Part shown: piece by piece, positions 1 to 64,000 of the stretch | Position numbering within the stretch: position 1 is the first letter of the stretch | Layout of the letters: the number at the start of each line of letters is the position of its first letter | Origin: Anaerolineaceae bacterium | GTDB taxonomy: Bacteria; Chloroflexota; Anaerolineae; Anaerolineales; Anaerolineaceae | NCBI GenBank assembly: GCA_034933225.1 | Contig: JAYFNV010000025.1 | Span: 10,457 to 74,456 of the forward strand | Reading direction: 5' to 3' | DNA length: 64,000 nt | The notes under the pieces: model-generated | The model's input: the letters and a program-made list of their open reading frames with translations, nothing else | Database searches by the model: none | Told to the model about the DNA's origin: nothing | Program-made: the position numbers and the translations under genes

Positions 1-1
1 C

Positions 2-886
2 ATTGGCGGCAGTGCCGCCGGTGCGGTTGCCACGGCCATCGTCAAAGATGTCTACAGCGGTAAACAGCGCCAATCCGTGCTGGCCATTGTGCAGAGCATG
101 GTCACCATCTCCCCGGCAGTGGCGCCAGTGTTGGGCGCCTTTCTGCTCAAGGTCATGTCGTGGCGCGGCGTGTTCTGGACGCTGATGGGCATAGGTGTTC
201 TGGCCCTGATCGGCGCTTTGCTGTTTGAAGAGACCCTCCTGGAGCGCAACCCCGGGCGTTTGCATCAGAGCTTTGCCCGCATGGGTGTGGTGCTGCAAAA
301 TAAACGCTTCACCCTGTTGTTGCTACTGTTTTCGCTCACCAGTGTGGCCAGCCTGGCATTCATCACCTCTTCCACGTATATCTACCAGAATAACTTTCAT
401 CTCAGCAGCCAGGTGTACAGCTTTTATTTCTCCGTCAACGCCCTTGGGATGACGGTAGCCCCAATTCTTTACCTGTGGTTGGCCAAACGAGTGGATACTC
501 AGAAGATCATTTATATTTGTTTTGGCACAGCGGCTCTCAGTGGGCTGATGGTCTGCCTGTTTGGCAACACGCAACCTTGGATCTTTGCCCTGTGCATTCT
601 GCCCAGCACGCTGGCCAATAGCTGCATCCGCCCACCCTCTGTGAACCTGATGCTTGACCAACAAAAAGGCGATTCAGGCTCCGTCTCCTCGCTCATCGGC
701 TGCAGCGGTCTGCTCATGGGCAGCCTGGGCATGCAACTGATGTCTCTGCCCTGGCAAAACGCCATTCTGGCCATCGGCATCCTCACTATGGGGATTGCCG
801 CTTTCAGCTTCATTGTCTGGCCGCTCCTGCACAACTATATCGCCAAACACGCTGCTGATGCCAGCCCTGAGACGACCAGCATTTAG
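2..886 (+). CDS. MFS efflux transporter, Bcr/CflA-like (5' end lies upstream of the window)
   Basis: The frame is open from nt 2 (IGGSAAGAVATAIVKDVYSGKQRQSVLAIVQSMV...), so track ORF 77..886 is only the part after an internal Met. Several hydrophobic helices; pattern recalled from Bcr/CflA drug:H+ antiporters. TAG stop at 884-886 is followed by a terminator. Confidence 0.8.
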   Translation: MGGSAAGAVATAIVKDVYSGKQRQSVLAIVQSMVTISPAVAPVLGAFLLKVMSWRGVFWTLMGIGVLALIGALLFEETLLERNPGRLHQSFARMGVVLQNKRFTLLLLLFSLTSVASLAFITSSTYIYQNNFHLSSQVYSFYFSVNALGMTVAPILYLWLAKRVDTQKIIYICFGTAALSGLMVCLFGNTQPWIFALCILPSTLANSCIRPPSVNLMLDQQKGDSGSVSSLIGCSGLLMGSLGMQLMSLPWQNAILAIGILTMGIAAFSFIVWPLLHNYIAKHAADASPETTSI

Positions 887-917
887 CTTTCTCCCAATCT
901 TTCCATTTTAAAAGACA

Positions 918-940
918 AGACCCGTTGCCGGGTCTTTTTA
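918..940. terminator. bidirectional intrinsic terminator between convergent genes
   Basis: AGACCCG-ttgc-CGGGTCT stem (918-935), preceded by an A run and followed by TTTTTATTT. Confidence 0.6.
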
Positions 941-950
941 TTTCAGAGGG

Positions 951-2615
951 TCATTCTATGGGATGGATCTCATAAATGCGCCAATGGGCACCTGTTTCTG
1001 TACCAGAATCCCAGACCAGGGTGGCCCAATCAGCGCCGTGTTCAAACAGAGTGGGATAAGTGACGTTAAAGATGCTCAATTGCTGCTCAGGGTCAAGCAC
1101 CAGCATGTATTTGACTGTGCCGATGGGGTTGGCCAGCACCTTGAAGAAGCCATCATCATTGGTGATGTAAAGCCGCCTGGGATATTGGGCTGCCATGATG
1201 ACAGAGAAACTGGTGGAAGAATCTACCAAGACCAGCCCGTTCTCAGAGAGTTTATCCACCTCTTTGGCTACCACGGGGGCATCGGTAAGATTCACCCAGT
1301 ACCAGTCTTTGGCGCGCAGAGCCGGCTCACTGATCGGGTCATAGACCAGCGCGGCGAGGCGCTGCTCATCTGCACCCACCGTTTTGGCGCGCATGGCCTG
1401 CAATGAGAGGGGGGTTCCCGCTAAAAACAGCCCGATCAGGGCAACATAAAAGACCAGATGCCATTTTGGCTTGAGATGTGAATAAACGATCCCGGCCATG
1501 ACCAGGGCAAAGGGAGCAGCATAGAACCAGTAACGCATCCAGTTGGCCAGGGTGCCCAAATATACCTGCAAAATGGAGAACGCCGTGACGCTGAGCATGA
1601 CGATGAAGAGGCCAAAGCCTTTGCGATCTTTGTGCCAGAAAATGGAGATCAGCGCCAGCAGTCCCATTACCGGGTAGGCAGGGTTTTGCTCAAATGAGCG
1701 GGTGAGCCCCACCCGGATGGATTCGATGATGTTGCCCCAGGCCAGATAAAGCGGATGCCCCAGACCGATGCTGCGGGCAATATCGGAGGCATTGCCCAGG
1801 CTGTAAAAGCTGCGGTAAAAGTAGAGTGGATCGCCCAAAAGGGTCCAGTTAAAGAAGATCCACATCACAATGGCGTAGACAGGCGGAGTAAGCACCGCCA
1901 GCAGCCAGCCTTCTGTGCGTGGACGCCAATCATCGCTGCCCCACATATGAACGATGATGGCTAGCGCGACGCCGGCCAGAATAGGCAGGGTCTCATAACG
2001 CACCAGGAACGCAACCGCCAGGCTCATCCCCACTAAAACCCAGGAGCGCATGGATTCAGGCATCTGGTACAGGCCCAGGAAGACGACAAGCACACAGAAC
2101 AGAAAAACGGGTTCTGCCATGCCGGAGGCAAAGAGGTAAAGCGTGTTGGGGTGGAATTGCAGCAAGACCACCAATATCCAGCGCACAGCCGGGGGGAACT
2201 TAAAGTGGGCCAACAGACGGTTGGTGAGCACGATCACGCCAGCACCAAACAGGGAAGACAAAATATTTCCGGCAAAGAACACGCTGCCCAGTGCTCTGGT
2301 GAGCGGCAATAAGGGGATCTGCAAGATGCTGGGCAAGGGTGGCCAGACAAAGCCAACTGCTGCCAGATGCGGCTCACGCGAATAGAGAACGTAGTAGGCG
2401 TTGGCCGTGCGTGAGAGCGCATCTCCATTGCCAATATGCAGCACGTAGTTCAAAAAGTAGGCGACCACCAGGTTAATGAGCAGCGAGAGCAGGAAAAGGA
2501 TCAGGCTCTCAAAGCGCTTGAGATGCACCTTTGCGTCCTGGTTGGTCAGCGCTTTGGTGGGGTGCAGTACTGCAGCCCGGGAAGAGGGGAAGAAGGATCT
2601 CGGCTTTCTGATCAT
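951..2615 (-). CDS. polytopic membrane protein, putative GT-C fold (ArnT/PMT_2-like) glycosyltransferase
   Basis: 554-aa ORF whose ATG overlaps the stop of the upstream synthase gene (ATGA at 2612-2615). Many hydrophobic helices over the first ~400 aa, then a soluble C-terminal domain. An acidic loop motif (GNGDALSR) follows the first helix. The family call rests on topology and recollection only. Confidence 0.55.
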   Translation of the reverse strand: MIRKPRSFFPSSRAAVLHPTKALTNQDAKVHLKRFESLILFLLSLLINLVVAYFLNYVLHIGNGDALSRTANAYYVLYSREPHLAAVGFVWPPLPSILQIPLLPLTRALGSVFFAGNILSSLFGAGVIVLTNRLLAHFKFPPAVRWILVVLLQFHPNTLYLFASGMAEPVFLFCVLVVFLGLYQMPESMRSWVLVGMSLAVAFLVRYETLPILAGVALAIIVHMWGSDDWRPRTEGWLLAVLTPPVYAIVMWIFFNWTLLGDPLYFYRSFYSLGNASDIARSIGLGHPLYLAWGNIIESIRVGLTRSFEQNPAYPVMGLLALISIFWHKDRKGFGLFIVMLSVTAFSILQVYLGTLANWMRYWFYAAPFALVMAGIVYSHLKPKWHLVFYVALIGLFLAGTPLSLQAMRAKTVGADEQRLAALVYDPISEPALRAKDWYWVNLTDAPVVAKEVDKLSENGLVLVDSSTSFSVIMAAQYPRRLYITNDDGFFKVLANPIGTVKYMLVLDPEQQLSIFNVTYPTLFEHGADWATLVWDSGTETGAHWRIYEIHPIE

Positions 2616-5600
2616 TTGCTCCCTCCTTTACCGGGTTCAGTGCCTTCTGATGTCCCGAATTCATTTGCGCCAGGGTCAACATCATCCGCTGAGCGCTGAT
2701 ACAGGCCGTGGCGGGTCTTCTCCCAAAAGTGCGGCTTGACGATCAACTGTACAAAGCCCTTCCAACTGGCGATACTGCTCATAGCCCAGTAGATGGGGCT
2801 GAGCAGGGCGGTGGAGACCATGCCATAATAGCCACGGCGCATGGCGCCGGCCACATTGACGTATGTGAAGACAAAGGTGCCCACATACAAACACAGCGCG
2901 CCCATGTAGAAAATAACTCCCGGGAATAGCTGCTGGATGAATGCCGGTTTGGCCAGGAACCAGATGGCCGTCATAGCCCAGTAGACCGGGTTCATCAGCG
3001 CGGTGAAGAAAGTGCCGCCCACAATGAACTGGAAGCTCATAAAGTTCCAGAAGCCGATCTCGCGGATAAGGTGCAGGGGGCGGCGCATGTGCACCAGCCA
3101 GGTCTGCATGTAGCCCTTCAACCAGCGCGAACGCTGGCGGATCCAGTTGCCGAATTGGCTGTTGGCTTCCTCATAGGTGGTGGAATCCACAATGCGAGTA
3201 CGGTAACCGCGTTTGAAGAGGCGGATGCCCAGATCGGCATCTTCGGTGACGTTGTATGGATCCCAGGCGCCGGCTTCGACAAGGGCCAGGGTCCTGAAGT
3301 GGTTGGAAGTACCTCCCAACGGTATTGGCGCGTGCTCGGCGTCCAGACCGGGCAGAAGCAGGTCGAACCACATGGAGTATTCCACGGTAAACCAGCGGGT
3401 GAGGATGTTCTGGTTGCGATTGTAATAATTGAGCTTGGCCTGAATACAGGCTACCTTTTCATCCGTCTTGTTGAATGCAATGACCACGCGTTTGAGCTGA
3501 TCGCGGTCGGGCAGATCTTCTGCATCGTAGATCACCACATAATCGCCGCGCGCGTGGATAAGCCCGTAGTTGCAAGCCTTGGGTTTGGTCTTGGGCAGTT
3601 CGTTTGGCACGATCACTTTTTGAATGAAGCGCGGCGGGTTCACCTGGTCGAACCTGGCAATGGTCTCTTCATCTTCCTCTTCCATCAGCACCAGAATATC
3701 CAGGCGGGCGGAGGGGTAATCGATGGAGGCCAAAGATTTGAGGATTTCCGGCAGCACCTCGGCCTCACGGTGCACCGGTACCAGAATGGTATAGACCGGC
3801 AAGTCGGCATCTTTTAACTGGGCCACCTCTTCTGCTGTGACCGGTACTTCCAGGTTCGTAGAGATGGCCTTAAAAATGAGGCGAAACTTGTAGATGGAAA
3901 AGACCAGATAAAAAGCGGTGACGAGCGCATTGATGATGACCAGATAAGAGTGCCAGTCAAGCACCAGCCAGACCACAGTCAGCACTGCCATCACGATGAG
4001 GCTGATGACCTGGCCGCGCACCAGCACCCGGTAAGCTGAATCTTGCGGGGTGCGCTCCAGCAGGGAGGAGATGCTTTCATTTAAATAATGACTGCGGTAA
4101 ACCTCTTCCAACACTTTCTCCAGGTCAGATTCGCTGATGAGCACCAGCTTGATGGATTTATTGAGCAGCTTTTCGGCCTGCTGAATGCCCTCCTGGTTGA
4201 GGGGGTCCACCGTGGCCAGGATCACCTGTTTGGCATCCTGGGCAAGCGGCAGCACACCCTGGGTGCGCTCAAAGGTGGGGTCAAGCAAGCGGACGGCGGC
4301 CTTATCTACCAGCGCTCTGGAAAGATCAAAGAAGGGCAGGTCTGCCTGATGGGCCAGGAACTGATACAGGGCCGTCTCTGTGATGTAGCGTTTGAAGACC
4401 AACGCCTTGCCCAGACGGATGTTCACCCTGCGGGCATAATCGAGGGCATCATTCAACTGGCTGCGTGTGATCATACCGGCCACCAACAGGGTGGTACCCA
4501 GGTTGGGTCGGCCCAGGGTGCGTTGAATGGCATCTTCCAGCGAAGCATGCGTGGTGAGCACCGGAATTACACTGGTACGCAAGATCACCTGCAGGTTGCG
4601 ACGGGCATTCTCAAAGAGCGGGTCAGAGAACGCCACCACGGTCTGATCTCCCACCTGGCGGATGGGCAGTGCTTTAAATTGGTGGGCGCTTTCCAGCGTC
4701 AACAGACGAGCCACGGCCGGATCTACCGGGTCCAGGGTACGGGTGCGCGTACGTTCAGCGCCCAGTGCATCAATGACCTGGCCTCTTTCTTCTTTAAGGG
4801 CCAGCTCTTCAAATTTAACATTCAACAGTTTGGCCATCTTCTGGCCCACTAATGTAGCCGAAAGGCCGGTGACGGCAACGACGGCCTCATCCAGCGAAAC
4901 CCCCGTCTCTTTAACGCGTTTCTGGCTAGCATACGCCTGTTTGCGTGTGCAAAGACCGGCAGCCACCAACTGATCCAGCAATTTGCCTGTTTGCTCGGCC
5001 TGGTCAACTTCAAGCGAGGCCGAGAATGTGCGCTCGATCATCTGCACAATGATGGAGTAAGGAGCCAGCACCGGCCAGATTGATTTTTTGCTCAGGGTCT
5101 CAAATTGTTTGAATCCCTCGGCCAAAAACGGGTCTGCGCTTGCCACCCATAAATTATGCTCATCTTCTAAAAGTGGAAAGAGCTTGTATTTTTGAATGGC
5201 CTCTTCAGGGATTTTTTGCAGCAGTTTTTCATCTACAAGCACGTGGTCCAGGCTGAGGGTGGGCATCCCCAACCAAAAACCGGTCGCCTCCACCAGGTCT
5301 TCTTCTGAGAGAAAACCTTTCTCCATCAGCTCGCCCACCCAGTTGGCAGATTGCTTGTTGGTCTCATCAAACTGAGCCCGGGTGATGTAGCCAAGCTGAA
5401 TGAGAACCTCCAGAAACAGCAGAGAGGTTGGATCGCTGCTGACATCTGCGGGCGGATAGATCACATCCAGCCAACGCTGCAATTCCTGTTCGTCCATCAG
5501 GCGGGGTTCCACCTGCAAATGGGTCAGCGCTGAGACAAGGTCCAGCAAGCGCAGGTCGAGTGTATCCACGCCCAGCAGCAGGGTGCCATCTTCTTCTGCG

Positions 5601-6541
5601 ATGGGCAGCAGGTGAAACTTTTGCGCCATCCAGCCAGGGAGATGATGACTGACCGGTGCGACAAATTTAGCAAAATAAGGTGGAATATCTCTGGCCAGGA
5701 GCGGCATCACCCCAATGGATCTGGAATAGACCTTCAGCCAGGCATCCGGGCTGACCAGGTTGCGCTCGAAGAGGATCTGCCGGGCTGGCAGCGCCACCTG
5801 GCGTTCCACCTGCAAAACCAGATCGCCCTGCTCGCGCGTGATCAACCGTTCGGCAACCAGCAGGTCGATCATCTCAGCGCTTGGGCGGGTGACGAGCGAA
5901 TGGCCGCGCAGGACCAGTCGCTGATAGGCCAGATTGATGAGATCTTCCTCGGCAATGATCCATTGAAATGAGTAGTGGGCATCCAGGGTAAGCAGGTCCA
6001 GCTCTTTTTGCCACCTGGGGTCATCGGTCAGCAAGAACAGGGTGGAGCCTGCCCAACCCAGCGGAATTACGTGGTCACGGGGTAACCCGGCGGGCAGCAG
6101 ATAATCCAACCCCCTGGGCGGGAAGGGATTTGCTCCGGCCAAATGGGGCAAATTGGCCAGCAATCCGTTCAATTCCAATAGGTCTCTAGCGCTCTTTTCG
6201 GTGGGGAAGAGCTTTCCGGCTACCCCCTCAGAAAGCGCAATCCCAGGCGGACCGTAAAGGCGGTCACGCAGATACTGATAATCTACCCACGAGCAGGCCA
6301 TAACCTTGATCGGCCTTCTTAGCAGAGTTTGAATTTCATTCTGCTCCTCTTCGGATAAATTGAACGGTGAAGCCAGGGTCAAACCATTGTTTTCAATGCT
6401 CAAAGGCACGGTTGAAAACTTACGGGCCACAGATTCAGGGAAAACATGCAAGACCGCTCTGGAAGGCGATATTGAATTCAAACGCAAAAATGGGGTGGAA
6501 TAATTCCAGGCTGTCATGAAACCATCTCTATTAATAAACAA
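2612..6541 (-). CDS. processive family-2 glycosyltransferase (polysaccharide synthase) with about six N-terminal T2SSE_N/MshEN-like modules
   Basis: 1309-aa ORF with a TTG start at 6541 (alternative ATG 8 codons downstream). aa ~20-817 hold repeated GspE-N-terminal-type modules. aa 843-890 form two TM helices. aa ~915-1150 form the GT2 core with PVYTILVP, YDAED, GGTSNHFR, VTEDADLG (TED) and QRSRW (QxxRW). Then come 4-5 TM helices and a ~40-aa tail. Confidence 0.8.
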   Translation of the reverse strand: MFINRDGFMTAWNYSTPFLRLNSISPSRAVLHVFPESVARKFSTVPLSIENNGLTLASPFNLSEEEQNEIQTLLRRPIKVMACSWVDYQYLRDRLYGPPGIALSEGVAGKLFPTEKSARDLLELNGLLANLPHLAGANPFPPRGLDYLLPAGLPRDHVIPLGWAGSTLFLLTDDPRWQKELDLLTLDAHYSFQWIIAEEDLINLAYQRLVLRGHSLVTRPSAEMIDLLVAERLITREQGDLVLQVERQVALPARQILFERNLVSPDAWLKVYSRSIGVMPLLARDIPPYFAKFVAPVSHHLPGWMAQKFHLLPIAEEDGTLLLGVDTLDLRLLDLVSALTHLQVEPRLMDEQELQRWLDVIYPPADVSSDPTSLLFLEVLIQLGYITRAQFDETNKQSANWVGELMEKGFLSEEDLVEATGFWLGMPTLSLDHVLVDEKLLQKIPEEAIQKYKLFPLLEDEHNLWVASADPFLAEGFKQFETLSKKSIWPVLAPYSIIVQMIERTFSASLEVDQAEQTGKLLDQLVAAGLCTRKQAYASQKRVKETGVSLDEAVVAVTGLSATLVGQKMAKLLNVKFEELALKEERGQVIDALGAERTRTRTLDPVDPAVARLLTLESAHQFKALPIRQVGDQTVVAFSDPLFENARRNLQVILRTSVIPVLTTHASLEDAIQRTLGRPNLGTTLLVAGMITRSQLNDALDYARRVNIRLGKALVFKRYITETALYQFLAHQADLPFFDLSRALVDKAAVRLLDPTFERTQGVLPLAQDAKQVILATVDPLNQEGIQQAEKLLNKSIKLVLISESDLEKVLEEVYRSHYLNESISSLLERTPQDSAYRVLVRGQVISLIVMAVLTVVWLVLDWHSYLVIINALVTAFYLVFSIYKFRLIFKAISTNLEVPVTAEEVAQLKDADLPVYTILVPVHREAEVLPEILKSLASIDYPSARLDILVLMEEEDEETIARFDQVNPPRFIQKVIVPNELPKTKPKACNYGLIHARGDYVVIYDAEDLPDRDQLKRVVIAFNKTDEKVACIQAKLNYYNRNQNILTRWFTVEYSMWFDLLLPGLDAEHAPIPLGGTSNHFRTLALVEAGAWDPYNVTEDADLGIRLFKRGYRTRIVDSTTYEEANSQFGNWIRQRSRWLKGYMQTWLVHMRRPLHLIREIGFWNFMSFQFIVGGTFFTALMNPVYWAMTAIWFLAKPAFIQQLFPGVIFYMGALCLYVGTFVFTYVNVAGAMRRGYYGMVSTALLSPIYWAMSSIASWKGFVQLIVKPHFWEKTRHGLYQRSADDVDPGANEFGTSEGTEPGKGGSK

Positions 6542-6547
6542 GGACCA

Positions 6548-6748
6548 TTAGTCTTCTTCCGAACGGTCTCGGATAGAAAAGAAGATCACCAGACCCGATA
6601 TGATGATCAGAAATATGGCGAAATAACCATTAAAGATTCCCAGGATCAGTAAAGCCCACGCAGATAGAAAAACGGCAACTTCCACAATGATTATGATCAG
6701 TTGCAGCCATTTTTTTTGCGGCCTCGGCGATTCCCCTTTATCACTCAA
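6548..6748 (-). CDS. 66-aa double-TM membrane protein (operon-embedded)
   Basis: TTG start 2 nt after the upstream stop; its own stop lies 6 nt before the synthase start. Two long hydrophobic helices (LQLIIIIVEVAVFLSAWALLILGIF / FAIFLIIISGLVIFFSI). No family recognised. Confidence 0.45.
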   Translation of the reverse strand: MSDKGESPRPQKKWLQLIIIIVEVAVFLSAWALLILGIFNGYFAIFLIIISGLVIFFSIRDRSEED

Positions 6749-6750
6749 AT

Positions 6751-7920
6751 TTACACATCCTTCTGAGAAAGAACTTTCCAGCTCATTGAAGCATAGTCTT
6801 TAAGGTCATCCCTAAAATCAACTTTGGTGAGATCCGTATTTCCCTTCAAAATAAATACCAGGCGACCATTGGCATATTCGATCAGCTTCAGGTCTGTCAC
6901 TGCCGGATTGGAAGAGATTTTGGTTTGGATCCTGGGCAGATCGGCTAGATTCTGAAATCCCAGCAGCGTGAAAAGAAATTCATCTGCGTCCAGGCCTTCC
7001 AATTGGGTGCGACCGCGGGCGGCCAACGCTTCTGCATTGCTGATGTCCGCCATCTCAATTTGCGGGCTGGGTTCTTTACGGATACTGGCAGCCGAAACAA
7101 CCGGGGTTTCAGATGCCAGGGCCAACTGCAAAGCCGCCTCACAATTAGCGATCAACTCCTCAGGGGTTACGCCGTCTTCCGGGAAGGTTGCCACTGCGAT
7201 GCGCAGATCCAACTGGGTCACCTTGGCCGCGTTTGTCAGCAAGCGGCGCGCAAACGCCACCGCGCCGGCTGCATCGGTCTCAGGCAAGATCACCCCAAAG
7301 TGGTTGCCCACAAAAGAGATGTCTACGTCATTGCGGGAGGTCTTGAGCAGCAAACGGGCAATGGCGGTATCGATCTCTTTGCGGTCATTGGTCTCAAGGT
7401 ACTCATAGGTGGCCTTTGAGGTCTCCAACATCAAGAAAGCAAAGGTTTTCTGGTAGCGCCGGCAGCGAGCCAGCTCAGTATCCAGGCGGGTGCGGGCGTG
7501 TTTCCACAGCAGCAGGCCGGTCTCAGAATCGTATTGGATCAGATCGCTCAACAATTGCAGGTCCTTGCGCATGCGAACCACATTGCGGTTGATCGCACGC
7601 ATCAACATTGAGCTCAGGCCGCCTGTCGCCCCCAAAATCAGCACAACCGTCAAAGGAGCGAACACTGATTCGATGCCAGTGTAATGAAATATGCTGAAAT
7701 AGGTGACCGCGTAAATGATGGAAGCCAACAAGGTAGAAAGAATGGCCGCAAACGGGAAGATGCGCGCAATGGAGACGATCTCGATCATCACCAACAGGGC
7801 CAACGAAAGCAAGAAGAGTTTGTGGTCCACCAATAGGATCGAACCTGTGGCAATGACGGACCAGACGGCCAAAATGGCAATATTAACGTCTTGAAAAGTA
7901 GATTGAGTAGAGTTGTTCAT
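6751..7920 (-). CDS. membrane protein with degenerate GGDEF domain (VGNHF in place of GGDEF), PelD-like receptor candidate
   Basis: Four N-terminal TM helices. A GGDEF-fold region spans aa ~128-270 (DSETGLL..., RRYQKTFAFLMLE, VGNHFGVILPETD, AVATFPEDG) and lacks the catalytic GG(D/E)EF and the upstream metal/substrate residues. An unassigned ~90-aa C-terminal domain follows. ATG lies 2 nt after the BcsB-like stop. Confidence 0.7.
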   Translation of the reverse strand: MNNSTQSTFQDVNIAILAVWSVIATGSILLVDHKLFLLSLALLVMIEIVSIARIFPFAAILSTLLASIIYAVTYFSIFHYTGIESVFAPLTVVLILGATGGLSSMLMRAINRNVVRMRKDLQLLSDLIQYDSETGLLLWKHARTRLDTELARCRRYQKTFAFLMLETSKATYEYLETNDRKEIDTAIARLLLKTSRNDVDISFVGNHFGVILPETDAAGAVAFARRLLTNAAKVTQLDLRIAVATFPEDGVTPEELIANCEAALQLALASETPVVSAASIRKEPSPQIEMADISNAEALAARGRTQLEGLDADEFLFTLLGFQNLADLPRIQTKISSNPAVTDLKLIEYANGRLVFILKGNTDLTKVDFRDDLKDYASMSWKVLSQKDV

Positions 7921-7922
7921 AG

Positions 7923-10130
7923 CTATTTCCGATTCCTTGTAAACCGGATGACCAGCAGGGCCGCCAGCGAGATGACGAAGATACCCCCCGCCAACCAGAG
8001 CACCCAGTCCGGATAAGAACCCAGTGTACCCGGGTTCGGTGCCGTTGTTGTATCTGCTTCCACGGGCTGGTCAGATACCAGCGAGGTCTTGCTGGCAATG
8101 GTCAGAAAGGCCGTCTCCTCCGCGTTGGATGCCACCACCAGATTACCGCTGAACTTTTTGTACTGATCAGGCGTGTTGACGATACTGGCCAGCCAGCTCA
8201 AACTGGTAGAAGAGGTACCGGTCAAAACCAGGCGATACGCCCCATCTTCTGTGAACAGAGATTGGATGTAGCCCAGCGAACCGGAGGCCGGTACCACCTG
8301 GGTGACCCCTGCAATGGCCCTGGGGGTCACCTTATCTGCTTCAAATGGCTGGGGCAGCAGGTCGTTCAACTGCATCACCGCATCATTCTGCGCGGGTAAC
8401 CCCACAATGATCTGGTACGAGCGCGCTGTTGATACAGCGGCCTGATCTTTGACCGAGACCACGGCCGGCAGCAGGCTGTCACCGCGAGCGGTGTGCCCAA
8501 TACGGTTGGACACCTGAAGCACCAAATTGGCCACAGGCCAATCGATCTTATCTGGCACCACAAAGGCCAGGTTGGCAAGCGTGGCCGAGCCCAGGTACAG
8601 ATTGGGGTATCCGGTGAGACTGGCCGTTTTTTGGCCGATATTGGCCGGGAAGGTGAAAGTAGAATTTGGACTGATGGTCAGCCACGAGTCTGTGTAATAT
8701 TTTTCTGTGCAGTACAAAGTGCTGGCAACAGCAGCGTTGTTCACCTGCAAATTACTGGTGATGGCAATAGAATTTTCTCCCACTTTGAAGAGCCGCAGCG
8801 GGATCTTTACTTCCACGCTGGCATCCTGGGCGTTCTGTGCATTCAAGGCAATACTGGTGACGGGAACATCGTTTACCAGGATATCCAGCGAAGAGCGATC
8901 CGGATTCAACACGCTTGAATGAGAGAAGATGAGGTTGAAAACAGCCTCGCCCTGAGAATCAAAGACCAGTTGCAGGGGCAGGGTAAGGTACGTAGATTGC
9001 TGACTGCTGCCCGTGGCCACAATATCTGCAAAGCCCAGGCTCTTGAGCGAGTAGACCAGGCTGGGGGTGGTGGTGGCCACCTCCTCTACAGCAGGGGTCT
9101 GCAAGATGATGCCCAGTTGCCCGGACAGGCGGTCAAACACTGAGGTGGTGGCGAACGCTCGGCTGGCTTTTTGCAGGCCGCTTGCGTCTACACCGGTAAC
9201 GCTAAGCAGGATGCCCGTTTCATCATAAGGGGAGGTCTGCAGCCAGAGCACACCAGAATCAGCGCCGATGGCCTTGCCAGCTTTGTCTTTGAGCTGCAAA
9301 GAAGACCCAGAGCCGCTGCTGGCCGGCAGCAAAGTAGTGCTGGCGGTGGCCAAATTGGCGGCCTGACCAATGACCAGCAGATTGCCCTCAGGCTTTTGGC
9401 TGGCCAGTTTATCTAATGAAAGCGTCTTGATCACAGGAGTGCGCCAATCAGCCCACTGACCCAACTTGGCGCTGATGGTTGCAGCAGCTTCCAACTCGGC
9501 GGCGCTGGGGTTGGCGGGCAACACCAGGGTGATGACGCTCTCCTGCAGCGGACTGGGATCAATGAAGGTGGTCGGCAGGCTGCGCAGGTCAAGCGTTTGT
9601 GCCTGGCCGCTGTATTGAACCTCAAAGGAGGTTGTGTTGTGCACCACCGCCCAGATGGCCGGGTTATCAAAGTCTTCGCAAAAGTCGTCGCGAATGCCCA
9701 TGTAGAATTGCACGTTCAACTTGTTGTATCCCGAAATGACAGACTCCGCCGGGATCTCAATTTCCAGCTTACCGCCCTCTACATTTTGCGAGCCCAACAG
9801 CCCACTGCCCACGCGGATATCGTTCCAATCTACCGACATGCTGGAGTGATTGTTGAGTGAGGCCGAGTGGCTGAAGTCAATGGTGATCTTAAGTGGCGCT
9901 TCGATCTTCCAGGTGGCCGGAAAGGTAACGCCGTACTGGTGGCTCACCAGCACCCCCTGATACTCATCATCGCTGGTTACGCCCAGGTCTTTGAGGGTAA
10001 AGGTGGCCTGGGTCCATGTTTGAGAATCCTGTGCTTTCACTCCCTGCGGAGCTGCCATCAATAAAACCAGGAGAATGAATAAGGCACTACGTACCAGGGC
10101 TAAAAAATGGGAGAGGGATGTTTTTTTCAT
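7923..10130 (-). CDS. BcsB-like secreted, C-terminally anchored synthase partner (internally duplicated)
   Basis: Signal peptide (LFILLVLLMAAPQGVKA|QD). Two homologous halves, each with the pattern L(K)xLG ... FSHS(A/S)xLN ... SS(M/L) ... ND(I/V), as in the BcsB family. Single C-terminal TM anchor (WVLWLAGGIFVISLAALLVI) plus a basic tail. Size and topology match BcsB. Confidence 0.65.
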   Translation of the reverse strand: MKKTSLSHFLALVRSALFILLVLLMAAPQGVKAQDSQTWTQATFTLKDLGVTSDDEYQGVLVSHQYGVTFPATWKIEAPLKITIDFSHSASLNNHSSMSVDWNDIRVGSGLLGSQNVEGGKLEIEIPAESVISGYNKLNVQFYMGIRDDFCEDFDNPAIWAVVHNTTSFEVQYSGQAQTLDLRSLPTTFIDPSPLQESVITLVLPANPSAAELEAAATISAKLGQWADWRTPVIKTLSLDKLASQKPEGNLLVIGQAANLATASTTLLPASSGSGSSLQLKDKAGKAIGADSGVLWLQTSPYDETGILLSVTGVDASGLQKASRAFATTSVFDRLSGQLGIILQTPAVEEVATTTPSLVYSLKSLGFADIVATGSSQQSTYLTLPLQLVFDSQGEAVFNLIFSHSSVLNPDRSSLDILVNDVPVTSIALNAQNAQDASVEVKIPLRLFKVGENSIAITSNLQVNNAAVASTLYCTEKYYTDSWLTISPNSTFTFPANIGQKTASLTGYPNLYLGSATLANLAFVVPDKIDWPVANLVLQVSNRIGHTARGDSLLPAVVSVKDQAAVSTARSYQIIVGLPAQNDAVMQLNDLLPQPFEADKVTPRAIAGVTQVVPASGSLGYIQSLFTEDGAYRLVLTGTSSTSLSWLASIVNTPDQYKKFSGNLVVASNAEETAFLTIASKTSLVSDQPVEADTTTAPNPGTLGSYPDWVLWLAGGIFVISLAALLVIRFTRNRK

Positions 10131-10316
10131 AATTCCAGATCGTCCTTTTGGGTCACTTCCCCTTGAGAGGAGAACTTGCTTTGGTGGTTTACTGTTAATA
10201 TATTAAATTATAACCAATATATAATCACATATATGAAGTTAGTTACTATTATACGGATTTTTCATGAGATTTTTATCAATTCCGTATGAATAATAATGAT
10301 AATTCCGACCTGATTG

Positions 10317-10341
10317 ATTAGCAATGAGAATAATTGCTAAT
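10317..10341. promoter_or_regulatory. perfect 9-bp inverted repeat (candidate operator)
   Basis: ATTAGCAAT-gagaata-ATTGCTAAT in the AT-rich divergent region between the EPS operon and the 10501(+) genes. Confidence 0.3.
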
Positions 10342-10367
10342 TTTATCGAACAAATTCGCAAACTACC

Positions 10368-10396
10368 TTCAAATCAGTGGTTTCGCCCGGTATAAT
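10368..10396 (+). promoter_or_regulatory. sigma70-like promoter candidate
   Basis: TTCAAA, 17 nt, TATAAT; about 100 nt upstream of the 10501 ATG. Confidence 0.35.
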
Positions 10397-10500
10397 GGGG
10401 CTTGGTTTGATCATCAAATAGACGCATTGTCCTGCGCGTCCAGCCAAGGACCGGCCAAAGCACCCACCTTACTGGTAGAAATAGATAAAGCAGAAGAATT

Positions 10501-10743
10501 ATGAAATCAACACCCAAATTTACGTTCACAAAAATCACTAAAAAGCTCACCCCATGGGCGGGAGTGGCTGGCGTTTTTAGCCTGGGGTTCCTGCCCTGCC
10601 CCGGATGCGGCGCCCCCATGCTCTGGCATCTGTGGCCAGTGGCGGGAGTGCTGGCACTGCACACCCTGCATGTGGAACGCAAGAAAAAGCAGGGACTGTC
10701 TGAACTTATTAATGAAACTGAAGCAACCAGAGATAACGCATGA
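10501..10743 (+). CDS. small membrane protein with CPGCG motif
   Basis: 80-aa ORF. The hydrophobic core contains FLPCPGCGAPMLW. Its stop overlaps the next start (ATGA at 10740-10743), which suggests real translation. No clear SD. Confidence 0.4.
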   Translation: MKSTPKFTFTKITKKLTPWAGVAGVFSLGFLPCPGCGAPMLWHLWPVAGVLALHTLHVERKKKQGLSELINETEATRDNA

Positions 10744-11645
10744 ACCTGAACCCATTGATAGAAGCTGCCCGGCAGAAAAACCTGCACATTCTTAACCTGG
10801 TGGTACGCCAACACGGACAGATCATCGCCGAGCACAATTTTGCCCCAGAAGAGCGCATCCTGCTCTGGTCGGTGAGCAAGACCTTCACCTCCATGGCCAT
10901 CGGCATCGCCCAGGGCGAAGGCTTATTAAATGTTGAAGACAAGCTTTCTAAATACTTCAGGGTGCCGGAAGACGAGCAGTGGCAAAAAGTGACCCTGCAT
11001 CATCTGCTGTGCATGGGCACAGGCCAAAAGACCTGCGCCTTTACCAATGCTTATGCCGTCGGACGCCCCACCCCTGATATTGAAGCGCTCTTCTTTAGCT
11101 CACCGGTAGTCTACGAGCCGGGCAGCTACTTTTTCTACAACAACTCCGCCACCTACATGCTCTCCAAGCTGATCTCACTTACGGCGGGGGTGTCGCTGAA
11201 TGAGTACATGAAGCCGCGGGTGTACGACCCACTTGGCATTGAAAACGTGGAGTGGGAAGCAGACGGCATGGGCGTCAACTTTGGCTGCTCAGGTCTGCAC
11301 CTCAACGCCCACGAGATCTCCAGGTTTGGGCAACTGCTGCTCAACCGCGGGGAATGGCAAGGTCAGAGCCTGATCCCGGAAGCTTACATCGCCAGAGCCA
11401 CCCGTAAACAGATCGATAATTCGGCCTTCAAAGAGAAGTTCGCCACCGCAGACCATCACAGCGGCTACGGCTACCAGATCTGGATGAACCCCATCCCCAA
11501 CTCCTACCGCATGGATGGGTTATACGGGCAGTATGTGGTGGTCCTGCCAGAGAAAGACGCGGTCATCACTTTTGTCTCCAATGAGCCCCAGCATATGACG
11601 GCCATCTTGCAACTGGCCTGGGATCATTTGCTGCAGCAGCTTTAA
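10740..11645 (+). CDS. serine hydrolase, beta-lactamase/PBP-like (class C type)
   Basis: SxxK motif in WSVSKTFTSMAIG; size and overall pattern of beta-lactamase-related esterases. Confidence 0.8.
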   Translation: MNLNPLIEAARQKNLHILNLVVRQHGQIIAEHNFAPEERILLWSVSKTFTSMAIGIAQGEGLLNVEDKLSKYFRVPEDEQWQKVTLHHLLCMGTGQKTCAFTNAYAVGRPTPDIEALFFSSPVVYEPGSYFFYNNSATYMLSKLISLTAGVSLNEYMKPRVYDPLGIENVEWEADGMGVNFGCSGLHLNAHEISRFGQLLLNRGEWQGQSLIPEAYIARATRKQIDNSAFKEKFATADHHSGYGYQIWMNPIPNSYRMDGLYGQYVVVLPEKDAVITFVSNEPQHMTAILQLAWDHLLQQL

Positions 11646-11651
11646 ATATTT

Positions 11652-11686
11652 CACCTCCTGCCAAAACTCAGCAGGAGGTGTTTTTT
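11652..11686 (+). terminator. intrinsic terminator
   Basis: CACCTCCTGC-caaaactca-GCAGGAGGTG followed by TTTTTT. Confidence 0.75.
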
Positions 11687-11730
11687 ACTCTACCACATTC
11701 AAATAAAGGGTGTTTCCATCAAGCCGAATA

Positions 11731-12945
11731 CTACAGGGTATAGGCTTGTTCTCCAAATTGGCCTTCATCCAGACCGTTGATCTCCACCGTATCTGGGACG
11801 CGGACAGGTCTGAACTTGTTCATGATCTTCAAGATCAGCCAGGTCATGCCAAAGGCAAATACGGCCACCAACACACCCGCCAGAACCTGAACTCCAAACT
11901 GACGAACGTTACCTTCGATCAGACCGCTGACGCCGTTCACGGACGCAGATGCAAAGACACCGGTGAGGATGACGCCCAACAAGCCGCCCACCCCGTGGCA
12001 TCCCCAAACATCCAGAGCATCATCCCATCCCATTTTCGCTCTAAATTGAATGGCGCCGTAGCAGACGAATGCTGCCAGTGCGCCGATGACGGCCGCTGCC
12101 CAGGGCTGCACATAACCTGCAGCCGGGGTAACAGTGGCAAGGCCTGCCACAGCTCCGGTAAGGGCGCCCGTCATGCTGGGCTTTCCTTCGTGGATCCAGG
12201 AAATGAACAACCAGACGATCATGGCCACAGAACCGGCGATATCCGTGTTCACAAATGCGATGGCTGCCAGGCCGTTGGCCTGCAATGCACTGCCACCATT
12301 GAAACCGAACCAACCGAACCAGAGCAGGCCGGTTCCCAACGCTACATAAGTGATGTTGTGAGGTTGTGTCTTCTCTTGCGGCAAGATCTTGCGCTTGCCC
12401 ACAATGAACACGGAGGCTAACGCCGCGAACCCGGCGCTGATGTGAACCACCGTGCCTCCGGCGAAATCGACCACACCCAATTGCTGCAGGAAACCACCGC
12501 CCCAGATCCAATGGGCCAGCGGTATATAAATGAGGACAGACCAGAAGATGAGAAAGATCAGATAACTTCTAAAATTCACCCGGTCGGCAAAAGCGCCTGT
12601 GATGAGGGCCGGCGTGATGATGGCGAACATCTCCTGATAGACAAAGAAAGCCAGCGCCGGGATCACCTGCCCGTTGATGGGATTAAAGCCCACCCCGGCC
12701 AGCGCGAAGTAGCGCAGGTCACCAATGAGGCCTCCCAGGTCTTTGCCAAAGGCCAGGCTGAACCCGCCGAATACCCAGATGATGGTGACGATACCCAAAG
12801 AGATAAAGCTTTGCATCATGATGGATAACACGTTCTTACGGCGAACCAGCCCGCCGTAGAAGAATGCCAGACCCGGCGTCATGATGAAGACCAGAGCGGA
12901 ACTGATGAGAACCAATGCAGTTGCAGCAGGATCAATTTGTGCCAT
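11731..12945 (-). CDS. amt: ammonium transporter (Amt family)
   Basis: Typical Amt sequence (FFYGGLVR, VHISAGFAAL, WFGWFGFNGG, WGCHGVGGLLG). I prefer the ATG at 12945 (MAQIDP...) because AAAGGAG sits 5 nt upstream; the track start at 12996 adds 17 non-conserved residues. Confidence 0.9.
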   Translation of the reverse strand: MAQIDPAATALVLISSALVFIMTPGLAFFYGGLVRRKNVLSIMMQSFISLGIVTIIWVFGGFSLAFGKDLGGLIGDLRYFALAGVGFNPINGQVIPALAFFVYQEMFAIITPALITGAFADRVNFRSYLIFLIFWSVLIYIPLAHWIWGGGFLQQLGVVDFAGGTVVHISAGFAALASVFIVGKRKILPQEKTQPHNITYVALGTGLLWFGWFGFNGGSALQANGLAAIAFVNTDIAGSVAMIVWLFISWIHEGKPSMTGALTGAVAGLATVTPAAGYVQPWAAAVIGALAAFVCYGAIQFRAKMGWDDALDVWGCHGVGGLLGVILTGVFASASVNGVSGLIEGNVRQFGVQVLAGVLVAVFAFGMTWLILKIMNKFRPVRVPDTVEINGLDEGQFGEQAYTL

Positions 12946-13031
12946 ACGCGCTCCTTTGAGGAAATGAATGTCATTTTTCATTGTAGGGCGAGCCATTTTT
13001 ACAATCTATACACAATGATGGGTAATTCATC

Positions 13032-13047
13032 TACCTGAAATCAGGTA
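13032..13047. promoter_or_regulatory. 16-bp perfect palindrome in 7-2-7 arrangement (candidate NarL/LuxR-type operator)
   Basis: TACCTGA-AA-TCAGGTA; 44 nt upstream of the response-regulator start and 87 nt upstream of the amt start. Confidence 0.3.
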
Positions 13048-13090
13048 ATTTGTCGTATCAGTTCTGCGCCCAAGGTGCTACCATGGTTGC

Positions 13091-13747
13091 ATGAGCATCT
13101 CCATCATGCTGGTTGAAGACCACAAGATCGTACGCGAAGGCACCCGGCAACTGCTTGAGCAAAACACAGATTTTTCTGTGATCGGCGAAGCCGCAGATGG
13201 GCTGGAAGCCGTCAATCTGGCCGGGACGCTAAGCCCGGACATCATCATCATGGACGTGCGCTTGCCCAACATGAATGGGATCGACGCCACCCGGCTCATC
13301 ACCCGGCGCCACCCCCAGACCAAAGTGATCATCCTTTCTGCTTACGATGATGACAGCTATATCTTCCCCTTGTTTGAAGCTGGCGCCAGCGGTTACCTGC
13401 TAAAAAATTCCAGCGGGGCAGAACTTGCTGCAGCCATTCGATCTGTGCAGCAGGGAGAAACGGCTCTTTCGCCACACATCGGCTCCAAGATCATCCACCG
13501 GCTGGGAAACAAGAGCGAGAACGCCAAAACGCTTTGCATGCTCACCCAACGGGAGCTGGATGTGCTCAAACTGGCCGCGCTAGGCCAGCCCAATAAACTC
13601 ATCGCCGCCCGGCTGGAGATCAGCGTGCAGACGGTGCAGGTGCATTTGCGCAACATCTTCAGCAAACTGGAAGTAGGCAACCGCTCTGAGGCGGTGGCGC
13701 ACGCCCTCCAATCTGGCTGGATCTCGCTGGAGATCCATGACAACTGA
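13091..13747 (+). CDS. response regulator, NarL/FixJ (LuxR-type HTH) family
   Basis: REC domain (MLVEDHKIVREG..., IIIMDVRLPNMNG, ILSAYDD) plus a C-terminal LuxR HTH (LTQRELDVLKLAALGQPNKLIAARLEISVQTVQVHLRNIFSKL). Confidence 0.9.
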   Translation: MSISIMLVEDHKIVREGTRQLLEQNTDFSVIGEAADGLEAVNLAGTLSPDIIIMDVRLPNMNGIDATRLITRRHPQTKVIILSAYDDDSYIFPLFEAGASGYLLKNSSGAELAAAIRSVQQGETALSPHIGSKIIHRLGNKSENAKTLCMLTQRELDVLKLAALGQPNKLIAARLEISVQTVQVHLRNIFSKLEVGNRSEAVAHALQSGWISLEIHDN

Positions 13748-15173
13748 GGTGCAGTTTCAGGAAGAAAATGATGCCGCTCGCGCGAAGGCAGACCTTTCCA
13801 GCGCGCCCATCCGCTCCCAATTGCTCTGGTCTTCGTTTTTTCCCCTGGCCCTTTTTGGCCTGCTCACCACCCTCGTCATTGCCATCAGCATTCAAAAGAT
13901 CACCCTGGACCTTGCGGAGCAACGCAACAGCGCCAGGGTGCAATTGCTCGCTGCCCAAATGGAGCAATCCAAGTTGACGGGTGAACCCGTCAACACAGCA
14001 TCATTAAATTCAATGCTCAATGGAGCAAACGCAGGCAAGGAAAGTAGCCTGTTTCTGATCGACGCAGATGGGCATGTACTTGCTGCTTCGGGGCCCCTCA
14101 ATTCTCAGGGTAGCCCGGCTGCTTTCGATTTTTCAACGCTCTCCGCAGCTTCAGGTGAATTGGTGCAATGGCCGGCCACTCAAGACCAGGTGTTGATCAC
14201 CCGCCAGCCCTTGGCAGATGCCACCGGTTATTTGGTACTGGTCGAACCCTGGCAAGAGATCGTCGCCGCGGCAGCCGGTTACCAGATGCTGCTGGTCGTC
14301 CTCACCTTGCTGGGGGTGCTCCTCTCGCTCTTTATGCTTTCATTGGCCATCACGCGCATCCTGCTGCCCATCCGCCTGCTGACGGAGCGGGCCGCCCTGG
14401 CAGTGCCGGGCAGCGTTTTTGAGCCCATTCCAGAAAACGGCCCCGGGGAGATCCGCAGCCTCATCAACGCCTTCAACCAGATGGTCATCCGTCTGGCCAA
14501 ACAACAGATCACCCTGCGCCAATATGCCCACAAATCCCTTTTGAGCCAGGAAGAAGAAAGACAACGCCTTTCTCGTGAGCTGCATGACGGCCCCTTACAA
14601 GACCTGGTGGGGCTGCATCAACGCATTGAGCTGTACCAGAACGAGCTGGCCGAAGATCCTCATCAGGCGCAGCAGCGCCTGCAGGAGATCGACCAGATCA
14701 TCGATCATTCCATTGAGGACGTCCGTACCATCAGCGTTGCCCTGCGCCCGCCCATTTTGGATGACCTGGGCCTGCCCGCCGCCATTGATTCGCTGTGCAA
14801 AGGCATGGCCAATTCAATGACCGGTCTTGACTGCGCTTTCTCGCTGGTCGGAAAGCAGCAAAGGCTCTCCTCAGAAATGGAACTGGCCATTTACCGGGTC
14901 GTTCAGGAAGCGCTCTCCAACATTCGGAAACACGTGCCCAATGCGAGCCAAGTTACGGTGGAACTGGTCTTTGCCAAAACAGAGGTCAAAGCCACCATCC
15001 GTAACGACGGCAGCTCCTTTGCAGATCAGGACGTGCAGGGCTATGTGCGCTCTGGTCACATTGGTCTGGCAGGGATGTACGAGCGCGCCCGTTTGTTTGG
15101 CGGTTCCCTGAAGATCAGAGCCACTGAGAACGAGGGAACCATCATCACCCTGCGGCTGCCGTATGAAATCTAG
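13737..15173 (+). CDS. sensor histidine kinase, HisKA_3 (NarX/DesK-like) type
   Basis: Overlaps the regulator by 11 nt. Two TM segments flank a sensor region. HAMP-like linker, H-box LSRELHDGPLQDL, and HATPase motifs (EALSNIRKH, GLAGMYERARLFGG). Confidence 0.85.
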   Translation: MTTEVQFQEENDAARAKADLSSAPIRSQLLWSSFFPLALFGLLTTLVIAISIQKITLDLAEQRNSARVQLLAAQMEQSKLTGEPVNTASLNSMLNGANAGKESSLFLIDADGHVLAASGPLNSQGSPAAFDFSTLSAASGELVQWPATQDQVLITRQPLADATGYLVLVEPWQEIVAAAAGYQMLLVVLTLLGVLLSLFMLSLAITRILLPIRLLTERAALAVPGSVFEPIPENGPGEIRSLINAFNQMVIRLAKQQITLRQYAHKSLLSQEEERQRLSRELHDGPLQDLVGLHQRIELYQNELAEDPHQAQQRLQEIDQIIDHSIEDVRTISVALRPPILDDLGLPAAIDSLCKGMANSMTGLDCAFSLVGKQQRLSSEMELAIYRVVQEALSNIRKHVPNASQVTVELVFAKTEVKATIRNDGSSFADQDVQGYVRSGHIGLAGMYERARLFGGSLKIRATENEGTIITLRLPYEI

Positions 15174-15186
15174 CCTGACCCTTTCT

Positions 15187-15225
15187 AAAAAACACGAGCC
15201 CCGCTGAGCAGGACTCGTGGTTTTT
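15187..15225. terminator. bidirectional terminator between convergent genes
   Basis: AAAAAA-CACGAG...CTCGTG-GTTTTT with an imperfect inner stem. Confidence 0.55.
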
Positions 15226-15227
15226 CA

Positions 15228-16517
15228 TTAAGCCAGATCCAACTTCCTTGCTTCCGGGTGAAACACTCCCAGCCAGCCAATGAGGGAGCCCAGCATTGCG
15301 CTGGCCAAAAACATGGCCGACATGCCCACGCCCGGCCCCCAGCCCAGGAGCGGGCTCAACAAATTGGGGTGGGCGAAGAAAGGCTCAAAAACGTGGTCCG
15401 CCAGCAGCCCGCCCACCAAAAAACCGATGGGACTGGGCAGGGAAAGCAGCATTTCCCGCACCGAAAAGACCCGCCCCTGCACATCGGTGGGGACGCGCTC
15501 CTGCCAGATGGAGTAAAAGGGGCTGACCATGAAGGGAATGGTCACCTCGGCCAGAAAGCCGGAGAGCGACCAGCTCCACACGTTGCGGCTGAACGCCATC
15601 AGCGTATCGCAGATCAGAAACGACAAAGCCGTGGTCCAGGCAAAGAGGGCCACCTTCTTTTTGGGCGAATGCCAAAAGGAGAGGATGAGCCCACCCAAAA
15701 TGCCGCCCACGCCCATCACCGTTTGCACCGTGCCCAGAGCGATCTTATCGCCGCCGGTGTGGGTGAGGATCATAGGCGAGAGGATGGACATGTAGGTGAG
15801 GCCGGCAAAGAGGTTCACGCCCATAAAGACAATGGTGATGATGCGCAGCCCTGGCCTCGAGAAGATGTAGCCAAAACCAAAGCGGAACTCATGCCAGAAA
15901 TCTCCCTGCGCCTTTTGGCCGTCTACGCTGCGCTCCGGGATGGGCAGCTCAATGAACAGCACCGCCAGCAGCCCTGGCAGCAAGGTGAGCAGGTCGATCT
16001 TCATTACCAGGTCCAGCCCGCCAAAGGTAAGGATCACGCTGGAAAGGGCCGGCGCCAGGACCTGCATGAACGACTTTGCCAACCCGATGAGCGCGTTGGA
16101 GCGGGTGTACTCGGTCCTGGGCATAAGCAAACTGACCGAAGAAAAGAAAGCCGGCGATTGGAAAGCCTCAAATGCACCAGAAAGCCCTTCCGCCACATAA
16201 AGCTGCCAAAAAGACAACTTTCCGCTCAGGGTCAAGACCAACAACAAGAGGGTCACGATGCCAGAGGCAAAATCGGCCAGGAACATGATCCACTTGCGGT
16301 TCACGCGGTCCACCACCACCCCGGCAAAGGGGCTGCACACCATGAAGGCCAGCGCCGAAAAGAAGCCCAGCAGCACCATTTCGGTGACCGAGCCGTTGTT
16401 CTGATACGCCCACACCATGAGGGCAAAACGCGTCAACCCTGAGCCAAGCAGAGATAAAGACTGGCCTGCCCACAGGGAATAGAATGCTTTTTTGTACGTC
16501 AATAATTTCAACTTCAT
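15228..16517 (-). CDS. MFS transporter, DHA3 (macrolide-efflux/EntS-like) type
   Basis: 429 aa, 12 predicted helices. The N-terminus (FYSLWAGQSLSLLGSGLTRFALMVWAY, VVDRVNRK) is typical of the MFS_3/DHA3 family as I recall it. Confidence 0.8.
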   Translation of the reverse strand: MKLKLLTYKKAFYSLWAGQSLSLLGSGLTRFALMVWAYQNNGSVTEMVLLGFFSALAFMVCSPFAGVVVDRVNRKWIMFLADFASGIVTLLLLVLTLSGKLSFWQLYVAEGLSGAFEAFQSPAFFSSVSLLMPRTEYTRSNALIGLAKSFMQVLAPALSSVILTFGGLDLVMKIDLLTLLPGLLAVLFIELPIPERSVDGQKAQGDFWHEFRFGFGYIFSRPGLRIITIVFMGVNLFAGLTYMSILSPMILTHTGGDKIALGTVQTVMGVGGILGGLILSFWHSPKKKVALFAWTTALSFLICDTLMAFSRNVWSWSLSGFLAEVTIPFMVSPFYSIWQERVPTDVQGRVFSVREMLLSLPSPIGFLVGGLLADHVFEPFFAHPNLLSPLLGWGPGVGMSAMFLASAMLGSLIGWLGVFHPEARKLDLA

Positions 16518-16530
16518 AAAACCCTACTTA

Positions 16531-16558
16531 AATAAAAACCGCGGCTACGCGCCGCGGT
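16531..16558 (-). terminator. intrinsic terminator inside the 5' leader of the MFS gene (attenuator)
   Basis: Minus strand ACCGCGGC-GCGTA-GCCGCGGT followed by TTTTTATT. It ends 13 nt before the MFS ATG (16517). Confidence 0.6.
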
Positions 16559-16585
16559 GAAATTCCGACCAGATAACGGAGGTGA

Positions 16586-16672
16586 TCAGTTATCCGAGCA
16601 ACAGGCGCGCGAATAGAACCCCTCCGCCAATTCTCGCTCGCTGATCACCGTTTTTAGTACAGAAATGTCCAT
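16586..16672 (-). CDS. candidate 28-codon leader peptide MDISVLKTVISERELAEGFYSRACCSDN
   Basis: My own translation (too short for the track). ATG lies 7 nt downstream of a strong -10 (leaderless or near-leaderless). The stop codon is embedded in a GATAAC/GTTATC hairpin and followed by the terminator. No homology evidence. Confidence 0.3.
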   Translation of the reverse strand: MDISVLKTVISERELAEGFYSRACCSDN

Positions 16673-16679
16673 ATTTTTC

Positions 16680-16708
16680 AGTATACCCCCTTGATATTTT
16701 CTTGCCAA
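16680..16708 (-). promoter_or_regulatory. sigma70-like promoter for leader + MFS gene
   Basis: Minus strand TTGGCA (16708-16703), exactly 17 nt, TATACT (16685-16680). Confidence 0.5.
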
Positions 16709-16807
16709 GATTTTTCTTGTATAGTGAATCTACAGGTATTCTTTTAATCTTTTCAGGTTATAATTTAGTACAAATGGTCTAGTGTATTAGCCGCAATGGA
16801 GGTAAAT

Positions 16808-17221
16808 ATGAGCACCGGACAAGTATCACCTGCTCCACTACCCGCCTGGCCAAAAGAACTCTTTGCCATCACCCTGTTTGAAGAAGACCTGGAGGCTGCT
16901 AAAACATTCTACGCGGATGCCTTTGGCCTGCCTGTGGTCTTTGAAGATGCCAATTCCTGCGTGTTCAAGATCGGCGCCACCCTCATCAATCTGCTGCGCG
17001 TCAGCCAGGCAGATGAACTGGTGCAGCCTGCCAAAGTGGCCGGTGCTGATTGCGGCACCCGCCAGGTGATGACCCTCCCCGTGGAAGATGTTGACGCCCT
17101 TTGCGCCCAACTCAAAGCGCATGGCGTGATCCTTATCAACGGCCCTATGGATCGACCCTGGGGACCCCGTACAGCCAGTTTTGCCGATCCCGGTGGGCAT
17201 ATCTGGGAGATCGCTCATTAA
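16808..17221 (+). CDS. VOC family protein (glyoxalase/bleomycin-resistance fold)
   Basis: I prefer the start at 16808 (GGAGGT 6 nt upstream) over the track start at 16796. Pattern FYADAFGLPVVFED...ASFADPGGHIWEI is typical of VOC proteins. Confidence 0.8.
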   Translation: MSTGQVSPAPLPAWPKELFAITLFEEDLEAAKTFYADAFGLPVVFEDANSCVFKIGATLINLLRVSQADELVQPAKVAGADCGTRQVMTLPVEDVDALCAQLKAHGVILINGPMDRPWGPRTASFADPGGHIWEIAH

Positions 17222-17241
17222 TTGTTTTTATCAAGGAAACC

Positions 17242-18063
17242 ATGCAGATCATCATTAAAGAGATTCCCGTTTATTACGAAGTGCATGGCGGCGGCCGACC
17301 CTTGGTGAACATCCACGGCTGGAGTGTGGATCACCGCCTGATGAGCGGCTGCCTCGAACCTGTCTTTGCCGGACAAGAGGACCAGTATCAGCGCATCTAC
17401 TTTGACCTGCCCGGTATGGGCCAGACCCCTGCCGCCGATTGGATCAACGGCAGCGAGCGCATGCTGGAGTTTGTACTGGCCTTCATCGATGCCGTGCTGC
17501 CGGGTCAGCACTTTTTGTTGAGCGGGGAATCGTTTGGCGGTTACCTGGCCCGCGGCGTGATCAAAGAGCGCCGAGACCTGGTGGACGGTCTGCTGCTCAT
17601 TGCGCCGGTAGCATCACAGGAGACCAAAGACGCCCACCTGCCCGAGTTCAAAGTGTTGGAACATGATGAAGCCCTGCTCGCCAGCCTGAGCGAAGTGGAC
17701 CGCGGCTACCTGACGGGTATCAACGTGGTTCAGAACCAGCGCGTCTGGGACCGTTTTAAAGAAGAGATCCTGCCTGCGCTGCTGATGGCCAATTACGATT
17801 TTCTGGAGCACACCCTCAGCCAGCACGTCCCCTACCCCTATGATGTGGACGCGGTCAGCGACCCTTACCCCCAGCCGAGTCTCTTTGTGATGGGCCGGCA
17901 GGATAATTGTGTGGGTTACCACGACCACTGGGCTTTCCTTGAAAACTTCCCGCGTGCCAGTTTTGTGGTTTTAGATAAGGCCGGCCACAACCTCCAGATC
18001 GAGCAAGACGCGGTCTTCACCGCTCTGGTGCGGGACTGGCTGGATCGAGTGCAAAGTGAATAA
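17242..18063 (+). CDS. alpha/beta hydrolase
   Basis: HGW oxyanion region (LVNIHGWSVDH), nucleophile elbow GESFGG, C-terminal AGHNLQ. I prefer the start at 17242 (MQIIIKE...), just after the VOC stop. The track ORF start at 17101 overlaps the VOC gene. Confidence 0.8.
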   Translation: MQIIIKEIPVYYEVHGGGRPLVNIHGWSVDHRLMSGCLEPVFAGQEDQYQRIYFDLPGMGQTPAADWINGSERMLEFVLAFIDAVLPGQHFLLSGESFGGYLARGVIKERRDLVDGLLLIAPVASQETKDAHLPEFKVLEHDEALLASLSEVDRGYLTGINVVQNQRVWDRFKEEILPALLMANYDFLEHTLSQHVPYPYDVDAVSDPYPQPSLFVMGRQDNCVGYHDHWAFLENFPRASFVVLDKAGHNLQIEQDAVFTALVRDWLDRVQSE

Positions 18064-18313
18064 AAATAACAATTTAGATGATAGGGGCTCGCGCGACCTG
18101 CGCAAGTATGCCGCCTCCACCAACTTCAGGCTCATCGTAGGCGCGTTCGTCCTGTTGTTCGTGGTCGGGCTCGGCATCATCGGCCTCATATACGGCTTCA
18201 AAGCCGCCCTGTTTGGGTTCTTGTGTCTGCTTGGCGGCATGGTACCCATTGTACTCATTCTGATCTTCTGGTTTGGGCTTGACGCATTCCTCAAGAAGAT
18301 CAATAAAGACTAG
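18056..18313 (+). CDS. small membrane protein (hypothetical)
   Basis: GTG start overlaps the upstream stop. Two long hydrophobic helices. No family recognised. Confidence 0.4.
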   Translation: MNKNNNLDDRGSRDLRKYAASTNFRLIVGAFVLLFVVGLGIIGLIYGFKAALFGFLCLLGGMVPIVLILIFWFGLDAFLKKINKD

Positions 18314-18387
18314 CGCCCACCCAATCACCCGGGTTTGGACAAGTTTGGAATTGTGGAATTCTTAGCCAATCTACAAAGGAGCGACCA

Positions 18388-19365
18388 ATGAAACGAATTT
18401 TAGGACGATCTGGAATCGAAGTCTCCGCGCTGGGCATGGGCTGCTGGGCTATTGGGGGGCCTTTCTTTAGCGGCGAGACGCCTCAGGGCTGGGGCCAGGT
18501 GGACGATGCCGAATCTACCCGCGCCATCCACGCCGCTCTGGACCATGGCGTCACCTTTTTTGACACTGCCAACGTCTACGGCGCCGGTCACAGCGAACGT
18601 GTGCTGGGTGCAGCGCTGGGCAATAAACGCAGCCACGTGGTCATTGCCACCAAGTTCAACGCCGTCTTTGATGAAGCCACCCGCCAGGTCACCGGCTCCG
18701 ACGCCAGCCCAGCCGGCATCCGCAAAGCCTGCGAAGATTCGCTCAGCCGGCTTGGAACGGATTATATTGATCTCTATCAGTTCCACGATAACGGCTTCCC
18801 CGCCAAAGACGCCCAACCGGTACGTGACACCCTGGAAGAGCTGGTAAAAGCTGGCAAGATCCGCGCCTACGGCTGGAGCACCGACTTTGTGGAGAGCGCC
18901 GAATTCTTTGCCGGCGGCGAGAAATGCACCTCCATCCAGTTGCAATTGAACGTACTGGACGACAACGCCCCTATGCTCGCCCTGTGCGAAAAACACAACC
19001 TGGCCGCCATCAACCGCGGGCCGCTGGCCATGGGTCTGCTCACAGGCAAGTACAGCAACGGTACCACCGTCTCTATTGATGACGTGCGCGGCCAAAAAAG
19101 CCCCGATTGGATGAAATACTTCAAGAACGGCACCCCCAACCCAGAATGGCTTGCCATGCGCGACGCCATTGTAGACATCCTCACCAGCAACGGGCGCACC
19201 ATTGCCCAGGGCGCTTTGGCCTGGAACTGGGGCCGCAGCCCGCTCACCATTCCCATCCCCGGCTTCCGCACCGTCAAACAGGTAGAAGAGAACGCCGGCG
19301 CCCTGCAGTTCGGCCCCCTGCTGCCCGAGCAGATGGCTGAGGTGGAGAAGATATTGAAACGGTAA
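18388..19365 (+). CDS. aldo/keto reductase
   Basis: AAAGGAG SD. Classic AKR N-terminus (LGRSGIEVSALGMGCWAIGG, FFDTANVYG). Confidence 0.9.
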   Translation: MKRILGRSGIEVSALGMGCWAIGGPFFSGETPQGWGQVDDAESTRAIHAALDHGVTFFDTANVYGAGHSERVLGAALGNKRSHVVIATKFNAVFDEATRQVTGSDASPAGIRKACEDSLSRLGTDYIDLYQFHDNGFPAKDAQPVRDTLEELVKAGKIRAYGWSTDFVESAEFFAGGEKCTSIQLQLNVLDDNAPMLALCEKHNLAAINRGPLAMGLLTGKYSNGTTVSIDDVRGQKSPDWMKYFKNGTPNPEWLAMRDAIVDILTSNGRTIAQGALAWNWGRSPLTIPIPGFRTVKQVEENAGALQFGPLLPEQMAEVEKILKR

Positions 19366-19376
19366 GTCAGCGTTGA

Positions 19377-19411
19377 GTGATTGGTGATCAGTAATCAGTA
19401 ATCAGTGATCA
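19377..19411. repeat. heptanucleotide tandem repeat (GTRATYR)x5
   Basis: GTGATTG GTGATCA GTAATCA GTAATCA GTGATCA, between the AKR stop and the terminator hairpin. Confidence 0.8.
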
Positions 19412-19423
19412 GGTAAAAACGAG

Positions 19424-19448
19424 GCCGCCCTTCAAATTGAAGGGCGGC
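19424..19448. terminator. terminator-like perfect hairpin (CTTCAA-N-TTGAAG family)
   Basis: GCCGCCCTTCAA-A-TTGAAGGGCGGC. There is an A run upstream; the downstream sequence is only moderately T-rich. Confidence 0.5.
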
Positions 19449-19628
19449 TGATTGTTATGAGCCTTGGAAGAAGCTCTCGACCTATATCCATAACATAGAA
19501 TTTCTATTCAGTCTGGCACCTCAACAATGTACACCTGATGGATGTTGTATACCAGCAGTATTCCTCCAGGCAACGGCTATAATTGATGGTGTAATTATTG
19601 GGGTTTTTCTGCCAAATGAAAGGGGACT

Positions 19629-21512
19629 ATGAAGAAATCTCTACGAGCATCGCAAAAAATACTGTTTACCTTTTTGCTCCTCTTGTTTTTGGTTAGTTGT
19701 GGATCTCCCGCCTCAACCGAAGCAAATATAAATAAAACACCCACCTCAACTTTAGATAAAGACCATACAAAGATCCTGGCTACCCAAACACTTACTCAAC
19801 AAACAAACCTTTTTTACATTGAATATCCCAATCTCTGGACGAAGATTCCCGAGAACAAAATGACGTTATCTCTACAAAATATCGTCCGAGATTACGGATA
19901 TGCTCCAGATGGCAGTTATTGGGCTGTGGGAAATTTTGGCGTTTTGCACAAAGAGATCAACGGGAAAACCACCTGGTACTCAATGCTAAATGGCCTGCCA
20001 GTCAATCTCTTCGATGTTTTAGCAATTTCTCCTGAAGGGGAAATATGGGTGGGTGGTATTAACAACACAGTGTTGCGTTTTAACGGAAACGAATGGATAG
20101 ATGAGGGTTCGCACTTTCCAAATCCGACCGATCCAAGGACTGATTGGTTATGTTACTCAAAAACAATTAGAGGAATCGATTTTGACCAACAAGGCAACCC
20201 GTGGGTAATGAATTCTGGGATTGAATTGTACACAAAAGTGTACGATCAATGGATCAATTATGCATTTCCAAAAGAAATTTTACCGATAGCTGGTGGAGGA
20301 GCTTGCCCACTCGGGTTACGAGTTAATTCTTATAAGGACATCACCATCAAACGAGGTGGATGTTGCATGCAGGGCCCTCTAGCATACCATTATGATGGAA
20401 GTGCATGGTATCAAGATAATAACTATCAGGCAGTGGATGATTTGCTTGCCGAACGCCATAAGGGTGAAGCAGACCCCAACGAAAAGTATTTGTCATTACC
20501 AGTTGAAGATTTCCCTTTACCACAAGAACAGACTTTGCCTCAAGAGATATATGACGATACACAGTTCGGAATGGACGAACAGGGAGGAATTTGGTTTACA
20601 GATGGTTATTACATGTTCACCAATCAAAACGGCAAATTTGAAAATCTGAGCGATGTAAAGGGTTTCACGGCCTTCCTCCCCGATTTATCCAATAGTCAAA
20701 TTATCAACCTTAGCGGGAATGCAATTTATTATTCCTATGGGCAGCATTTTAGGATGTTGGATGACATCCTTGACGATCAAGGATTCAATGTGTATGGAAA
20801 CTATTACAAAAGTATCGATGCAAATAAGCAGTTGTGGTTATTTGCGCCACAATACGGGTTAATTAAAGTAAAGGCGGGGATTGCGGAGGTTTTACAAACG
20901 AGTCCTCCAGCCGAATTGACCGATTCTCTCACAGGTGGCACGTTGATGCTGCACGATGGCCGAATTGCCGTGGGCGCAGTAGGAGCGCTTTGGCTTTTCG
21001 ATGCCCAGGAGAATACCTGGCAAAAATTACAGCTTCAAGACCAAACCCAATTATTGACGTATCTACAGCAGGATACGGCTGGGACTATCTACGCAGCAAC
21101 AGACACTGGGGTGATAATTATCACAGGAAGTACATTCAGTTTTTATGAGTTTGAATCTTCTACTACGCTTCCAAAAATAATTACTGGTCCTTACGGAGAT
21201 AGCGATTGTTCGTTTCATAAGTATTACTTTATTGCAGATCATTGTCACGCCTTTCCTTATGCCTATTATTCTGATTTTCAGTATTCAGCTAAGTATCTGA
21301 AGGTCACTCCTGATGGGACAGTGTTTTACATTAATAACCGGATCCTTTCCACACTATCAGAAGGCAAATGGAAAAGTTACTTTTTGGATAACCTTGATAT
21401 TATTGATGCAACCGTGGATAATGATGGGGCTGTTTGGGCTTTTACAGGCACAAATGGTCTTATCCGTTTTACACCAGATATTTTTGATTATTACCAGGGT
21501 TACGAAGAATAA
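19629..21512 (+). CDS. lipoprotein with beta-propeller-type repeats (two-component-regulator-propeller-like)
   Basis: SD AAAGGGG. Lipobox LLFLVSC|GS. Repeated W/Y-rich blades (e.g. EIWVGGINNTVLRFNGNEW, GIWFTDGYYMF, AVWAFTGTNGLIRF). Noticeably AT-richer than its neighbours. Confidence 0.7.
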   Translation: MKKSLRASQKILFTFLLLLFLVSCGSPASTEANINKTPTSTLDKDHTKILATQTLTQQTNLFYIEYPNLWTKIPENKMTLSLQNIVRDYGYAPDGSYWAVGNFGVLHKEINGKTTWYSMLNGLPVNLFDVLAISPEGEIWVGGINNTVLRFNGNEWIDEGSHFPNPTDPRTDWLCYSKTIRGIDFDQQGNPWVMNSGIELYTKVYDQWINYAFPKEILPIAGGGACPLGLRVNSYKDITIKRGGCCMQGPLAYHYDGSAWYQDNNYQAVDDLLAERHKGEADPNEKYLSLPVEDFPLPQEQTLPQEIYDDTQFGMDEQGGIWFTDGYYMFTNQNGKFENLSDVKGFTAFLPDLSNSQIINLSGNAIYYSYGQHFRMLDDILDDQGFNVYGNYYKSIDANKQLWLFAPQYGLIKVKAGIAEVLQTSPPAELTDSLTGGTLMLHDGRIAVGAVGALWLFDAQENTWQKLQLQDQTQLLTYLQQDTAGTIYAATDTGVIIITGSTFSFYEFESSTTLPKIITGPYGDSDCSFHKYYFIADHCHAFPYAYYSDFQYSAKYLKVTPDGTVFYINNRILSTLSEGKWKSYFLDNLDIIDATVDNDGAVWAFTGTNGLIRFTPDIFDYYQGYEE

Positions 21513-21624
21513 CAGGGATTAATTACAGGAAGATTTGGCGGTCGAACAATCAAAAAATTCACGAGAAAAATTGAGAATAGTAAAGGAACCACTTTACCAG
21601 TAATTGTTTGGGGATGTATACCAC

Positions 21625-21657
21625 CCGCCCTTCAAATTGAAGGGCGGCCATTCTTTT
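21625..21657 (+). terminator. intrinsic terminator (same hairpin core as 19425-19447)
   Basis: CCGCCCTTCAA-A-TTGAAGGGCGG followed by ccaTTCTTTT. Confidence 0.6.
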
Positions 21658-21734
21658 ATATCAAATTTCCAGTTTTGACCTTCCTCCGACTATAATTAGG
21701 GCTGTTTCATATTAATAGATTGGAGCATCTTTTC

Positions 21735-22946
21735 ATGCAGGTAAACGAAAAAAAAGGGCAAGCCCTCACTGTACGTTATTCGCTCATTCAGGCAATTCTC
21801 ATCATGGGGTATTGCACCTATTTTTCATTCTCTGCGGTGTACATGCTCTCGCGCGGATTTTCAAACACGCACGTAGGCATTACGCTCACCATATCCAGCC
21901 TGGCTGGCATCCTATTTGTGCCGGCGCTGGCAAACTTTGCCGACCGCACCAAAAAACTGTCTCTCAAACAAATCACCATGATCGTCTCCGGCATCACCGC
22001 ACTGATCGCCATGGCGCTGCTGCTGGTTCCCTCCAACATCTTCATCGTCGGCGGGTTGATCGTGCTGCTACAGGTTTTCTTTGGCTCGCAGACCTCGCTC
22101 ATCACCACTCTGGCCATTGAGCACATCAACAGCGGTACACCGGTCAACTTTAGTCTGGCACGTGGTGTCGGCTCATTGGCCTTTGCCCTGCTTTCCTTCT
22201 TTTTAGGCTTTCTGGTGAACCGCTTTGGTACGGTGGTGATCTTGCTGGGTGACATTTTGTTGATGGGCTTGACCATCTTGTTGGTAGGGCTTTTCCCGCG
22301 TCCGGAGCGGCCAGTGACCCTGCATACCGAAGAACCTCAGGCCAGCGGTTTGGCCGAGTTTGCCAAAAAGAACCCCGTCTTCATGGTCATGCTTCTGGCA
22401 TTGACCCTCATTTTCATCTCGCACAACCTCATCAACACCTATCTCATTCGCATCATCCAGTTCGTGGGCGGCGATAATTCCAACCTGGGCATCGCGGCTG
22501 CCATCGCAGCCCTGGTGGAGGTACCGGCCATGGCGCTTTTCCCGCTGCTATACCGCCGTCATCCCCAGGCAGGTACCTTCCTCAAGATCGCGGGAGTGTT
22601 CTTCGTCATCAAGTCGGTGGCCACCCTGATCGCTGGCAGCGTGGGAGGCATCTATGCCGCCCAGACCCTGGAAGCGCTCAGTTACGCCATCTTTACCCCT
22701 GCCTCTGTGTTTTATGTCAACCAGGTCATCCCGGATGCCGATAAAGTGAAAGGCCAATCGCTGATGATGCTCACCACCAGCATGAGCGGCCTCATCAGCA
22801 ACCTGGCCGGTGGATTCCTGCTCGATTCCAGCGGCGGTGTTCCGCTTATGCTTATCTGCGGGACAGTCGTTTCAGCGCTGGGGCTGCTGATGTTGTTCAT
22901 CATCGACCGACCCAAAGCTGTACAGGTACAGACCGTCAGCGAGTAA
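21735..22946 (+). CDS. MFS transporter
   Basis: 12-helix hydrophobic profile. I prefer the ATG at 21735 (GGAG 9 nt upstream); the track uses TTG at 21720. Confidence 0.75.
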   Translation: MQVNEKKGQALTVRYSLIQAILIMGYCTYFSFSAVYMLSRGFSNTHVGITLTISSLAGILFVPALANFADRTKKLSLKQITMIVSGITALIAMALLLVPSNIFIVGGLIVLLQVFFGSQTSLITTLAIEHINSGTPVNFSLARGVGSLAFALLSFFLGFLVNRFGTVVILLGDILLMGLTILLVGLFPRPERPVTLHTEEPQASGLAEFAKKNPVFMVMLLALTLIFISHNLINTYLIRIIQFVGGDNSNLGIAAAIAALVEVPAMALFPLLYRRHPQAGTFLKIAGVFFVIKSVATLIAGSVGGIYAAQTLEALSYAIFTPASVFYVNQVIPDADKVKGQSLMMLTTSMSGLISNLAGGFLLDSSGGVPLMLICGTVVSALGLLMLFIIDRPKAVQVQTVSE

Positions 22947-22949
22947 CCC

Positions 22950-24038
22950 ATGCCTGAATTTTCTACCCGCCAGCTCAACTTTATGCCCGGCCTGGACCTC
23001 AACCGCCGCTATTCTGCTGAGGTGCTGCAGCCGCTGATCCGTAAATTCGACCCAGCCCTGGTCTACTCAGCGGCACTCATTGGCTACGGCTCGGATGTGC
23101 TGGGTTACGACACCCCCACCAGCATGGATCACAACTGGGGACCGCGCGGTCAGATCTTTTTGCTTCCCGCCGATGCCGAACGCATCCCCGCCTTGGATGA
23201 ATACCTGCGCCAGAACCTGCCGCCGCAATTCCTGGGGTTCCCCACCCATTTTACAGACAAACGCATCGACCACACCCAGAGCATGACCCCGCACCCTGGC
23301 GGCGAGGTCAACCATCTAATCGAGATCTATGTGTTGCAAGATTATTTGCGCGGCCAACTTGGCAAGGACCCGCAAGAGTTCACCTCCCTGGATTGGCTGC
23401 GCCTGCCCGAACAGGAATTGTTGGAGCTGACCAGCGGAGCGGTCTTCCATGATGCGCTTGGGCTTAACCAGATACGCGAGCAATTTGCCTATTACCCCGC
23501 TGAGATACGCCTGCTCAAGTTGGCTGCCTATTGGAATCACATCGCCAACGAAGAAGCCTTTGTGGGCAGATGCCGCGAACGCGCCGATGCATTCGGTGTC
23601 AAACTCATCTCCACCCGTCTACTCACCAGCCTGCTCAAGATCTGTTTTGTTCTCAAAGGCCGTTATGTGCCCTACTCCAAGTGGTTCACGCGCGCCTTTT
23701 CCGATCTGGGGCTGGCCGGCATCGAGGCGGCTGCGCTGGAACTCCTGCAGGAGAACGACCTCAGCCAGATAGAATCCAAACTGGCGGCGCTTTATCTGCG
23801 CGTACTGGAGCTGCAAAATTCAACCCCCGGCATACCCAGTGTCGAGCTGGAGATCATCTCTTATTACAACCGACCTTTCCGCGTCATCATGGCCGAGCGC
23901 ATCATTGAGCCGTTGCGTGCCGCCATCAGCGAGCCGTCATTACAAAAGTTGGACCTCAACGAGGTCGGCCTGGATAACCGCGTGGACGGCATTGACCTGA
24001 ACAACAACAGCACTCTGGGCAAGATCTTCAGGAAATAG
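22950..24038 (+). CDS. DUF4037-like protein (nucleotidyltransferase-associated family)
   Basis: Starts 3 nt after the MFS stop. The N-terminal pattern YSAALIGYGSDVLGYDTPTSMDHNWGPR matches my recollection of DUF4037. Confidence 0.6.
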   Translation: MPEFSTRQLNFMPGLDLNRRYSAEVLQPLIRKFDPALVYSAALIGYGSDVLGYDTPTSMDHNWGPRGQIFLLPADAERIPALDEYLRQNLPPQFLGFPTHFTDKRIDHTQSMTPHPGGEVNHLIEIYVLQDYLRGQLGKDPQEFTSLDWLRLPEQELLELTSGAVFHDALGLNQIREQFAYYPAEIRLLKLAAYWNHIANEEAFVGRCRERADAFGVKLISTRLLTSLLKICFVLKGRYVPYSKWFTRAFSDLGLAGIEAAALELLQENDLSQIESKLAALYLRVLELQNSTPGIPSVELEIISYYNRPFRVIMAERIIEPLRAAISEPSLQKLDLNEVGLDNRVDGIDLNNNSTLGKIFRK

Positions 24039-24081
24039 ACACGGCAAAGAAATTCCAATACAAAATCCAAATTATGCCGAT

Positions 24082-24111
24082 GTAGGGTTAAACGGCGCGC
24101 CGTGACCCTAC
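24082..24111. repeat. GTAGGG..CCCTAC palindromic hairpin repeat
   Basis: GTAGGGT-taa-ACGGCGCGCCGT-g-ACCCTAC. A decayed copy lies at 24262-24291. Confidence 0.7.
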
Positions 24112-24186
24112 CAAAATTTAACAGCTAACCCAAATAAGTTCCTCTCCACCCATTCAAGCCCCCATTAGAATAATCAATATCAACTC

Positions 24187-24215
24187 GGTAGGGCACGATA
24201 TATCGTGCCCCTACC
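24187..24215. repeat. GGCACGATATATCGTGCC-type palindromic hairpin repeat
   Basis: GGTAGGGCACGATA|TATCGTGCCCCTACC; the same core recurs at 27599-27626 and 27814-27841. Confidence 0.8.
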
Positions 24216-24460
24216 GGTAATTCATGGTTTTCATTTTCCGATTAATTTCATTCCGGCTGGCGTAAGGTTACGGGACGCGCTGTGTGCCTACCAATTTGGT
24301 ATGTCCTCCGCGTAATACAGGGAACCATGAAATCTACTTTGACATACTGATGAATAAACACCGCGAGAAACCCTCCAATTAATCTACCTTTTGGCACATC
24401 AAAAGAATCGAAAGGTGAGTGATACTAGCTGTGGAAAACCAGAATATTGGAGAATGACCG

Positions 24461-25327
24461 ATGAAGATCGTAACTGACAGCGGAACAAATGTTTATTTAT
24501 CCCCGGACCAGCTCCGTGAATTTGGCATCCAGGTGGTGCCGTTGAGCGTGGCGCTGGAGGGCAAAACCTACCGCGAGGGTCTGGATGTGAAGGATGAGGA
24601 TTTCTACAACATGCTTGAATCCTCCGAAGCGCTGCCGACGACTTCACAACCGTCTGCGGGCGATTTCGCCACACTTTACCGTGAGCTTGCCAAGACCGAC
24701 CCTGAGATCCTCTCGATCCACATGTCGTCCGGGTTGAGCGGAACCATCAATTCCGCACGCGCCGCGGCCGCCATGGTTCCAGAAGCCCACGTGACCGTGG
24801 TAGATACCAAAACACTCGGCGTACCGGCCGGGTGGCAGGTTGAGGCAGCCGCCAGGGCACTCAAAGCCGGCTGGCCGTTACAAAAAATATTGGAATATGT
24901 AGAGAACATCAGCGCAGCCACCAACGTGGTCTATACCCTGAAGGAATTGAAATACCTCATCCACGGCGGCAGGATCAGCCACATGAAGGGCCTTATCGCC
25001 TCACTGCTCAACATCAAACCCCTGATCGGCGTTGAAAAAGTGGGCGGCACCTACGTACAGCGCGGACAGGCACGTTCGTTCGAGCGCGCCATTGAGAACA
25101 TCGGCGAGTACATCAGCCGTGAAATGAAGGCGGGCACCCTGCTGCGTGTGCAGGTGGTCCACGCCCAGAATCAGGAAGGCGCCGAGAAGCTCAGAGCAGA
25201 GATACTAAAACGCTTCCAGTGCGTGATGCTGCCAATCGAACGATTGTCGCTGGTTTTGGGAGCGCATGTGGGCAAATCCATGATCGGTGTGGCCTTCGCC
25301 CCTGAAGAAGTGTTTGAACTGAAGTAA
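24461..25327 (+). CDS. DegV family (fatty-acid-binding) protein
   Basis: MKIVTDSG...; TSQPS motif; overall DegV pattern. GGAG sits 9 nt upstream. Confidence 0.85.
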   Translation: MKIVTDSGTNVYLSPDQLREFGIQVVPLSVALEGKTYREGLDVKDEDFYNMLESSEALPTTSQPSAGDFATLYRELAKTDPEILSIHMSSGLSGTINSARAAAAMVPEAHVTVVDTKTLGVPAGWQVEAAARALKAGWPLQKILEYVENISAATNVVYTLKELKYLIHGGRISHMKGLIASLLNIKPLIGVEKVGGTYVQRGQARSFERAIENIGEYISREMKAGTLLRVQVVHAQNQEGAEKLRAEILKRFQCVMLPIERLSLVLGAHVGKSMIGVAFAPEEVFELK

Positions 25328-25348
25328 AACCAGCATAATCATTAAATC

Positions 25349-25380
25349 AATCGAGGCGGTCCGTATGGACCGCCTCGATT
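25349..25380. terminator. bidirectional terminator between convergent genes
   Basis: Perfect 14-bp stem AATCGAGGCGGTCC-gtat-GGACCGCCTCGATT followed by gTTATTT. Confidence 0.7.
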
Positions 25381-25394
25381 GTTATTTAAAATCT

Positions 25395-27401
25395 TTAGGC
25401 TTTGGGAGTCTCGGCTGCGGTTGCAGAAGCATCCGTGGGCGGGGTCTTCTTTTCGGCCAGGGCTTTGCGAATCTCTTCGCGCAGTTTCTCAGTTTCTTTG
25501 TTCTTCACCTTGACGTTCTTGTCGTCAACGCTGAGATTCAATTTATCTGAGAGCAAGAGGGTGAGCAGCCCTTCCATGACATTGCTGTTGGAAGAGGAAT
25601 TCTCGCCATTGCCGCCGCTGATGACGACTCTCGGCACCACATCCACCTGCGAAGCCTGCACGGCCTCGGCGAAGCGGTTGAGCACCTGCTGGGTCACCTG
25701 GTACTTCGGGCCGCCGTAAGCATTGACCTGCTCTTCGGTGGCGATAGCCTGGGCAATACCCGTGCGGGCAATGCGCTCGGCTTCGGCTTCCGCCAGGGTG
25801 CGGATCTGGGCAGCCTGCTGCAAAGCACGCTGCAGTTCAGCTTTACCCTGGTTCGACTGCACGGTGATGTTCAACTCAGATTCAGTGATATTGCGTTGCT
25901 GATCGGTGCGAGCCTGCGCCTCGCGCAGTTCGCGTTCCTTCACAGCGGCAGTTTCCTGGCGCTGATAGGTTTCGATCTGCTCTACAGCGATCTGGCGGGC
26001 ACGCAACTGGTTGAGGATGATCTCGATCTGGGTATCTTCACCATTGGTGGTGGGGGTACCGATGAGCACCTCTTCCAATTCAAGGTTGTAGTGAGCGAAC
26101 TTGTCCTTCATCTCCTGGCTGGAAATGCGCTGAATATCGTTACGTTCCTGGATCAACTGGATGAGTGTGCGGGTCTGGCCGATGTTCTTGAAGTAAGCCG
26201 AAACCATCGGGTCCAGGGTCTGTTCCACCAGTTTTTTCACGTCGCCAAAGCGCTGGATCACCAGCGGGGCCTTCTGATAGTCGATGTGGATCACCACAGA
26301 AAGCGGCAGAGAGGGTTCAAAGGCGTCTTTGGTGATGAGCGAGACCTCGGTCAGGTTCTCATCATAATGATGCGAGCCTACCTCACTGTGGATCCACTTG
26401 AGGATGATGTTGGTCGTCGGCACAGGGATGACCTTACCGGCGTAGGTGTTGAAGGGATACTTGCCCGGTAGCAGAGGTTCACTCCACACACCGCGGCTGC
26501 CCTTGGCCACCAGTTCACCATGACGGTAATCCAGGCCAGAGAGGTCAGCGCCGGTCTGGCCGGTGTAAGAGACCACCACGCCCACAAAACCGACTTCGAT
26601 GACGGTCTTCTGGATCATTTCCACGGTGGCGAAGAGGCGGTTGAGGTAATAGGTCCCTTCCACCAGCACCTGCAGTTGACGTCCGCGCATACCGCCGGCC
26701 GCGATGAAGCGGTCTGGCATCTGGAAGTTGTTGTGATAGGTCACAGGGTCGTTCACATCCGTGCCGACCACCGAAGCGATGATCTCACCGGAGGGCAGCG
26801 AAGGTCCATCATGAACGGTGACCACGCCGATGGTATCGTCAGAGTCTTTAATAACCACCGGGCTGAAACCGCTGCGCGATTTGATGACCTGGGTCATGTT
26901 CTGGATGACCACTTCATCATCACGGTTGAGCGGCAGGAAGTACACCCGCTCTTCAGTAATGACAATGAACTGTGCCAGGTTGAGGGCATAGGTACCCTCA
27001 CGCAAGATCTGGCGCTGCGGACCCTTTTGACCACCATTGGTCAGGAAAAGTCTTACATCCTGAAAATCATTGGCGGTGGTATTGGAAGCCAGCACCTGCA
27101 TGGCGCTCAGCGGTACACCATCGCGGGCAAAAATGTAACCGATCTTCCCCTGGGAGATGGTCACCAATGGGGCAATATGAACCACATATTGGATGGGGAT
27201 CAGGTAGTGCAGGCCGCCACGCAGCACATCTGGCTGATAACCAGCCTCGCCGTGCAGCGCGATAAAGCCGCCCTTGACCGATTTTAAGCCGAAGCGTTTT
27301 TCCACCAGGCCAATACGGTTGTTCGGGATGAATCGAATTCCCGATAAAAGAACGATCACCACCAATGCAATGATGGCCCAAACATAAAGCGGTAAACTCA
27401 T
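25395..27401 (-). CDS. SPFH/band-7 (flotillin-like) membrane protein
   Basis: I prefer the start at 27401 (AAGGAGACAGA-ATG) over the track start at 27485. N-terminal TM helix, SPFH region, then a long Ala/Glu/Gln/Arg-rich coiled-coil (REAQARTDQQR..., LAEAEAERIAR) typical of flotillins. Confidence 0.8.
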   Translation of the reverse strand: MSLPLYVWAIIALVVIVLLSGIRFIPNNRIGLVEKRFGLKSVKGGFIALHGEAGYQPDVLRGGLHYLIPIQYVVHIAPLVTISQGKIGYIFARDGVPLSAMQVLASNTTANDFQDVRLFLTNGGQKGPQRQILREGTYALNLAQFIVITEERVYFLPLNRDDEVVIQNMTQVIKSRSGFSPVVIKDSDDTIGVVTVHDGPSLPSGEIIASVVGTDVNDPVTYHNNFQMPDRFIAAGGMRGRQLQVLVEGTYYLNRLFATVEMIQKTVIEVGFVGVVVSYTGQTGADLSGLDYRHGELVAKGSRGVWSEPLLPGKYPFNTYAGKVIPVPTTNIILKWIHSEVGSHHYDENLTEVSLITKDAFEPSLPLSVVIHIDYQKAPLVIQRFGDVKKLVEQTLDPMVSAYFKNIGQTRTLIQLIQERNDIQRISSQEMKDKFAHYNLELEEVLIGTPTTNGEDTQIEIILNQLRARQIAVEQIETYQRQETAAVKERELREAQARTDQQRNITESELNITVQSNQGKAELQRALQQAAQIRTLAEAEAERIARTGIAQAIATEEQVNAYGGPKYQVTQQVLNRFAEAVQASQVDVVPRVVISGGNGENSSSNSNVMEGLLTLLLSDKLNLSVDDKNVKVKNKETEKLREEIRKALAEKKTPPTDASATAAETPKA

Positions 27402-27565
27402 TCTGTCTCCTTGGTGCCGAATTGCACCGAAAATAAGTATATCCATGTCCTTACGGGGGGCAAGAGATACAGGCATGGATTTCACGCCAATTTAATTACG
27501 AGGGTCGTGGTGGAAAGATGCGAGAAAATGAACAGAAGAGTATGCCCGAACCTCTGCCGAACATA

Positions 27566-27930
27566 AATTCCATCATGGGAAATACAATCCAATTACCAGT
27601 AGAGGCACGATATATCGTGCCTCTACGGCGGCATAATCGATATGTAAAGAGAAATAACTGGGAAGAATTACGGTGGGGCACAGCGACGCTGTGCCCCTAC
27701 CCAGGCCTAAAAGAATTCCATTATGGGAAGCGTTTTTCAATTACCGGGGTATATGGCCACCCCACCCGTGCCAAAGATCATTTTCTGCATGAGGAGCATC
27801 ACGCAATCTACCGGTAGTGGCACGATATATTGTGCCTCTACGTCTGCATAAAGGATATGCAGAGAGCAATAATGGAGAGGAATTACGTAGGGGCTCAGCG
27901 ACGCTGAGCCCCGACCCAGGCCAAAAATAA
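27566..27930. repeat. composite tandem repeat built from two hairpin types
   Basis: Two ~120-nt units (about 27591-27712 and 27806-27927), roughly 80 percent identical by eye. Each contains GTAG(A/T)GGCACGATATAT(C/T)GTGCCTCTAC (27599-27626; 27814-27841) and a GGGGC(A/T)CAGCGACGCTG(T/A)GCCCC hairpin (27673-27700; 27887-27915). Confidence 0.75.
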
Positions 27931-28065
27931 TCTCCATCTGTCTCATCCAAAAGGTTGAATTGTGCATTTTTTCACTATTTTTTTATTTACATAACTAGCG
28001 TTAGGTATTGTTTTCAGGTAAAATTAGGGTATCGAAATTTCCTTACAGTTATATAGAGGTGATTT

Positions 28066-28740
28066 ATGGCGAACGCATTCAAAGTGCTTGAGATCAAACA
28101 AAGCGTCTTCGAAGATAACAATCGTCAGGCAGCCCTCATCCGCGCTGAGCTCAAAAAGGACAAAGCCTTCTTGCTGAATTTAATGTCCTCGCCGGGCTCC
28201 GGCAAAACCACCACCCTCGTAAAAACCATTGAAGCCCTCAAAGATGAATTGAAGATCGGAATCGTTGAAGCGGATGTAGATTCTGACGTGGACGCACACA
28301 CCATTTCCCACACAGGGGCACGGGTGATCCAGGTGCACACCGGGGGGATGTGCCACATGGACGCTTACATGACCCAGCAAGGCCTCAAAGAAATGGGCAC
28401 GGCCGGGTTGGACCTGATCATCCTGGAGAACATCGGCAATCTGCTCTGCCCCGCTGATACAGATACCGGCGCCTCCAAGAACGCCATGATCCTGAGCGTA
28501 CCCGAGGGCGATGATAAACCCCTCAAGTACCCCCACATGTTCGAGGTGGTGGATGTACTGCTGGTGAACAAGATCGACACCGTCTCATTTTTCGATTTTG
28601 ATTTTGAGGCGCTGCGCGAGCGGGTGACCAAACTGAACCCGGACATCAAGATCATCCCCATTTCTGCCAAGACCGGCGAGGGCATCCCCGCCTGGGCAGA
28701 ATGGCTGCGAACTGAAGTGAATCGCTGGAAAAGCGAATAA
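28066..28740 (+). CDS. hypB: nickel-insertion GTPase HypB
   Basis: SD GAGGTG. P-loop SSPGSGKTT, metal-binding GGMCH, ENIGNLLCPA, NKID. Confidence 0.9.
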   Translation: MANAFKVLEIKQSVFEDNNRQAALIRAELKKDKAFLLNLMSSPGSGKTTTLVKTIEALKDELKIGIVEADVDSDVDAHTISHTGARVIQVHTGGMCHMDAYMTQQGLKEMGTAGLDLIILENIGNLLCPADTDTGASKNAMILSVPEGDDKPLKYPHMFEVVDVLLVNKIDTVSFFDFDFEALRERVTKLNPDIKIIPISAKTGEGIPAWAEWLRTEVNRWKSE

Positions 28741-28768
28741 TTATTACTCGTGAGAGGAAGGTCAGAGC

Positions 28769-31450
28769 ATGGCAGTGAAGCTAAAAGTTCTGGAATTTGC
28801 CAATAAGGTGGGTAAAAAGAAGATGGGCTCCAAGTCTGGCATATTGCCGACCGATCCCGAATACATGATCCTGGAACCCGTGGTCAGCGAAGAGATGGCC
28901 GAAGTGGCGCTGGGCATGGAACGCCGTGTACCGCGTTCCGCTGACGAGATTGCGGCCAACGTGGGCAATCCCCTAGAAGACGTCAAACGCCTGCTCTGGG
29001 ACCTTTCCATGGCCGGTGTCTGCTTCGTCAACAAGAAGGACGGCGTGGATAAATACTGGTACGACACCTGGGTCCCTGGCATCATGGAAATGATGACCAA
29101 CAACAAAGAGAACGTCAAAAAATACCCCCAGATCGCCGAAGCTTTTGAAGCCTACGGGCGTGTGCGCGGCAAAGCCACCGCCGGGAACTTCCCGGTGGGC
29201 GTTGGCCTGATGCGCGTCATCCCCATTGAAAGCGCCATTGACGGCAACTCTCGCAAAGCCTCTTACGAGGAAGTTTCCAAATACCTCGATGAGAACAGCA
29301 TCTTCTCAGTCTCCGATTGCTCCTGCCGTACCGTGCGCGAAAGCATGGGCGAAGGCTGCGGCCATCTGAAAGAAGACATGTGCATCCAGATGGGCCACGC
29401 CGCCGAGTTCTACATCCGCACCGGCCGCGGCCGTGAGATCACCCGTCAGGAAGCTGACGAGATCATCAAGCGCGCCGAAGAGAACGGGCTGGTCCACCAG
29501 ATCCCCAATACCGATGGACCCGGCAAGACCCACGCCATCTGCAACTGCTGCGGCTGTTCCTGCCTCAGCCTGCGCACTGCTGAAATGTTCATTAATACCG
29601 ACATGGTCCGCTCCAACTACGTCGCCCGTATTGACACTGAAAAATGTGTTGCCTGCGGCGAGTGCGTGGAAGGCTGCCATGTGAATGCACTACAACTGGG
29701 CCAGAAGATCTGCGGCAAGACCAAGATCGTGCAGGCCAAACGCGAAACCCCGCGCGATAACGAATGGGGTCCCGAGATGTGGAACACCGAATACCGCTAC
29801 AACCGCAAGGACGTGGTGGATACAGGTACCAGCCCCTGCAAGACCAACTGCCCGGCCCACATTGGCGTGCAAGGTTACATCAAACTGGCCGCGCTTGGAC
29901 GTTACAGCGACGCGCTTGAGCTGATCAAGCACGAGAACCCATTCCCGGCCGTGTGCGGACGCATCTGTCCACGCTTGTGCGAATCGGAAAGCACGCGCGC
30001 AGATATTGATGACCCCGTGGCTGTGGATGAGATCAAGAAGTTCATCGCCGAGCAGGACATGCACGCTGAACACCGCTACGTGCCCAAGAAACGCCATGAC
30101 TACGGCAACAAGATCGCCATTGTCGGCGCCGGGCCGGCCGGGCTTACCTGCGCCTACTACCTGGCCATTGACGGTTACAACGTGACCGTATTTGAAAAAG
30201 AAAAGATCGCCGGCGGCATGCTCACTCTGGGCATCCCAGCCTTCCGGCTTGAAAAGAACGTGGTCAACGCCGAGATCGAGATCCTCAAAGAGATGGGCGT
30301 TGAGATCAAATGCGGTGTGGAAGTGGGCAAAGATGTGAGTCTGGCTGATCTACGCAAGCAGGGCTACCAGGCTTTCTACATCGCCATCGGCGCCCAGGCT
30401 AGCCGCAAGCTGAACATCCCCGGTGAAGATGCCGCAGATGTGTACGGCGGCGTGGACTTTGTGCGCCGCATCAACCTGGGCGAAAAAGTTGCCCTCAAGG
30501 GCAAGGGAATCGTCATCGGCGGCGGCAACGTGGCCATTGATGTGGCCCGCAGTGCGGTTCGAGTGGGTGCTGAAGCTCTCAACCTGTACTGCCTGGAAAG
30601 CCGCAAAGAGATGCCCGCCCTGGATGAAGAAGTCCGCGAAGCTGAAGAAGAAGGCATTGTGGTCAACAATGGCTGGGGTCCCAAACGAATCCTCACCCAG
30701 AACGGCCACGTGACCGGTGTGGAGTTCAAGAAATGCCTCTCTGTTTTTGACGCCAACGGCCACTTTAACCCCAGCTACGACGAAAACGCCATCGAGATCG
30801 TCAAAGCCGATTTCGTCCTGGTCGCCATCGGCCAGTCCATTGAGTGGGGTACCCTGCTCGAAGGCGCCAGCGCTGATCTCAACCCCAACAAGACAATCAA
30901 GGCCGATGCTCTCACTTACCAGACCAGCCAGGCAGATGTCTTCGCCGGTGGAGATGTGGTCTCCGGCCCCAAATTCGCCATTGATGCCATCGCTGCCGGT
31001 AAACAGGCTGCCATTTCCATCCACCGCTTCGTGCATCCCGGCCAGAGCCTGACCATCGGCCGCAGCAAACGCCATTACGTGATGCTCAACAAAGCCGACC
31101 TGGATCTGGAAGGTTACGACCGCCAGCCGCGCCAGCGTCCGGTTGCCGCAACCTCTGTCATCAACTTCCACGATCCGCGTGCCACCTTCACTGAAGAACA
31201 GGTGCGCAAAGAGACGCAACGTTGCTTAAGCTGCGGCGCCACCGTGGTGGATGAGGCCCTGTGTGTAGGTTGTGGCGTTTGCACCACCAAGTGTAAGTTC
31301 GATGCCATCCACCTGGAACGCGTCTATGACGGCGCAGGTGTTGCCCTGGACGATATGAAACCGGTCGTCCTCAAGCAGATGCTCAAACGCAAGGTCAAGA
31401 TTGCCGGCAAGAAAATGGCTCGCTCTGTGGAATCGATCTTCAAAAATTAA
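28769..31450 (+). CDS. multi-domain Fe-S flavoprotein: N-terminal Cys-rich domain + 4Fe-4S + GltD-like NAD(P)H/FAD oxidoreductase + C-terminal 2x[4Fe-4S]
   Basis: CSCRTVR...CGH...C and CNCCGCSC clusters; CVACGECVEGC; GltD-type CKTNCPAHIGVQGY...GRICPRLCESES. Two dinucleotide folds (IAIVGAGPAGL; IVIGGGNVAID). C-terminal CLSCGATV...CVGCGVCTTKC. Confidence 0.75.
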   Translation: MAVKLKVLEFANKVGKKKMGSKSGILPTDPEYMILEPVVSEEMAEVALGMERRVPRSADEIAANVGNPLEDVKRLLWDLSMAGVCFVNKKDGVDKYWYDTWVPGIMEMMTNNKENVKKYPQIAEAFEAYGRVRGKATAGNFPVGVGLMRVIPIESAIDGNSRKASYEEVSKYLDENSIFSVSDCSCRTVRESMGEGCGHLKEDMCIQMGHAAEFYIRTGRGREITRQEADEIIKRAEENGLVHQIPNTDGPGKTHAICNCCGCSCLSLRTAEMFINTDMVRSNYVARIDTEKCVACGECVEGCHVNALQLGQKICGKTKIVQAKRETPRDNEWGPEMWNTEYRYNRKDVVDTGTSPCKTNCPAHIGVQGYIKLAALGRYSDALELIKHENPFPAVCGRICPRLCESESTRADIDDPVAVDEIKKFIAEQDMHAEHRYVPKKRHDYGNKIAIVGAGPAGLTCAYYLAIDGYNVTVFEKEKIAGGMLTLGIPAFRLEKNVVNAEIEILKEMGVEIKCGVEVGKDVSLADLRKQGYQAFYIAIGAQASRKLNIPGEDAADVYGGVDFVRRINLGEKVALKGKGIVIGGGNVAIDVARSAVRVGAEALNLYCLESRKEMPALDEEVREAEEEGIVVNNGWGPKRILTQNGHVTGVEFKKCLSVFDANGHFNPSYDENAIEIVKADFVLVAIGQSIEWGTLLEGASADLNPNKTIKADALTYQTSQADVFAGGDVVSGPKFAIDAIAAGKQAAISIHRFVHPGQSLTIGRSKRHYVMLNKADLDLEGYDRQPRQRPVAATSVINFHDPRATFTEEQVRKETQRCLSCGATVVDEALCVGCGVCTTKCKFDAIHLERVYDGAGVALDDMKPVVLKQMLKRKVKIAGKKMARSVESIFKN

Positions 31451-31518
31451 TTTCGTTATTTCTTTCCCTTGCCGTGTTAGAGGGGGAACACGGTGAGGGA
31501 GCCTCCTATAGGTGAAAT

Positions 31519-31860
31519 GTGCACGAATTAGGCATCCTTTTCAGCGTTGTTCGTACGGTGGAAACCTTTGCCCGCGAAAACCAGGTGGAAGAGATCCAAA
31601 CCCTGGTCTTGCAGGTAGGGGAGCTTTCGCCAGTGGTGCCGCATTACATCGAAGCCTGCTACCCCGCCGCCGTAGACGGTACAATGCTGCAAGACACTGA
31701 GCTCAAGATCGAGGTCACGCCAGGCAACGTGTTGTGCAAAGGCTGCAACAAGGTATACCGTCTGCTGGAGCACAAAGGCGTTTGCCCGCATTGCGGCGGC
31801 CGGGAATATGAAATTTTAAGCGGCAAAGAGTTCCTCATCAAAGAGATTGTCGCCTGCTAA
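31519..31860 (+). CDS. hypA: nickel metallochaperone HypA
   Basis: GTG start giving MHELGI... (the canonical MHE Ni-binding N-terminus). Zn site CKGC...CPHC. 113 aa. Confidence 0.85.
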   Translation: MHELGILFSVVRTVETFARENQVEEIQTLVLQVGELSPVVPHYIEACYPAAVDGTMLQDTELKIEVTPGNVLCKGCNKVYRLLEHKGVCPHCGGREYEILSGKEFLIKEIVAC

Positions 31861-31899
31861 CCTCCCTTTTTCGAAACAGTTCTATAATTGTCCGTGAAG

Positions 31900-31929
31900 C
31901 TGCACTTCAAGTTGAAGTGCAGTATTTTT
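31900..31929 (+). terminator. intrinsic terminator (CTTCAA-N-TTGAAG family)
   Basis: CTGCACTTCAA-G-TTGAAGTGCAG followed by TATTTTT. Confidence 0.7.
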
Positions 31930-31956
31930 CTGCAAGGTCATAGCGGAGGGAATTCA

Positions 31957-32400
31957 ATGAGCGATTCTGAGAAAGCCAAATTGGGTAATCTTTGCCCGGT
32001 CTTTTTGAGCAACGATATCCGACGCACGGTCCAGTTCTATGTGGATAAACTGGGCTTTTGGTCTGCCCAGCATTATGATAAGGTGGAAAACTTTGCCACC
32101 ATTTACAGGGACGATATTGAGTTTGTCATTGTGGCGGCCAAACAGGGGGTGGTGGAATCGAACCTCAAACGCTATGGCGCCGGCTTTGATGCGTACATTG
32201 ACCCCGCCGAGATCGAAGGAGTGGAACAGCTTTACGCTGAATATCGTGACAAAGGTGTAAAGATCTTGCAGGTACCACACCTCACTGCTTATGGTTCCAT
32301 TGAATTTGTTTTTGAAGATATTGACGGCCGCCAGATCGGCGTTGGCAGGATCAAAGAGAAAGAGACCTACTTCAAAAATACTGACGGCAAGCCCGCCTGA
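31957..32400 (+). CDS. VOC family protein (glyoxalase/bleomycin-resistance-like)
   Basis: I prefer the start at 31957 (GGAGGG 6 nt upstream). The track start at 31888 would read through the terminator hairpin. Pattern FYVDKLGF...IEFVFEDIDGRQIG. Confidence 0.7.
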   Translation: MSDSEKAKLGNLCPVFLSNDIRRTVQFYVDKLGFWSAQHYDKVENFATIYRDDIEFVIVAAKQGVVESNLKRYGAGFDAYIDPAEIEGVEQLYAEYRDKGVKILQVPHLTAYGSIEFVFEDIDGRQIGVGRIKEKETYFKNTDGKPA

Positions 32401-32414
32401 GGCTCTACAAGAAC

Positions 32415-32447
32415 CAAGCCCTTCAAATTTGAAGGGCTTGTCTTTTT
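32415..32447. terminator. terminator between convergent genes (CTTCAA-N-TTGAAG family)
   Basis: CAAGCCCTTCAAA-TTTGAAGGGCTTG followed by TCTTTTT. Confidence 0.7.
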
Positions 32448-32469
32448 AATATCATTTTCTCGGGTTTGG

Positions 32470-35400
32470 CTAGAGCAGGGTCACTTCCAACTTCTTTACA
32501 ACTCCATCGCGTTCAAAGATGTGACGGCTGGTTTCGGCATCCAGACGATGAACTTCCAGACCATGACCTTCCACCCGCACCACTTTTCCGTCAGCAAAAT
32601 GTACCGCCACGCCCGCAGTCGCACCGCTGCGGATTAGCACCGGCACCTGGCAAATGGAATAGGCCAATGAATCGGCAGGTAGAGGCAGATCCTGCCAGGA
32701 ATCGTCGACGGCCAGATAGCGGAAAGTGGAGGGCTGCGCCAGCAGCTCAGCGCGGTTAAAGAGCAGGAAGTCGAAGACGATCTGGCCCTCTACCACGGTA
32801 AAGCCCAACTCCGCCTGGCGGGCCAAGATCTCTTCTTTGACCATGCCAGACATGCCGGGTTGCTTGGCGCCCTGACCAGCCGGGGTGTGGCTGTAGGGGT
32901 CGGTGGGGAAGGCGCCATATTCTGCAGCAGACTTTTTGAAGCACTGACCGGCGCGCACGTCGGCATAGCGCTGCATCAACCCCTCTAAAGAAGGTTCGTT
33001 TTGGGTGCGCTGTACGGTTTCCTGCACGGCCAGCAGCAGTTTGGAGATCATGTGCCAGTAGATGCTGCCCAGCCCCTCAAAGGCAAAGAAGGTGCCGGAA
33101 CGGCCGGTAAATTGCTCGTGGTGGAAGGTGGCTTCAAAGAGCGCCTCAATGGCAGCGCCCTCTTGCTCCACCAGAGCGCTAAAACGGGCATCTTGCTTAA
33201 GGGTGGCCAGCGCAGCAGCCACATCAGCGCCGTTGCGGAAGTTGCCCGCAAAATGGTAGTCACCCAGTTCATCGCGTACCAGCAGGCTGGTATTGCCTGC
33301 TTTTTGCAGGGCGTCCACCAGTTTGAATCCACTGACATGTGCAGCAGGAACCCGGTTGCGCTCTACAAACCCTTTGAGCGGACGATCCGGGTAGAGGATG
33401 TAACTATTTTGGTCAGAACGGAAGAGCGCACTGGCACGCATGGCTGTTAGCAACCGCAAAGACTCGGCGCCATTCAGCAGACCAGAAGAGAGCACCGCCA
33501 CCTGACCTTCCAACATCTCGTAAAGGTGATTGACCGTGGCTGTGCCTGGCGCCAGGCGCAGGGTGTTGTAAGAATGGTAAAGTGCATCGGCGCGGCGGTT
33601 GGCGCGCAGAGAATGATCAATATATTGCAGGGCAAGGTCCAGGAAGTTGAGGACAGCCTGTGTATCCAGATCGGCCACCTGGCCAGATAGACCCGACTTG
33701 TAGAAGTTCCAGCGGTACTCACTCCCCGCCTGACCCAGGGCGTCCATCAGGGTGCGGCGTTGGGCATCGCTAAACTGACCCACCAGCAGCGGCAATGACT
33801 CAGCCAGAAGAGCGGCAATGCGGTCAAAAAAGCTCACCACCTCGGCATGGATGGGCAGCGTTTTAGCCTCCGCCTCCGCCAGGAAGGAACGTAAAAAGAC
33901 CACATAGCGGCGCAGATAGGCCAGGGTCACAACAGAAAGACCTTTGCCCACCAGGGCGTTATTGGCGTCGTTCCATTCGGGGCGCTGGGTGGTCATCCAG
34001 ATGCCGCCTTCAGGCACCAGATTGACCAGTTTAGCCAGCAGCAGGGTGAGCGCCTTCTCGGCCAGGCTGGCATGCAAAACGCCGCCATTGGCATCCGGGA
34101 CCAGCTTGCCGTCATTGCCCAGACGGCCAACACGTTCTTTGATCTTCTTTTCCAGCTCCCAATCGAAGCTGATGGTGGTGTACGGGTTTTGCAGGATCTC
34201 ATTGTAAGGGTTGATGCGATACGGCACATCGGCATAACTGAACATGGGCTGGTTGAGTTGTGCCAGCAGTTTGCCGGGGTGGACCCTGGCGCTGATCTCC
34301 ATCAGCTTGAGCAGATAGATGATCTGATGGTCGCTCCAGTAACCGATGTTGGCCCAGGGGTCGCCGGGCACGGGGATCTCCCAATCAATGCCGTGACGAG
34401 TGACGCGGTACGGGTTGTAGCCATCCACGGTGGTGGCGTTGAGGAAGGTGAAGATCATGCTCTCCACGTATTCCGGGTATGAAGAGGAAAGTGCCTCCCA
34501 GTTCTGGAAGATATCCCGCCAGTTGCCTTCATAATCCAACTGCTGGGAGCCATCTTTCTTCTTGATGTTGATGGAGAAGCGGTTCCAGGGGCGGCTGGGG
34601 TCGCCATGACGGCGCGAGAAGGATAGCGGCAGATATGAATTGGAGAGGCGCACCAGATCTGGGCTGCCGCTGGACTGGGCCAGCGCCAGCAGTTCTTGAA
34701 TGCGCAATTGTTCTGGCAAAGCAGCAAACCAGGCTTGCTGAGAGGTCAGAACCGCACGGTTGAGCACGGTGACAAAATCAATGAAATCGGCCTTCTCCAC
34801 TTTGTACTGCGAGGGGAAGTAGCCGCCGCGCATCTCGTTGAACATGACATTGGCAAAATGGTGCGAGGTGAGCAGCGGGTTGGCCGTCACCTGCAGCCCA
34901 TCGGCTGCGGCCACGATCTTTTGCAGGGCGGCCGTATTGGCGGCCACATCTGCTTCCAGCAGGGCGATCACCTCTTTTACAGGCTTCTTGAGCAGAGCGG
35001 TTAGGTGCACCACCTGTGAGGCATCCTGGTCCACATCGGCAACGATGTGCCAGGCTTGCCCGGCAGCGGCGGCCAGGTCAAAGCAGGCATGGGCAAAATA
35101 CCCCCCGCGCTGACCGCGCGTCTCGTGCTCGGTCTTGACCAACTCACCCGACCGGAATGCGTCCAATTGAGTGTTGGTCAGCAGCCAGGCATCAGCCTTG
35201 AGCCCCACCTGCCAGGCGACCGTGGCCAGCAGACTTTCACTGGGCTCAGCCAGATCGGTGAGCGAGGAGTTGAGGGTAAAGATGCCCAGGCCGGTGGTGG
35301 GTTCCAATTCGTTGCGTTTGTAGGCATCCAGCAGCGGACTGAAGATGTTCTGGGTCTGGTCAGAAACGTTGGCAGGCAGCAGGTTTTGCAGGCCGTCCAG

Positions 35401-35937
35401 CACTTCAATGCTGCACGGAGTTTCTGCCTGGTTGTCCAGCCAACTGCTCTTGACGAAGCCAAAGGCATCCCCGCTGCGCCAGGCATAGCGGAAGGTCAGC
35501 CCCAGAGTATGGTTGACCTCTTCAAAGACCAACACATTGCCGGGAATGTTCTTGTACAGGTTTTGTTCAATGGAATACAGGCTGGCCTGCCGGCTGGAGA
35601 AAGGCTCCCACAAAGAGCGTTTCTGCCCACGGGTCACCAGCAACAGCGTGCGTGGGCCGGTGTTCTCGCTGTTCTCGGTCAGTTTATCAACGGTGTAGTA
35701 GGGGAAGAGGGCATGCGCCGCATTGATGCGTCCGGCAGAAAGGCCGCCCGTGGAGGAAATGAACATCCAGTGGTTGGAGCTGCTCACCAGGCTCATAAAG
35801 AAGGGCGGCATGGCGGGGAAATGCTGGACCTTGTAGAACGGTTCCCCCAGCAGGTGAACGTACTCTCCCTGAACGTTTTGTTTTTGGTTATGGTACAAAG
35901 TGTCAGCCACAAAAATCGAGGGAGTATTTGCGCTCAT
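32470..35937 (-). CDS. large (1155 aa) conserved-looking hypothetical protein, possibly a GH94/GH15-like (alpha/alpha)6-barrel glycan hydrolase/phosphorylase
   Basis: SD AGGAG 5 nt upstream. No TM or signal peptide. Motifs NWRDIFQNWE and RPEWNDANNAL resemble the RDxxQD and DWND motifs I associate with GH94-type barrels. Weak assignment. Confidence 0.6.
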   Translation of the reverse strand: MSANTPSIFVADTLYHNQKQNVQGEYVHLLGEPFYKVQHFPAMPPFFMSLVSSSNHWMFISSTGGLSAGRINAAHALFPYYTVDKLTENSENTGPRTLLLVTRGQKRSLWEPFSSRQASLYSIEQNLYKNIPGNVLVFEEVNHTLGLTFRYAWRSGDAFGFVKSSWLDNQAETPCSIEVLDGLQNLLPANVSDQTQNIFSPLLDAYKRNELEPTTGLGIFTLNSSLTDLAEPSESLLATVAWQVGLKADAWLLTNTQLDAFRSGELVKTEHETRGQRGGYFAHACFDLAAAAGQAWHIVADVDQDASQVVHLTALLKKPVKEVIALLEADVAANTAALQKIVAAADGLQVTANPLLTSHHFANVMFNEMRGGYFPSQYKVEKADFIDFVTVLNRAVLTSQQAWFAALPEQLRIQELLALAQSSGSPDLVRLSNSYLPLSFSRRHGDPSRPWNRFSINIKKKDGSQQLDYEGNWRDIFQNWEALSSSYPEYVESMIFTFLNATTVDGYNPYRVTRHGIDWEIPVPGDPWANIGYWSDHQIIYLLKLMEISARVHPGKLLAQLNQPMFSYADVPYRINPYNEILQNPYTTISFDWELEKKIKERVGRLGNDGKLVPDANGGVLHASLAEKALTLLLAKLVNLVPEGGIWMTTQRPEWNDANNALVGKGLSVVTLAYLRRYVVFLRSFLAEAEAKTLPIHAEVVSFFDRIAALLAESLPLLVGQFSDAQRRTLMDALGQAGSEYRWNFYKSGLSGQVADLDTQAVLNFLDLALQYIDHSLRANRRADALYHSYNTLRLAPGTATVNHLYEMLEGQVAVLSSGLLNGAESLRLLTAMRASALFRSDQNSYILYPDRPLKGFVERNRVPAAHVSGFKLVDALQKAGNTSLLVRDELGDYHFAGNFRNGADVAAALATLKQDARFSALVEQEGAAIEALFEATFHHEQFTGRSGTFFAFEGLGSIYWHMISKLLLAVQETVQRTQNEPSLEGLMQRYADVRAGQCFKKSAAEYGAFPTDPYSHTPAGQGAKQPGMSGMVKEEILARQAELGFTVVEGQIVFDFLLFNRAELLAQPSTFRYLAVDDSWQDLPLPADSLAYSICQVPVLIRSGATAGVAVHFADGKVVRVEGHGLEVHRLDAETSRHIFERDGVVKKLEVTLL

Positions 35938-36092
35938 TATCGCTCCTGAGAGAAGGGGGTATTTTGTTTGAAATTCTTTACGGGCTAATTCTACATCAGG
36001 AATGGGATTTGCGAAAAACTTATTTTACATATAAAAATTTCTTGCTCAGACGCAGGTCTTCGCACGGGTAGGGTAGCGGGGATTTTTACAGC

Positions 36093-36120
36093 AAAACTGG
36101 CGGTTCAATGAGCCGCCAGT
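36093..36120 (-). terminator. intrinsic terminator after the hydroxylase genes
   Basis: Minus strand CTGGCGG-ctcattgaa-CCGCCAG followed by TTTT. Confidence 0.6.
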
Positions 36121-36142
36121 TAAGTGGATTATGGGTTTTCGA

Positions 36143-38512
36143 TCATTCAGCCTGTTCAAATGAACGCAAGGCTTTGGCAATGAGGGCTTTCACCACCTGC
36201 ACCTTGGCCTTGTTGCGCGCCAGCGGCTGAGTAGCTCTCACAGCCAGGGCGGCGGCATCAGCGGCAAGCGCATCGCTGAGCGGCTTGCCTTCTAAAAAGG
36301 TTTCCACCTCTTGCATGCGCATGGGCACAGGCGCCACTGCTCCAAGCACCACCCGCACATTGTGCAGGCTTTTCCCCTCAACGCTGGCACGCAAGGCCAG
36401 ACTGACAATGGGGAAATCAATGGAATTGCGGATACGGAATTTGAGGTAGGTCTGGCGGCTGCCGGCTTCTGCGGGCAGATGGATGGACTCGATCAGTTCA
36501 TCTGAAGCCAGAACAGTGGTGCTGCTCTCGCGGGCGGCAAACAGCTCTGCTGCGGGCAACGTGCGCTCTGTAGTTTTGATCGTTGCGTCCAGGGTGATGA
36601 GTGCAGGCGCCAGATCGGAACAACTAACGGCCACACAACCGCAATTGGCGCAGCGCAATGCCTCCTGAGTCACGGTTTCTGGAGTGAAGGTCAGAAAATC
36701 TCCACGCTGAAGATCGTGCTCAACAACAGGGGTCTGCGGGGTTACGGCTGCCTGGCTGGTTGTCAGTGCGGCAGCATTGATCTTGAGGAACTTCTTGCCT
36801 TTTTCCTCTGCGGCGGGTTCTGGAGTAGCAACCAGGTAGCGGTCCATGAATACAGAGGTTTCTGCACCTTCAGCCATGGCCTGCACAATGTTGACGGCCC
36901 GCCCGGTGGCATCACCGCCGGCGAAAACACCCACTAAATTGGTGGCACGGCTGACCTTATCTACTACCAGCAAGCCGCGCTCGACCTGCAACAGCGGCTC
37001 TGCATAGCTCAGGTCGGCTGCCTGGCCAATAGCCACCAGCACCTGGTCCGCTTCGACTATTTTCTTCTCAGCCGGGTCAAAGGTGGGGGCAAAGCGGTGG
37101 TCTTTGTTGAACACGGAGGTGCAGCGCACCAGCTCAATGCCGGTGAGGGTACCGTTCTTTTCCAGCACGCGGTCAGGACCCCAGGAGGGCAGGATCTCAA
37201 TGCCATCGGCATGCGCCATTTCAAGGTCTTCGGGTAAGGCGGGCATGATGTCCAGACTTTCCAGACAGGCCATGCTCACATGGGCGGCGCCCAGGCGTTT
37301 GGCGGTGATGGCCACATCCACGGCCACACTGCCGCCACCGATGACCAGCACACGCTTGCCCACGGGGGTCGGCTTTTTGAGTTGAACGTTGAGCAAAAAT
37401 TCCAGGCCGGAATCGAGCAGTTCGCCCTTCTCCAGTTTCAGTTTTCTAGAATTCCACAGACCGGTGCCCAAAAAGACCACATCGTGGGAGGCTTTCAGGC
37501 TTTCCAGGCTCAGGTCCCCTGCGCCAATTTTGGCGTTATAGACAAAGCGAATGCCCATCTGCTCCAGAGCGCGTACCTGTTTCTGCACCACTTCTTTGGG
37601 CAGGCGGTACCCCGGAATACTGTAGGTGAGCATACCGCCGGCTTCCGCCATTTGCTCATAGACGGTCACGATGTGACCCTGGCGGCGCATGAAGAAAGCT
37701 GCCGTCAGACCTGCCGGGCCGGAGCCCACAATGGCCACCGTCTTGCCGCTCTCTTTGGCTGGAGCGGGGTAATAGGTGGAGACATGCTCCAGCGAGTAAT
37801 CGCCCAGGTATCGTTCTACGTCGCGGATGGCCACGGATTCATCAAAGTCGTGGCGGTTGCATTCGCTCTGGCAGTTGTGCGAGCAGATTCGCCCTGTGAT
37901 GGCTGCCAGCGGGTTGGTGCGCAGCAGGATCTCAGTTGCAGCAGCAACATCCTGCCCGCGCAGCTTTTCCATGTAATCGGGGATGTTGTTATGGATGGGG
38001 CAGCCGCGTTTGCAGGGCGCTGCCTCCACACACATGCCGCCGTAGATGGAATGATAGCGGTTCTCCGCAAAGAGGGCATCACACCAGCGGCCGCCTTTGC
38101 GCAGACAATTGAAGTGATTTTCAGGGTTGCGGTAATACCAGCAGCGCGGTTCCTGGCACAGGTTGCCCGCCAGGGTGGCTACATTACGGATCTGCGGTGA
38201 AGCCACAGAGACCGCCGCCTGCGCCAACAGGGGATACCTGGCTTTGATGAGCGGATTCCTGGCGATCTCGGCCAGGGTGGTCAGCGCGCCGAGGCTGACG
38301 CCGCCCGCCTCTTCTTGAATATCGCCCTGCCCTTTGACGGCTTTGAGGCCGATGAGCAGTTCAGGCTGTTGGGCATGGATGGCGTCTTTCATGCCGCCCA
38401 ACAGATCAGTTCCGCCGGCCAACACTTTGGCGCGGCCGAGGTTCTCTTTGAGCAGCTTCCTGGCGCTGCTGAGGTCTTCTGCAGGGATGTACTGGATGGG
38501 TTGGATTTTCAT
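36143..38512 (-). CDS. molybdenum-hydroxylase FAD subunit (CoxM/HcrB type, with 4-Cys loop) carrying an inserted GltD-like Fe-S/FAD/NAD(P)H module
   Basis: aa 1-160 form the FAD_binding_5 type region (KVLAGGTDLLGG, NVATLAGNLC) with CQEPRCWYYRNPENHFNCLRKGGRWC. aa ~161-620 are GltD-like (CKRGCPIHNNIP, GRICSHNCQSECNR, VAIVGSGPAGL, VIGGGSVAVD). aa ~621-789 resume the CoxM fold (CVAVSCSDLAPALITLDA..., CO-DH flavoprotein C-terminal domain). Confidence 0.8.
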   Translation of the reverse strand: MKIQPIQYIPAEDLSSARKLLKENLGRAKVLAGGTDLLGGMKDAIHAQQPELLIGLKAVKGQGDIQEEAGGVSLGALTTLAEIARNPLIKARYPLLAQAAVSVASPQIRNVATLAGNLCQEPRCWYYRNPENHFNCLRKGGRWCDALFAENRYHSIYGGMCVEAAPCKRGCPIHNNIPDYMEKLRGQDVAAATEILLRTNPLAAITGRICSHNCQSECNRHDFDESVAIRDVERYLGDYSLEHVSTYYPAPAKESGKTVAIVGSGPAGLTAAFFMRRQGHIVTVYEQMAEAGGMLTYSIPGYRLPKEVVQKQVRALEQMGIRFVYNAKIGAGDLSLESLKASHDVVFLGTGLWNSRKLKLEKGELLDSGLEFLLNVQLKKPTPVGKRVLVIGGGSVAVDVAITAKRLGAAHVSMACLESLDIMPALPEDLEMAHADGIEILPSWGPDRVLEKNGTLTGIELVRCTSVFNKDHRFAPTFDPAEKKIVEADQVLVAIGQAADLSYAEPLLQVERGLLVVDKVSRATNLVGVFAGGDATGRAVNIVQAMAEGAETSVFMDRYLVATPEPAAEEKGKKFLKINAAALTTSQAAVTPQTPVVEHDLQRGDFLTFTPETVTQEALRCANCGCVAVSCSDLAPALITLDATIKTTERTLPAAELFAARESSTTVLASDELIESIHLPAEAGSRQTYLKFRIRNSIDFPIVSLALRASVEGKSLHNVRVVLGAVAPVPMRMQEVETFLEGKPLSDALAADAAALAVRATQPLARNKAKVQVVKALIAKALRSFEQAE

Positions 38513-38521
38513 GGCATCGCC

Positions 38522-40870
38522 TCAGATGATTCCCAGAGCTTTGAGAACGCGGTCAGACGAAATGGGCAGTTCGTCCACTCGTACGCCAATGGCGTTGTAA
38601 ACGGCATTGGCAACAGCACGCGGTGTACAGGTAAGCGTCCCCTCGCCGATGCCGCAGGCACCGTATTCACCATCCCCGCGCCAGATCTCCAGCAGCACCG
38701 GTTCAACCGGCGGCATATCCAGAATGGTGGGGATCTTGTAATCGATAAAGTTGAAGTTGAGCGGGATGCCGTGCACCGGGTCGTAAATGATCTCCTCGGA
38801 CAGGGCTTCGCCAAGGGCCATCACCTGGCCGCCGATTTGCTGTGCTTCAGCGCCGGAGGCATACATGACCGTGCCGCAGTCATTGATGATGACCAGTTTG
38901 AGCACCTGGGTGCGGCCGGTGGCAGTATCCACTTCCACTTCAGCAAAACTGGCAATGTAAGGAACTCCTGTCTTGGTGGTGGAAGGTCTGCGGCTGACGA
39001 ACACAGAAAGGGGCACCAGGTCGCCTTTCCAGAGCAATTGCTGAACAGTAATTGCTTTTCCCGCACCACTGATGACGCCGTTGTGGATATCCAATTTCTC
39101 AGCAGGCACTTCCAAAACGGGGGCGGCCAGGGCCAGCAGCTTCTGCTTCATTTCTTTGGCGGCCACCACCATCACTTCTGATTGCAAAAATGAGACAGCG
39201 CTATCGGTCTGCACACAATCGCGCATACCAGAGTCAGTATCAATGGTACCCACCCAACTGATCTGCTCCGGGTGGATGCCCAGGAAACCCAGGGCTTCTG
39301 CACAACCCAGCACGTTGCAGGTGTTGGAGCCCGTGCCCGTTTCCACGGTGGGAGCGTCCAGGGTCACGGTGCCATCGGGGTAAAGGGTCATCTTCACCTG
39401 TACCTGGCCGCGGCGTTCTTCCTGCCATTCGGCGTGCCAGCCAGGGTGCATAGAAAAACCCACCCCGCGCCGTTTGGTGCCCTCAAAAACGGGACCCTCA
39501 CCAGGTTTATGGCGTTTTTCAGCCCAGCCAATGCGGCTAGCCCCGGCAGCAAGTACGCCCTGCAAACTTTTATCTGGGACGGTTCCCCAGGCGTGGGTGA
39601 AGTTCTTGACGGCCAGATCAACTGGGTCCATGTTCAAACTTTCAGCAATGCCGTCTATCATGCGTCCGAAGATGAAGTTGAACTGGCTGTTGCCCACACC
39701 GCGCATCATACAACCGGGAATATGGTTGGTATACACGGCATAAGATTCCATTTTGATGTTGGCAACGGGAGCCAGGGCAGCCTCTGCGATCTCTGCTGGA
39801 GCGAATTTGAGAGCAAAAACTGAATGATCGGCATGAGCGCCAATATCGCCAATGGATTTGAATTGCAGCGAGGTGATGGTACCATCCCTGGTGGCGCCGG
39901 CCTTGCAGTGATACAGCGCCGGTTGACGGGTATCATGAAAACTATCGCGGCGTGAGTGTTTGAACTTGACCGGACGGCCAGCTTTTTTAGCGATCAGGGC
40001 GGTGAAGAGGAAGAAGGGCTGGTCGCCGGTATCGGCGCGGCCAAACTGGCCGCCCACATATTTGCTGACCACGCGCACATTGTGGATGGGAAGCTGCAGC
40101 ATCTGGCTCACGTGCATGCGTGTCTGATCGGCAGCATAAGAGTTGGAGACAACGGTTAATTTATCTCCTTCCCACTGGGCCACGCAGCACCAGGGGTCAA
40201 GAGAACCCTGGGTGGGGTTATCATGCACGGTATCCATTTCCAGCACCACATCCGCGTTCTTAAATCCGGCGTCAACATCGCCTTTCTCAAAGAACACATC
40301 CGGCCCGCCGACTGGGTCTGGCGGCAGTACATTTTTGCTGGTTACCTGGGGGTGAATGATCGGCGCATCCGGTTGCATGGATTGGATGGGGTCCATCACA
40401 AAGGGCAGCACTTCCCAGTCCACTTCAACCAGACGCAGGGCCTTCTCTGCGATCTGTTCGGTTTCAGCCGCCACTACCACGCCAACTTCATCGCCGGCCC
40501 AGGTAGCGTAATCACCCAATACGCGGCGGTCACGGAACTTGCGCCACATCATCCCCTCATAGCTGACGGTATCCACGGCGTCTGTCCAACCGGCGTTGGT
40601 GAGTTTGGTTCTGGCGACTTCTGGGTCTTGATACGTGAGGATGGCCTTCACCCCGGGCAAAGCTTCTGCCTTGCTCACATCCAGGCTCTTGATCCTGGCA
40701 CGCGGGTAAGGGCTGCACAGCACACGGGCATGCAGCAGGCCGGGGAAAGCTTTGTCTGAGATCATGTCATCGGCATAGGGCGCCTTGCCCTGGGCCTTCT
40801 CGTAGGCATCCACTCTGGGGCGGTAGCCGCCCACAAACTTACGGTCTATTCTGGGTTTATAGGTGGTCAT
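38522..40870 (-). CDS. molybdopterin-binding large subunit of a xanthine-dehydrogenase-family hydroxylase/reductase
   Basis: 782 aa. N-terminal aldehyde-oxidase a/b hammerhead pattern (GKAPYADD, HARVLCSPYPRARIKSLD). ATGA overlap with the small subunit. Confidence 0.9.
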   Translation of the reverse strand: MTTYKPRIDRKFVGGYRPRVDAYEKAQGKAPYADDMISDKAFPGLLHARVLCSPYPRARIKSLDVSKAEALPGVKAILTYQDPEVARTKLTNAGWTDAVDTVSYEGMMWRKFRDRRVLGDYATWAGDEVGVVVAAETEQIAEKALRLVEVDWEVLPFVMDPIQSMQPDAPIIHPQVTSKNVLPPDPVGGPDVFFEKGDVDAGFKNADVVLEMDTVHDNPTQGSLDPWCCVAQWEGDKLTVVSNSYAADQTRMHVSQMLQLPIHNVRVVSKYVGGQFGRADTGDQPFFLFTALIAKKAGRPVKFKHSRRDSFHDTRQPALYHCKAGATRDGTITSLQFKSIGDIGAHADHSVFALKFAPAEIAEAALAPVANIKMESYAVYTNHIPGCMMRGVGNSQFNFIFGRMIDGIAESLNMDPVDLAVKNFTHAWGTVPDKSLQGVLAAGASRIGWAEKRHKPGEGPVFEGTKRRGVGFSMHPGWHAEWQEERRGQVQVKMTLYPDGTVTLDAPTVETGTGSNTCNVLGCAEALGFLGIHPEQISWVGTIDTDSGMRDCVQTDSAVSFLQSEVMVVAAKEMKQKLLALAAPVLEVPAEKLDIHNGVISGAGKAITVQQLLWKGDLVPLSVFVSRRPSTTKTGVPYIASFAEVEVDTATGRTQVLKLVIINDCGTVMYASGAEAQQIGGQVMALGEALSEEIIYDPVHGIPLNFNFIDYKIPTILDMPPVEPVLLEIWRGDGEYGACGIGEGTLTCTPRAVANAVYNAIGVRVDELPISSDRVLKALGII

Positions 40871-41397
40871 TTGGCCTCTCCCTTAGCCGTCAGTTTTTCT
40901 GCGGCATGCAGCACGGCCATTGAAATCCCACTGTAGCAACCGCAGCGGCATAAGTTGCCTGCCAGAGCTTCGCGGATCTCTTCCAGGGTAGGAGCGGGGT
41001 TCTCGTTCAGGAGTGCTCGCGTGGTCATCACAAAGCCGGGGGTGCAATAACCGCATTGTAAGGCAGTCCCGTGGCCGGGCTCGCTTTGTTCAGCAAAAGC
41101 CACGATCACCGGGTCATCTTTAGGCAAGCCTTCAATGGTGAGCAGGTCGTACCCATCGGCTTCTACGGCCAGGAGCATACAGGAAAGGACAGCCTTCCCA
41201 TCCAGAAGAATGGTGCAGGCACCGCAGGCGCCTTCATCACAACTCACTTTGAGGCCGGTGTAGCCCAGGCGCTCCCGCAGGAACTCAGAGAGGGTGGTGG
41301 AGGGATAAAGATCGCGTCCTACGTCAAAACTGTGCCACTCGCCATTGATCCGCATCTTGATCCGTTCATTGGGGATGGTTTCAGAATTAATAGGCAA
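40867..41397 (-). CDS. 2x[2Fe-2S] small subunit (CoxS/HcrC type)
   Basis: CDEGACGACTILLDG, CGYCTPG, CRCGCY. TTG start with AAAGGAGGT 4 nt upstream. Confidence 0.9.
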   Translation of the reverse strand: MPINSETIPNERIKMRINGEWHSFDVGRDLYPSTTLSEFLRERLGYTGLKVSCDEGACGACTILLDGKAVLSCMLLAVEADGYDLLTIEGLPKDDPVIVAFAEQSEPGHGTALQCGYCTPGFVMTTRALLNENPAPTLEEIREALAGNLCRCGCYSGISMAVLHAAEKLTAKGEAK

Positions 41398-41493
41398 GGC
41401 AACCTCCTTTCAGGGTTGGGAAATATTCAAAACCCCTTTCGAATCAGCAATCCGTGTGGGTTTCTAATGTGATTTTAAGATTGAAAGAACGAA

Positions 41494-42543
41494 TTATACT
41501 AGCCAACAAGCATGTTCGGGGAAACTCACCACAACTTCGTTGCCAGTTTGCGGCAGGACCAGGCGTCTTTCATTGAACAGGTCGGCACTCACCATGGCGC
41601 CGCCCAGGTCCACGCGCATGCGCACCACTGACCCCAAAAAGAGGATGGATTCCACCCGGCCGCGCAGAGTATTGCGGCCTTCACCTGTGCCGATGTGTAG
41701 CTCTTCCGGTCGGATGGCCAGGCGCGGGGTAGCGCTGATGCTGCGGCTGGGGTCGTGTTCAAACTTCACCGTCTGACCGGCCAGTTTGCAGGTGCCTTTT
41801 TCCAGAACGATATCTGTGACGGGGATGAGGTTCAACTGGCCCACAAATTGCGCCACAAACTCTGTGGAGGGGTAATTGTAGATGGTTGCGGGCGTGCCCA
41901 CCTGCTCCATGTGACCCTGGCTCATCACCACTACCCGGTCAGAGAGCAGCAAGGCTTCTTCCTGATCGTGGGTCACATACACCGTGGTGATGCCCATGGT
42001 GCGCTGAATGCGGCGGATCTCCAACCTCAGCTCCACGCGGATCTTGGCATCAAGAGCAGAGAGCGGCTCATCCAGCAAGAGCACGTTGGGGTTGATGGCA
42101 AGGGCGCGCGCCAGAGCGATGCGCTGCTGCTGCCCACCGGAAAGCTGGTAGGGATACTTATCAATATGTTTTTCCAGATGCACCAGTTCCAGCATCTCTT
42201 TTACCTTGGTCTTCACCTCGGCTTCAGGCATCTTGCGCACTTCCAGCCCGAACCCAATATTCTGCCCGATGGTCAGGTTGGGGAACAAAGCGTAAGACTG
42301 GAACACCATGCCCACATTACGGGCATTGGGCGATTTATAGGTAATGTCTTCACCGTTAAGTGTGATGGTGCCAGTGCTTGGCATTTCAAAGCCTGCGATC
42401 ATACGCAGCGTGGTGGTCTTGCCGCAGCCAGAAGGTCCGAGAAAAGAGACGAACTCTCCCTTTTCCACATCCAGGTTGAAATCTTCCACCGCGACCGCAG
42501 ATCCGAAGACCTTGGAAATATTTGCTAAAGAAAGATAGGTCAT
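41494..42543 (-). CDS. ABC transporter ATP-binding protein (PotA/FbpC-type importer ATPase)
   Basis: Walker A GPSGCGKTT, signature LSGGQQQR, Walker B LLLDEPLSALD, plus a C-terminal TOBE-like regulatory domain. Confidence 0.9.
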   Translation of the reverse strand: MTYLSLANISKVFGSAVAVEDFNLDVEKGEFVSFLGPSGCGKTTTLRMIAGFEMPSTGTITLNGEDITYKSPNARNVGMVFQSYALFPNLTIGQNIGFGLEVRKMPEAEVKTKVKEMLELVHLEKHIDKYPYQLSGGQQQRIALARALAINPNVLLLDEPLSALDAKIRVELRLEIRRIQRTMGITTVYVTHDQEEALLLSDRVVVMSQGHMEQVGTPATIYNYPSTEFVAQFVGQLNLIPVTDIVLEKGTCKLAGQTVKFEHDPSRSISATPRLAIRPEELHIGTGEGRNTLRGRVESILFLGSVVRMRVDLGGAMVSADLFNERRLVLPQTGNEVVVSFPEHACWLV

Positions 42544-42583
42544 AATTCACCGTGTATTTTCGTAGAGTATTGTCGGGCAGAGA

Positions 42584-43381
42584 TCATCTTGCGCCGGCAA
42601 GAGAACCGCTATCTGCTTTACCGCGGTTGAACAACTGGATCAATCCCATGAAGGCCCAGGTAAACATAAAGCTGATGATGGCCAGGGAGGAAGACTCATA
42701 GGTTCTGTTCTGGCCCACAAGGGACATGTAGGGACCAAAAGCCTTGATCCCCACCATGAAGCTGGCGATTGTGTACTCCCCGATAACAGTTGCCAGGGTG
42801 AGAAAGGCACTGCTAAGGACCGCTACCTTGAGGTTGGGCAGTATGATCTTGAACATAATGGTGGCCCAGTTGGCGCCCAAACTCTGGGCTGCCTCGGTGA
42901 GGGCGCGCACATCTATAGCGGCCAGGCCGGTATCAACGGAACGGAAGACGTAGGGCAGGGCTAACACAACATAGGCTGCCACCAGCAGCACGTCCGTGCC
43001 AATAAAGGAATTGGTCAGGAAGAACGGCGCACCGCTGAAGACGCGGATGAGGCCAAACACCAACACAATGGCCGGTACCACAAATGGCAGCATGGATATG
43101 AATTCCAACATGCCACGCAGTTTGGGCAGGCGCAGGCGGATCCAATAGGCCGTGGGGACGACCAGCAAAATGCTCACGATGATGGTGAAGACCGCGATGA
43201 TGAGCGAGAACTCGATGGTGCTCCAGAAATTGGGATCCTTGAATACGTTCTGATACGAGAGAAAAGATAAGACGCCTTTTTTGGCTCTTAACGAGAAATC
43301 AAAAGTTGAATACAACGGCAGAACAAAGTAGATCGTGCCGAGAATAATCCAAAGCCAGGACCAAAAGGATTTTCGCTTCAT
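42584..43381 (-). CDS. ABC transporter permease (PotC-like)
   Basis: Six-helix permease with an EAA-type loop (TEAAQSLGANWATIMFKIILP). I prefer the ATG at 43381 (ATGA overlap with the upstream stop) over the track GTG at 43393. Confidence 0.85.
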   Translation of the reverse strand: MKRKSFWSWLWIILGTIYFVLPLYSTFDFSLRAKKGVLSFLSYQNVFKDPNFWSTIEFSLIIAVFTIIVSILLVVPTAYWIRLRLPKLRGMLEFISMLPFVVPAIVLVFGLIRVFSGAPFFLTNSFIGTDVLLVAAYVVLALPYVFRSVDTGLAAIDVRALTEAAQSLGANWATIMFKIILPNLKVAVLSSAFLTLATVIGEYTIASFMVGIKAFGPYMSLVGQNRTYESSSLAIISFMFTWAFMGLIQLFNRGKADSGSLAGAR

Positions 43382-44289
43382 TGGCGCAGCCACCTTTCGC
43401 TTCTACGTCGGAGGATGTAATAGATCGACATCATCACTGCCATGACGAACACCATCCCAATTGCCAGGGCATAGCCCAGGCCGGGATTGTAATAAATATC
43501 ACCCTTGATCTGCGAGCCGATGACGATGGTGATAAGGTTGATAAAACCACCCGTCAGGGAGTAGGCAGTGGCATAAGCGCCGAAGGAGTTGCCAAACAGC
43601 AGGATCATAGAGCCAAGGATCGAAGGCATCAAAATGGGCAATGCCACCTTGCGCCAGTAAACGGCATTGGTGGCGCCCAGGTTCTGGGCGGCTTCGCTCC
43701 ATTCTTTCTTCAACCCATCCAGTGCCGGGGTAATGACCAGCACCATCAGGGGGAACTGGAAGAACATATAGGTCAGCGAAAGGCCCCAGAAACTGTACAG
43801 ACTAAACCCCTGATCATAAAGGTTTAGCCCGAACACATTCTTGAGTAATAAGGTCACCAGGCCTGTGCGTCCCAAAGTGGCGATAAACGCGAAAGCCAGC
43901 GGTACGCCGGCAAAGTTTGAGGCCACACCAGAGAAGGTCATCAGGCTGGAGCGAACACCCTTGGGCAATTTACCCACAGTGACCGCATAGGCCATCAAAA
44001 ATCCCAACAGACCGCCGCCAAGCGCGGTGGTGAGGCTGATCTTGATGGTGACCCAGTAGGCACTGAGGATAGATGGATCGAACAGCCCTTTGAAGTTCTG
44101 CAGGGTGAATTGGCCGGCATTGTTCTGGAATGCGCCCACCAACAGGGTAACAGAAGGCAGCACGATGAACAGGAAGGCGAACAGGAAGAAAGGTACCACC
44201 CCCAACCAGTTTCGCCACGGCAAAGGTGCGGGACGCGCTTTGCGCGCGTCCCGTTTTTCATTTACATTTGCATCGATCTTATTTGACAT
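43378..44289 (-). CDS. ABC transporter permease (PotB-like)
   Basis: EAA loop SEAAQNLGATNAVYWRKVALP. I prefer the start at 44289 (MSNKID...), which overlaps the SBP stop (ATGTCAAATAA); the track start at 44379 lies inside the SBP gene. Confidence 0.8.
   Translation of the reverse strand: MSNKIDANVNEKRDARKARPAPLPWRNWLGVVPFFLFAFLFIVLPSVTLLVGAFQNNAGQFTLQNFKGLFDPSILSAYWVTIKISLTTALGGGLLGFLMAYAVTVGKLPKGVRSSLMTFSGVASNFAGVPLAFAFIATLGRTGLVTLLLKNVFGLNLYDQGFSLYSFWGLSLTYMFFQFPLMVLVITPALDGLKKEWSEAAQNLGATNAVYWRKVALPILMPSILGSMILLFGNSFGAYATAYSLTGGFINLITIVIGSQIKGDIYYNPGLGYALAIGMVFVMAVMMSIYYILRRRSERWLRQ
44230..44258. other. strong GC-rich hairpin just downstream of the SBP gene, inside the first permease codons
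   Basis: GGGACGCGC-tttgc-GCGCGTCCC (perfect 9-bp stem). The T run is on the plus (antisense) side only. Confidence 0.5.
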
Positions 44290-45403
44290 CTGCGCCCACG
44301 ACCGACATCCATTGGTCACCGATGAGTTGTTTGGCTGCATTGATCTGGTCAATGCTCGGGAAGGCCACGGGGCCATCAAAGGTAGGCAGCTTGGCAGCGA
44401 TCTCAGCGGGGATCACACCACGGGTCTGCATATCTTTGTAGCGGATGGGGTGGCAGTAACCCTTCATCCAGATATTCTGACCTTCATCACTGTAGAGGAA
44501 TTCTTCCCACAGTTTGGCAGCATTGGGATGGGGAGCGTAAGCAGAAATTGCCTGAATATAGATACCGGCGATGGTACCGCTCTTGGGGTAAACCACGGCA
44601 ATATTGGGGTTGCCAGCCAGGGTATCTTTATCGGCCAGAGCGCTGTAGTCCCAGCGCAGAATGATGGGGGTCTCGCCCTTGGCGACGGTCGCCTGTTTGG
44701 CAATGACCGGCACAAAGTTACCCGCTTCATTGACCTGTTTGAAGAAGTCAAGGCCAGGTTGGACAGCATCCAACGAACCGCCGTTGTAGATGGCTGCCGC
44801 GTAAACAGACATCTGAGCCTGAGCAGAAGCGCGGGGATCACCGGCTAAAGCAAATTGGCCTTTGTACTCTTCTTTGAGCAGGTCAGCCCAGTCAGCAGGG
44901 ACGTTGGTAACAACATCACTGTTCACTTCCAGGGCTAATACACCGTAGTAATCGCCATACCAATAGCCGTCGGGGTCTTTTGAATCAGCCGGGATGGAAT
45001 CCCAGGTGGAGACTTTGTAGGGCATGACCAGTTTGTCAGCGATCAGTTGGGGACCAAAACCATAGCCCACGTCAATGACATCTGGTGCCTGCGGGCCCTT
45101 GTTGTCTTTGTTGGCAACAATAGCCTGGATCTCATCCGCAGAACCCCCATCAGGGTTGAGTTCGTTGATGGTAATTCCATACTTGGCTGAGAAGGTGGAG
45201 AGCGCTTCACCGTAGTTGCACCAATCGTGTGGAAGTGCGATTACCGTCAGATTACCTTCTGCTTTGGCCGCCGCAACAAGTTCATCCATGGCAGCATTAC
45301 CGGTTGAGCTCGTTGTTGTGGTTGTTTTGGCACATGCAGCCAAAAACAGCGACGCAACGATTAAAACAGTAACAACACCGAACAGGGTTTTAGTGCGCAT
45401 CAT
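44279..45403 (-). CDS. ABC transporter substrate-binding lipoprotein (family-1, PotD/AfuA-like)
   Basis: Lipobox LFLAAC|AK followed by a Thr/Ser linker. Size and pattern of family-1 solute-binding proteins. First gene of the minus-strand block. Confidence 0.85.
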   Translation of the reverse strand: MMRTKTLFGVVTVLIVASLFLAACAKTTTTTSSTGNAAMDELVAAAKAEGNLTVIALPHDWCNYGEALSTFSAKYGITINELNPDGGSADEIQAIVANKDNKGPQAPDVIDVGYGFGPQLIADKLVMPYKVSTWDSIPADSKDPDGYWYGDYYGVLALEVNSDVVTNVPADWADLLKEEYKGQFALAGDPRASAQAQMSVYAAAIYNGGSLDAVQPGLDFFKQVNEAGNFVPVIAKQATVAKGETPIILRWDYSALADKDTLAGNPNIAVVYPKSGTIAGIYIQAISAYAPHPNAAKLWEEFLYSDEGQNIWMKGYCHPIRYKDMQTRGVIPAEIAAKLPTFDGPVAFPSIDQINAAKQLIGDQWMSVVGADVK

Positions 45404-45646
45404 ATTCTCCTTATTTAAGATAAAAAATCAGTTAAGCGCTTGCTTAACTGAAATTCTCAAAATAATCCCTAGCTTGCTTTTTCTTTCAAGCTTACAGAAC
45501 TCACTCGTTCTTTGCGGTCATATTTCTTACAATAAGGTATTCGATTAGGGTACATATCCATCCTAGATATTAATTATTATACACGATAGGGCAATACCCC
45601 TTATCGGACAAAATTCCATAATAATCAGTAAATCGCAACCAAAACT

Positions 45647-45690
45647 ACACAATACAAACACATAATCAAAACATAATCATCACAATAGAT
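45647..45690 (+). promoter_or_regulatory. four 11-bp-phased direct repeats (Pho-box-like)
   Basis: ACACAATACAA / ACACATAATCA / AAACATAATCA / TCACAATAGAT. The (A/C)ACA cores end at 45651, 45662, 45673 and 45684, abutting the -35 element. Confidence 0.35.
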
Positions 45691-45718
45691 TGACTTTCCT
45701 TCGAAAACAAGCTAAGAT
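45690..45718 (+). promoter_or_regulatory. sigma70-like promoter candidate for the DUF47-PiT operon
   Basis: TTGACT, 17 nt, TAAGAT. Confidence 0.4.
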
Positions 45719-45852
45719 ATTTACACTATACTATGACACAATCTTCTGAGAGCAGATCATGAAATCTGTTCTTTTTACCTTATGCAGGCAAATCTCTAGA
45801 ATTCAGGCAATTTCATCTCAAAGCATCTCTGTTGTAAACAGGAATGGTATTT

Positions 45853-46476
45853 ATGGCACTCTCACTATTTAAGAAACGCCAAAGTCTTTTCATCACCCAC
45901 ATTCATAATCAGGCGGCCACCACCCTGGCCGGGCTGGAAGCGCTGGTAGCGTATTTTAACGATCAAAGCCAGGAATCAGCCGCCACCCTCACCCGCAAAG
46001 AAAAAGAAGCGGACGAATTTCGGCGAATTTTGATCTACGAACTGAACAAAACCTTCGTCACCCCATTTGACCGCGAAGACCTGTTCGATCTCTCCCGCAC
46101 CATTGATGATGTGCTTGACTACGCCTTCAGTACTTTGGAAGAAGTGGAACTGTTGAAGGTCACCCCCACCGAGTACATGAAAAAGATCGCCGTTTTGCTG
46201 CGCGATGCCGCCAATGAACTGCTGATGGCAGTGGATCGCCTGGATGATTACCCGGGCGTGGCCAATGAACATGCCCAACGCGCCAAGGCCATTGAGAACC
46301 GCATCGAGGTTCTTTACCGTGAGGCTCTGGCCGAGCTTTTTGAAGGCATTGAAGACACCAAACATGTTATGAAAGTGTTCAAATACCGCGAAGTTTATCG
46401 CCATCTCAGCAACGCAGCCGACCGGGGGGATGAAGCCGCTAATGTGATCGCCAGCATTGTGATGAAGAAAGGCTAA
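45853..46476 (+). CDS. DUF47 (PhoU-like, Pit accessory) protein
   Basis: Pattern KEKEADEFRR...TPFDREDL...DD, typical of the TIGR00153/DUF47 proteins that precede PiT genes. I prefer the ATG at 45853 (AGGA 9 nt upstream) over 45844. Confidence 0.8.
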   Translation: MALSLFKKRQSLFITHIHNQAATTLAGLEALVAYFNDQSQESAATLTRKEKEADEFRRILIYELNKTFVTPFDREDLFDLSRTIDDVLDYAFSTLEEVELLKVTPTEYMKKIAVLLRDAANELLMAVDRLDDYPGVANEHAQRAKAIENRIEVLYREALAELFEGIEDTKHVMKVFKYREVYRHLSNAADRGDEAANVIASIVMKKG

Positions 46477-46483
46477 TGCATTC

Positions 46484-47470
46484 ATGCCTGCCAACATGAT
46501 CGCCCTACTTATCCTGGGGCTAATTTTTGATTTCATCAATGGCATCCACGATTCCAGCAACATTGTGGCCACCATGATCTCTTCGCATGCGCTATCACCG
46601 CGCTGGTCGCTCACAGTCATCGCCCTGGCTGAGTTTTCCGGCCCGCTGATCTTTGGGGTGGCCGTGGCAAAAACGGTCGGTGGCGGTATTGTGCTGCCTG
46701 ATTTTGTGACCATGAACGCTCTACTGGCTGCTGTGGGCAGTGCAATATTGTGGGGGTTGATCACCTGGTATCTGGGCATTCCAAGCAGCGCTTCCCATGC
46801 CGTCATCGGCGGGCTGCTCGGCGCTGTAGTGATGAGCAACGGCTGGCACGCCGTTTATATCAGCGGCATCATTAAAGTGCTGATCATTCTGTTCACCTCT
46901 CCCCTCATCGGTTTTGTAATGGGGTTTCTTGTCACCAAACTGGTGATCCTGGCCAGTTGGAAAGCCACCCCCAGAGTGAATGAAGTGTACAAAAAAGGCC
47001 AGGTTGCCACCTCAGTGGCGTTGGCACTGAGCTATGGTGCCAATGACGCCCAGAAGACCATGGGCATTCTCACCCTGGGACTGCTCACTTCGGGTGTGAT
47101 CCAAAGCTTTAATGTGCCCTTCTGGGTGGTGATCTCCTGCGCCTCCATGATCGCGTTCGGCACCATGGTGGGCGGCTGGCGGCTCATCCGCACCCTGGGC
47201 GCCAAGTTCTTTAAGATCCGCCCCATGGATGGTTTTTCCACACAGCTTGCTTCCACCGCCGTCATTCTGGGAGCTTCCTTCTTTGGCGGTCTGGTCTCCA
47301 CAACCCAGGTGGTCAGCACGGCCATCATGGGTGTAGGCAGCGCAGAACGCATGAACAAGGTGCGTTGGGGCGTTGCCAAAGACATCGTACTGGCCTGGAT
47401 CCTGACCATTCCCTCCACTGCCCTCATCGGCGCCGGGCTGCTGTGGCTGATCGCACGATTTATCTGGTAA
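46484..47470 (+). CDS. inorganic phosphate transporter, PiT family
   Basis: FDFINGIHDSSN and GANDAQKTMGI signatures; polytopic. Confidence 0.9.
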   Translation: MPANMIALLILGLIFDFINGIHDSSNIVATMISSHALSPRWSLTVIALAEFSGPLIFGVAVAKTVGGGIVLPDFVTMNALLAAVGSAILWGLITWYLGIPSSASHAVIGGLLGAVVMSNGWHAVYISGIIKVLIILFTSPLIGFVMGFLVTKLVILASWKATPRVNEVYKKGQVATSVALALSYGANDAQKTMGILTLGLLTSGVIQSFNVPFWVVISCASMIAFGTMVGGWRLIRTLGAKFFKIRPMDGFSTQLASTAVILGASFFGGLVSTTQVVSTAIMGVGSAERMNKVRWGVAKDIVLAWILTIPSTALIGAGLLWLIARFIW

Positions 47471-47488
47471 GCTCTGGCAAGGAGAGAA

Positions 47489-47836
47489 ATGATCACCTTC
47501 AACCCCGCTCACAAAGCGGTCCTGGATGACCTCCTCCTCGGGATGCCCACTGTGCGTTCCGGCAAAATGTTTGGTTTCCCGGCTTATTACGCTGGCAAGA
47601 AACTGTGTATTTGCCTGTATGAAAATGGGGTCGGGATAAAAGTTCCAGAAGCAACCGTGCAAAAACTGCTACAGGCTGACCCCAACACCATTCCCTTTCA
47701 GCCTTTAGGCAAACACGTGATGCGTGAATGGGTACAGATCAATCTGGCCGATTCAACCGGTTATCAGGCCTACCTGCCGATATTTCAGGAATCGGTGAAC
47801 TATGTTTTGGCATTACAAATGGAAGGGAAAAGCTAA
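47489..47836 (+). CDS. TfoX-N-terminal-domain-like small protein
   Basis: SD AAGGAGAG. The KMFGFPAYYAGKKLCICLYENGVGIKV pattern resembles the TfoX_N fold family. Confidence 0.5.
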   Translation: MITFNPAHKAVLDDLLLGMPTVRSGKMFGFPAYYAGKKLCICLYENGVGIKVPEATVQKLLQADPNTIPFQPLGKHVMREWVQINLADSTGYQAYLPIFQESVNYVLALQMEGKS

Positions 47837-47838
47837 AA

Positions 47839-48078
47839 ATGGAATATGACCGCGAAAAAGTGGATGAAATGGTGCTGGCCTTGCTTTTCCTGACCAGTTC
47901 CCCGGTTGGAGAAGGCGCCAGAGCCTGGAAAGGCCTGCCGCTGGACGTGTTGAACAACCTGGTCCAAAAAGGTTACATCAGCGAGATCAATTCCAAGTCA
48001 CCCATCCTCGACCTTTCTACGGAAGGCGCGCAGCTTTCAAAAGAATTGTTCTACAAGTATTTTGACGCCAAAGACTGA
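47839..48078 (+). CDS. small hypothetical protein (DUF6429-like by recollection)
   Basis: ATG 3 nt after the upstream stop (MEYDREKVDEMVLALLFLTS...AWKGLPLDVLNNLVQKGYIS). The track start at 47728 overlaps the previous gene. Confidence 0.45.
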   Translation: MEYDREKVDEMVLALLFLTSSPVGEGARAWKGLPLDVLNNLVQKGYISEINSKSPILDLSTEGAQLSKELFYKYFDAKD

Positions 48079-48081
48079 AAT

Positions 48082-49506
48082 TTACTCCCCTTTATAGGCC
48101 AGCAGGCAGCGCCCACGTGCCAGGGCATGATCCACGATCGGATCAAAATAGCTGACGCCCATCCTGGCAAGTTCAGCCGGGGAAGTCCAAGGCTGGTGTA
48201 CCAGCGGCACAGGCAGCAGACGTAATTCTGGCACCCAACGGCGGATATACTCACCGTTCGGGTCAAATTTTTGTCCCTGCAGTACCGGGTTAAAAATGCG
48301 GAAGTAAGGCGCAGCATCCGTGCCGGTACCGGCGCTCCATTGCCAGCCGCCGTTATTGGCAGCTACATCTCCATCCAACAATTGCTGCATAAAATACTTT
48401 TCTCCCCAACGCCAATCAATGAGCAGATCTTTGGTCAGGAACGAGGCCACGATCATGCGCGCACGGTTATGCATCCAACCCGTGCTGCGTAATTGACGCA
48501 TGGCGGCATCCACAATGGGGTAGCCCGTACGCCCTTCCTTCCAGGCGCTGAAGTCCTCTTCACGGTTCAACCAATGGATATTGCGTAATTCCGGCCGAAA
48601 CGAATCTTTTTGCACCTGCGGAAAGTGAAACAACACCGAATAAAAAAACTCCCGCCAGATCAGTTCATTAAGCCAGACCTTCGCTCCGTGCGCGTTCTGC
48701 TGTGAGCCTGCCTCGCTGATCCCGGATATAGCCGCGTTCACCATCTGCCTGGCAGACAGCATGCCAAAACGCAGATAAGGTGACAGGCTGGAGGTTCCTT
48801 CCAGATCCATGCGGTCGCGGTCACTGGCATAATTTTGGATTCTTGCTGCAAAAAAGCGCTCCAGGCGGCGCTGCGCTTCTGGCGCTCCTGCCATAGCAAA
48901 GGGGGTGTTCAGATCAATGGGCGGCTCAGGCAGCGCCTCACTGAAGACTTCTGTTGGAGAAGCGATCTTCCCAGGCTCAGGAAGGAGTTGGGGTTGCTGA
49001 TAGTTTTCCCGCCAGGTTTTGCTGTAAGGGGTAAATATGGTGTAGGGGGAACCATCCGCTTTTACCGTCAGGGAAGGCGGCAAGACCGTCAGCCCGCCGC
49101 AGAGATGCAGGTCAAAAAGCGCGGCAACACTGTCATCGCGCTGCCGGGCATACGCCGAAAAATCTTCTTCGGCAAAAATTGCCTGGAAGTCCATTTCCTG
49201 CTTTAACTCCGTCAGCACCTTGAGCGGTTCGCCATGGCGGAGAATGAGGCGGCTGCCCTTGCGTTGTAGATCAGCATCCAGCGCCCTGAGCCCGGCCAGC
49301 ATAAAGTCAACGCGGCGGGTGCTGGTCCGCTCCGACTTTAGCAGAACGGGGTCCAAAATGAACAGGGGCAGTACCTGTTCGGCAGAGCTGAGCGCCTGCT
49401 GCAGGGCCTGGTTATCTGCCAGACGCAGATCGCGGCGGATCCACCAAATTGCAACCGTTGGACTTGTTTTCATGCTTACATTGTACAGATGAATTACCGG
49501 GAACAT
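48082..49506 (-). CDS. phr: deoxyribodipyrimidine photolyase (CPD photolyase/cryptochrome family)
   Basis: WWIRRDLRLADN, WREFF, TGYPIVDAAMRQL, GWMHNRARMIVASFL, WQWSAGTG. Confidence 0.9.
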   Translation of the reverse strand: MFPVIHLYNVSMKTSPTVAIWWIRRDLRLADNQALQQALSSAEQVLPLFILDPVLLKSERTSTRRVDFMLAGLRALDADLQRKGSRLILRHGEPLKVLTELKQEMDFQAIFAEEDFSAYARQRDDSVAALFDLHLCGGLTVLPPSLTVKADGSPYTIFTPYSKTWRENYQQPQLLPEPGKIASPTEVFSEALPEPPIDLNTPFAMAGAPEAQRRLERFFAARIQNYASDRDRMDLEGTSSLSPYLRFGMLSARQMVNAAISGISEAGSQQNAHGAKVWLNELIWREFFYSVLFHFPQVQKDSFRPELRNIHWLNREEDFSAWKEGRTGYPIVDAAMRQLRSTGWMHNRARMIVASFLTKDLLIDWRWGEKYFMQQLLDGDVAANNGGWQWSAGTGTDAAPYFRIFNPVLQGQKFDPNGEYIRRWVPELRLLPVPLVHQPWTSPAELARMGVSYFDPIVDHALARGRCLLAYKGE

Positions 49507-49580
49507 GAAAGGTTGTATAACCCTGAGCTAAAAATTGTATAATCAAGCCATCGAGCAAACTTATTGGTCAGGAGGAGAAA

Positions 49581-49961
49581 ATGGATAACAGTAAACCAGC
49601 ACCCACCACTATTGATGAGTACATCGCCGGCTTTCCGCCCGAAATTCAAGAAAAATTACGGGCCATGCGTACCACCATCCACGCAGCCGCACCCGATGCC
49701 ACTGAAAAGATCAGCTACGGGATGCCCACCTTTTACCAACAGGGTAATGTGGTGCATTTTGCCGCCTTCAAGAACCATATTGGCTTTTTCCCGGCCCCCA
49801 GCGGAATAGAGCGGTTTACTCAAGAGATCGGCCCCTATCAAACCTCCAAAGGCACCATCCAATTTCCGCTCACAGAACCCATCCCCTTTGACCTGGTGAC
49901 CAAGATCACCGAGTACCGGGTACAAGAAAATCTGACTCGCGCAAAAACCAAAAAGAAATAG
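49581..49961 (+). CDS. DUF1801 (YdhG-like) protein
   Basis: SD GGAGGAG. Pattern IDEYIAGFPPEIQEKLRAMR...ISYGMPTF...HFAAFKNHIGFFP. Confidence 0.7.
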   Translation: MDNSKPAPTTIDEYIAGFPPEIQEKLRAMRTTIHAAAPDATEKISYGMPTFYQQGNVVHFAAFKNHIGFFPAPSGIERFTQEIGPYQTSKGTIQFPLTEPIPFDLVTKITEYRVQENLTRAKTKKK

Positions 49962-49973
49962 AAGCTAATCCCC

Positions 49974-50831
49974 ATGCGCTCAGACCAGGAGATGTACGAC
50001 CTGATATTGAATACCGCCCGGCAAGATGATCGCATCCGGGCGGTGATCCTCAATGGTTCGCGCGCCAACCCCAATGCCCAGCGTGACCGGCTGCAAGATT
50101 TTGATATTGTCTACATCGTACGTGAGCTGCAGACCTTTCTGTCCAAGCCGGGCTGGATCGATCGCTTCGGCGAGCGGATTGTGATGCAAACCCCGGATGA
50201 AATGGACGACCCCTATTGTGAAGATCGACAGCGCTTTGCTTACCTGATGCAATTTTGCGATGGCAACCGCATTGACCTGACCCTCATCACCCGCAGGGCC
50301 TTTGATACTCAGCCGCTGGATAGCCTGAGCGTTCTGCTCCTGGATAAAGACAACGACCTGCCGCCTTTCCCTGCCCCTACTGAGGCCAATTACCTGCCCA
50401 AACCGCCAGATGAGCGCGAATTCTTCAATTGCTGCAACGAGTTCTGGTGGGTGTGCCCGTATGTGGCCAAAGGTCTGGTTCGGCAAGAGATCCCCTATGC
50501 CAGGCACATGCATGAAGCAGTGGTGAGACCGCAACTCTTTAAAATGCTCACCTGGTACATTGGCTTCAAAACCGACTTCAAGGTCAACCCCGGCAAGAAC
50601 GGCAAGTACTTCAAACGTTATTTAGAAGCAGAACTGTGGGAGATGTTAAAAAAGACCTACGCCAATGCAGAGTATGATGCAAGCTGGCAGGCGCTTTTTG
50701 CCACCTGTCAACTTTTTAACAAGATCGCTCAAGATGTTTCAACCTCGCTCGGTTGGGTCTATTCTCCCGATGAAGGGATCCAGGTCCAACAATATTTGCG
50801 AGAACTGAACCAATCCCAACAAATTGATTGA
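49974..50831 (+). CDS. aminoglycoside 6-adenylyltransferase-like nucleotidyltransferase (ANT(6)/AadK family)
   Basis: MRSDQEMYDLILNTARQDDRIRAVILNGSRANPN...DFDIVYIV and the C-terminal pattern are typical of the streptomycin adenylyltransferase family. Confidence 0.8.
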   Translation: MRSDQEMYDLILNTARQDDRIRAVILNGSRANPNAQRDRLQDFDIVYIVRELQTFLSKPGWIDRFGERIVMQTPDEMDDPYCEDRQRFAYLMQFCDGNRIDLTLITRRAFDTQPLDSLSVLLLDKDNDLPPFPAPTEANYLPKPPDEREFFNCCNEFWWVCPYVAKGLVRQEIPYARHMHEAVVRPQLFKMLTWYIGFKTDFKVNPGKNGKYFKRYLEAELWEMLKKTYANAEYDASWQALFATCQLFNKIAQDVSTSLGWVYSPDEGIQVQQYLRELNQSQQID

Positions 50832-50839
50832 TCGAAGAA

Positions 50840-50868
50840 CCCCCTGAGCTCACTCAGGGGGATTTTTT
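50840..50868 (+). terminator. intrinsic terminator after the ANT(6) gene
   Basis: CCCCCTGAG-ctca-CTCAGGGGG followed by aTTTTTT. Confidence 0.8.
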
Positions 50869-50879
50869 ACTTCAAACTC

Positions 50880-50907
50880 TTGACACATCCATAAGGCAGA
50901 ATATAAT
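50880..50907 (+). promoter_or_regulatory. consensus sigma70 promoter for the TetR-esterase operon
   Basis: TTGACA (50880-50885), 16 nt, TATAAT (50902-50907). Confidence 0.6.
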
Positions 50908-50926
50908 TGAACGTCGTACAATTTTA

Positions 50927-50954
50927 TACTTCGTTCACTTATGTACTTCGTTCA
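50927..50954 (+). promoter_or_regulatory. direct repeat TACTTCGTTCA x2 (candidate TetR operator)
   Basis: Copies at 50927-50937 and 50944-50954. An inverted half-site TGAACG at 50908-50913 abuts the -10 box. Confidence 0.35.
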
Positions 50955-50971
50955 AAATTGGAGCAACTGAT

Positions 50972-51586
50972 ATGGAACCAAAGCATTCAAACCGATCTGA
51001 CCGAAAAAAAGAAGAAACCCAAACCAAGATCTTTGAGGTTTCTGTGACACTTTTCAATCAAATGGGAATTGAGAACGTCACCATGGAAATGATTGCTGAA
51101 AAGGTGGATATTGCAAAAGGTACTTTGTATAACTACTTCCCTTCAAAAGAAGCCATTATCAACGGCTATTTACAGCGCTCCTTCCAGGAATCCAGTCAGG
51201 AACGCTTGGCCCAGATCGCTCAATTGCCAGATACTTCTACCCGTTTGAAGTACGTCTTCTCGTTGTTAATTGAAGGAGTAAAAAGGCAACAAGAGATCTT
51301 TGAATCGTTCATGTTATTCAGAATGAAAAACACATTGTCCTTTCACCCTGTAGGCCAGGACCAGGCAACGGGGCTGTCTTCACTGAGCGCATCGATCATC
51401 CAATTGGGCACAGCATCTGGTGAGCTTGATTCACGTCTGGATGCCAGACTGCTGGAAGATCTTTTTGAACTCGCCCTCATTGAAGTGATCAAGCCCTACT
51501 ATATTGACCCGCACAACTTTCAACAAGAAAAAGCGATCTCCCAGGCAATAGACCTGTTTTTACACGGAGCCGCCTTAAGAAAATAA
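50972..51586 (+). CDS. TetR/AcrR family transcriptional regulator
   Basis: N-terminal HTH (IFEVSVTLFNQMGIENVTMEMIAEKVDIAKGTLYNYFPSKEAI). The track start at 50828 spans a terminator and a promoter, so I use the ATG at 50972. Confidence 0.85.
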   Translation: MEPKHSNRSDRKKEETQTKIFEVSVTLFNQMGIENVTMEMIAEKVDIAKGTLYNYFPSKEAIINGYLQRSFQESSQERLAQIAQLPDTSTRLKYVFSLLIEGVKRQQEIFESFMLFRMKNTLSFHPVGQDQATGLSSLSASIIQLGTASGELDSRLDARLLEDLFELALIEVIKPYYIDPHNFQQEKAISQAIDLFLHGAALRK

Positions 51587-51599
51587 GCAAAGGTACACT

Positions 51600-52547
51600 A
51601 TGACCAGTCTCCAGAGCAAGATCGTAATATCTGCGATTCGTAACCGGCACCTCTTCAAATTTCACCTAAAACCAGATGTGATCACAGATGAAGCCTCCAC
51701 TTTACAATTCCGCCGTGACATAGAGAAGAGCACGCAAAGAAACAATCAACTACCCAGGGGAATTGAATCAACTAAAATTGAAATTCAAGGTTTACCTGAG
51801 GGGCTACAAGCTGAATGGATCCATCCGGCCGGGACTGCCAGCCTGCCCACCAAAGAGGAGAAGGCAATTTTCTACACCCATGGAGGCGGGTACATTTCTG
51901 GCAATTGTGATGACCACCGTTTGATCGTAAGCCATTTTGTGCAATCAACCGGGATAGGAGCCTTGTTGTACGATTACCGCCTGGCTCCTGAGTTTCCCTT
52001 TCCGGCAGCCATGGAAGACACACTGATGGTTTATAAATGGCTTTTATCCCAGGGCGTGAATGCACAAAACATCCAAATTGTTGGCGAATCAGCCGGCGGC
52101 GGTCTATGCCTGGCCAGTCTTCTGGCAATCCGTGATACAGGCCTGGCACTCCCTAGAGCAGCCCTGGCGTTCTCTCCCTGGTTGGACTTAAAGAGCACCA
52201 GTCCATCCTTTACCAGCAATGCACATAAAGATATTTCCACTTTAGGGTCGTGGAATGTCTGGGGACCATTTTACTTCGGTAAAAATGACCCAGAAAATCC
52301 GTGGATTTCTCCCCTGTATGGAGATCTGAAGGGATTACCTCCCATTATGATCCAGGTTGGCGATTATGAGATCATGCTTGACGATTCCATCCAGTTTGCA
52401 AATAAAGCCAAAGAAGTCGGCGTAGAAATAACGCTGCACGTTTGGCCAGAAATGGTGCATTGTTTTCCACTTTTGGCACCCCTGTTTCCTGAAGCTACGG
52501 CTGCCTGGAATGAATCGATCCGTTTTCTCTTGAACCACTTTGAATGA
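51600..52547 (+). CDS. alpha/beta hydrolase, hormone-sensitive-lipase-type esterase
   Basis: HGGG box (FYTHGGGY), nucleophile elbow GESAGG, C-terminal His region (MVHCF). Confidence 0.85.
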   Translation: MTSLQSKIVISAIRNRHLFKFHLKPDVITDEASTLQFRRDIEKSTQRNNQLPRGIESTKIEIQGLPEGLQAEWIHPAGTASLPTKEEKAIFYTHGGGYISGNCDDHRLIVSHFVQSTGIGALLYDYRLAPEFPFPAAMEDTLMVYKWLLSQGVNAQNIQIVGESAGGGLCLASLLAIRDTGLALPRAALAFSPWLDLKSTSPSFTSNAHKDISTLGSWNVWGPFYFGKNDPENPWISPLYGDLKGLPPIMIQVGDYEIMLDDSIQFANKAKEVGVEITLHVWPEMVHCFPLLAPLFPEATAAWNESIRFLLNHFE

Positions 52548-52566
52548 TCGCTTGAACTTACAATAT

Positions 52567-52603
52567 AAAACCGCAAGCCTGTGAAAATTGGGCTTGCGGT
52601 TTT
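52567..52603. terminator. bidirectional terminator between convergent genes
   Basis: AAAA-CCGCAAGCC-loop-GGCTTGCGG-TTTT. Confidence 0.75.
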
Positions 52604-52655
52604 AAATTTGGATTTAACTGAAAATCAATATAAACGATATTGAAAAGACAGAAAA

Positions 52656-53828
52656 TTAGTTAAGGCTGCCCAGGCCTTCTTCATCGATCAACTTCAAGAA
52701 CTCGAATCCGAGGATTGGGTCAAAGGAGGACCCCAGGTTGTTGCGTAGATACTCCACCGCAGTCTCTTTTTTCCAGGCTTTCCTAAACGGGCGGTCAGAA
52801 AGCAGTGCGTCCCAGACATCTACCAGAGCGAAGATACGTGCAACCAACGGAATCTCCTCGCCACGTAGTCCGCGGGGATAGCCGCTGCCATCCCATTTTT
52901 CATGGTGGCAATAAGGAATCTCCAGGGAGTCTTTCAGGAAGGGAACTCTCCTTATAATGTCATAAGCAAAGGTGGGATGACGGCGCATTTCTTCCCACTC
53001 TTTGATGTCCAGGGTGGTTTCCTTAAAGAGAATGGCGTCTTCAATCCCCAGTTTGCCAAGATCATGCAGCATGGCGCCTCGCCACAGGTCGGTCACTCGA
53101 TGTCCGCGCACCCCCAGACGCATCGCAAAATGCCGGGTGAGATCAGCCACACGCAGACAATGTCCTTCAGATTCTCCTTCATGCTGGTCCACTGCCCTGC
53201 CCCAGGCTTCGACCATAATGTCATGGATCTCAGTCAGTTTGTAATCTTGATGAAAGTTGACCATAGCCGGAGACACAATCTTCGCAAGGGCATTCAGGAA
53301 GAGCAGATCCTGTTCATTAAAGCGCCCGTTTTTAGCCGACTGGAGATGGATGAGTCCCACTGTTTCTTGTTCCACTATCATTGGCACCAGAAGCGCAGAT
53401 TGTATCTGACGGTCCTCCGCCAGGAAAGATGAACCCTCAACTCTTTCTACCAACATCTCCTGAGCCAGGTTTTTTACCAGAAAAGGTCTCTTTTGCTGGA
53501 GCACAAAGGCTTGCTGCTGTAACACAGCGTTCGAGATCTGAATATCCGTCTGCTCCAAATTTTTAATTCCCTTCCCGGCGATCTTGGCAAAGACGCAGTT
53601 GATCCCATCACTGCCTGCATCACATTGCGAAAGGAAAATATCTTCAACATCTTCATACTTTAAGGATAGAATTTGCGCTAACAGGGCAAAACCCTGCCGG
53701 CTTTCCTGAATTTCTGCCAGAAGAGGGCTGTATTTATTAATGAGATCCATTTCTTCAAAGAAGGGTTTCAGATTCACGGGCAACTTTGAAGTAACGTTTT
53801 TAGACCGGTCCTGCTTTTTTCTTACCAT
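52656..53828 (-). CDS. GAF + HD-GYP domain protein (putative c-di-GMP phosphodiesterase)
   Basis: HDLGKLGI, HHEKWDGSGYPRGL (HD-GYP signature). GAF-like region upstream. I prefer the ATG at 53828 (AAGGA 7 nt upstream) over the track TTG at 53852. Confidence 0.85.
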   Translation of the reverse strand: MVRKKQDRSKNVTSKLPVNLKPFFEEMDLINKYSPLLAEIQESRQGFALLAQILSLKYEDVEDIFLSQCDAGSDGINCVFAKIAGKGIKNLEQTDIQISNAVLQQQAFVLQQKRPFLVKNLAQEMLVERVEGSSFLAEDRQIQSALLVPMIVEQETVGLIHLQSAKNGRFNEQDLLFLNALAKIVSPAMVNFHQDYKLTEIHDIMVEAWGRAVDQHEGESEGHCLRVADLTRHFAMRLGVRGHRVTDLWRGAMLHDLGKLGIEDAILFKETTLDIKEWEEMRRHPTFAYDIIRRVPFLKDSLEIPYCHHEKWDGSGYPRGLRGEEIPLVARIFALVDVWDALLSDRPFRKAWKKETAVEYLRNNLGSSFDPILGFEFLKLIDEEGLGSLN

Positions 53829-54061
53829 GCTCATTTCCTTTTCTACCGACAAGAGCCTTCAACCGCTAACATAGGTTAAACCGTTAATATGTTTCTGCCA
53901 CGTTCGTATGGAGGAGAATTATTTACTTATGATTTACTAAATAATTATAACTTTGTTACAGCACAAACCATATAAAAACGGGGTTAAAACTTGGCCGTCA
54001 GGATTTGGAAAATTAATTACAATACAAACAACTTTTTGCTGAAACACAAAAGGATGTGCCT

Positions 54062-55081
54062 ATGTTTGAACTTATTGACCCTGCCCAAGCACAAAACCGA
54101 TCCTTTGGACTGGTATTTCACCCCAGCTTTTCCATTTCCAGCCTACCTGAATACGCACGCCAGGCCGAGGAAATGGGGTTTGATGAATTATGGTTGTGGG
54201 ATGATTGTTTTCTGCCGGGAGCCTTCAGTGCGGCGGCCATTGCCCTTTCTGCCACCCACAAGATCAAAGTTTGCATCGGTCTCATTCCAGTTCCGGCTCT
54301 GAACCCGCTTTTTATGGCCATGGAGATCACTTCCCTGGCGGGCGCCTTTCCGGGCCGCTTTATTGCAGGGTTTGGTCACGGTGTTGAACCCTGGATGAAG
54401 CAAATTGGCGCTGCTGAGCGCTCCTCACTGGCGCGTCTGCGCGAGACAGTGACCGTGGTCAGGGACTTGCTGCATGGCGAAGAAATCAATTTTGACGGCG
54501 AATTTGTGCGCATGGAGCATGTGAAAATGCAACAGCTCCCGGATGCAGTCCCCCCGCTCTATATAGGCGCCATGCGAGAAAAATCATTGGCTTTGGCTGG
54601 CAGCCTTGCAGACGGCACCCTTTTTACCAGCATGTCTTCGCTCACCTACACCCGTTGGGCACTGGGGCACATCCAGGCCGGAATGCAAAAAGCCGGCAAG
54701 ACCGATCAGCGTGTGGTCGGCTTTGTGGATGTGAAGGTCAATGAGGCTGGCGCTTCCGCCCGCGCCGCCACCCGGCGCTCCCTGGCAGCCCGCCTGCCCT
54801 GGGCAGATGTCCACATTCAACATTCCGGGTATGCAGAAGAGATCGCCCAATACTTGCAAACTCACAGCAGCGCAGACCTTGCCAAAGATATGCCGGACGC
54901 CTGGTTGGATGCTTTTTCGGCCAGCGGTACCCCACAACAGGTCAGTACCCTGCTCAAGCAGTGGTTTGAAGCCGGCTTGAACAGCATCATCATCCAACCG
55001 CTCTGGGGCGATGCCTCCTGTCAGAGTGAATACATAAAATATCTGCCAGCCATCCTCAAGGACCTACGGAACCCGCTATGA
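54062..55081 (+). CDS. LLM-class (luciferase-like) flavin/F420-dependent oxidoreductase
   Basis: Pattern FGLVFHP...YARQAEEMGFDELWLWDD...GFGHG...PLYIGA. I prefer the ATG at 54062 (AAAGGA 7 nt upstream). Confidence 0.85.
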   Translation: MFELIDPAQAQNRSFGLVFHPSFSISSLPEYARQAEEMGFDELWLWDDCFLPGAFSAAAIALSATHKIKVCIGLIPVPALNPLFMAMEITSLAGAFPGRFIAGFGHGVEPWMKQIGAAERSSLARLRETVTVVRDLLHGEEINFDGEFVRMEHVKMQQLPDAVPPLYIGAMREKSLALAGSLADGTLFTSMSSLTYTRWALGHIQAGMQKAGKTDQRVVGFVDVKVNEAGASARAATRRSLAARLPWADVHIQHSGYAEEIAQYLQTHSSADLAKDMPDAWLDAFSASGTPQQVSTLLKQWFEAGLNSIIIQPLWGDASCQSEYIKYLPAILKDLRNPL

Positions 55082-55833
55082 GAAAAGAATCGCTTGAACA
55101 GAGATTGCAGGAGATCGCGCAGTCGCTCGCGCAATACGAGCATGCCCTGGCGCTGCTTGGCCTGGGTTCCGCCGGGGTGGAAACCGAGCGCATGGACGAG
55201 TTCTCGGATCTGGATTTCTTCGTCATTGTGCAGGCTGGATGCAAAGCAGAATTTCTGAATGACCTTTCCTGGTTAGACAGCATCTGCCCAATTGCTTACC
55301 ATTTTGCCAACTCAGCAGATGGGTATAAGCTGCTCTTTGCAGATGGCATATTCTGTGAAATGGCCATCTTTGAACTTGAAGAGCTGCATTCAGCCATCTA
55401 CTCTGCCGGGCGCATTCTCTGGAAACGACCGCAAGTACCGGCTGAGATCGCCATCCCTGCGGTGAAGAATAGCCCAATTTTACATGACCCCGAATGGCTG
55501 ATCGGTGAAGCTGTCACTAATTTGTACGTGGGCATGGCCAGAGACCTGCGTGGCGAGAAGCTCTCTGCTATGCGCTTTATCCAGTATTATGCTGTTGATC
55601 GCTTGGTGGAATTGACTGAACTAATCGAACCGGCACAAGGATGCTTCAAAGATGAATTTTCAGCAGAACGCCGCTTTGAAATGCACCATCCGCTCACCTG
55701 TGCTCAACTGCCTGACTTTATGCAGGGTTACAAGCATAACCCTGAATCAGCCCTGGCTATCCTGGATTTTCTTGAGCTACACTTTTCAGTCAACCCGGCC
55801 ATGAGTCAGGCGATCCGTAGCTATTGTAGATAA
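55078..55833 (+). CDS. nucleotidyltransferase-fold protein (hypothetical)
   Basis: ATGA overlap with the LLM gene. LGLGSAGVETERMDEFSDLDFFVIV resembles the GS...DxD minimal NTase motif. Confidence 0.5.
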   Translation: MRKESLEQRLQEIAQSLAQYEHALALLGLGSAGVETERMDEFSDLDFFVIVQAGCKAEFLNDLSWLDSICPIAYHFANSADGYKLLFADGIFCEMAIFELEELHSAIYSAGRILWKRPQVPAEIAIPAVKNSPILHDPEWLIGEAVTNLYVGMARDLRGEKLSAMRFIQYYAVDRLVELTELIEPAQGCFKDEFSAERRFEMHHPLTCAQLPDFMQGYKHNPESALAILDFLELHFSVNPAMSQAIRSYCR

Positions 55834-55835
55834 AG

Positions 55836-55867
55836 AAGAAGGAGACGAATTCGTCTCCTTCTTTTGT
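55836..55867. terminator. bidirectional terminator between convergent genes
   Basis: Perfect 13-bp palindrome arms AAGAAGGAGACGA-at-TCGTCTCCTTCTT followed by TTG. Confidence 0.75.
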
Positions 55868-57961
55868 TCATGGAATGGTGATCTTGTAATCCGTTTTGAA
55901 ATGCCCGCTGTGGTTGACCCCATATAGCTGGTCATTCCCTTCACGAACCACCCCAACAATCGAGATCTGGTAGGTGCCGCTTTCCAACTGGCTGGTATCC
56001 AGGCTTAAGAAGAACTTGCCATTGACCGAACTGGAAGTGGCGAAAACATAGGTTTTGGTTTCACTGCGAAGAATGAAGAAAGCTCTTCCCAACAGGTAGA
56101 CCTTGTTGTCATAAGTGACCGTGCCATCCGCAACCAGACGCCCCTCCTCTATGAAGATGCGGCTGAAATTCGCCTTGATCTTGCCAGCGTACAGGTTGGG
56201 TGCCTGGACCATATCTGTTTCTGAGTTGTAAACGAGCGTCCCCAGGCGCTGCCCTTGAATTTGTCCCAAATTGTAATCGTAGGCAGAATCCACATACAAC
56301 GGCATGCGTTCGGCCTGGTATGTCTCTGCAGTGACCGTGTATTTGCTTTCTGTCACTTTCACAGAATAGACCAATTCCTTGTCTTGAGTCACTTCACGAA
56401 CCCGAGAATTGGTTACCTCATTGCCAAAAACGCCGCCCACGATATCATCAATTGCGACGCCGTCTTTACGGATCTCCCCGCCAAAATCGACCAGAACATT
56501 GCCTGTCTGAGGCAAATAATCAGCATCACCCAGATAGGTGGCATAGCATTCAGCCCCGCATTCCTTGCCATATTCCCACAATTGTTCCACCGTCTTCGCC
56601 TTCAGATCAATGCGGTAATGCACAGCGCGGGAGTAATTGTTTTCTGGTGAGACCGCATCCGCCTGGGTAAAGCTGCGACTCTGCCCATTATCAAAGAGGA
56701 GGAGGTCAAGAGTATCGGGGTTGTTGTCAAAGTCAGGCAAGATCATTGGGTCATGCTGGCCCCATTGCCACTCAAAACCCTCGCCCACTGGGGTGAGCAG
56801 ATACCTTGCCAGAAATGCAGAAGTACCTTCATAGCCTTCATGCGGCCCCAGTATCCACTGGATCTCAGACGTATCCGGATCAATTGCAACCACCTGGCTT
56901 TGAATGGGGGAGGAAACGATCAACAAATTATCGGCGCTATCCAGTATGGCCGCGTTCATGTGCATCCAATCAATATTCTGTAAATTGACGATGTTTGGAT
57001 GGAAATGAGTATAAGGGTCACGTTTCTCATCCAAAATATTCCTGAAATCGTATTCTTTCTTTACCTTACCAGTTTCGCGATCAATGATCACCGCAACATC
57101 TTCGCGGGTACCAGAGGTGAACATTTCACGATTATTAGAAACAGCCAAAATATCCCCGTTGGCCAATTCAGTAATGTTGTGATGAACGCCATTGGGCACT
57201 TCGATCTCTTTGAACACCTTGCCTAGCCAGTTGAATTCCCACAACGAGGTCATATTGTAGGGGATCTGCTTGTACTCATCCCCTGTGGAAAGCATATGCC
57301 CATTCCCGGCTAAAATCATGGCAGTGCCGTGGGCCATATATTTATTGGTCAGATAAGCGCGAACCTGAGCATTGGCATCCAAAATGGCGGTGTAGGTTTG
57401 TTCAAAACAGGGAGTAAACAATGTGACACCAGGCTCCATTTTTTCAGGCAGGGAGGCCTCAAGCGTGAAACGTTGAAAATCAACCGGCAAAGGCTCCGTA
57501 GTGATGGAAAGCTGCTTGGTCTCGCCTTGCCCGTTTTTCAATGTGATGATGTTTTCTCGCCCTGCGTAAAGACCAATGATCGGTACCTCAAAATGGCTTG
57601 TCTTGCTAGTCTTCACATAGGTAAAGGTTGATGCGGCATCGTCCCCCTGGATGGTCACCTCCACCTCACCCGCTTCGACGGCTTCATAGATCAGCAAAGC
57701 CGAAAGGGGATTCATGTCGTAGGGATCTTGCACAATGTAGGGAGCAGCAAAAGTATAGGCGCCCGCCTGATAATCGCTCAAAATTTGTTGTTCCCGGTCA
57801 GCCTGTGCCTGCAAGATGTCAAAGGTCGGCACCTCTGTATCTGCGGCCAGGCTTTGCGTGGTAGGTTTTACCAATAGGCCGCTACGGATCAGGAATAAAG
57901 CCGCCAGAACCAAAAGGACGATCACAATTACCGGAATTAGGATCTTTTGCCATTTCTTCAT
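55868..57961 (-). CDS. arylsulfotransferase (ASST)-like beta-propeller protein, N-terminally anchored, with extra C-terminal domain
   Basis: N-terminal TM anchor (ILIPVIVIVLLVLAALFLI). ASST-type core (DWMHMNAAILDSADNLLIVSSPIQSQVVAIDPDTSEIQWILG). Paralogous to 58493-60217. Confidence 0.75.
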   Translation of the reverse strand: MKKWQKILIPVIVIVLLVLAALFLIRSGLLVKPTTQSLAADTEVPTFDILQAQADREQQILSDYQAGAYTFAAPYIVQDPYDMNPLSALLIYEAVEAGEVEVTIQGDDAASTFTYVKTSKTSHFEVPIIGLYAGRENIITLKNGQGETKQLSITTEPLPVDFQRFTLEASLPEKMEPGVTLFTPCFEQTYTAILDANAQVRAYLTNKYMAHGTAMILAGNGHMLSTGDEYKQIPYNMTSLWEFNWLGKVFKEIEVPNGVHHNITELANGDILAVSNNREMFTSGTREDVAVIIDRETGKVKKEYDFRNILDEKRDPYTHFHPNIVNLQNIDWMHMNAAILDSADNLLIVSSPIQSQVVAIDPDTSEIQWILGPHEGYEGTSAFLARYLLTPVGEGFEWQWGQHDPMILPDFDNNPDTLDLLLFDNGQSRSFTQADAVSPENNYSRAVHYRIDLKAKTVEQLWEYGKECGAECYATYLGDADYLPQTGNVLVDFGGEIRKDGVAIDDIVGGVFGNEVTNSRVREVTQDKELVYSVKVTESKYTVTAETYQAERMPLYVDSAYDYNLGQIQGQRLGTLVYNSETDMVQAPNLYAGKIKANFSRIFIEEGRLVADGTVTYDNKVYLLGRAFFILRSETKTYVFATSSSVNGKFFLSLDTSQLESGTYQISIVGVVREGNDQLYGVNHSGHFKTDYKITIP

Positions 57962-57969
57962 ATCAGCGC

Positions 57970-58518
57970 CTAATGGGAGAGTGGGATTTCAAGAGACATC
58001 TCGGCAGATGTATAAACCAGGCTCAGATCGCCTTTTACAGCTTCTGCTGGGATCTCAAAGCAAATGAATCCCTTGTTCGTTCCCAGGGTGAGATTTGTGG
58101 ATTTCAACCTGGGGAAATTGTAGTTTTGCAAAAACGTATCATTTTCCATGCGGGTATAGGAATTCCCAGAACCATCTTTTACTGATAAGTTCTTCCAGGC
58201 GAAGGTGGATGCGCCAGCTACCTGTTTGGTGACTGTTAATTCCACCAACAGAAACATGTCCCCATCCGCAGGTTTTTCAACAAATTGTATCTGGGTAACA
58301 TCTCCGTTATATTGTTGCGCCGCCTCTGAACCGCTCAAATCTTTCACTGCTTCAGACTTTGTTACCTCAACTGACCAGGGAAATTGAGATTGGTCAATTG
58401 CGGTGGGGGCTGTTGTTGTGGAAGGTTTTCCCTGGCAAGCGGCGATTATGACACATCCAAAAAAGAAAATTGTTACAAAAAACAAACCTGGCTTATTGCG
58501 TGACATTATATTTTGCAT
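57970..58518 (-). CDS. lipoprotein, DUF4352-like beta-sandwich
   Basis: Lipobox VIIAAC|QG. The GDMFLLVELTVTKQ pattern matches my recollection of DUF4352. The start may instead be the ATG at 58506. Confidence 0.55.
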   Translation of the reverse strand: MQNIMSRNKPGLFFVTIFFFGCVIIAACQGKPSTTTAPTAIDQSQFPWSVEVTKSEAVKDLSGSEAAQQYNGDVTQIQFVEKPADGDMFLLVELTVTKQVAGASTFAWKNLSVKDGSGNSYTRMENDTFLQNYNFPRLKSTNLTLGTNKGFICFEIPAEAVKGDLSLVYTSAEMSLEIPLSH

Positions 58519-60217
58519 AAATACCCTTTGGAATAAGATTGATCACGGGGGTGCCTAACTGCAAGTAATTGTCGCTAAAATTGTAGATTTGTCTGCGTTC
58601 AAATCGATACTCAGTAAGTCTTCCGCTTGCAGTCTTATTAACTTCAAAAGCTTCCCAAACGATCTGGTCGTCTGAGTTGATTTCAAAGATATTCGAACTA
58701 TTCGAGATATCCCCACCACCCGTGATATCTGAACTTGGGGTTTGCACGTCAAAGTATCCCAAAATATTGCCATTAGGCAGTTGAGCAACACTCCCTCTGG
58801 CGGGTGCATAAAGCATAGTCCCGTACTCTTTTCCAAATTCCCAGATCTGTGTCACTGTCCCCTTTTTTTCGTCAATTCGGAAATGTACCAAACGTGAAAA
58901 AACTTCAGGTTCAACAATTTCGTGGGCAGCTACCTGGCGTTGAATTTCTGGATCATTTACGTACCGTTGATTCCCATTATCAAAAAGTAGCAGGTCCAAA
59001 GTATTTGGATCATTATCCTGATCTGGTAAGAGGAAGGGATCGTGTTGGTTATACTGCCATTCAAAATTCTCCCCTTCAGGCGTTAATAAGAATTTTTGAT
59101 ACATTGGCAGCCAGTTCTTGTGGTTACCCAGGATCCATTTGATCTTTCCATCTGGCCAGGATAACCTGATCACAGCAGATTGTGTCCGGCCAGAAATAAT
59201 GATATCGTCCGTACCTTCCACCCAGACAATGGCATTATTATGAAACCAATCAGGATCTTCCACCGGAATAAACCCTGTGTTTCTTAATCGCTGCAGAACT
59301 GAACGCAGATCGAGTGAATTAACGATCTCACCCGTGTTCGGATTCACTTCATAAATAAAATCTTCAGTTGTTTTTCCATTCGACCCGGTGATGAGCACAT
59401 TCTCTTTAAATTGTGCCATATCATGATGGTTTCCATATGGAGAGTAAAACACCCGATAAATCCGGCCAAGCGGATTCATCTCCAGGAACAAAACCTGAGC
59501 ATTAACCCCTTCGCCAATTGAGTAAATAAAATGGCCATCATACTCAAGTTGAGAGTTGTCGTAAGAGGTGGTCGTGTACCAGCGGGTTTTGCCATGCACG
59601 TCAAAAGCGATCTTTGATAACCGACTGTTTCTACCAAAAGAAAAGTTGAATCCTGGCTCGTATTGTTCTGGTTTGGCAATATCTACCACTCGAATGACAT
59701 TGATTAACTCTGAAGGCGTGACACCAGTTGTTATGCTTACCGTTGTCCTGATAATTTCTCCAGCTTCGTTGGTGGCTGTCAGCTCAACTGGGTTTTCCTG
59801 GTCAGAGTAAAGGCCGTATACCGGAATAATATGGTCTGTCTGATAACCATCAAAGGTAAAATCGACGGCGGAAATGGCATCTTCACCGGGAATATGAACA
59901 GAGATATTGACTGGCTCGTCCGTGGTAAACAGTACCAGAGCAGTTAATGGGGCTTGATCGTACGGGTCAACAACGACCAAAGGACTTGTGAACGTGTATG
60001 AACCACTGTTCAATTCCTGAAGCAGACTGGCATCAACCTCTTTTTGAGCTTGAATCTTGCCCAGTGTGGTTTTTAATACCTCGCCAAAGTCATTTATGGT
60101 TTTCTCTGTGACGGGAGTGGGAGTAATGACCTGTGAAGGGGTTAAGGTTATCTCGGTTGGTTTATCCGATCTATCCAGAAGAATCGAAATAAAAACCATT
60201 CCCCCAACTACCAGCAA
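58493..60217 (-). CDS. arylsulfotransferase (ASST)-like beta-propeller protein (start uncertain)
   Basis: DWFHNNAIVWVEGTDDIIISGRTQSAVIRLSWPDGKIKWILG. The N-terminal region aligns with the paralog. The track start is TTG in the middle of a predicted TM helix (see finding). Confidence 0.7.
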   Translation of the reverse strand: MLVVGGMVFISILLDRSDKPTEITLTPSQVITPTPVTEKTINDFGEVLKTTLGKIQAQKEVDASLLQELNSGSYTFTSPLVVVDPYDQAPLTALVLFTTDEPVNISVHIPGEDAISAVDFTFDGYQTDHIIPVYGLYSDQENPVELTATNEAGEIIRTTVSITTGVTPSELINVIRVVDIAKPEQYEPGFNFSFGRNSRLSKIAFDVHGKTRWYTTTSYDNSQLEYDGHFIYSIGEGVNAQVLFLEMNPLGRIYRVFYSPYGNHHDMAQFKENVLITGSNGKTTEDFIYEVNPNTGEIVNSLDLRSVLQRLRNTGFIPVEDPDWFHNNAIVWVEGTDDIIISGRTQSAVIRLSWPDGKIKWILGNHKNWLPMYQKFLLTPEGENFEWQYNQHDPFLLPDQDNDPNTLDLLLFDNGNQRYVNDPEIQRQVAAHEIVEPEVFSRLVHFRIDEKKGTVTQIWEFGKEYGTMLYAPARGSVAQLPNGNILGYFDVQTPSSDITGGGDISNSSNIFEINSDDQIVWEAFEVNKTASGRLTEYRFERRQIYNFSDNYLQLGTPVINLIPKGIYAKYNVTQ

Positions 60218-60257
60218 AGAGAGTATTCCCGCAAGTAATTGCTTGTCAACGGGTATC

Positions 60258-60581
60258 TTATTTATGTTTTTTACCGAGATGAATTCTGGAGGCTAAAACC
60301 AGGATGTTGGGCATCAGAACCATCCCCGCGGCTGCGAGAAAGCCATACAGCACAACGGTCTTCAACTGTGAGAATAGATCACTGCTGAGCATGGCCTTAT
60401 GGCCCATCAACATTATCAATGTAACTACAAAAAGATTAATAATGAAAATGAAGGTAACCGAGAACATGAAGAATTCGATGGATTTCAATGGTATCTTCTT
60501 TAGATAGCAGAAGTAACCCGCTGCGATAATACCGGGAGCCAATAATAGTACAGTTGCCATATATAAATTCTCCAGATGCAA
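60258..60581 (-). CDS. small 3-TM membrane protein (hypothetical)
   Basis: 107 aa, three hydrophobic helices, AT-rich. No family recognised. Confidence 0.45.
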   Translation of the reverse strand: MHLENLYMATVLLLAPGIIAAGYFCYLKKIPLKSIEFFMFSVTFIFIINLFVVTLIMLMGHKAMLSSDLFSQLKTVVLYGFLAAAGMVLMPNILVLASRIHLGKKHK

Positions 60582-60664
60582 CTAAGATTTCAGCTTATAT
60601 AATCTGTAATTTAAATTACTTATAAAAGGGTTTAAAACAGTAAACGATTACAAAATTCCTTGCA

Positions 60665-62281
60665 CTATTCTATCACCACATCCGGGTTGCCGTCTTCGGT
60701 CTGACCTTCGTGGGCAACCGGGCCGCCATATGCCCAGGCCTGGGGAGAAATGCCCAGACACCTGGTGGGATCTTCAGCGCGGGCGGTCAGACCCGAATAA
60801 TAATCGTGGGTGAAACCGCTGATGTTGTTGTAAAGGGAGTTGGGCAGCGAATCGGCAAAGACCTCATTTTCCATCAGGTAAGGGGCGCCGGTCAGACAGT
60901 TGACATATTGATTGGTGGTGGTGTTGATGTGGTTATCCACCACGGGGTCAGGGGTTACCCCGGCTGCATCAAAATACGCCAGAATGGAATGCCCCCATTC
61001 GTGTTTGAAAACGTTCTCCTGGTAAACAGAAACCGATTCAAACGGGATGGTGGAATAGGTCTGAGAAGTACCATTCGGGTAGGTCAACCCGCCACAATCG
61101 GTGATGTTCAGCTCGGTGCCAATGTCATCAATGCCGGTGTCGTCCCAGATCACGATCACAGAATCGTAGGCAGCGTCTTGATCTGCTTTTGTGTCTGCCA
61201 GGCTCGGGTAATAGCCGCAGAAATTTTGCAGGCTGGTGAGCGGATGGTCGGGGATGCGCACGGTCAGGGTGGGCCACAGGGCGCCGCTGGTCAATTCTGG
61301 AATATCCTTTTCCACAAATTGGGTCACCGCAGTCACGGAACGGTCCACCTCGCTGGGGGTCATTTTAGAGACAAAATGGTGCTTCCCGGCCAGGTCAAAA
61401 TAGGTGAAATCAACCTCAGGGTAGATCAAAGCCAGAATATTCCAGGTGGGCGAGGTGCGTTGGCCGGCTACAAAGTTGGCGATCAACTGCGTGTCTTCGG
61501 TCAGGGTGACCATCAGGGGATTCTCATTGCGCGAAGGCTCATTTTGCCAATGATCAAAGCGGTAGCCTGAACCCTGCAAGGGGATGGCGTGCAGGGTCAC
61601 ATGGGTGCCGTAAGCATACTGGGTACCATTATTACAATTGGGCGGAGGATAGGCTTCGATCGTCTTTCCAACCAGGGGCGGGTCCATTTTGAGCGTCAGG
61701 GTGTAGCATTGCGCGCTGTTGATGAGATCAAAGCGAATATCGTCAAACCAGGCAGTGCCCGTCACCCGGCCATCTTCTCCACCCAGGCTGGCAGCTACCT
61801 GCACATACGGCTCGTCCTTTGTGATGAAATCCAGGTAAACGTAGGTCCAATCACGGCTGCCCAACATGGGTTTGGTGTGGATCTCGGTGCCCAGAATTGC
61901 CAGACTGGCGCCCTGAACGGTGCCGTAGGGAATGCTCAATGTGCGGATCCAGCCAGAAAGGCGATAGATGGAATGCGGTCTGACAGGGATGGTTTGCACC
62001 CAGCGGGCTTCGTTTTTATATAGATTGGTGATCTTGGCACTGCGCTTGCCGGAATGGCGGAAAATATAATCCCAGGTAAACTTGCTACGTCCGATCTTCC
62101 AGCCATCTTGCTGCCAGCCCGAGATCTGATTGCCGTAGCGATGATAAGTTCCCAACTCAAAATCACCATTAAAAAGCACGTCTGCGCTGGCATTCACATT
62201 TTGGGCAGGAAAAAACAAACCGATCACGGTGATCAATACAATTAATATTCGAAAAACAGGGAGAGGCTTGGTTTTCGCCAT
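60665..62281 (-). CDS. secreted protein: CBM_4_9-like domain + InlB-B-repeat-like domain + C-terminal HExxH domain
   Basis: I prefer the start at 62281 (MAKTKPLPVFRILIVLITVIGLFFPAQNVNA|SA signal peptide). NGDFELG...WFDDIRF is the CBM-like part. HEWGHS lies at 60989-61003. Confidence 0.65.
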   Translation of the reverse strand: MAKTKPLPVFRILIVLITVIGLFFPAQNVNASADVLFNGDFELGTYHRYGNQISGWQQDGWKIGRSKFTWDYIFRHSGKRSAKITNLYKNEARWVQTIPVRPHSIYRLSGWIRTLSIPYGTVQGASLAILGTEIHTKPMLGSRDWTYVYLDFITKDEPYVQVAASLGGEDGRVTGTAWFDDIRFDLINSAQCYTLTLKMDPPLVGKTIEAYPPPNCNNGTQYAYGTHVTLHAIPLQGSGYRFDHWQNEPSRNENPLMVTLTEDTQLIANFVAGQRTSPTWNILALIYPEVDFTYFDLAGKHHFVSKMTPSEVDRSVTAVTQFVEKDIPELTSGALWPTLTVRIPDHPLTSLQNFCGYYPSLADTKADQDAAYDSVIVIWDDTGIDDIGTELNITDCGGLTYPNGTSQTYSTIPFESVSVYQENVFKHEWGHSILAYFDAAGVTPDPVVDNHINTTTNQYVNCLTGAPYLMENEVFADSLPNSLYNNISGFTHDYYSGLTARAEDPTRCLGISPQAWAYGGPVAHEGQTEDGNPDVVIE

Positions 62282-62556
62282 TTCTTCCACTTCAAAGCTG
62301 CCCGCATGGCGGGAGCCACCCAATAATTCAGTTGTACATCTGCAATGGATACGGATCAGTGCGTAAATGCTTCCATTTATTTTAGCACGACCGTTTTTCA
62401 AAGGAACGAGTTCAAAAATCAAAGGTTTACACGGACACCCGGCAAGATATCCATTTAGCCCTATTAATATTGATTCATTAAACGGTATTTAAATTAGAAT
62501 TACCTTAAGAAAGTACGGTTAGGTTGAGCCATTAACGACTGTCTGAGAAGAAGACG

Positions 62557-63060
62557 ATGACCCTATTAAATGAACCATTGAGCTTACGGCCGCTAAATAG
62601 CCAGGACGCAGACACCATTCTGAAGGTTTACTAGCAATGCGAAGATTTTCTGGCCCTCGGGCCGGTTGCAGAAGCCAGCAGAGAAATGGTGCTGGCCGAC
62701 CTGGAGCTTTCCCGCCTGGCGGGTGGCTTGTTTAGAGGTATCTTTCTGGCAAATGAGGAAATGGTCGGCGTTGTGGATGTGGTTGCGGCCGGATTCGCGG
62801 GCAACCCTGAACATGCCTTTTTGGAATTGTTGATGATTGGCGCACCATTCCGCGGTATGGGGATCGGCGAATGGGTGGTCAACGAAGTGGAGAAGGAGAT
62901 CTGTAGGGATCCGGGAGTGAAGGCGATCCTCTCTGGTGTGCAGGTAAACAACCCGGCTGCCGTTGCCTTCTGGCAAAAGATGGGCTACCAGATCGTCAGC
63001 GCAGCACATACCCTACCCGATACGACCACCGTTTTTGACCTACGCAAAGAGCTTCGCTAA
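62557..63060 (+). pseudogene. GNAT N-acetyltransferase interrupted by an in-frame TAG (codon 26)
   Basis: ATG at 62557 gives MTLLNEPLSLRPLNSQDADTILKVY-TAG(62632-62634)-QCEDFLALGPV... in the same frame as track ORF 62686..63060. The pre-stop segment looks like GNAT beta1/alpha1. GNAT core: ELLMIGAPFRGMGIGEWVV. Confidence 0.55.
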
Positions 63061-64000
63061 TTACTTGAACACGTTGCGTTTGACGATCTCTGCGATGGTC
63101 AAATTGTGACGTGCCTGTAGTTGGCTGTTCATCATCTGGATCTGTTTGCGCGGAGAATAGAAGGCCTCACTCCAGCCGTACCCGGCACAGGCGGTATCGG
63201 CAATGAAGTTGCCCTGGTCATCGCGGCCCCACCACTCGCGGTAGGCAGCATCTTCTTCTGGAGCGATGTGCAGATCAGGAATATCATAATGAGCAGAGTA
63301 ATAATAATCGGGGGGAAGGGCGTTGAGCAAGGTCTCGAACACATGCACGCGCACGTTGAAATCGCAATTCAGGTCAGATTGTGCCAGACGGCATAATCCG
63401 CGGATGGAGGCCAGCGGCGCCACCACTTCAACCTGTTTGAGGTTCTCAAAGCGCTCTTTGACCCGGGCGATCACTTCTTTCATCACCAGGCCACTGGCAA
63501 TACTATCCGCAAAGAAGGCGACTGCGATCTTTTCTTTTTGGTGGGCATCCAGGTCTTTGTCTTTGAAAATGGTCAGTTCCACTGTGCGGCTGTAGACGGG
63601 CACAGAACTATCAAACACATGGTGCGCGTCCAGCACCACCTCATCGCACAGGTAGCCGTAACTCTGGAAGATAGCGTCCTGTACCTGATATTTGAGCCCT
63701 TCGCGGGCGATGGGGAAGACAGCAATATTGTTCTGCTGATATTTATTAAATGTAGGTAACAAAATGGGGGATTGGAAGATCATGTTGATGGCGTTGCCGG
63801 TGAGGTAAGATCGCTCCGCCCCCAGACAAAGCTGCCCCGGCAGGGTGATCTGCCCGTCAAAACCTTTCAGATCGCCGTTCATGCCAATGATATGCATCAA
63901 AGAATCATCTGCTTTGCACTGACGCAGGTAGATGAACTTGGCAGTATGTTCGTTGTGATACAGCACAATATCCAGACTGCGATCATCGTTCAGCTCAAGC
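63061..64000 (-). CDS. phosphoribosyltransferase-fold (UPRT-like) protein, 5' end probably beyond the window
   Basis: IAVAFFADSIASGLVMKEVI resembles a PRPP-binding loop. The frame stays open from the GTG at 63966 to the window edge. Its stop abuts the GNAT stop (63060/63061). Confidence 0.5.
   Translation of the reverse strand, partial: LELNDDRSLDIVLYHNEHTAKFIYLRQCKADDSLMHIIGMNGDLKGFDGQITLPGQLCLGAERSYLTGNAINMIFQSPILLPTFNKYQQNNIAVFPIAREGLKYQVQDAIFQSYGYLCDEVVLDAHHVFDSSVPVYSRTVELTIFKDKDLDAHQKEKIAVAFFADSIASGLVMKEVIARVKERFENLKQVEVVAPLASIRGLCRLAQSDLNCDFNVRVHVFETLLNALPPDYYYSAHYDIPDLHIAPEEDAAYREWWGRDDQGNFIADTACAGYGWSEAFYSPRKQIQMMNSQLQARHNLTIAEIVKRNVFK

Follow-up and report, generated by a model that had tools for sequence, protein, structure and literature searches.

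Five genes on the minus strand of the 64-kb window (the whole stretch of DNA that was analysed), which comes from an uncultured Anaerolineaceae bacterium, probably specify a synthase-dependent, c-di-GMP-activated system for a cell-surface or extracellular polysaccharide, the polymer of which would be decorated outside the membrane by a GT-C enzyme. In a neighbourhood survey of 80 genomes/loci from three phyla (Chloroflexota, Actinomycetota, and Bacillota), the conserved core of this system was the synthase gene together with the GT-C gene directly downstream of it, and no other gene accompanies the synthase as constantly in the three phyla. The BcsB/GGDEF pair and a small protein were added essentially in Chloroflexota alone.

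The five genes encode a BcsB-like protein (gene 1; 7923-10130; 735 aa), a membrane-anchored degenerate GGDEF protein (gene 2; 6751-7920; 389 aa), a small two-helix protein (gene 3; 6548-6748; 66 aa, TTG start), a GT2 synthase with an MshEN array (gene 4; 2612-6541; 1309 aa from TTG 6541), and a polytopic glycosyltransferase with a GT-C fold (gene 5; 951-2615; 554 aa). All coordinates here and below refer to the minus strand unless stated otherwise. The five ORFs in 951-10130 reported in the preliminary description are all present, and, with the TTG start of gene 4, the reported spacing holds (2, 2, and 6 nt between genes 1 to 4, and an ATGA overlap of genes 4 and 5 at 2612-2615). The true start of the synthase is, however, probably ATG 6517 (M9), giving a protein of 1301 aa and a gap to gene 3 of 30 nt; the 100% identical NCBI protein (P0001) begins at this codon, and an orthologue (P0002) aligns from there. 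The AT-rich leader or promoter region noted earlier on the 5' side of gene 1 (10131-10500) has a GC content of 36.5% compared with 54.4% for the operon, and contains a sigma-70-like site (TTGCTA-17-TATCAT, 10324-10296). A GC-rich hairpin with an 8-bp stem and T runs on both strands (917-936; no strand assigned) lies between gene 5 and a convergent MFS-transporter gene (77-886, plus strand, MFS_1). The five-gene order is repeated in L001, in which the synthase is 59% identical, and in many Chloroflexota, so that the arrangement is not due to chance; the Anaerolineae with this order include two cultured species, Flexilinea flocculi and Pelolinea submarina. Based on the gene spacing, the leader, the hairpin, and the recurrence of the same order in L001 and many Anaerolineae, a single operon is the best reading, and the earlier view that it serves a c-di-GMP-controlled exopolysaccharide synthase was retained. 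No Rfam family, and hence no c-di-GMP riboswitch, was detected in the whole 64-kb window. The absence of genes for a diguanylate cyclase, GtrB, and GtrA from the window counts against the proposed system, as does the lack of a glycoside hydrolase accompanying the operon, in which it differs from Bcs, Pss, and the Xanthomonas-like locus.

The catalytic part of the synthase (residues 917-1268; 2738-3793; PF13632, PF13641, and PF00535) consists of a GT2 core and, towards the C-terminus, membrane helices that are present in the AlphaFold model; it carries the previously listed motifs YDAED (1005-1009, with DAED at 1006-1009), TED (1099-1101), and QRSRW (1136-1140; nt 3122-3136). After the membrane helices come W-E-K-T-x-H-G (1273-1279), which is invariant in a 48-sequence alignment, and a tail of ~30 aa. 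Profile searches found no PilZ domain in the synthase, in agreement with the original annotation; in BcsA, by contrast, c-di-GMP control is exerted via PilZ. The AlphaFold model of residues 677-1309 (pLDDT 89, pTM 0.89) has its best PDB matches in BcsA (E=1.5e-14), hyaluronan synthases, and chitin synthases, whereas ArnC ranks only 48th, and the sequence itself matches BcsA structures at E=2e-14. The DxD, TED, and QxxRW motifs, the BcsA matches, and a fold nearer to BcsA, hyaluronan synthase, and chitin synthase than to ArnC or GtrB thus point to a processive synthase, which would polymerise the backbone from a nucleotide sugar and thread it through its own membrane channel. Two hydrophobic segments separate the MshEN array from the GT2 domain (about residues 842-894; 3860-4018; hydropathy peaks at 836-854 and 856-874). 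From topology, a TM hairpin is inferred here; in the AlphaFold model, residues 842-894 form one unbroken helix and the expected hairpin is absent, which counts against the proposal.

The GT2 enzyme might instead charge polyprenyl phosphate for the GT-C enzyme to glycosylate another envelope polymer, with no new polymer being made. GT2 and GT-C pairs are the hallmark of such Gtr/Arn/PMT-type systems (PMC13390465), and some GT-C homologues are labelled as dolichyl-phosphate-mannose protein mannosyltransferases by JGI and UniRef. This purely three-component glycosylation is nevertheless very unlikely in view of the QxxRW motif, flanking membrane helices, and BcsA/hyaluronan synthase-like fold of the GT2 enzyme, the low rank of ArnC, the association with a BcsB-like protein, and the separate bona fide GtrB adjoining the synthase in Paenibacillus loci.

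The N-terminal region of the synthase contains the repeated T2SSE_N/MshEN-like modules that had been recognized by eye: PF05157 matches six segments, of which five exceed the cut-off and the remaining one scores 18.4 bits. Modules 1-5 (residues 14-676; 4514-6502) comprise segments at 14-98 (38.8 bits), 155-211 (18.4 bits), 305-365 (36.4 bits), 424-509 (53.6 bits), and 604-674 (36.8 bits), module 1 being a T2SSE_N-type subdomain alone. The membrane-proximal module 6 (residues 677-817; 4091-4513) reaches 64.6 bits and contains tandem 24-residue motifs (680-703 and 709-732; nt 4346-4504). As judged from the sequences, only this module keeps the c-di-GMP motif, the distal copies being degenerate: it scores 56.9 bits against the motif model NF053729 (cut-off 38), modules 1-5 all falling below, and 20/22 in a 22-point tandem-motif count in which modules 2-5 score 12-15/22, the level of shuffled sequences (300 shuffles; maximum 18, reached once). 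Module 6 is 80% identical to that of the orthologue, compared with 32-49% for the distal modules, and its model superimposes on c-di-GMP-bound MshE (5htl) with a TM score of 0.85 and an rmsd of 2.2 A. Both 'LG' glycines of the motif are invariant in 48 homologues, and in almost every homologue scanned from the three phyla the motif precedes QxxRW by 456 residues.

In Escherichia coli NfrB, an MshEN domain, which is C-terminal rather than N-terminal as in the synthase described here, was experimentally found to be able to gate a GT2 synthase (PMC8669469), and Anaerolinea and Chloroflexus genomes lack PilZ proteins (PMC5013675, supplement Table 5). Together with the NF053729 score, the 20/22 motif, the MshE superposition, the invariant glycines, and the constant spacing, these precedents argue for module 6 as the predicted c-di-GMP switch: binding of c-di-GMP would relieve inhibition of the catalytic domain, by analogy with NfrB and BcsA, and modules 1-5, having lost the motif, would probably have a scaffolding or docking function. 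Two substitutions in module 6, Arg for the second conserved Gly in motif II and Ala for the Gln ending motif I, count against this proposal. They would suit an array that docks proteins without sensing c-di-GMP, any c-di-GMP input coming only via the GGDEF-like partner with its conserved R196, D200, and R226 (see below); T2SSE_N domains of GspE and PilB are indeed protein-interaction modules. We nonetheless give little credence to such an array, because module 6 is the best conserved part of the N-terminal region and passes the dedicated motif model, and because Actinomycetota and most Bacillota members retain the MshEN module although the GGDEF-like partner is absent.

Gene 1 was correctly described as encoding a BcsB-like exported protein with a C-terminal anchor: it matches PF03170 in two stretches (E=6.3e-57) and, weakly, solved BcsB chains (E=2e-6), and has hydrophobic segments at residues 9-27 (N-terminal, signal-like) and 710-728, the latter within the TM anchor (about residues 706-728; nt 7947-8015). 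BcsB-like homologues were found in 31 of the 42 Chloroflexota loci, and the GGDEF-like gene always adjoins the BcsB-like gene in the surveyed loci. The gene 2 protein has the reported four TM helices (about residues 12-107), a GGDEF-fold domain (residues 129-267; nt 7120-7536; PF00990, 27.5 bits, cut-off 23.8) with the signature VGNHF (204-208; nt 7297-7311), and a C-terminal extension (about residues 280-389); the profile of the 27-member family matches solved GGDEF domains in the PDB at E=7e-23. The protein had been designated a dead GGDEF protein and its signature is degenerate, yet the family retains an R...D pair and a downstream Arg at I-site positions (R196-N-D-V-D200; nt 7321-7335; plus R226). 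R196 and D200 are invariant and R226 is nearly invariant among 27 homologues, so that, at the sequence level, 'dead' is too simple a label. In the family consensus, 5 residues come after a canonical RxxD, whereas the clade of gene 2 has RxxxD, a spacing that counts against the proposal. The two hydrophobic helices ascribed to the 66-aa gene 3 product were confirmed. Its homologues (59-116 aa), located directly upstream of the synthase in 23 of 42 Chloroflexota loci, share the core RV...WL.LFLG.F.GY[FL]T, and profile searches with the gene 3 product gave no significant match to any family.

A BcsB-like protein, a TM-anchored degenerate GGDEF protein, and a PilZ-less GT2 enzyme constitute the layout of Listeria PssC/D/E and Bacillus subtilis YdaK/M/N (PMC4125290, PMC5422440), and the operon has the same set. 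In the proposed system, the BcsB-like protein, held by its C-terminal anchor, would take over the chain on the outer side of the membrane, the 66-aa protein may be a small synthase subunit analogous to PgaD/IcaD, and the GGDEF protein would be a PssE/YdaK-type partner, the R196/D200/R226 triad of which may hold a second c-di-GMP, much like BcsE beside BcsA.

The synthase belongs to a large family of GT2 synthases with an N-terminal MshEN region, an architecture already listed as 'MshEN - Glyco_trans_2_3' in a 2016 catalogue (PMC5013675, supplement). Several synthase homologues are named 'glycosyltransferase XagB' by JGI, a Xanthomonas XCC0678-like protein matches the synthase core at E=1.9e-159, and the Xanthomonas member of this family is probably XagB. 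Because the Pss/Yda layout, NfrB, the 2016 catalogue, and the XagB names all provide precedents, the unknown hybrid of Bcs, Pel, and MshE elements put forward initially is only partly borne out and is not unprecedented. Nor is the MshEN array a set of multiple receptors, since module 6 alone passes the motif model. A categorically new hybrid, with the ~820-aa array as a multivalent c-di-GMP receptor, would accord with the presence of every named domain, with two putative receptor types in one operon, and with a second or third high-scoring motif module in some relatives (for example at 98, 392, and 700 in L008 and at 368 in L022). It is improbable given the shuffle-level scores of modules 2-5, the known layout and widespread MshEN-GT2 architecture, and the absence from the operon, by Pfam, of a PelD-type GAF domain and Pel genes.

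The gene 5 product has no Pfam match, although PF13231 is carried by some homologues. The GT-C assignment made previously is supported by its AlphaFold model (pLDDT 93.2, pTM 0.92): the top 29 Foldseek matches in the PDB are all GT-C enzymes (probability 1.00), including OST/STT3, ALG9, ArnT, DPY19, PMT, AftB, PglB, and PimE. Residues D65, E168, R206, W252, and R361 are invariant in 47 homologues, D65 being part of a GNGD motif in the first outward loop (residues 62-65; within nt 2418-2432), and a soluble alpha/beta domain forms the C-terminus (about residues 460-554). The weight of this gene was underrated in the first reading. It lies directly downstream of the synthase gene in 72 of 80 loci, including 34/42 in Chloroflexota, 23/23 in Actinomycetota, and 13/13 in Bacillota, and natural synthase-GT-C fusions occur (P0195, P0234, P0176, P0221, P0185, P0228, and P0203; also P0003, GT2+PMT_2). 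GtrB-like GT2 genes are present in 21 loci, one Paenibacillus copy matching Synechocystis GtrB at E=2.5e-71; in Paenibacillus, GtrB and GtrA-family (PF04138) genes lie between the synthase and GT-C genes. Several loci contain two or three tandem GT-C paralogues. The downstream position, fusions, intervening GtrB/GtrA genes, and tandem paralogues suggest that the GT-C enzyme is coupled to the synthase, most likely adding side-chain sugars from a polyprenyl-phosphate sugar to the emerging polymer at the outer face.

The best structural matches of gene 5 are oligosaccharyltransferases, enzymes that move entire glycans and not individual sugars, and these matches count against decoration. The chain could alternatively grow from a polyprenyl-(pyro)phosphate primer, a mode used by synthase-dependent O-antigen pathways, and be moved en bloc by the GT-C enzyme to a wall polymer, lipid, or protein, yielding a covalently attached surface glycan. 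Such a ligase role would be in line with STT3 and PglB, which transfer whole lipid-linked glycans, as nearest neighbours, with a C-terminal soluble domain as in oligosaccharyltransferases and ArnT, and with the strict one-to-one pairing and synthase fusions, which suit an obligatory final step; moreover, the taxa with the pair have a single membrane or an atypical envelope and must have a way of retaining polymers. We consider it unlikely, since the Paenibacillus GtrB and GtrA genes point to a polyprenyl-phosphate monosaccharide donor, tandem GT-C paralogues better suit several decorations than one ligation, and free-chain secretion is what typically involves a BcsB-like partner.

Decoration of a secreted polymer is therefore the reading we prefer. 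No study of the near-constant pairing of such a synthase with an outward-facing GT-C enzyme was found in the literature for any organism. Each component of the system, taken singly, is of a known kind.

All five open reading frames of the operon lie on the minus strand, exactly where the preliminary description had placed them: gene 1 (7923–10130, 735 aa), gene 2 (6751–7920, 389 aa), gene 3 (6548–6748, 66 aa, TTG start), gene 4, encoding the synthase (2612–6541, 1309 aa, TTG start), and gene 5 (951–2615, 554 aa). The close spacing reported for them was reproduced for the two gaps of 2 nt and for the ATGA overlap of the last pair, but the 6-nt gap in front of gene 4 is likely to be 30 nt, because ATG 6517 is a more likely start codon for the synthase than TTG 6541, given that the NCBI annotation of a 100%-identical protein, from a MAG labelled Anaerolineaceae bacterium, and the alignment with P0002 (a 59%-identical synthase orthologue) both begin there; residue numbers used here nonetheless count from TTG 6541. 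The leader (10131–10500) is AT-rich, as had been noticed, with a GC content of 36.5% compared with 54.4% in the operon, and it contains a sigma-70-like site, while a hairpin (917–936) is located between the operon and a convergent MFS gene. A c-di-GMP riboswitch in the leader was ruled out by an Rfam scan of the window, which returned no match. At 13091–15173, 3 kb upstream of the operon and on the opposite strand, the window encodes a pair made up of a LuxR-type response regulator and a histidine kinase (HAMP/HisKA_3); genes for a beta-lactamase-family protein and an ammonium transporter lie in between, and nothing was found that ties this pair to the operon. The window also contains a 627-aa ORF (19629–21512) without a Pfam family match.

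The product of gene 4 consists, in order, of an array of six MshEN/T2SSE_N segments (modules 1–6, five of which exceed the Pfam cut-off), two hydrophobic segments, a GT2 core (DAED, TED, and QRSRW), membrane helices, an invariant WEKTxHG motif, and a short tail. It thus has the DxD, TED, and QxxRW motifs and the flanking membrane helices that characterize processive GT2 enzymes. Because a simple hydropathy scan under-counts helices, helix counts obtained in this way were not relied on. Domain searches found no PilZ domain in any of the five proteins, and only ∼30 residues remain after the last conserved motif of the synthase, in agreement with its earlier description as a PilZ-less enzyme. The AlphaFold model of residues 677–1309 (pLDDT 89, pTM 0.89) has BcsA, hyaluronan synthases, and chitin synthases as its nearest folds. 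Cellulose and PNAG were considered as products and dropped, since the CelA, PgaC, and NfrB models give similar scores for the GT2 core; the product therefore cannot be called cellulose. All domain assignments made in the preliminary description hold, on the evidence of both domain searches and predicted structures.

The reading from which this analysis started was that of a hybrid operon in which c-di-GMP would be sensed at several sites, including the MshEN array as a whole. To score the array, the published 24-residue motif pair (PMC5013675) was applied on an 11 + 11 point scale. Module 6, the membrane-proximal one, scored 20 of 22 points (residues 680–732) and modules 2–5 scored 12–15, while module 1 was left unscored because it is a T2SSE_N-type subdomain only and lacks the motif region. 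Shuffled sequences reached maxima of 14–18, the value of 18 being attained once in 300 shuffles; tandem-motif scores of 16–17 in the scan of homologues were disregarded because shuffled sequences attain them. Likewise, module 6 alone passes NF053729, the NCBI model of the c-di-GMP motif (residues 677–835; 56.9 bits against a cut-off of 38), and the same residues score 64.6 bits against PF05157. In the structural model, module 6 superposes on c-di-GMP-bound MshE (TM 0.85, rmsd 2.2 Å). Conservation follows the same pattern: identity to P0002 is 80% in the N-terminal part of module 6, where the motif lies, and 84% in the GT2 core, compared with 32–49% in the distal modules. Among the 70-odd homologues scanned, which belong to three phyla, the tandem motif is found 456 residues ahead of QxxRW in nearly all, the distance deviating in Paenibacillus (453–454) and a few others, and both ‘LG’ glycines are invariant in an alignment of 48 sequences.

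These results fit the part of the hybrid reading that concerns c-di-GMP-gated polysaccharide synthesis but not a receptor role for the whole array, and a multivalent hybrid is accordingly improbable for the window synthase, in which only module 6 passes NF053729; a second or third high-scoring module is kept in some Anaerolineae. At the other extreme, module 6 does carry substitutions in the motif, which count against c-di-GMP binding there, but with its motif score and its match to NF053729 an array that takes no part in c-di-GMP sensing appears very unlikely. Array length (∼1300 aa for the protein) is conserved across Anaerolineae, and the degenerate distal modules have therefore probably been kept for a role other than c-di-GMP binding, for which we suggest docking or scaffolding. 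Two variants of the array were also observed. The Paenibacillus synthases (loci L056, L068, L070, L072, L074–L076, L078–L080, and L082) contain two consecutive motif pairs, 510 and 453 residues before QxxRW, an arrangement resembling (MshEN_N)2 ahead of one T2SSE_N subdomain. The homologous MshEN-GT2 protein P0116 also contains a receiver domain (PF00072), which would bring phosphorelay input to the synthase family.

Gene 1 matches PF03170 (E = 6e-57) and encodes a C-terminal hydrophobic anchor; as it falls far under the cut-offs of all NCBIfam BcsB equivalog models, it is regarded as BcsB-like and not as an orthologue. Gene 2 encodes N-terminal hydrophobic helices followed by a GGDEF-fold domain with the signature VGNHF, which scores 27.5 bits in Pfam against a cut-off of 23.8, and a profile of 27 members of its family matches solved GGDEF domains at E = 7e-23. 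R196 and D200 occur in all 27 of these homologues and R226 in nearly all. In the family consensus the motif is RxxD, which aligns with the I-site of genuine cyclases and precedes the degenerate signature by five residues; gene 2 itself reads R196-N-D-V-D200, in which an additional residue separates the invariant R and D (RxxxD), as it does in the clade of gene 2. The spacing between R196 and R226 fits the third I-site arginine known from PleD and PelD. Judged from these residues, binding of c-di-GMP by the GGDEF-like partner is plausible but uncertain. The clade to which gene 2 belongs (proteins of 390–440 aa) has an extra C-terminal region of ∼110 aa (residues ∼280–389, window 6754–7083), which occurs only in this clade and has no family match. 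The small protein encoded by gene 3 is conserved and contains two hydrophobic helices, and domain searches assigned it to no family. In one Anaerolineae locus, the gene for the GGDEF-like partner is present in two tandem copies (L006:9778-10884 and L006:10881-12074). Three other Chloroflexota genomes encode full-length cyclase-type proteins of ∼645 aa with an intact GGDEF domain and RxxD ∼5 kb upstream of the operon (L017:281-2221, L024:1023-2960, and L038:1013-2938), which could supply c-di-GMP locally. No diguanylate cyclase was detected in the window by phmmer with a true GGDEF domain as the query, although this query also missed gene 2.

Gene 5 has no Pfam match, also not to curated GT-C families such as PMT_2 or PF13231, and it reaches only 29.8 bits against the NCBIfam model LA_3751/3752 (cut-off 200). 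Its AlphaFold model (pLDDT 93.2) nonetheless bears out the earlier assignment to the GT-C type: the top 29 PDB matches are all GT-C enzymes (probability 1.00, TM 0.45–0.53), among them OST/STT3, ALG9, ArnT, DPY19, PMT, AftB, PglB, and PimE. PF13231 is carried by some homologues of 25–46% identity. D65 (in GNGD) is invariant in 47 homologues and is predicted by the model to lie in the first outer loop, between helices 36–58 and 64–78. Two or three GT-C paralogues in tandem were observed at loci L008, L021–L023, L025, L030, L031, L033, L034, L036, and L041.

At least 583 relatives were found among the GTDB species representatives, of which 80 loci were kept, and an exhaustive HMMER search yielded 2,573 clusters at E < 1e-30, including ∼30 full-length multi-module forms. 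The survey of gene neighbourhoods proposed in the preliminary description was run on the 80 loci, in which ORFs were called and then searched with profiles of the five proteins, the phylum of each locus being that of its database label. The combination of synthase and GT-C enzyme recurs in three phyla: a GT-C gene is located within 3.5 kb downstream of the synthase gene in 34 of 42 Chloroflexota loci and in all loci from Actinomycetota (23/23) and Bacillota (13/13). The Chloroflexota counts here and below are lower bounds because many contigs end within the cluster. The BcsB-like gene was found in 31 of 42, 0 of 23, and 1 of 13 loci of these phyla, respectively, the GGDEF-like partner in 25, 0, and 1, and the homologue of the 66-aa protein in 23, 0, and 0; the BcsB-like and GGDEF-like genes always adjoin. 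A GtrB-like GT2 was found in 5 Chloroflexota, 4 Actinomycetota, and 12 Bacillota loci and a GtrA-family protein in 10 Bacillota loci but in none of the other two phyla (21 and 10 related loci overall, respectively). A GT-C gene is likewise located downstream in two more loci, whose MAGs are labelled Pseudomonadota. Loci L025 and L069 contain typical Chloroflexota-type or Patulibacter-type clusters in MAGs labelled Sphingomonadaceae and Paraperlucidibaca, labels that may reflect binning errors or horizontal transfer.

In addition, the synthase core and the GT-C enzyme are naturally fused in P0003 (L002:167-3850, a single polypeptide carrying PF13231) and in proteins represented by P0195, P0234, P0176, P0221, P0185, P0228, and P0203. 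From the neighbourhood counts and these fusions, the conserved core of the system is MshEN-GT2 plus GT-C, and the other genes are lineage-specific additions. P0163 and other long multi-GT proteins were rejected as fusions of this kind, as in Pfam they comprise GT2, synthase, an unassigned region, and GT4, without a match to the GT-C profile. Six such proteins (P0163, P0174, P0192, P0150, P0162, and P0181; 1291–1611 aa) contain a synthase-type GT2 with 45–50% identity to that of the window, a region of ∼500 aa without a family, and a C-terminal GT4; P0163, P0174, and P0192 have an additional N-terminal soluble GT2, and all six lack an MshEN domain.

The preliminary description had recognized the arrangement in no characterized exopolysaccharide system. 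This view holds only in part, because the pair formed by the BcsB-like protein and the anchored degenerate GGDEF protein mirrors PssD/PssE and YdaN/YdaK, and because ‘MshEN - Glyco_trans_2_3’ had already been listed as an uncharacterized architecture (PMC5013675 supplement; Wang et al. 2016). The Pss and Yda systems share with the window operon a PilZ-less GT2, a BcsB-type partner, and a membrane-anchored degenerate GGDEF protein, and the BcsB-then-GGDEF adjacency is that of Listeria pssD-pssE, with YdaN/YdaK as the B. subtilis counterpart. PssE (Kd 0.79 μM) and YdaK (four TM helices, signature SDERI, RxxD needed) are c-di-GMP receptors that require their I-site (PMC4125290, PMC5422440). Unlike the window operon, however, these systems have synthases without described MshEN domains, no described GT-C partner, a dedicated hydrolase (PssZ or YdaJ), and an I-site of the form RxxD, whereas the window operon contains no hydrolase gene and its partner reads RxxxD.

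A mixture of Bcs, Pel, and MshE elements had also been proposed, and the BcsB-like and MshEN parts of it stand. The window operon shares with Bcs systems the fold of its synthase and a C-terminally anchored BcsB partner, but it lacks PilZ, BcsZ, BcsC, and BcsD, and BcsZ (GH8) and BcsC are also absent from the immediate neighbours scanned. BcsE provides a precedent for a degenerate GGDEF I-site protein acting as a second receptor beside the synthase-borne one (PMC8892547), although BcsE is cytosolic and the GGDEF-like partner of the window is membrane-anchored. The Pel part falls away: no match to GAF, GT4, or the Pel families was found in the five proteins, in contrast to the Pel system itself (PelD with GAF and a degenerate GGDEF, the GT4 PelF, and PelA/B/C/E/G). 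For the synthase, a functional parallel is NfrB, in which a processive GT2 with DxD/TED/QxxRW is likewise joined to MshEN via two membrane helices and c-di-GMP binding by the MshEN domain is necessary for polymer production (PMC8669469). NfrB has the reverse domain order (GT2 then MshEN), a single module, and the outer-membrane NfrA and periplasmic YbcH as partners instead of BcsB, GGDEF-like, or GT-C proteins; with this order reversed and a score of 83 bits (E = 1.4e-23) against an equivalog cut-off of 1170, the window synthase is not of the NfrB type.

Gene 5 resembles the GT-C-fold enzymes of Gtr systems (and of CsbB/YfhO and ArnC/ArnT) in having an invariant Asp in the first outer loop. 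Known Gtr-type systems decorate O-antigen, teichoic acids, or lipid A. Relatives of the operon in Paenibacillus carry, between the synthase and GT-C genes, a true GtrB homologue (E = 2.5e-71 to Synechocystis GtrB; ArnC 3e-41) and a GtrA-family protein, with a nucleotidyltransferase gene upstream. Queries with both GtrB and GtrA found neither in the 64-kb window, so the three-component set is incomplete there. A pure Gtr-type glycosylation system is a very remote prospect. The literature search found no description of a Gtr-type system that is fused, or otherwise firmly tied, to a processive synthase under c-di-GMP control.

We consider it reasonably probable that the operon encodes a c-di-GMP-activated processive synthase system whose polymer is decorated outside the membrane by the GT-C enzyme. 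Binding of c-di-GMP to module 6 would switch on the synthase, the chain would pass to the BcsB-like protein, and the GT-C enzyme would decorate it outside the membrane using a polyprenyl-phosphate sugar as the donor; the GGDEF-like and small proteins would be membrane subunits, the former perhaps a second sensor. Apart from the substitutions in module 6, points against this reading are the lack of cyclase, GtrB, and GtrA genes in the window, the lack of a hydrolase gene, and a TM hairpin that is not seen in the AlphaFold model. Alternatively, the GT-C enzyme, whose structural matches include OST/STT3 and PglB as well as ArnT, could be an en-bloc ligase or an anchoring enzyme, which we regard as unlikely. 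A broader proposal may be made tentatively: synthase and GT-C enzyme, a pair retained in Chloroflexota, Actinomycetota, and Bacillota and in some proteins fused, might form an obligatory unit and a distinct assembly route. In this route, a processive synthase gated by c-di-GMP would make and export the backbone, and a GT-C enzyme supplied with a Gtr-type lipid-linked sugar would complete it on the outer face, through either branching or attachment; Anaerolineae would add a second sensor (the GGDEF-like I-site) and a five-module degenerate MshEN scaffold.

The synthase family extends to Xanthomonas. Several close homologues, identified with the 633-aa synthase core (residues 677–1309) as the query, carry the JGI label ‘glycosyltransferase XagB’, and X. 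campestris XCC0678 has a c-di-GMP motif at its N-terminus (PMC5013675 supplement). With the printed XCC0678 fragment, a Xanthomonas-like contig (L085) was recovered, whose 653-aa MshEN-GT2 protein is 92% identical to the published XCC0678 N-terminus and matches the window core over its whole length (L085:9908-11869; phmmer E = 1.9e-159, query 4–610, target 40–645). XCC0678 is probably XagB, and candidates for XagA, XagC, and XagD were read from the same locus. With MshEN before GT2, a processive core, and full-length homology to the Xanthomonas member, the window synthase belongs with these XagB-type, N-terminal MshEN-GT2 enzymes. The cluster at L085:7568-14164 encodes a GT2, an outer-membrane beta-barrel-like protein that ends in WWRF, the MshEN-GT2 protein, and a polytopic membrane protein, together with a GH113 hydrolase (beta-mannanase family), which hints at a mannan-like Xag polymer. 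As in the window, a polytopic membrane protein gene follows the synthase gene, but hhalign gave a probability of only 32% between its product and the GT-C family; unlike the window operon, the locus has a single MshEN module in its synthase and lacks the BcsB-like, GGDEF-like, and 66-aa genes. Biofilm formation depends on the xag genes, which are more strongly expressed in rpfG mutants, i.e. upon loss of c-di-GMP degradation by RpfG (PMC3609779); the identity of the polymer has not been established (PMC8042644). A cluster with a BcsB-like gene and XagB/C/D is found in stalk-forming iron oxidizers (PMC4643136).

The operon is therefore best read as one of a known type, a synthase-dependent, c-di-GMP-gated polysaccharide system, and what stands out in it is how nearly universal the GT-C partner is, together with the degenerate MshEN array and the presence of two putative receptor types in a single operon. 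The degenerate array and the coexisting I-site protein offer natural material for following c-di-GMP receptors through duplication, retirement, and replacement. As the core is also present in cultivable, genetically tractable Paenibacillus and in Actinomycetota, the prediction is testable, and if the GT-C step is obligatory, a hybrid of synthase and lipid-linked decoration would join the textbook routes of bacterial polysaccharide assembly, and the long-known but chemically undefined Xag polysaccharide of Xanthomonas would gain a family context. In Anaerolinea and similar Chloroflexota, c-di-GMP enzymes are numerous but PilZ proteins are absent (PMC5013675 supplement), and the MshEN-gated synthase is a concrete candidate for the route by which the signal reaches matrix production in these bacteria, which abound in sludge, sediments, and mats.

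Follow-up and report, generated by a model that had tools for sequence, protein, structure and literature searches.

A candidate exopolysaccharide synthase of an Anaerolineaceae bacterium with six tandem MshEN-type units, including a candidate c-di-GMP sensor next to the membrane

Organization of the synthase locus

The window analyzed in this work (i.e., the whole 64,000-nucleotide stretch of DNA from an Anaerolineaceae bacterium) contains an operon, in which a synthase gene is accompanied by four others (Table 1). The encoded protein has six MshEN-type units, all homologous to one another, in front of a BcsA/HAS-like processive GT2 synthase. Residue numbers follow the TTG-start numbering of the earlier note on this DNA; the sequence comparisons point to the ATG at 6517 (M9) as probably the true start, as the NCBI copy of the protein (P0001) has 1301 aa and the alignment of the homolog P0002 begins at M9.

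Table 1. Features of the locus (positions in the window) and of the encoded synthase.
Feature	Residues	Position	Strand	Remarks
BcsB-like subunit, 735 aa		7923..10130	(-)	first operon gene; PF03170, 193.7 bits
Membrane protein with degenerate GGDEF, 389 aa		6751..7920	(-)	PF00990, 27.5 bits
66-aa mini-protein, conserved		6548..6748	(-)	homolog in L001, 4290-4490
MshEN(x6)-GT2 synthase gene	1-1309	2612..6541	(-)	1309 aa from TTG start; ORF list
Unit 1	1-100	6242..6541	(-)	C (alpha/beta, N1E-like) subdomain only
Unit 2	101-215	5897..6241	(-)	single-helix remnant (aa 118-129), diverged C subdomain (aa 155-211)
Unit 3	216-365	5447..5896	(-)	four-helix N subdomain, one extra helix, C subdomain
Unit 4	366-512	5006..5446	(-)	shortened four-helix N subdomain, shortened spacer, C subdomain
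Unit 5	513-676	4514..5005	(-)	four-helix N subdomain, inserted beta hairpin (aa 583-603), C subdomain
Unit 6	677-830	4052..4513	(-)	complete MshEN domain, candidate c-di-GMP sensor
Motif I of unit 6	680-703 (N680-A703)	4433..4504	(-)	NLGTTLLVAGMITRSQLNDALDYA; HMMER alignment to MshE
Spacer of unit 6	704-708	4418..4432	(-)	RRVNI; five residues, as in the published 24+5+24 layout
Motif II of unit 6	709-732 (R709-Q732)	4346..4417	(-)	RLGKALVFKRYITETALYQFLAHQ
Linker helix, unit 6 to first transmembrane helix	816-838	4028..4096	(-)	..LLERTPQDSAYR
Transmembrane processive GT2 synthase	842-1280	2702..4018	(-)	Pfam, phmmer, Foldseek
GT-C-like polytopic membrane protein, 554 aa		951..2615	(-)	overlaps synthase stop by 4 nt

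Pfam models of MshEN, Glyco_trans_2_3, Glyco_tranf_2_3, and Glycos_transf_2 matched the synthase, and the GT2 signatures were found as DAED (1006-1009), TED (1099-1101), and QRSRW (1136-1140). The GT2 part is similar to BcsA (4HG6/4P00; E 3e-15, phmmer), and Foldseek matched it to BcsA and hyaluronan synthase (E about 5e-14). The BcsB-like gene is kept upstream in the loci L001, L003, L005, and L006, and orthologs of the degenerate-GGDEF protein are present in the same four loci and in L008. The latter protein has the signature VGNHF, not GG(D/E)EF, and its I-site, anchored on this signature, is irregular (RxD/RxxxD, not RxxD). The sequence of the mini-protein suggests two putative transmembrane segments. 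The GT-C-like gene is the most widely conserved neighbour, located directly downstream in most of the loci, which come from three phyla; its product scored 29.8 bits with NF047440 (LA_3751/LA_3752 family), under the 200-bit cut-off, and in P0003 the GT-C-like protein is fused to the GT2.

Six MshEN-type units

The earlier note had divided the N-terminal region into six T2SSE_N/MshEN-type modules, and the profile searches led to the same number. PF05157 (MshEN, formerly T2SSE_N) matched the whole protein with 209.9 bits (E 3.9e-63) in five stretches, while the sixth unit was recovered with hhalign. The units were also scanned as separate pieces (PF05157 cut-off 23.1 bits), which gave 38.9 bits for unit 1 (aa 14-99), 18.4 bits, i.e., under the cut-off, for unit 2 (aa 155-211), 36.2 bits for unit 3 (aa 305-365), 53.6 bits for unit 4 (aa 424-509), 38.1 bits for unit 5 (aa 604-677), and 64.7 bits for unit 6 (aa 734-817). 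In hhalign comparisons of unit profiles, which were slices of the 24-sequence family alignment, units 3, 4, and 5 matched unit 6 with probabilities of 99.8%, 99.8%, and 99.7%, respectively, over 135-137 columns (137 for unit 3), and units 1 and 2 matched its C subdomain with 99.2% and 99.0%. Since the profile-profile comparison makes all pairs homologous, unit 2 was accepted as real despite its weak score, giving six units in total; the order of its secondary structure elements in the AF2 model (E-E-H-E-H) is also that of the other units.

Units 3-6 are complete, as both the four-helix N subdomain and the alpha/beta C subdomain are present, and units 1 and 2 consist mainly of the C subdomain. 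Where RLG would be expected, unit 3, which is devoid of the ligand motif, has EMI.. and PAR.., and unit 5 has KLL.. and SLD.., while unit 4 retains WVG as a remnant of motif II (trace WVG..G..L). Their key-residue scores are 2/14 (unit 3), 6/14 (unit 4), and 4/14 (unit 5). The claim that units 1-5 lack the RLG and Q positions holds as far as the absence of the motif is concerned, but in units 1 and 2 most of the four-helix subdomain itself is missing.

Candidate c-di-GMP site of unit 6

The NCBIfam model NF053729, a 53-residue ‘c-di-GMP_motif’ with a cut-off of 38 bits, was passed by a single stretch of the protein, aa 681-732 (69.1 bits, E 2e-19). Searched over the individual units, it gave nothing in units 1, 2, 3, and 5, and a sub-threshold remnant (20.6 bits, E 2.8e-4) in unit 4. 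Hence the earlier view that only the membrane-proximal module keeps a recognizable c-di-GMP motif was confirmed.

The published MshEN site is composed of two 24-residue motifs and a 5-residue spacer (PMC5013675). All eight peptides quoted in the earlier note, e.g., RLGKALVFKRYITETALYQFLAHQ, were found in the translation of the synthase at the positions assigned to them. Another of these is LLVAGMITRSQLNDAL (aa 685-700). What was regarded there as the first-half motif corresponds to motif I (N680-A703), with the spacer and motif II following it. The G->R substitution noted there is present in motif II (position 10), but motif I departs from the consensus as well, at position 1 (R->N) and position 24 (Q->A). 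Neither of the 24-residue halves fits the patterns of Wang et al. 2016, strict or relaxed; A703 (not in [QNKRYWST]) and R718 (not in [GAS]) violate the relaxed one, used for searching. Both Gly3 residues and all six Leu-type cluster positions are intact; in MshE, the Gly3 backbone amides bind guanine, and the G11L/G40I mutants lose binding. Moreover, the nearly invariant D779 aligns with the guanine-contacting D108 of MshE (C subdomain).

In sequence searches (phmmer), unit 6 matched MshE (5HTL) with E 8.3e-13, and its best PDB match was PilF (6F8L; E 2.8e-22, three stretches). A superposition on c-di-GMP-bound MshE had been proposed earlier, and the AF2 model of unit 6 (pLDDT 92.2) indeed overlays it, with 5HTL_B as the top Foldseek match in PDB (E 1.8e-11, TM 0.81, rmsd 2.6 Å), followed by c-di-GMP-bound PilF GSPII-B; 7LKM and 2BH1 (XpsE / Xanthomonas PilB N-domains) were also among the matches. 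Within a 1200-residue model, unit 6 again matched 5HTL_B (TM 0.86, rmsd 2.2 Å).

The candidate site is non-canonical, and binding of c-di-GMP is predicted as likely. The ligand backbone receives four H-bonds from the motif Gln residues; in PilF GSPII-B, the affinity falls to about 500 nM with the Q190E change, and binding is lost altogether in the double Gln mutant. As the motif-I Gln is replaced by Ala and the first Arg by Asn, the affinity of unit 6 is probably below that of a canonical MshEN. Sequence alone cannot guarantee binding, because motif I of PilF GSPII-A differs only by H for Q, and yet this domain does not bind even with the consensus restored (PMC12002112).

Conservation within the family

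The array family in Chloroflexota comprises about 25 clusters at 50% identity, of the same length and unit order, which come from independent assemblies and sources. Only six residues of aa 1-830 are invariant in the 24 long homologs (P132, P641, G682, L685, R709, and Q732), four of which (G682, L685, R709, and Q732) lie in the unit 6 motif, and G711 is nearly invariant. Mean identity follows a gradient, from 14-24% in the distal units through 45% (N subdomain of unit 6) and 48% (linker) to 60% (GT2 region); in comparison with P0002, the N subdomain of unit 6 is 79% identical versus 59% for the whole protein. As judged from the alignment, this supports the view that constraint within the array is strongest on the unit 6 motif. 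The linker, surpassed in identity only by the GT2 region, has the invariant residues L827, P832, S835, and A836 in the long homologs and is helical in both AF2 models; it is likely to act as a signal-transmission element.

Of the 14 key positions, 10-14 are present in the proximal unit of every long homolog (24 in all), and usually no more than 9 in the distal units. The departures seen in unit 6 recur among 72 proximal units of the family, i.e., A at position 24 (29%) and N at position 1 (23%) of motif I, while R at position 10 of motif II is found in 11% of the family. NF053729 recognized one to four motif stretches per homolog, the proximal one always being the best. Four were found in P0004, three in P0010, and two each in P0012 and P0036, and P0015 is likewise among the relatives with two to four good motifs. 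Distal motifs are intact in P0004, P0010, P0012, and P0036, in agreement with the earlier proposal that the distal copies are decayed. Since some relatives keep two to four intact motifs, the decay is lineage-specific, full sensors thus being the ancestral state of the units. Single-unit MshEN-GT2 proteins are widespread, and Clostridial and Paenibacillus relatives carry two or three near-canonical MshEN_N modules.

Proposed mechanism and alternative explanations

We consider it fairly probable that the protein is an exopolysaccharide synthase in which unit 6 is a candidate c-di-GMP sensor and units 1-5 form a structural or docking extension. It would be the catalytic subunit of a synthase-dependent exopolysaccharide system of this Anaerolineaceae (Chloroflexota) bacterium, whose membrane-embedded BcsA/HAS-type processive GT2 would partner with the BcsB-like and GT-C-like proteins and be regulated from the cytoplasmic N-terminus. 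Unit 6 would most likely take up one c-di-GMP via its 24+5+24-residue site, and the conserved linker helix would relay the signal to the glycosyltransferase, which would presumably be activated allosterically, by analogy with MshEN of NfrB and PilZ of BcsA. Units 1-5 descend from full sensors and no longer have the ligand residues; the fold is kept in units 3-5, and only the C subdomain in units 1-2. Because the C subdomain is a GspE N1-type protein-interaction module, a structural or protein-docking role is the most likely one for them. It should be added that PilZ is lacking in Chloroflexi (e.g., Anaerolinea), although they do have GGDEF, EAL, and HD-GYP proteins, and that MshEN is their sole known protein c-di-GMP receptor (PMC5013675, Supplementary Table 5).

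An alternative that deserves attention, though we regard it as unlikely, is that unit 6 is also dead, the whole six-unit array being a scaffold for protein-protein interaction or assembly, and that the messenger acts through another component, e.g., the degenerate-GGDEF protein, in the manner of PssE/PelD. The missing Arg (N680) and Gln (A703) of motif I, the R718 at the turn Gly of motif II, and the failure of both halves to fit even the relaxed published pattern are consistent with this, as is the precedent of PilF GSPII-A, a near-consensus non-binder, and of the XpsE and Xanthomonas PilB N-domains, which are non-binding MshEN folds serving for partner binding. Furthermore, the combination of a BcsB-like protein, a transmembrane degenerate-GGDEF protein, and a GT2 mirrors Listeria pssC-D-E, in which the GGDEF protein is the receptor, and by this analogy its counterpart here could be the real or a second c-di-GMP receptor, like PssE. 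On the other hand, no part of the array is more conserved than the 53-residue segment, which has four of the six invariants of the 830-aa N-terminal region and exceeds the curated cut-off of NF053729 by 31 bits. Its hydrophobic cluster is complete, both Gly3 are kept, and the I-site of the neighbouring GGDEF protein is itself irregular.

It is still less probable, in our opinion, that c-di-GMP or another nucleotide is bound non-canonically by one or more of the distal units, in the first place unit 4, giving cooperative or graded control. The NF053729 remnant and WVG..G..L trace of unit 4, the two to four good motifs kept in P0004, P0010, P0012, P0015, and P0036, the near-canonical modules of the Clostridial/Paenibacillus relatives, and the binding of cGAMP by MshEN mentioned in PMC5013675 would speak for such a multi-site sensor. 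Nevertheless, at most 6 of the 14 key positions are kept in units 1-5, Gly3 is missing from both halves in units 3 and 5 and is present only in motif II of unit 4, which also has a shortened spacer, changes of the G11L/G40I type abolish binding in MshE, and units 1 and 2 are without the four-helix bundle. Finally, an artefact of assembly or annotation, such as a chimeric contig or a fusion of ORFs, could be suspected because the DNA comes from a metagenome-assembled genome, but it is effectively refuted by the uninterrupted 3.9-kb ORF, the homologs of the same length and unit order in about 25 clusters from independent assemblies, and the same operon in L001, L003, and L005.

Comparison with known systems

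Among the closest known systems is NfrB of Escherichia coli, a c-di-GMP-activated GT2 exopolysaccharide synthase with MshEN, in which binding is needed for GT function (PMC8669469). Both proteins combine a membrane GT2 and an MshEN module in one polypeptide, and the NfrB model NF008411 aligns to unit 6 (aa 679-831). However, the MshEN of NfrB is single and C-terminal, while here there are six N-terminal units, and the partners are NfrA and YbcH there and BcsB-like and GT-C-like proteins here; an NfrB ortholog was ruled out by the equivalog score (83 bits versus a cut-off of 1170).

An identical domain order is found in the ‘MshEN - Glyco_trans_2_3’ proteins, e.g., Rsph17029_0522 of Rhodobacter sphaeroides, which were catalogued without characterization (Wang et al. 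2016, Supplementary Table 4). They have one unit and not six, and a (MshEN)n-GT2 entry is absent from that table. Residues ~680-1280 align end to end with many such single-unit proteins of ~610-650 aa from Bacillota, Actinomycetota, Pseudomonadota, Bacteroidota, and Cyanobacteria.

Tandem MshEN units with live and dead sites on one chain are known from Thermus thermophilus PilF, which has three units (GSPII-A/B/C), the N-terminal one being dead (PMC11731258, PMC12002112), so that, as here, a dead copy lies farthest from the output domain. Two of its three sites are live, versus a candidate one in six here, and in PilF and the other (MshEN)2-4-T2SSE ATPases, with at most three or four copies, the output is a secretion/pilus ATPase hexamer and not a membrane GT2.

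With BcsA-BcsB the system shares the processive GT2 fold (D,DxD / TED / QxxRW), the BcsB-family partner in the operon, and a presumed c-di-GMP control; it differs in the regulatory module, which is N-terminal MshEN instead of PilZ, and in the additional GT-C-like partner. The CelA equivalog model gave 68.9 bits versus a cut-off of 699. A GT2, a BcsB-like protein, and a degenerate-GGDEF I-site receptor also occur together in ydaJKLMN of Bacillus. The same set is found in Listeria pssA-E (PMC4125290), and the operon described here resembles it, with genes for the GT2, the BcsB-like protein, and a protein with a degenerate GGDEF domain. In Listeria, however, the GGDEF I-site serves as the receptor and the synthase is without MshEN, whereas here the synthase has MshEN units and the GGDEF I-site is irregular.

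In agreement with the earlier note, no characterized multi-copy MshEN array on a GT2 was found in the literature consulted, while both ingredients are known separately, i.e., single MshEN-GT2 proteins (including NfrB, which has been studied experimentally) and tandem MshEN with dead copies on ATPases. The array described here would represent an uncharacterized variant of a known switch for turning on polysaccharide synthesis.

Composition of the Synthase

The synthase comprises 1309 aa when counted from the TTG start, which is also the basis of the residue numbering used here. The true start is probably the ATG at 6517 (M9), since the NCBI copy of the protein (P0001, "glycosyltransferase [Anaerolineaceae bacterium]", 1301 aa) begins at this residue and the alignment with P0002, a homolog of 59% identity, starts there as well. 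The earlier note had divided the region upstream of the GT2 domain into six T2SSE_N-type units (U1–U6, U6 being membrane-proximal), and every peptide string that it quoted was found at the residue and nucleotide positions assigned to it. Profile-based domain parsing supported the division. The PF05157 model (MshEN, renamed T2SSE_N; gathering cut-off of 23.1 bits) matched the whole protein in five stretches with 209.9 bits (E 3.9e-63), and the unit-by-unit scores were 38.9 (U1), 18.4 (U2), 36.2 (U3), 53.6 (U4), 38.1 (U5), and 64.7 bits (U6), so that by the C subdomain U1 and U3–U6 are assigned to MshEN, with U2 below the cut-off.

Despite its sub-threshold score, U2 was recovered in hhalign comparisons of unit profiles cut from the family alignment (n = 24 sequences), in which it matched U6 with 99.0% probability. 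U3, U4, and U5 aligned with U6 over 135–137 columns, i.e., the entire domain (99.7–99.8%), and U1 and U2 aligned with its C-terminal half (99.0–99.2%). Judged by these comparisons, all six units are mutually homologous, and the duplications are old, since the pairwise identity between units is only ~20–26%.

It should be stressed that PF05157 spans only the alpha/beta C subdomain (in U6 it begins at aa 734, directly after the motif), and the ligand site is located in the four-helix N subdomain that precedes it. In the AlphaFold2 model of aa 110–1309 (78 aligned sequences; mean pLDDT 92.2, pTM 0.71), U3, U4, U5, and U6 each consist of four helices followed by a C subdomain of the H-H-E-E-H-E-H order, with one additional helix in U3 and a beta hairpin inserted in U5 (aa 583–603). 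U2 is a lone helix (aa 118–129) with a C subdomain, and U1, which lies upstream of the modeled region, is a C subdomain alone according to Pfam and hhalign. The four-helix N subdomain is thus present in U3–U6, and U1 and U2 have no helix or one helix in its place.

Candidate c-di-GMP Site of Unit 6

The spacing of motif I, spacer, and motif II in U6 matches exactly the 24+5+24 layout of the 53-residue c-di-GMP site described by Wang et al. 2016 (PMC5013675). NF053729, the NCBIfam model of this site (cut-off of 38 bits), found a single stretch in the synthase, located in U6 (69.1 bits, E 2e-19), with a 20.6-bit remnant in U4 and nothing in U1, U2, U3, and U5, which agrees with the earlier claim that only the sixth unit keeps the motif. 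By this model and by key-residue scores U1–U5 clearly fail as 53-residue sites, and U6 is compatible at 12 of the 14 key positions. Moreover, U6 aligned with MshE (5HTL) at E 8.3e-13 and with all three GSPII domains of PilF. Superposition of predicted structures, which had been suggested earlier as a check, gave c-di-GMP-bound MshE as the best match of the U6 model (pLDDT 92.2; Foldseek E 1.8e-11, TM 0.81, rmsd 2.6 A), followed by c-di-GMP-bound PilF GSPII-B.

The earlier note had recognized a single Gly-to-Arg deviation from the motif; this holds for motif II (R718, at the turn Gly), but motif I deviates as well, with N680 in place of Arg and A703 in place of its Gln. A703 and R718 keep both halves of the U6 motif from fitting even the relaxed published search pattern, [RKPN]hGxxhhxx[GAS]hhxxxxhxxxhxx[QNKRYWST]. 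The strict, (R/K/L)-extended, and relaxed patterns gave zero matches in the synthase, and HMM- and column-based scoring was therefore adopted; in the relatives, the same patterns matched mostly in the proximal unit. The in-house N-subdomain HMM was trained on proximal units and is hence biased toward them, and NF053729 served as an independent check.

The residues whose mutation was reported as most damaging are retained in U6, i.e., both Gly3 positions and the Leu cluster; in MshE, G11L and G40I (two Gly3 positions) lose c-di-GMP binding, and each Leu-cluster mutant shows a more than 10-fold loss (PMC5013675). PilF GSPII-B can do without the Arg of position 1 (PMC11731258, PMC12002112), and the motif-II turn at R718, where the role of Gly is structural, is kept with high confidence in the U6 model. 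By analogy, the missing motif-I Gln should lower the affinity of U6: PilF Q190E shifts the Kd to about 500 nM (PMC11731258, PMC12002112), and earlier Arg9/Asp12/Gln32 variants of MshE, summarized by Wang et al., changed affinity at most fivefold (PMC5013675). It is also worth mentioning that PilF GSPII-A, whose motif I differs from the consensus only by His for Gln, is a non-binder and did not bind even with repaired motifs (PMC12002112). Binding of c-di-GMP by U6 is thus likely, as the key Gly3 and Leu residues are kept, yet not assured, as the near-consensus GSPII-A is a non-binder. If U6 binds, the family-typical Gln-to-Ala and Gly-to-Arg replacements would extend the sequence rules used for predicting c-di-GMP binding.

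Distribution and Conservation of the Family

Word-indexed searches gave only P0001–P0003, whether started from the protein or from the alignment of 24 sequences. The family emerged only when 1.84 billion cluster representatives were searched exhaustively, which yielded 16,577 relatives. Amongst them were ~25 clusters of 1220–1345 aa whose six C subdomains lie at corresponding positions; many more, of ~610–650 aa, aligned from aa ~680 of the query on, so they comprise one MshEN unit and the GT2 domain. The named six-unit members bear no annotation beyond "glycosyltransferase" or "hypothetical protein"; their sources are MAGs of Chloroflexota (Anaerolineaceae, Ardenticatenia, Dehalococcoidia, and "Chloroflexi bacterium") and, in one case, a MAG labelled Sphingomonadaceae. 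Among GTDB species representatives, the Chloroflexota loci had 4–6 units, those of Actinomycetota such as Solirubrobacterales and Nocardioides 2–3 units, and those of most other phyla one unit.

The expansion in clostridial and Paenibacillus relatives is of another kind, in that four-helix N modules of near-canonical sequence occur two or three times ahead of a single C subdomain. Multiplied MshEN_N modules were observed in L030 (Clostridium drakei; aa 11–60, 67–116, and 126–177), L025, L031, L035, L039, and L022–L027 (Paenibacillus), the synthase ORF lying at ~8001 in each locus. These modules bear near-canonical RLG...Q motifs, and multiplication of this type would, judging from the motifs, permit two or three c-di-GMP per chain.

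Within the first 830 aa, the sole residues invariant in the 24 long homologs are P132, P641, G682, L685, R709, and Q732, four of which fall in the U6 site; L696, A699, G711, A713, L714, D779, and P780 are near-invariant. Conservation climbs toward the membrane: mean identity to the query is lowest in U1–U4 (14–24%), higher in the U5 C subdomain (37%), the U6 N subdomain (45%), and the linker helix (48%), and highest in the GT2 part (60%). Between P0002 and the query, identity is 59% over the whole protein but 79% within the U6 N subdomain. The three deviations of U6 are family variants, as seen among 72 proximal units, where motif I has R (41%) or N (23%) at position 1 and Q (47%), A (29%), H (13%), or S (8%) at position 24, and motif II has G (69%) or R (11%) at position 10.

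The proximal unit scored 10–14 of 14 key positions in every one of the 24 long homologs, and the distal units scored at most 9, except for U2 and U4 of P0004, U2 of P0010, and U4 of P0015, the last with all 14 key residues. Good motifs in U2 and/or U4, besides U6, were seen in some six-unit relatives (the Ardenticatenia-type P0004, P0010, and P0015; locus L004). NF053729 found four stretches in P0004, three in P0010, two each in P0012 and P0036, and one each in P0005, P0006, P0017, and the query, the best one being proximal in every homolog counted. The number of live sites thus varies from one to four in the family, because relatives hold extra intact motifs. As distal units of some relatives still carry motifs, the ancestral array consisted of full sensors, its distal sites decaying lineage by lineage and the proximal one being universally retained; the relatives with 2–4 NF053729 stretches bear out the description of U1–U5 as decayed copies.

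GT2 Part and Linker Helix

U6 is followed by a conserved helix and then by transmembrane helices and the GT2 domain, where three overlapping GT2 families of Pfam matched at aa ~917–1196. The synthase part resembles BcsA in sequence (E 3e-15), and its predicted fold is like those of BcsA, hyaluronan synthases, and chitin synthases (Foldseek, E about 5e-14). The equivalog models for CelA/BcsA, PgaC, NodC, and NfrB scored about a sixth of their cut-offs or less. Given the BcsA/HAS-like fold and sequence together with uniformly low equivalog scores, we classify the protein as a predicted processive GT2 synthase.

The linker helix is conserved above any MshEN unit. L827, P832, S835, and A836 are invariant in the 24 long homologs, the L and P also in 35 sequences, mostly of shorter relatives, and the helix is a candidate allosteric transmission element.

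Operon Neighbors and the Rest of the Window

The synthase gene is the fourth in a row of five, and the same gene order was found in L001 (the P0002 contig) and largely in L003 and L005.

Features of the synthase, its operon, and other genes of the window
Feature	Window position	Strand	Residues (aa)	Remarks
Gene 1, BcsB-like	7923..10130	(-)		PF03170, 193.7 bits
Gene 2, transmembrane degenerate-GGDEF protein	6751..7920	(-)		
Gene 3, hydrophobic mini-protein	6548..6748	(-)		66 aa; TTG start
Gene 4, synthase	2612..6541	(-)		
Gene 5, GT-C-like membrane protein	951..2615	(-)		554 aa; overlaps synthase stop codon
U6 motif I			680–703	NLGTTLLVAGMITRSQLNDALDYA
U6 spacer				RRVNI, between motif I and motif II
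U6 motif II			709–732	RLGKALVFKRYITETALYQFLAHQ
Linker helix	4028..4096	(-)	816–838	..S-LLERTPQDSA..; U6 to first transmembrane helix
GT2 signature DAED			1006–1009	
GT2 signature TED			1099–1101	
GT2 signature QRSRW			1136–1140	
Large ORF, 627 aa	19629..21512	(+)		
Large ORF, 1155 aa	32470..35937	(-)		
Arylsulfotransferase gene	55868..57961	(-)		ASST, PF05935
Arylsulfotransferase gene	58493..60217	(-)		ASST, PF05935

The first gene product matches PF03170, and its BcsB equivalog scores are all far under the cut-offs; it is therefore a BcsB-family protein and not a BcsB ortholog. The degenerate-GGDEF protein is polytopic and has the signature VGNHF (GRHF, GEKY, GERI, and similar in orthologs), a conserved R..D at the expected I-site (RxxD in L003, L006, and L008; RxD/RxxxD in the window protein), and a ~110-aa C-terminal domain common only to L001 and L005. 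The mini-protein, the product of a seemingly unannotated ORF, has two hydrophobic stretches resembling, as judged from sequence, transmembrane segments. By eye, it is identical at most positions to the product of a 66-aa gene of L001 (4290–4490), and on account of this conservation the system probably does include it as a small subunit. The GT-C-like protein matched the LA_3751/LA_3752 putative glycosyltransferase family weakly (29.8 bits, cut-off of 200). Its gene is the most widely conserved neighbor of MshEN-GT2 genes (Chloroflexota, Actinomycetota, and Bacillota), and in P0003 it is fused to GT2; polymer modification and lipid-linked sugar use are its candidate roles.

A search for Rfam families, c-di-GMP riboswitches included, found none in the 64-kb window. 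The 627-aa and 1155-aa ORFs had no Pfam family at E <= 1e-5, and the segment of the former has a low G+C content (0.42 vs. about 0.55 elsewhere). The two arylsulfotransferase genes are adjacent paralogs within a lower-G+C stretch (0.44–0.49).

Proposed Mechanism

The best-supported reading of the operon is a synthase-dependent exopolysaccharide machine, in which, by analogy with NfrB and BcsA-PilZ, binding of c-di-GMP to the membrane-proximal MshEN unit would switch the GT2 domain and the conserved linker helix would transmit the signal. Chloroflexota such as Anaerolinea have many c-di-GMP-making and -degrading enzymes and no PilZ proteins, MshEN being the only c-di-GMP protein receptor recognized there (PMC5013675, Supplementary Table 5). 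An MshEN-switched GT2 fits such a phylum, and the gene offers a concrete, testable output for its c-di-GMP signaling, i.e., a BcsA-like synthase with an N-terminal MshEN in place of the PilZ switch.

The degenerate-GGDEF protein resembles the PssE/YdaK receptors of GT2 and BcsB-like operons, so it may act as an adaptor or supply a second c-di-GMP input. In the main rival reading, U6 would be dead too and the GGDEF-like protein would be the receptor itself, as PssE is in Listeria. We regard this rival as rather improbable, given how exceptionally the U6 motif is conserved and how irregular the I-site of the GGDEF-like protein is. An ArnC/ArnT-style arrangement, with the GT2 part as a polyprenyl-phosphate sugar synthase that supplies the GT-C-like neighbor, is a less likely reading because of QRSRW, TED, the multiple C-terminal transmembrane helices, and the BcsA/HAS fold.

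In the preferred reading, with U6 as the switch, U1–U5 would probably form a structural or docking extension, for which GspE, Xanthomonas PilB, and NfrB with their partners offer precedents. The C subdomain is the module by which GspE holds GspL, and Xanthomonas PilB holds PilZ through MshEN folds that are non-binding; 2BH1, 4PHT, and 7LKM are among the Foldseek matches of the U6 model. The pTM of the long model is high for a 1200-residue, six-domain chain with a pLDDT of 92, which hints at an ordered arrangement of the array. It is conceivable, although we hold it to be unlikely, that the array is an ordered cytoplasmic superstructure, an evolvable "rheostat" and docking platform rather than a loose chain of dead domains. 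The threshold at which the synthase is activated, and the cooperativity of this activation, would then depend on how many sites are live; by motif, the query has one, P0004, P0010, P0012, P0015, and P0036 have 2–4, and firmicutes have three intact N-modules. The decayed units, in turn, would recruit partners (the degenerate-GGDEF protein, diguanylate cyclases, or neighboring synthases) for local signaling or for arraying of synthases in filamentous Chloroflexota.

Comparison with Known Systems

In NfrB, as in the query, a GT2 domain (DxD...QxxRW) is fused to MshEN, but the domain order is reversed. The NfrB equivalog NF008411 gave 83.2 bits against a cut-off of 1170, in two stretches, the best of which covered only the MshEN region (aa 679–831), and membership in the NfrB family is excluded by a score about a tenth of the cut-off or less. 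The MshEN of NfrB binds c-di-GMP at about 1 uM, this binding is needed for GT function, and NfrB acts in complex with a specific cyclase (PMC8669469); it is plausible, by analogy, that the query works in a similar way. Identity with BcsA is ruled out by the CelA/BcsA equivalogs, which scored about a tenth of their cut-offs or less (TIGR03030, 68.9 bits vs. 699; NF008558, 50.2 bits vs. 992), and the likeness is at the fold level only. A BcsB-family partner is encoded nearby, as for BcsA, and no PilZ domain was among the Pfam or NCBIfam matches of the query at E <= 0.1. With PilF-type ATPases the query shares at least two consecutive MshEN units per chain, having six, one of them motif-bearing and U1–U5 presumably non-binding to judge by their residues. 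There was no T2SSE match for a C-terminal ATPase domain, and the PilB and GspE models matched by their N-terminal ~140 positions only.

The literature searched yielded no glycosyltransferase bearing an array of several MshEN copies and no study of this Chloroflexota family, in accordance with the earlier view that such arrays on a GT2 are uncharacterized. Known already are MshEN on a GT2 (NfrB; catalogued as "MshEN - Glyco_trans_2_3"; PMC8669469, PMC5013675), tandem (MshEN)2-4-T2SSE arrays (PMC5013675), and the mixture of live and dead copies in the PilF array (PMC11731258, PMC12002112). The six-unit MshEN-GT2 is real, coherent, and conserved; as the domain, its GT2 fusion, and its tandem arrays are each known, it is an incremental finding and no conceptual surprise. 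The family nevertheless provides a natural series, with one, two, three, and six units, 1–4 live sites, and firmicute forms multiplying only the nucleotide-binding half, for addressing how many sites a synthase needs and what purpose the non-binding MshEN copies serve, the latter being a question shared with PilF GSPII-A.

Follow-up and report, generated by a model that had tools for sequence, protein, structure and literature searches.

A GltD/NfnL-like cassette within the [4Fe-4S] loop of a CoxM/HcrB-type FAD subunit, predicted to link an Anaerolineae molybdenum enzyme to NAD(H)

An Anaerolineaceae contig (JAYFNV010000025.1, assembly GCA_034933225.1) encodes a protein that begins and ends as the FAD subunit of a molybdenum hydroxylase and resembles GltD in the middle, which raises the question of whether one protein has truly been built inside another and, if so, where the electrons of such an enzyme would go. 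The window that we analyzed is the 64,000-nucleotide stretch from positions 10,457 to 74,456 of this contig, and all features given below lie on its minus strand. The gene for this composite medium subunit, here called M, occupies 36143..38512; its ORF is intact, begins with ATG, and encodes 789 aa. Along this protein, Pfam recognizes FAD_binding_5 (aa 6-120, with another stretch farther on), Fer4_20 (aa 163-242, E 2.7e-22), Pyr_redox_2 (aa 258-549, 1.1e-25), and CO_deh_flav_C (aa 695-772), so that the two domains of a medium subunit, FAD_binding_5 and CO_deh_flav_C, are both present but separated by an insert.

The CoxM fold begins with aa 1-160 (38033..38512), which carry the FAD motifs AGGTD (aa 32-36) and T113-x2-G116-N117, of which G33, D36, T113, and G116 are invariant in a broad family alignment. 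The rest of the fold (aa 627-789; 36146..36634) follows the insert. The host part was tested by removing aa 161-615 in silico and aligning the remainder to the PDB. The spliced protein can be aligned continuously from end to end with the solved medium subunits 5y6q_B (E 2.4e-39), HcrB (1rm6_B, 3.7e-30), and PaoB (5g5g_B, 3.9e-27), which are its three best matches and are all CoxM-type subunits with a Cys loop. Because this alignment is continuous, the module is an insertion and not an end-to-end fusion, as the preliminary description of this DNA had proposed, and the domains and PDB matches bear out its reading of M as a molybdenum-hydroxylase FAD subunit with an internal pyridine-nucleotide/FAD/Fe-S module. 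From these alignments, we conclude that M is a CoxM/HcrB-type FAD subunit with a GltD/NfnL-like module of about 460 aa inside it. An AlphaFold2 model of M built from a diverse alignment has a mean pLDDT of 88.9 and a pTM of 0.87, which counts as support for M being one rigid unit.

The position of the insert within the host is given by the Cys loop (aa 119-144; 38081..38158). C124, C136, C144, and C626 of M align with the four Cys of 5y6q_B and of PaoB, which reportedly binds a [4Fe-4S], and C124, C144, and C626 align with Cys122, Cys138, and Cys155 of HcrB. C136 has no counterpart in HcrB, and the position of the HcrB ligand Cys146 is a Tyr (Y153) in M, so that only three of the four HcrB ligands (Cys122/138/146/155) are kept and the pattern, with C136, is that of PaoB and 5y6q_B. 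Of 30 sampled family members (34-80% identity), all have C124 and C136 and 29 have C144, while C119 is not kept throughout the family and C161 and C631 vary as well. The loop thus lies where it had been placed before, at the same nucleotides, but C119, C124, C136, and C144 are not its four ligands; C124, C136, and C144 are predicted to be three of them, and the fourth is predicted from the HcrB and PaoB alignments to be C626, beyond the insert. The insert would therefore sit inside the [4Fe-4S] loop itself, between the third and fourth predicted Cys ligands, a placement that is new to this analysis.

The inserted cassette (aa 161-620; 36653..38032, again as originally located) consists of an Fe-S domain, an FAD domain, an NAD(H) domain, and a linker (aa 561-615) that is poorly conserved, with a mean of 29% identity among close relatives. 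Its PDB matches are 9bov_A (2.6e-79), 9n5u_A (8e-78), 8oh5_C (5e-75), NfnL (5jca_L, 5e-62), and GltD (2e-50), and Foldseek superimposes the M model on 5jca_L with an rmsd of 2.3 A over 429 columns. The Fer4_20 domain (aa 163-242; 37787..38026) holds predicted ligands of the proximal [4Fe-4S] and part of the distal one, and it aligns without gaps to 9bov_A. Cluster A7 of 9bov_A is ligated by Cys108, Cys147, Cys151, and Lys170 (PMC11829005). C171, C210, C214, and E233 of M map onto these four residues and are predicted to ligate the proximal cluster. For the distal cluster, the predicted ligands are C167, C218, C621, and C624, the last two by motif homology; a published ligand list for the corresponding cluster (A6/C6) of StnC or NfnA was not found in the literature searched. 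The five Cys of Fer4_20 (C167, C171, C210, C214, and C218) are invariant, and E233, which aligns with NfnB E126 and StnC K170, is present in 29 of the 30 sampled members and in all 121 of 121 close relatives. The cassette thus combines Fer4_20 and an adrenodoxin-reductase-like FAD/NAD(P) domain with putative ligand sets for two [4Fe-4S] clusters, as in GltD/NfnL-like modules. M as a whole is predicted to hold two FAD and three [4Fe-4S] clusters.

Guest and host meet at the junction C621-A-N-C624-G-C626 (36635..36652). All three Cys are invariant (30/30), as are E617 and R620, which together make up the canonical GltD signature EAxRCxxC, and in 9bov_A and 9n5u_A, too, the cassette is succeeded by the motif RCxxCGC. 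The distal cluster of the insert would be completed by C621 and C624, and C626 would serve the host cluster. Exactly Cys 124, 136, 144, 167, 171, 210, 214, 218, 621, 624, and 626 plus E233 are invariant or nearly so in the 30 members. These 11 Cys and one Glu amount to 12 ligands for three [4Fe-4S] clusters, which implies a linear wire. The two-residue spacing of C624 and C626, with ligands assigned by homology, suggests that the distal and host clusters lie close together. The host cluster of HCR-type enzymes is the docking site of a free ferredoxin. In M, a cassette with two [4Fe-4S] clusters, FAD, and a pyridine-nucleotide site would be spliced into the binding loop of the extra [4Fe-4S] of an HcrB/PaoB-kind FAD subunit, with C621-x2-C624-G-C626 tying the distal cluster to the host cluster, so that a built-in NAD(H):Fe-S oxidoreductase would take the place of the ferredoxin. 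Electrons would pass along Moco, [2Fe-2S] I, [2Fe-2S] II, the CoxM FAD, the host [4Fe-4S], the distal and then the proximal [4Fe-4S], the GltD-like FAD, and NAD(H).

The nucleotide at the end of this wire can be predicted from the FAD and pyridine-nucleotide domains (aa 258-549; 36866..37741). The residues YRR bind the NADPH phosphate in NfnB, and DsrL proteins with YRR were measured to use NADP(H) while those without it use NAD(H) (PMC7596348). In the alignment, Y353-R354-R355 of 9bov_A stand opposite C416-L417-E418 of M, and because CLE replaces the NADPH motif, M of the window is predicted to prefer NAD(H). The earlier assignment to NAD(P)H thus holds as to the presence of a pyridine-nucleotide module and is narrowed as to the probable coenzyme. 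Positions 416-418 are CLE in 19 and YRR in 10 of the 30 sampled members; that the sampled members carry either one or the other counts as support for a functional nucleotide site.

The other subunits of the wire are encoded directly before M, in keeping with the CoxS- and CoxL-like partners that were originally claimed for it. The small subunit S (40867..41397; Pfam Fer2_2 and Fer2) is CoxS-like, with best PDB matches to 4zoh_C (3e-42) and CoxS (1n5w_A, 7.5e-38), and contains the Cys motifs of both [2Fe-2S] clusters, CDEGACGAC...C and CGYC...CRC. Its ORF as listed starts with TTG, translation probably begins at the ATG of M14 (near 41358), and the gene overlaps that of L by 4 nt. The large molybdopterin subunit L (38522..40870; Pfam Ald_Xan_dh_C, MoCoBD_1, and MoCoBD_2) is CoxL/XdhA/HcrA-like and bears the catalytic site, with the motifs MMR390GVG and GIGE743G, the active-site Glu being located by motif. 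Its best PDB match is HcrA over the full length (1rm6_A, 2.1e-64), and it scores below the NCBIfam cut-offs for both XdhA (411 bits; cut-off 780) and HCR alpha (348 bits). By domains and motifs, S, L, and M make up a CoxSML-type set of the XO family. Genes for S and L are found near M in nine of ten loci compared and directly adjoin it in eight; at one of the exceptions (L004) only L is seen and the contig begins just upstream, and at another (L085), on a short contig, M is preceded only by a cut gene without identification. One family protein is L fused to M, and this fusion together with gene adjacency counts as support for S, L, and M being physical partners.

Directly upstream and co-directional lies an ABC importer (41494..45403) identified by Pfam and NCBIfam, with a binding protein, two permeases, and an ATPase with TOBE_2. 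The same order is kept beside the enzyme in the close Anaerolineae relatives L001 and L002, at 78-94% identity, and the binding protein has weak matches to known families. In more distant members of the family, TRAP or MFS transporters take the place of the ABC importer. The other neighbors in the window are a phosphate transporter and a GH149 phosphorylase. The importer is presumed to be the substrate uptake system of the enzyme.

Taken together, S, L, and M would form an XO-family molybdenum enzyme with a linear wire from Moco to NAD(H), most likely working oxidatively on an imported substrate, and we hold this whole reading to be somewhat better than evenly probable. The substrate, entering through the adjacent importer, would be hydroxylated or dehydrogenated and NAD+ reduced, and the insert probably wires the Mo site directly to the cellular NADH pool. 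The oxidative direction, which like the substrate is a matter of inference, is the least secure step of this explanation. We count three observations in its favor: transporter genes adjoin the enzyme in several loci, one locus contains a beta-elimination lyase and an amidohydrolase, as for the catabolism of imported heterocycles, and L has the catalytic Glu motif. This Glu is, however, also kept in the reductive dehydroxylase UcdO (PMC11760930), and the choice between NAD(H) and NADP(H) leaves the direction unfixed.

The same anatomy could run in reverse, as an NADH-driven reductive dehydroxylase like HCR or Ucd in which electrons would flow from NADH through the low-potential Fe-S clusters, FAD, and [2Fe-2S] to Mo and remove a hydroxyl from an aromatic or heterocyclic substrate. 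The best solved relative of L, HcrA, points this way, as do the placement of the host subunit in the [4Fe-4S]-bearing clade that includes HcrB and the gene order S-L-M, which matches what we take to be the order of hcrCAB. At one distant locus (L003), genes of an acyl-CoA synthetase and of beta-oxidation lie close by, and UcdCFO shows that an XO-family enzyme can carry out NAD(P)H-stimulated dehydroxylation (PMC11760930). Against this, all three subunits fall far under the HCR equivalog cut-offs (alpha 348 vs 994.55, beta 161 vs 404.55, and gamma 131.6 vs 257.8), no CoA ligase or benzoyl-CoA pathway genes lie near the cluster in the window, L001, or L002, and the sequence holds nothing that distinguishes direction. 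The Cys loop had been taken as a hallmark of 4-hydroxybenzoyl-CoA reductase, which runs in the reductive direction, and this argument is not borne out: the best solved match is the aldehyde oxidase medium subunit 5y6q_B, the Cys spacing is that of PaoB and 5y6q_B with HcrB Cys146 replaced by Tyr, and the fit of the loop to HcrB is no better than that to PaoB-type enzymes, which are oxidative. The loop is therefore uninformative on the reductive direction. We regard a reductive role as unlikely, though one to be reckoned with beside the oxidative reading that we prefer.

It had also been suggested that the enzyme might bifurcate or confurcate electrons. One FAD would then couple NAD(H) and the Mo-site couple with a third partner, for instance ferredoxin. 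This could be the work of the GltD-type FAD with its Glu-ligated proximal cluster, or the branch point could be the CoxM FAD, which is flanked by two one-electron carriers, [2Fe-2S] and [4Fe-4S]. E233 is as in bifurcating NfnL, vs the Lys of StnC, NfnA-Bfu, and YgfK, and R303, the equivalent of NfnB R201, is conserved. R303 is, however, common to bifurcating and nonbifurcating relatives, and E233 is the sole NfnL-like trait. The NfnL-type FAD requires a second exit through the [2Fe-2S] and a-FAD of NfnS, and no NfnS- or NfnA-like partner with [2Fe-2S] and a second FAD is encoded beside M in any of the ten loci inspected, that is, the window and nine related loci; such a partner may lie elsewhere in the genome. 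M of the window also lacks the NADPH motif of NfnL, its cassette is nearer the nonbifurcating StnC/NfnA type (270 vs 213 bits), and typical hydroxylase substrates reduce NAD+ without coupling. In StnC and NfnA-Bfu, a module of the same kind has lost bifurcation and simply admits electrons from NADPH (PMC11829005), and by analogy this cassette in a NuoG-like scaffold counts as a precedent for a linear, nonbifurcating role in M. We thus consider bifurcation improbable, and it is equally doubtful that M will prove to be the first XO-family enzyme with flavin-based electron bifurcation or confurcation.

A database survey for the same insertion found it in at least 120 protein clusters of 758-811 aa (all 120 clusters listed), in about 27 more distant, full-length representatives of clusters at 50% identity, and in the L-M fusion. 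The probability that separate CoxM and GltD-like genes were joined artificially in this ORF, by a frameshift, a misassembly, or a chimeric contig, is negligible, since the CoxM fold resumes past the insert, which an end-to-end join could not yield, the clusters with this architecture are independent, an identical M protein is present in an independent assembly, and the residues at the junction do not vary among members at 34-80% identity. No NCBIfam model scores above its cut-off, the family proteins carry generic database names throughout, and no description of a CoxM-GltD insertion was found in the literature searched, in agreement with the preliminary description, which knew of no characterized example. 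The architecture is widespread in uncultured anaerobes and appears to be unstudied.

It has been debated which redox partner serves the [4Fe-4S]-bearing XO branch, represented by HCR and PaoABC, physiologically and what its extra cluster does. Since the M family has its redox partner covalently built in, the role of this cluster as an electron gate becomes directly testable, and the occurrence of CLE (predicted for NADH) and YRR (predicted for NADPH) within one family offers a natural experiment on coenzyme choice. The enzyme is conserved together with the importer in many Anaerolineae genomes from anoxic habitats, and it probably marks an unrecognized catabolic capacity of these abundant, mostly uncultured fermenters.

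Several known systems share parts of this design. HcrCAB of Thauera aromatica (1RM6) is likewise an XO-family enzyme of three subunits, and a loop of its FAD subunit holds an extra [4Fe-4S] beside the flavin. It has, however, no GltD-like insert, its donor is a free ferredoxin, and the genes for 4-hydroxybenzoate-CoA ligase and the benzoyl-CoA pathway that mark its genomic context are absent around the genes of the window, L001, and L002. PaoABC of E. coli (5G5G) and the Methylobacillus aldehyde oxidase (5Y6Q) have the same four-Cys spacing in the medium subunit, but their third and fourth Cys have no insert between them, their action on aldehydes is oxidative, and their L subunits are more distant from L of the window; PaoABC is also periplasmic, whereas no Tat signal is seen in the enzyme of the window. 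UcdCFO, the urolithin C dehydroxylase of Enterocloster, similarly belongs to the XO family, comes from anaerobes, and is stimulated by NAD(P)H (PMC11760930), but its FAD subunit is plain, with neither Cys loop nor insert.

On the side of the insert, dihydropyrimidine dehydrogenase and NADPH-glutamate synthase pass electrons from NAD(P)H through FAD and a [4Fe-4S] chain to a second flavin at the catalytic site (PMC8097209). The working principle would be the same in M, nucleotide to second flavin through [4Fe-4S], but in those enzymes the second flavin is an FMN that acts directly on the substrate, there is no Mo center, and the GltD module either stands at a terminus or forms a subunit of its own. 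The NfnSL (NfnAB) transhydrogenase shares the fold of the insert and the Glu on the proximal cluster; unlike M, it needs the NfnS exit, is NADPH-specific through YRR, and has its first CxxC pair at the N terminus, not permuted. XdhD-YgfM-YgfK of E. coli is the unfused counterpart. There, the GltD-like Fe-S flavoprotein YgfK, which is permuted in the same way and 30% identical over aa 165-636, has as genomic neighbors the genes of a CoxM-like FAD subunit and of an XO-family Mo/Fe-S subunit. Unlike the insert, YgfK is a separate protein with its own ferredoxin-like C terminus, a large N-terminal domain, YRR, and Lys, and YgfM is without the Cys loop. The K-12 record annotates no defined function for this system, and we know of no biochemical characterization of it.

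The closest solved relatives of the insert are StnC of StnABC (8OH5) and NfnA of Bfu-type NfnABC (9BOV and 9N5U), with E 1e-75 to 1e-79. In both, the cassette is permuted as in M, with the c/d Cys before it and RCxxCGC after it, and is likewise inserted in another Fe-S scaffold as a linear nucleotide entry point. Their host, however, is NuoG/Fdh-like and part of a HydBC-type bifurcating complex, while that of M is CoxM and no HydB/C-like neighbors are found beside M in the window, L001, or L002; they also have Lys in place of Glu on the proximal cluster, keep YRR, and use NADPH. One permuted GltD cassette has thus been inserted both in the NuoG-like subunits of Stn and Nfn-Bfu and, here, in a different Fe-S loop, and in both insertions a single CxxCGC motif would stitch the clusters of guest and host together.

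The open reading frame at 36143–38512 on the minus strand is uninterrupted and codes for the 789-aa composite medium subunit that we call M*. Domain parsing with Pfam HMMs places FAD_binding_5 at aa 6–120 of M*, with a weaker second stretch further on, Fer4_20 at aa 163–242, Pyr_redox_2 at aa 258–549, and CO_deh_flav_C at aa 695–772; CoxM-type domains flank Fer4_20 and Pyr_redox_2. We deleted aa 161–615 in silico and compared the 334 aa left with solved medium subunits. Against 5y6q_B, the aldehyde oxidase medium subunit from Methylobacillus, the spliced protein aligned continuously over residues 3–325 (E = 2.4e-39), and it also aligned with HcrB (1rm6_B, 3.7e-30) and PaoB (5g5g_B, 3.9e-27). 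Because these alignments are unbroken, the extra module is an insertion within the CoxM fold and not an end-to-end fusion, which bears out what the preliminary description had claimed; its nucleotide coordinates for the parts of M* were correct as well.

The same insertion was found in many other proteins. A search of 5.8 billion proteins gave the Pfam set of M*, at lengths of 758–811 aa, in all 120 of the 120 clusters among the matches listed, and a 50%-clustered library added ~27 more distant full-length representatives with 34–48% identity to M*. A protein identical to M* occurs in an independent assembly, and one metagenomic protein of 1730 aa (P0127) carries a CoxL-like subunit and M* in one polypeptide, with Mo domains at aa 28–744 and M* from ~aa 902. 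Since the architecture is shared by so many clusters, is found identically in an independent assembly, and occurs once fused to the large subunit, we conclude that the composite M* frame is not an artefact. P0127 is given here as called, and it could be either a genuine fusion or the product of read-through in gene calling. The family members that we checked are metagenomic in every case, and their database names are generic throughout.

We take the [4Fe-4S] ligands of HcrB to be Cys122, Cys138, Cys146, and Cys155, a numbering that agrees with its alignment to spliced M*. In that alignment, Cys122 matches C124, Cys138 matches C144, and Cys155 matches C626 on the C-terminal side of the insert, whereas Cys146 is replaced by a Tyr (Y153) in M*. 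PaoB carries a [4Fe-4S] cluster, and the four Cys in the loop region of PaoB, like the four in 5y6q_B, align with C124, C136, C144, and C626, so the loop of M* is of the PaoB/5y6q type. From the Cys alignment, the 460-aa module follows the third ligand and ends shortly before the fourth, C626, from which a few residues separate it.

The best solved matches to the insert are NfnA of Bfu-type NfnABC (9bov_A, 2.6e-79; 9n5u_A, 8e-78) and StnC (8oh5_C, 5e-75), with weaker matches to NfnL (5e-62), GltD (2e-50), and DPD (4e-38). GltD/DPD modules usually open with the signature EAxRCxxC. This signature is absent from the front of the insert, which begins C167-x3-C171-P, and is found at its back (E617-A-L-R620-C621-A-N-C624), permuted as it is in StnC, NfnA, and Escherichia coli YgfK. 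Judged by its sequence, the insert belongs to the permuted subtype of the GltD/NfnL-like module family. The FAD-proximal cluster A7 of 9bov_A is ligated by Cys108, Cys147, Cys151, and Lys170 (PMC11829005); the insert aligns with this chain without gaps across the Fe-S domain, and the four ligands map exactly onto C171, C210, C214, and E233 of M*. With the signature permuted to the back, C621 and C624 would complete the distal cluster of the cassette together with C167 and C218. No ligand list for the distal (A6/C6) cluster turned up in the StnABC supplement or in the two Nfn-Bfu papers.

Conservation of these residues was examined in an alignment of 30 family members with 34–80% identity. Cys residues 124, 136, 144, 167, 171, 210, 214, 218, 621, 624, and 626 are invariant or kept in 29 of the 30, E233 is kept in 29, and C119, C161, and C631 are variable. 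The conserved residues would thus supply exactly twelve ligands, which suffice for three cubane clusters with none to spare. Only one Gly separates C624 from C626, so the distal cluster and the host cluster of the CoxM fold must be near neighbors if the ligand assignments are right, and from this geometry we infer a spacing well inside tunneling distance. An AlphaFold2 model from 24 close sequences was poor (pLDDT 68, pTM 0.49, Fe-S loops <50), and a diverse family-wide alignment of 56 sequences gave pLDDT 88.9 and pTM 0.87 with no segment <50, which indicates that M* would form one rigid body and not beads on a string. In Foldseek, the insert of the model superimposes on NfnL with an rmsd of 2.3 Å over 429 columns, and every solved chain covers at most about half of the M* model (best TMq 0.56).

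In NfnB, Y310-R311-R312 binds the 2′-phosphate of NADPH, and kinetics of DsrL enzymes show that those bearing YRR work with NADP(H) alone and that those lacking it work with NAD(H) (PMC7596348). The YRR of 9bov_A aligns with C416-L417-E418 of M*; L417 and E418 are invariant among 121 close relatives, and in the 30-member alignment positions 416–418 read CLE in 19 members and YRR in 10. This clean two-state pattern argues for a working nucleotide pocket and for use of NAD(H) by the window enzyme, and it suggests that the family has switched between NADH and NADPH use, either repeatedly or in the distant past. The DsrL analogy, in which coenzyme type would be a guide to direction, was rejected because a YRR-type member (locus L091) stands in a context of catabolic and oxidative appearance.

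A second protein with a permuted GltD-like cassette as in M*, of 893 aa, is encoded at 28769–31450 on the plus strand, downstream of a gene for a CobW/HypB-like GTPase (28066–28740, plus). It has CLES where YRR would stand, Lys at the proximal-ligand position, and Ser for the third Cys of CxxxCxxxC; after RCLSCG comes a C-terminus that is ferredoxin-like, and a Fer4 motif is present in an N-terminal part of 350 aa. Elsewhere, a cellulose-synthase-like cluster at 2612–10130 (minus) encodes a protein of 1309 aa in which a family-2 glycosyltransferase is joined to five MshEN (c-di-GMP-binding) repeats; it also codes for a GGDEF protein that is degenerate and for a homologue of BcsB.

Directly upstream of M* on the same strand, across a 9-nt gap, lies the gene for L, the CoxL-like Mo subunit (38522–40870), which overlaps by 4 nt the gene for S, the CoxS-like subunit with two [2Fe-2S] clusters (40867–41397, minus). 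Ahead of S are the genes for an ABC importer (41494–45403, minus), which consists of a binding protein (44279–45403), a pair of permeases, and an ATPase that carries TOBE_2. The order importer-S-L-M* is common to two Anaerolineae loci, L001 and L002. At more distant loci, S and L adjoin M* with TRAP or MFS transporters, different gene orders, and different neighbors, and their L subunits are 25–29% identical to that of the window, so M* appears to be an electron-transfer subunit of general use, one that would serve Mo enzymes of differing specificity. An unspecific-pattern scan of genome contigs had the full architecture in L003 and L004 among the matches listed. On two short contigs, S was not seen (L004) or S and L were both not seen (L085). 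At L091 (5614–15284 of a metagenome contig, YRR-type), a beta-elimination lyase of the tryptophanase/tyrosine phenol-lyase family is encoded immediately upstream of S-L-M*, with an MFS transporter and an amidohydrolase after it. This arrangement hints that, in that lineage, a product of aromatic or N-heterocyclic type, e.g., indole or phenol, is catabolized.

M* evolves much faster than its partners: between the window and L001/L002 it is 60–62% identical, compared with 79% for L, 76–82% for S, and 78–94% for the ABC transporter proteins. A recombinant or chimeric origin of this low identity was rejected because divergence is even over all domains, apart from a highly variable linker (aa 561–615). 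Closer M* variants (74–96% identity) exist elsewhere. The ABC operon has in its leader a hairpin with a 10-bp stem followed by a T-run (45428–45451, minus). The hairpin sits between a promoter-like site (45489–45462) and position 45403, where the binding-protein gene starts, and would fit an attenuator or the terminator of a riboswitch; Rfam gave no family match in this leader or in the whole window. Downstream of M*, across a 205-nt gap, an 1155-aa GH149 beta-1,3-glucan phosphorylase is encoded at 32470–35937 on the minus strand (NCBIfam 1536.8 bits against a cut-off of 1150; no Pfam match). Its position is not kept in relatives, and it appears unconnected with the Mo enzyme.

The best-supported reading of the complex is a linear wire, in which electrons would pass between Moco, two [2Fe-2S] clusters, FAD, three [4Fe-4S] clusters, a second FAD, and NAD(H), with the inserted module taking the place of the free ferredoxin that serves HCR. 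Such a wire resembles DPD and glutamate synthase, where the GltD module sends NAD(P)H electrons via clusters to a second flavin (PMC8097209), and StnC, where the same cassette is a non-bifurcating entry point in another scaffold (PMC10482914). As to direction, oxidation at Moco with reduction of NAD+ would be favored by the importer genes that adjoin the enzyme, by the beta-elimination lyase and amidohydrolase at L091, and by the ease with which typical hydroxylase substrates reduce NAD+. Points that favor reduction, or are neutral, are that HcrA is the closest solved relative of L, that the reductive UcdO also retains the active-site Glu, and that CoA-related genes occur at one distant locus. 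The enzyme is not a member of the HCR equivalog families, because its scores lie far under their cut-offs, it departs from them in one ligand, and it lacks their genomic context. The HCR-based inference of direction in the preliminary description finds no support in what could be examined. Neither does bifurcation, also raised at that stage: the Glu ligand of the proximal cluster is the only trait pointing to NfnL-type chemistry, a second-exit subunit is absent from every locus seen, M* of the window is without the NADPH motif, and R303 is non-discriminating.

By every testable criterion, the S-L-M* enzyme belongs to the XO family. A further lead, that the HCR of obligate anaerobes (Geobacter PcmRST) might already have an enlarged beta subunit of this kind, was dropped because the literature searched gave it no support; Gmet_2134–2136 were described as organized as in T. 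aromatica (Butler et al. 2007). As in the preliminary description, which knew of no characterized example, we found no description of a fused CoxM-GltD architecture in the literature searched, and no NCBIfam model attains its cut-off for M*. A 2021 review of GltD-like modules names only GltS, DPD, Nfn, and AegA/YgfT (PMC8097209). The nearest functional parallel is E. coli XdhD-YgfM-YgfK, in which a module of the same kind stands as its own protein next to a CoxM subunit of the plain form. The module is likewise unfused at L024 (9140–16127 of a Latescibacterota MAG), where an 841-aa protein with an N-terminal NuoG-like Fe-S domain and a GltD-like domain precedes a plain CoxM of 300 aa, which lacks the Cys loop, and a fused CoxS-CoxL of 1000 aa. 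The domain architecture of M* is thus real, conserved, and so far undescribed, and it is assembled from well-known parts.
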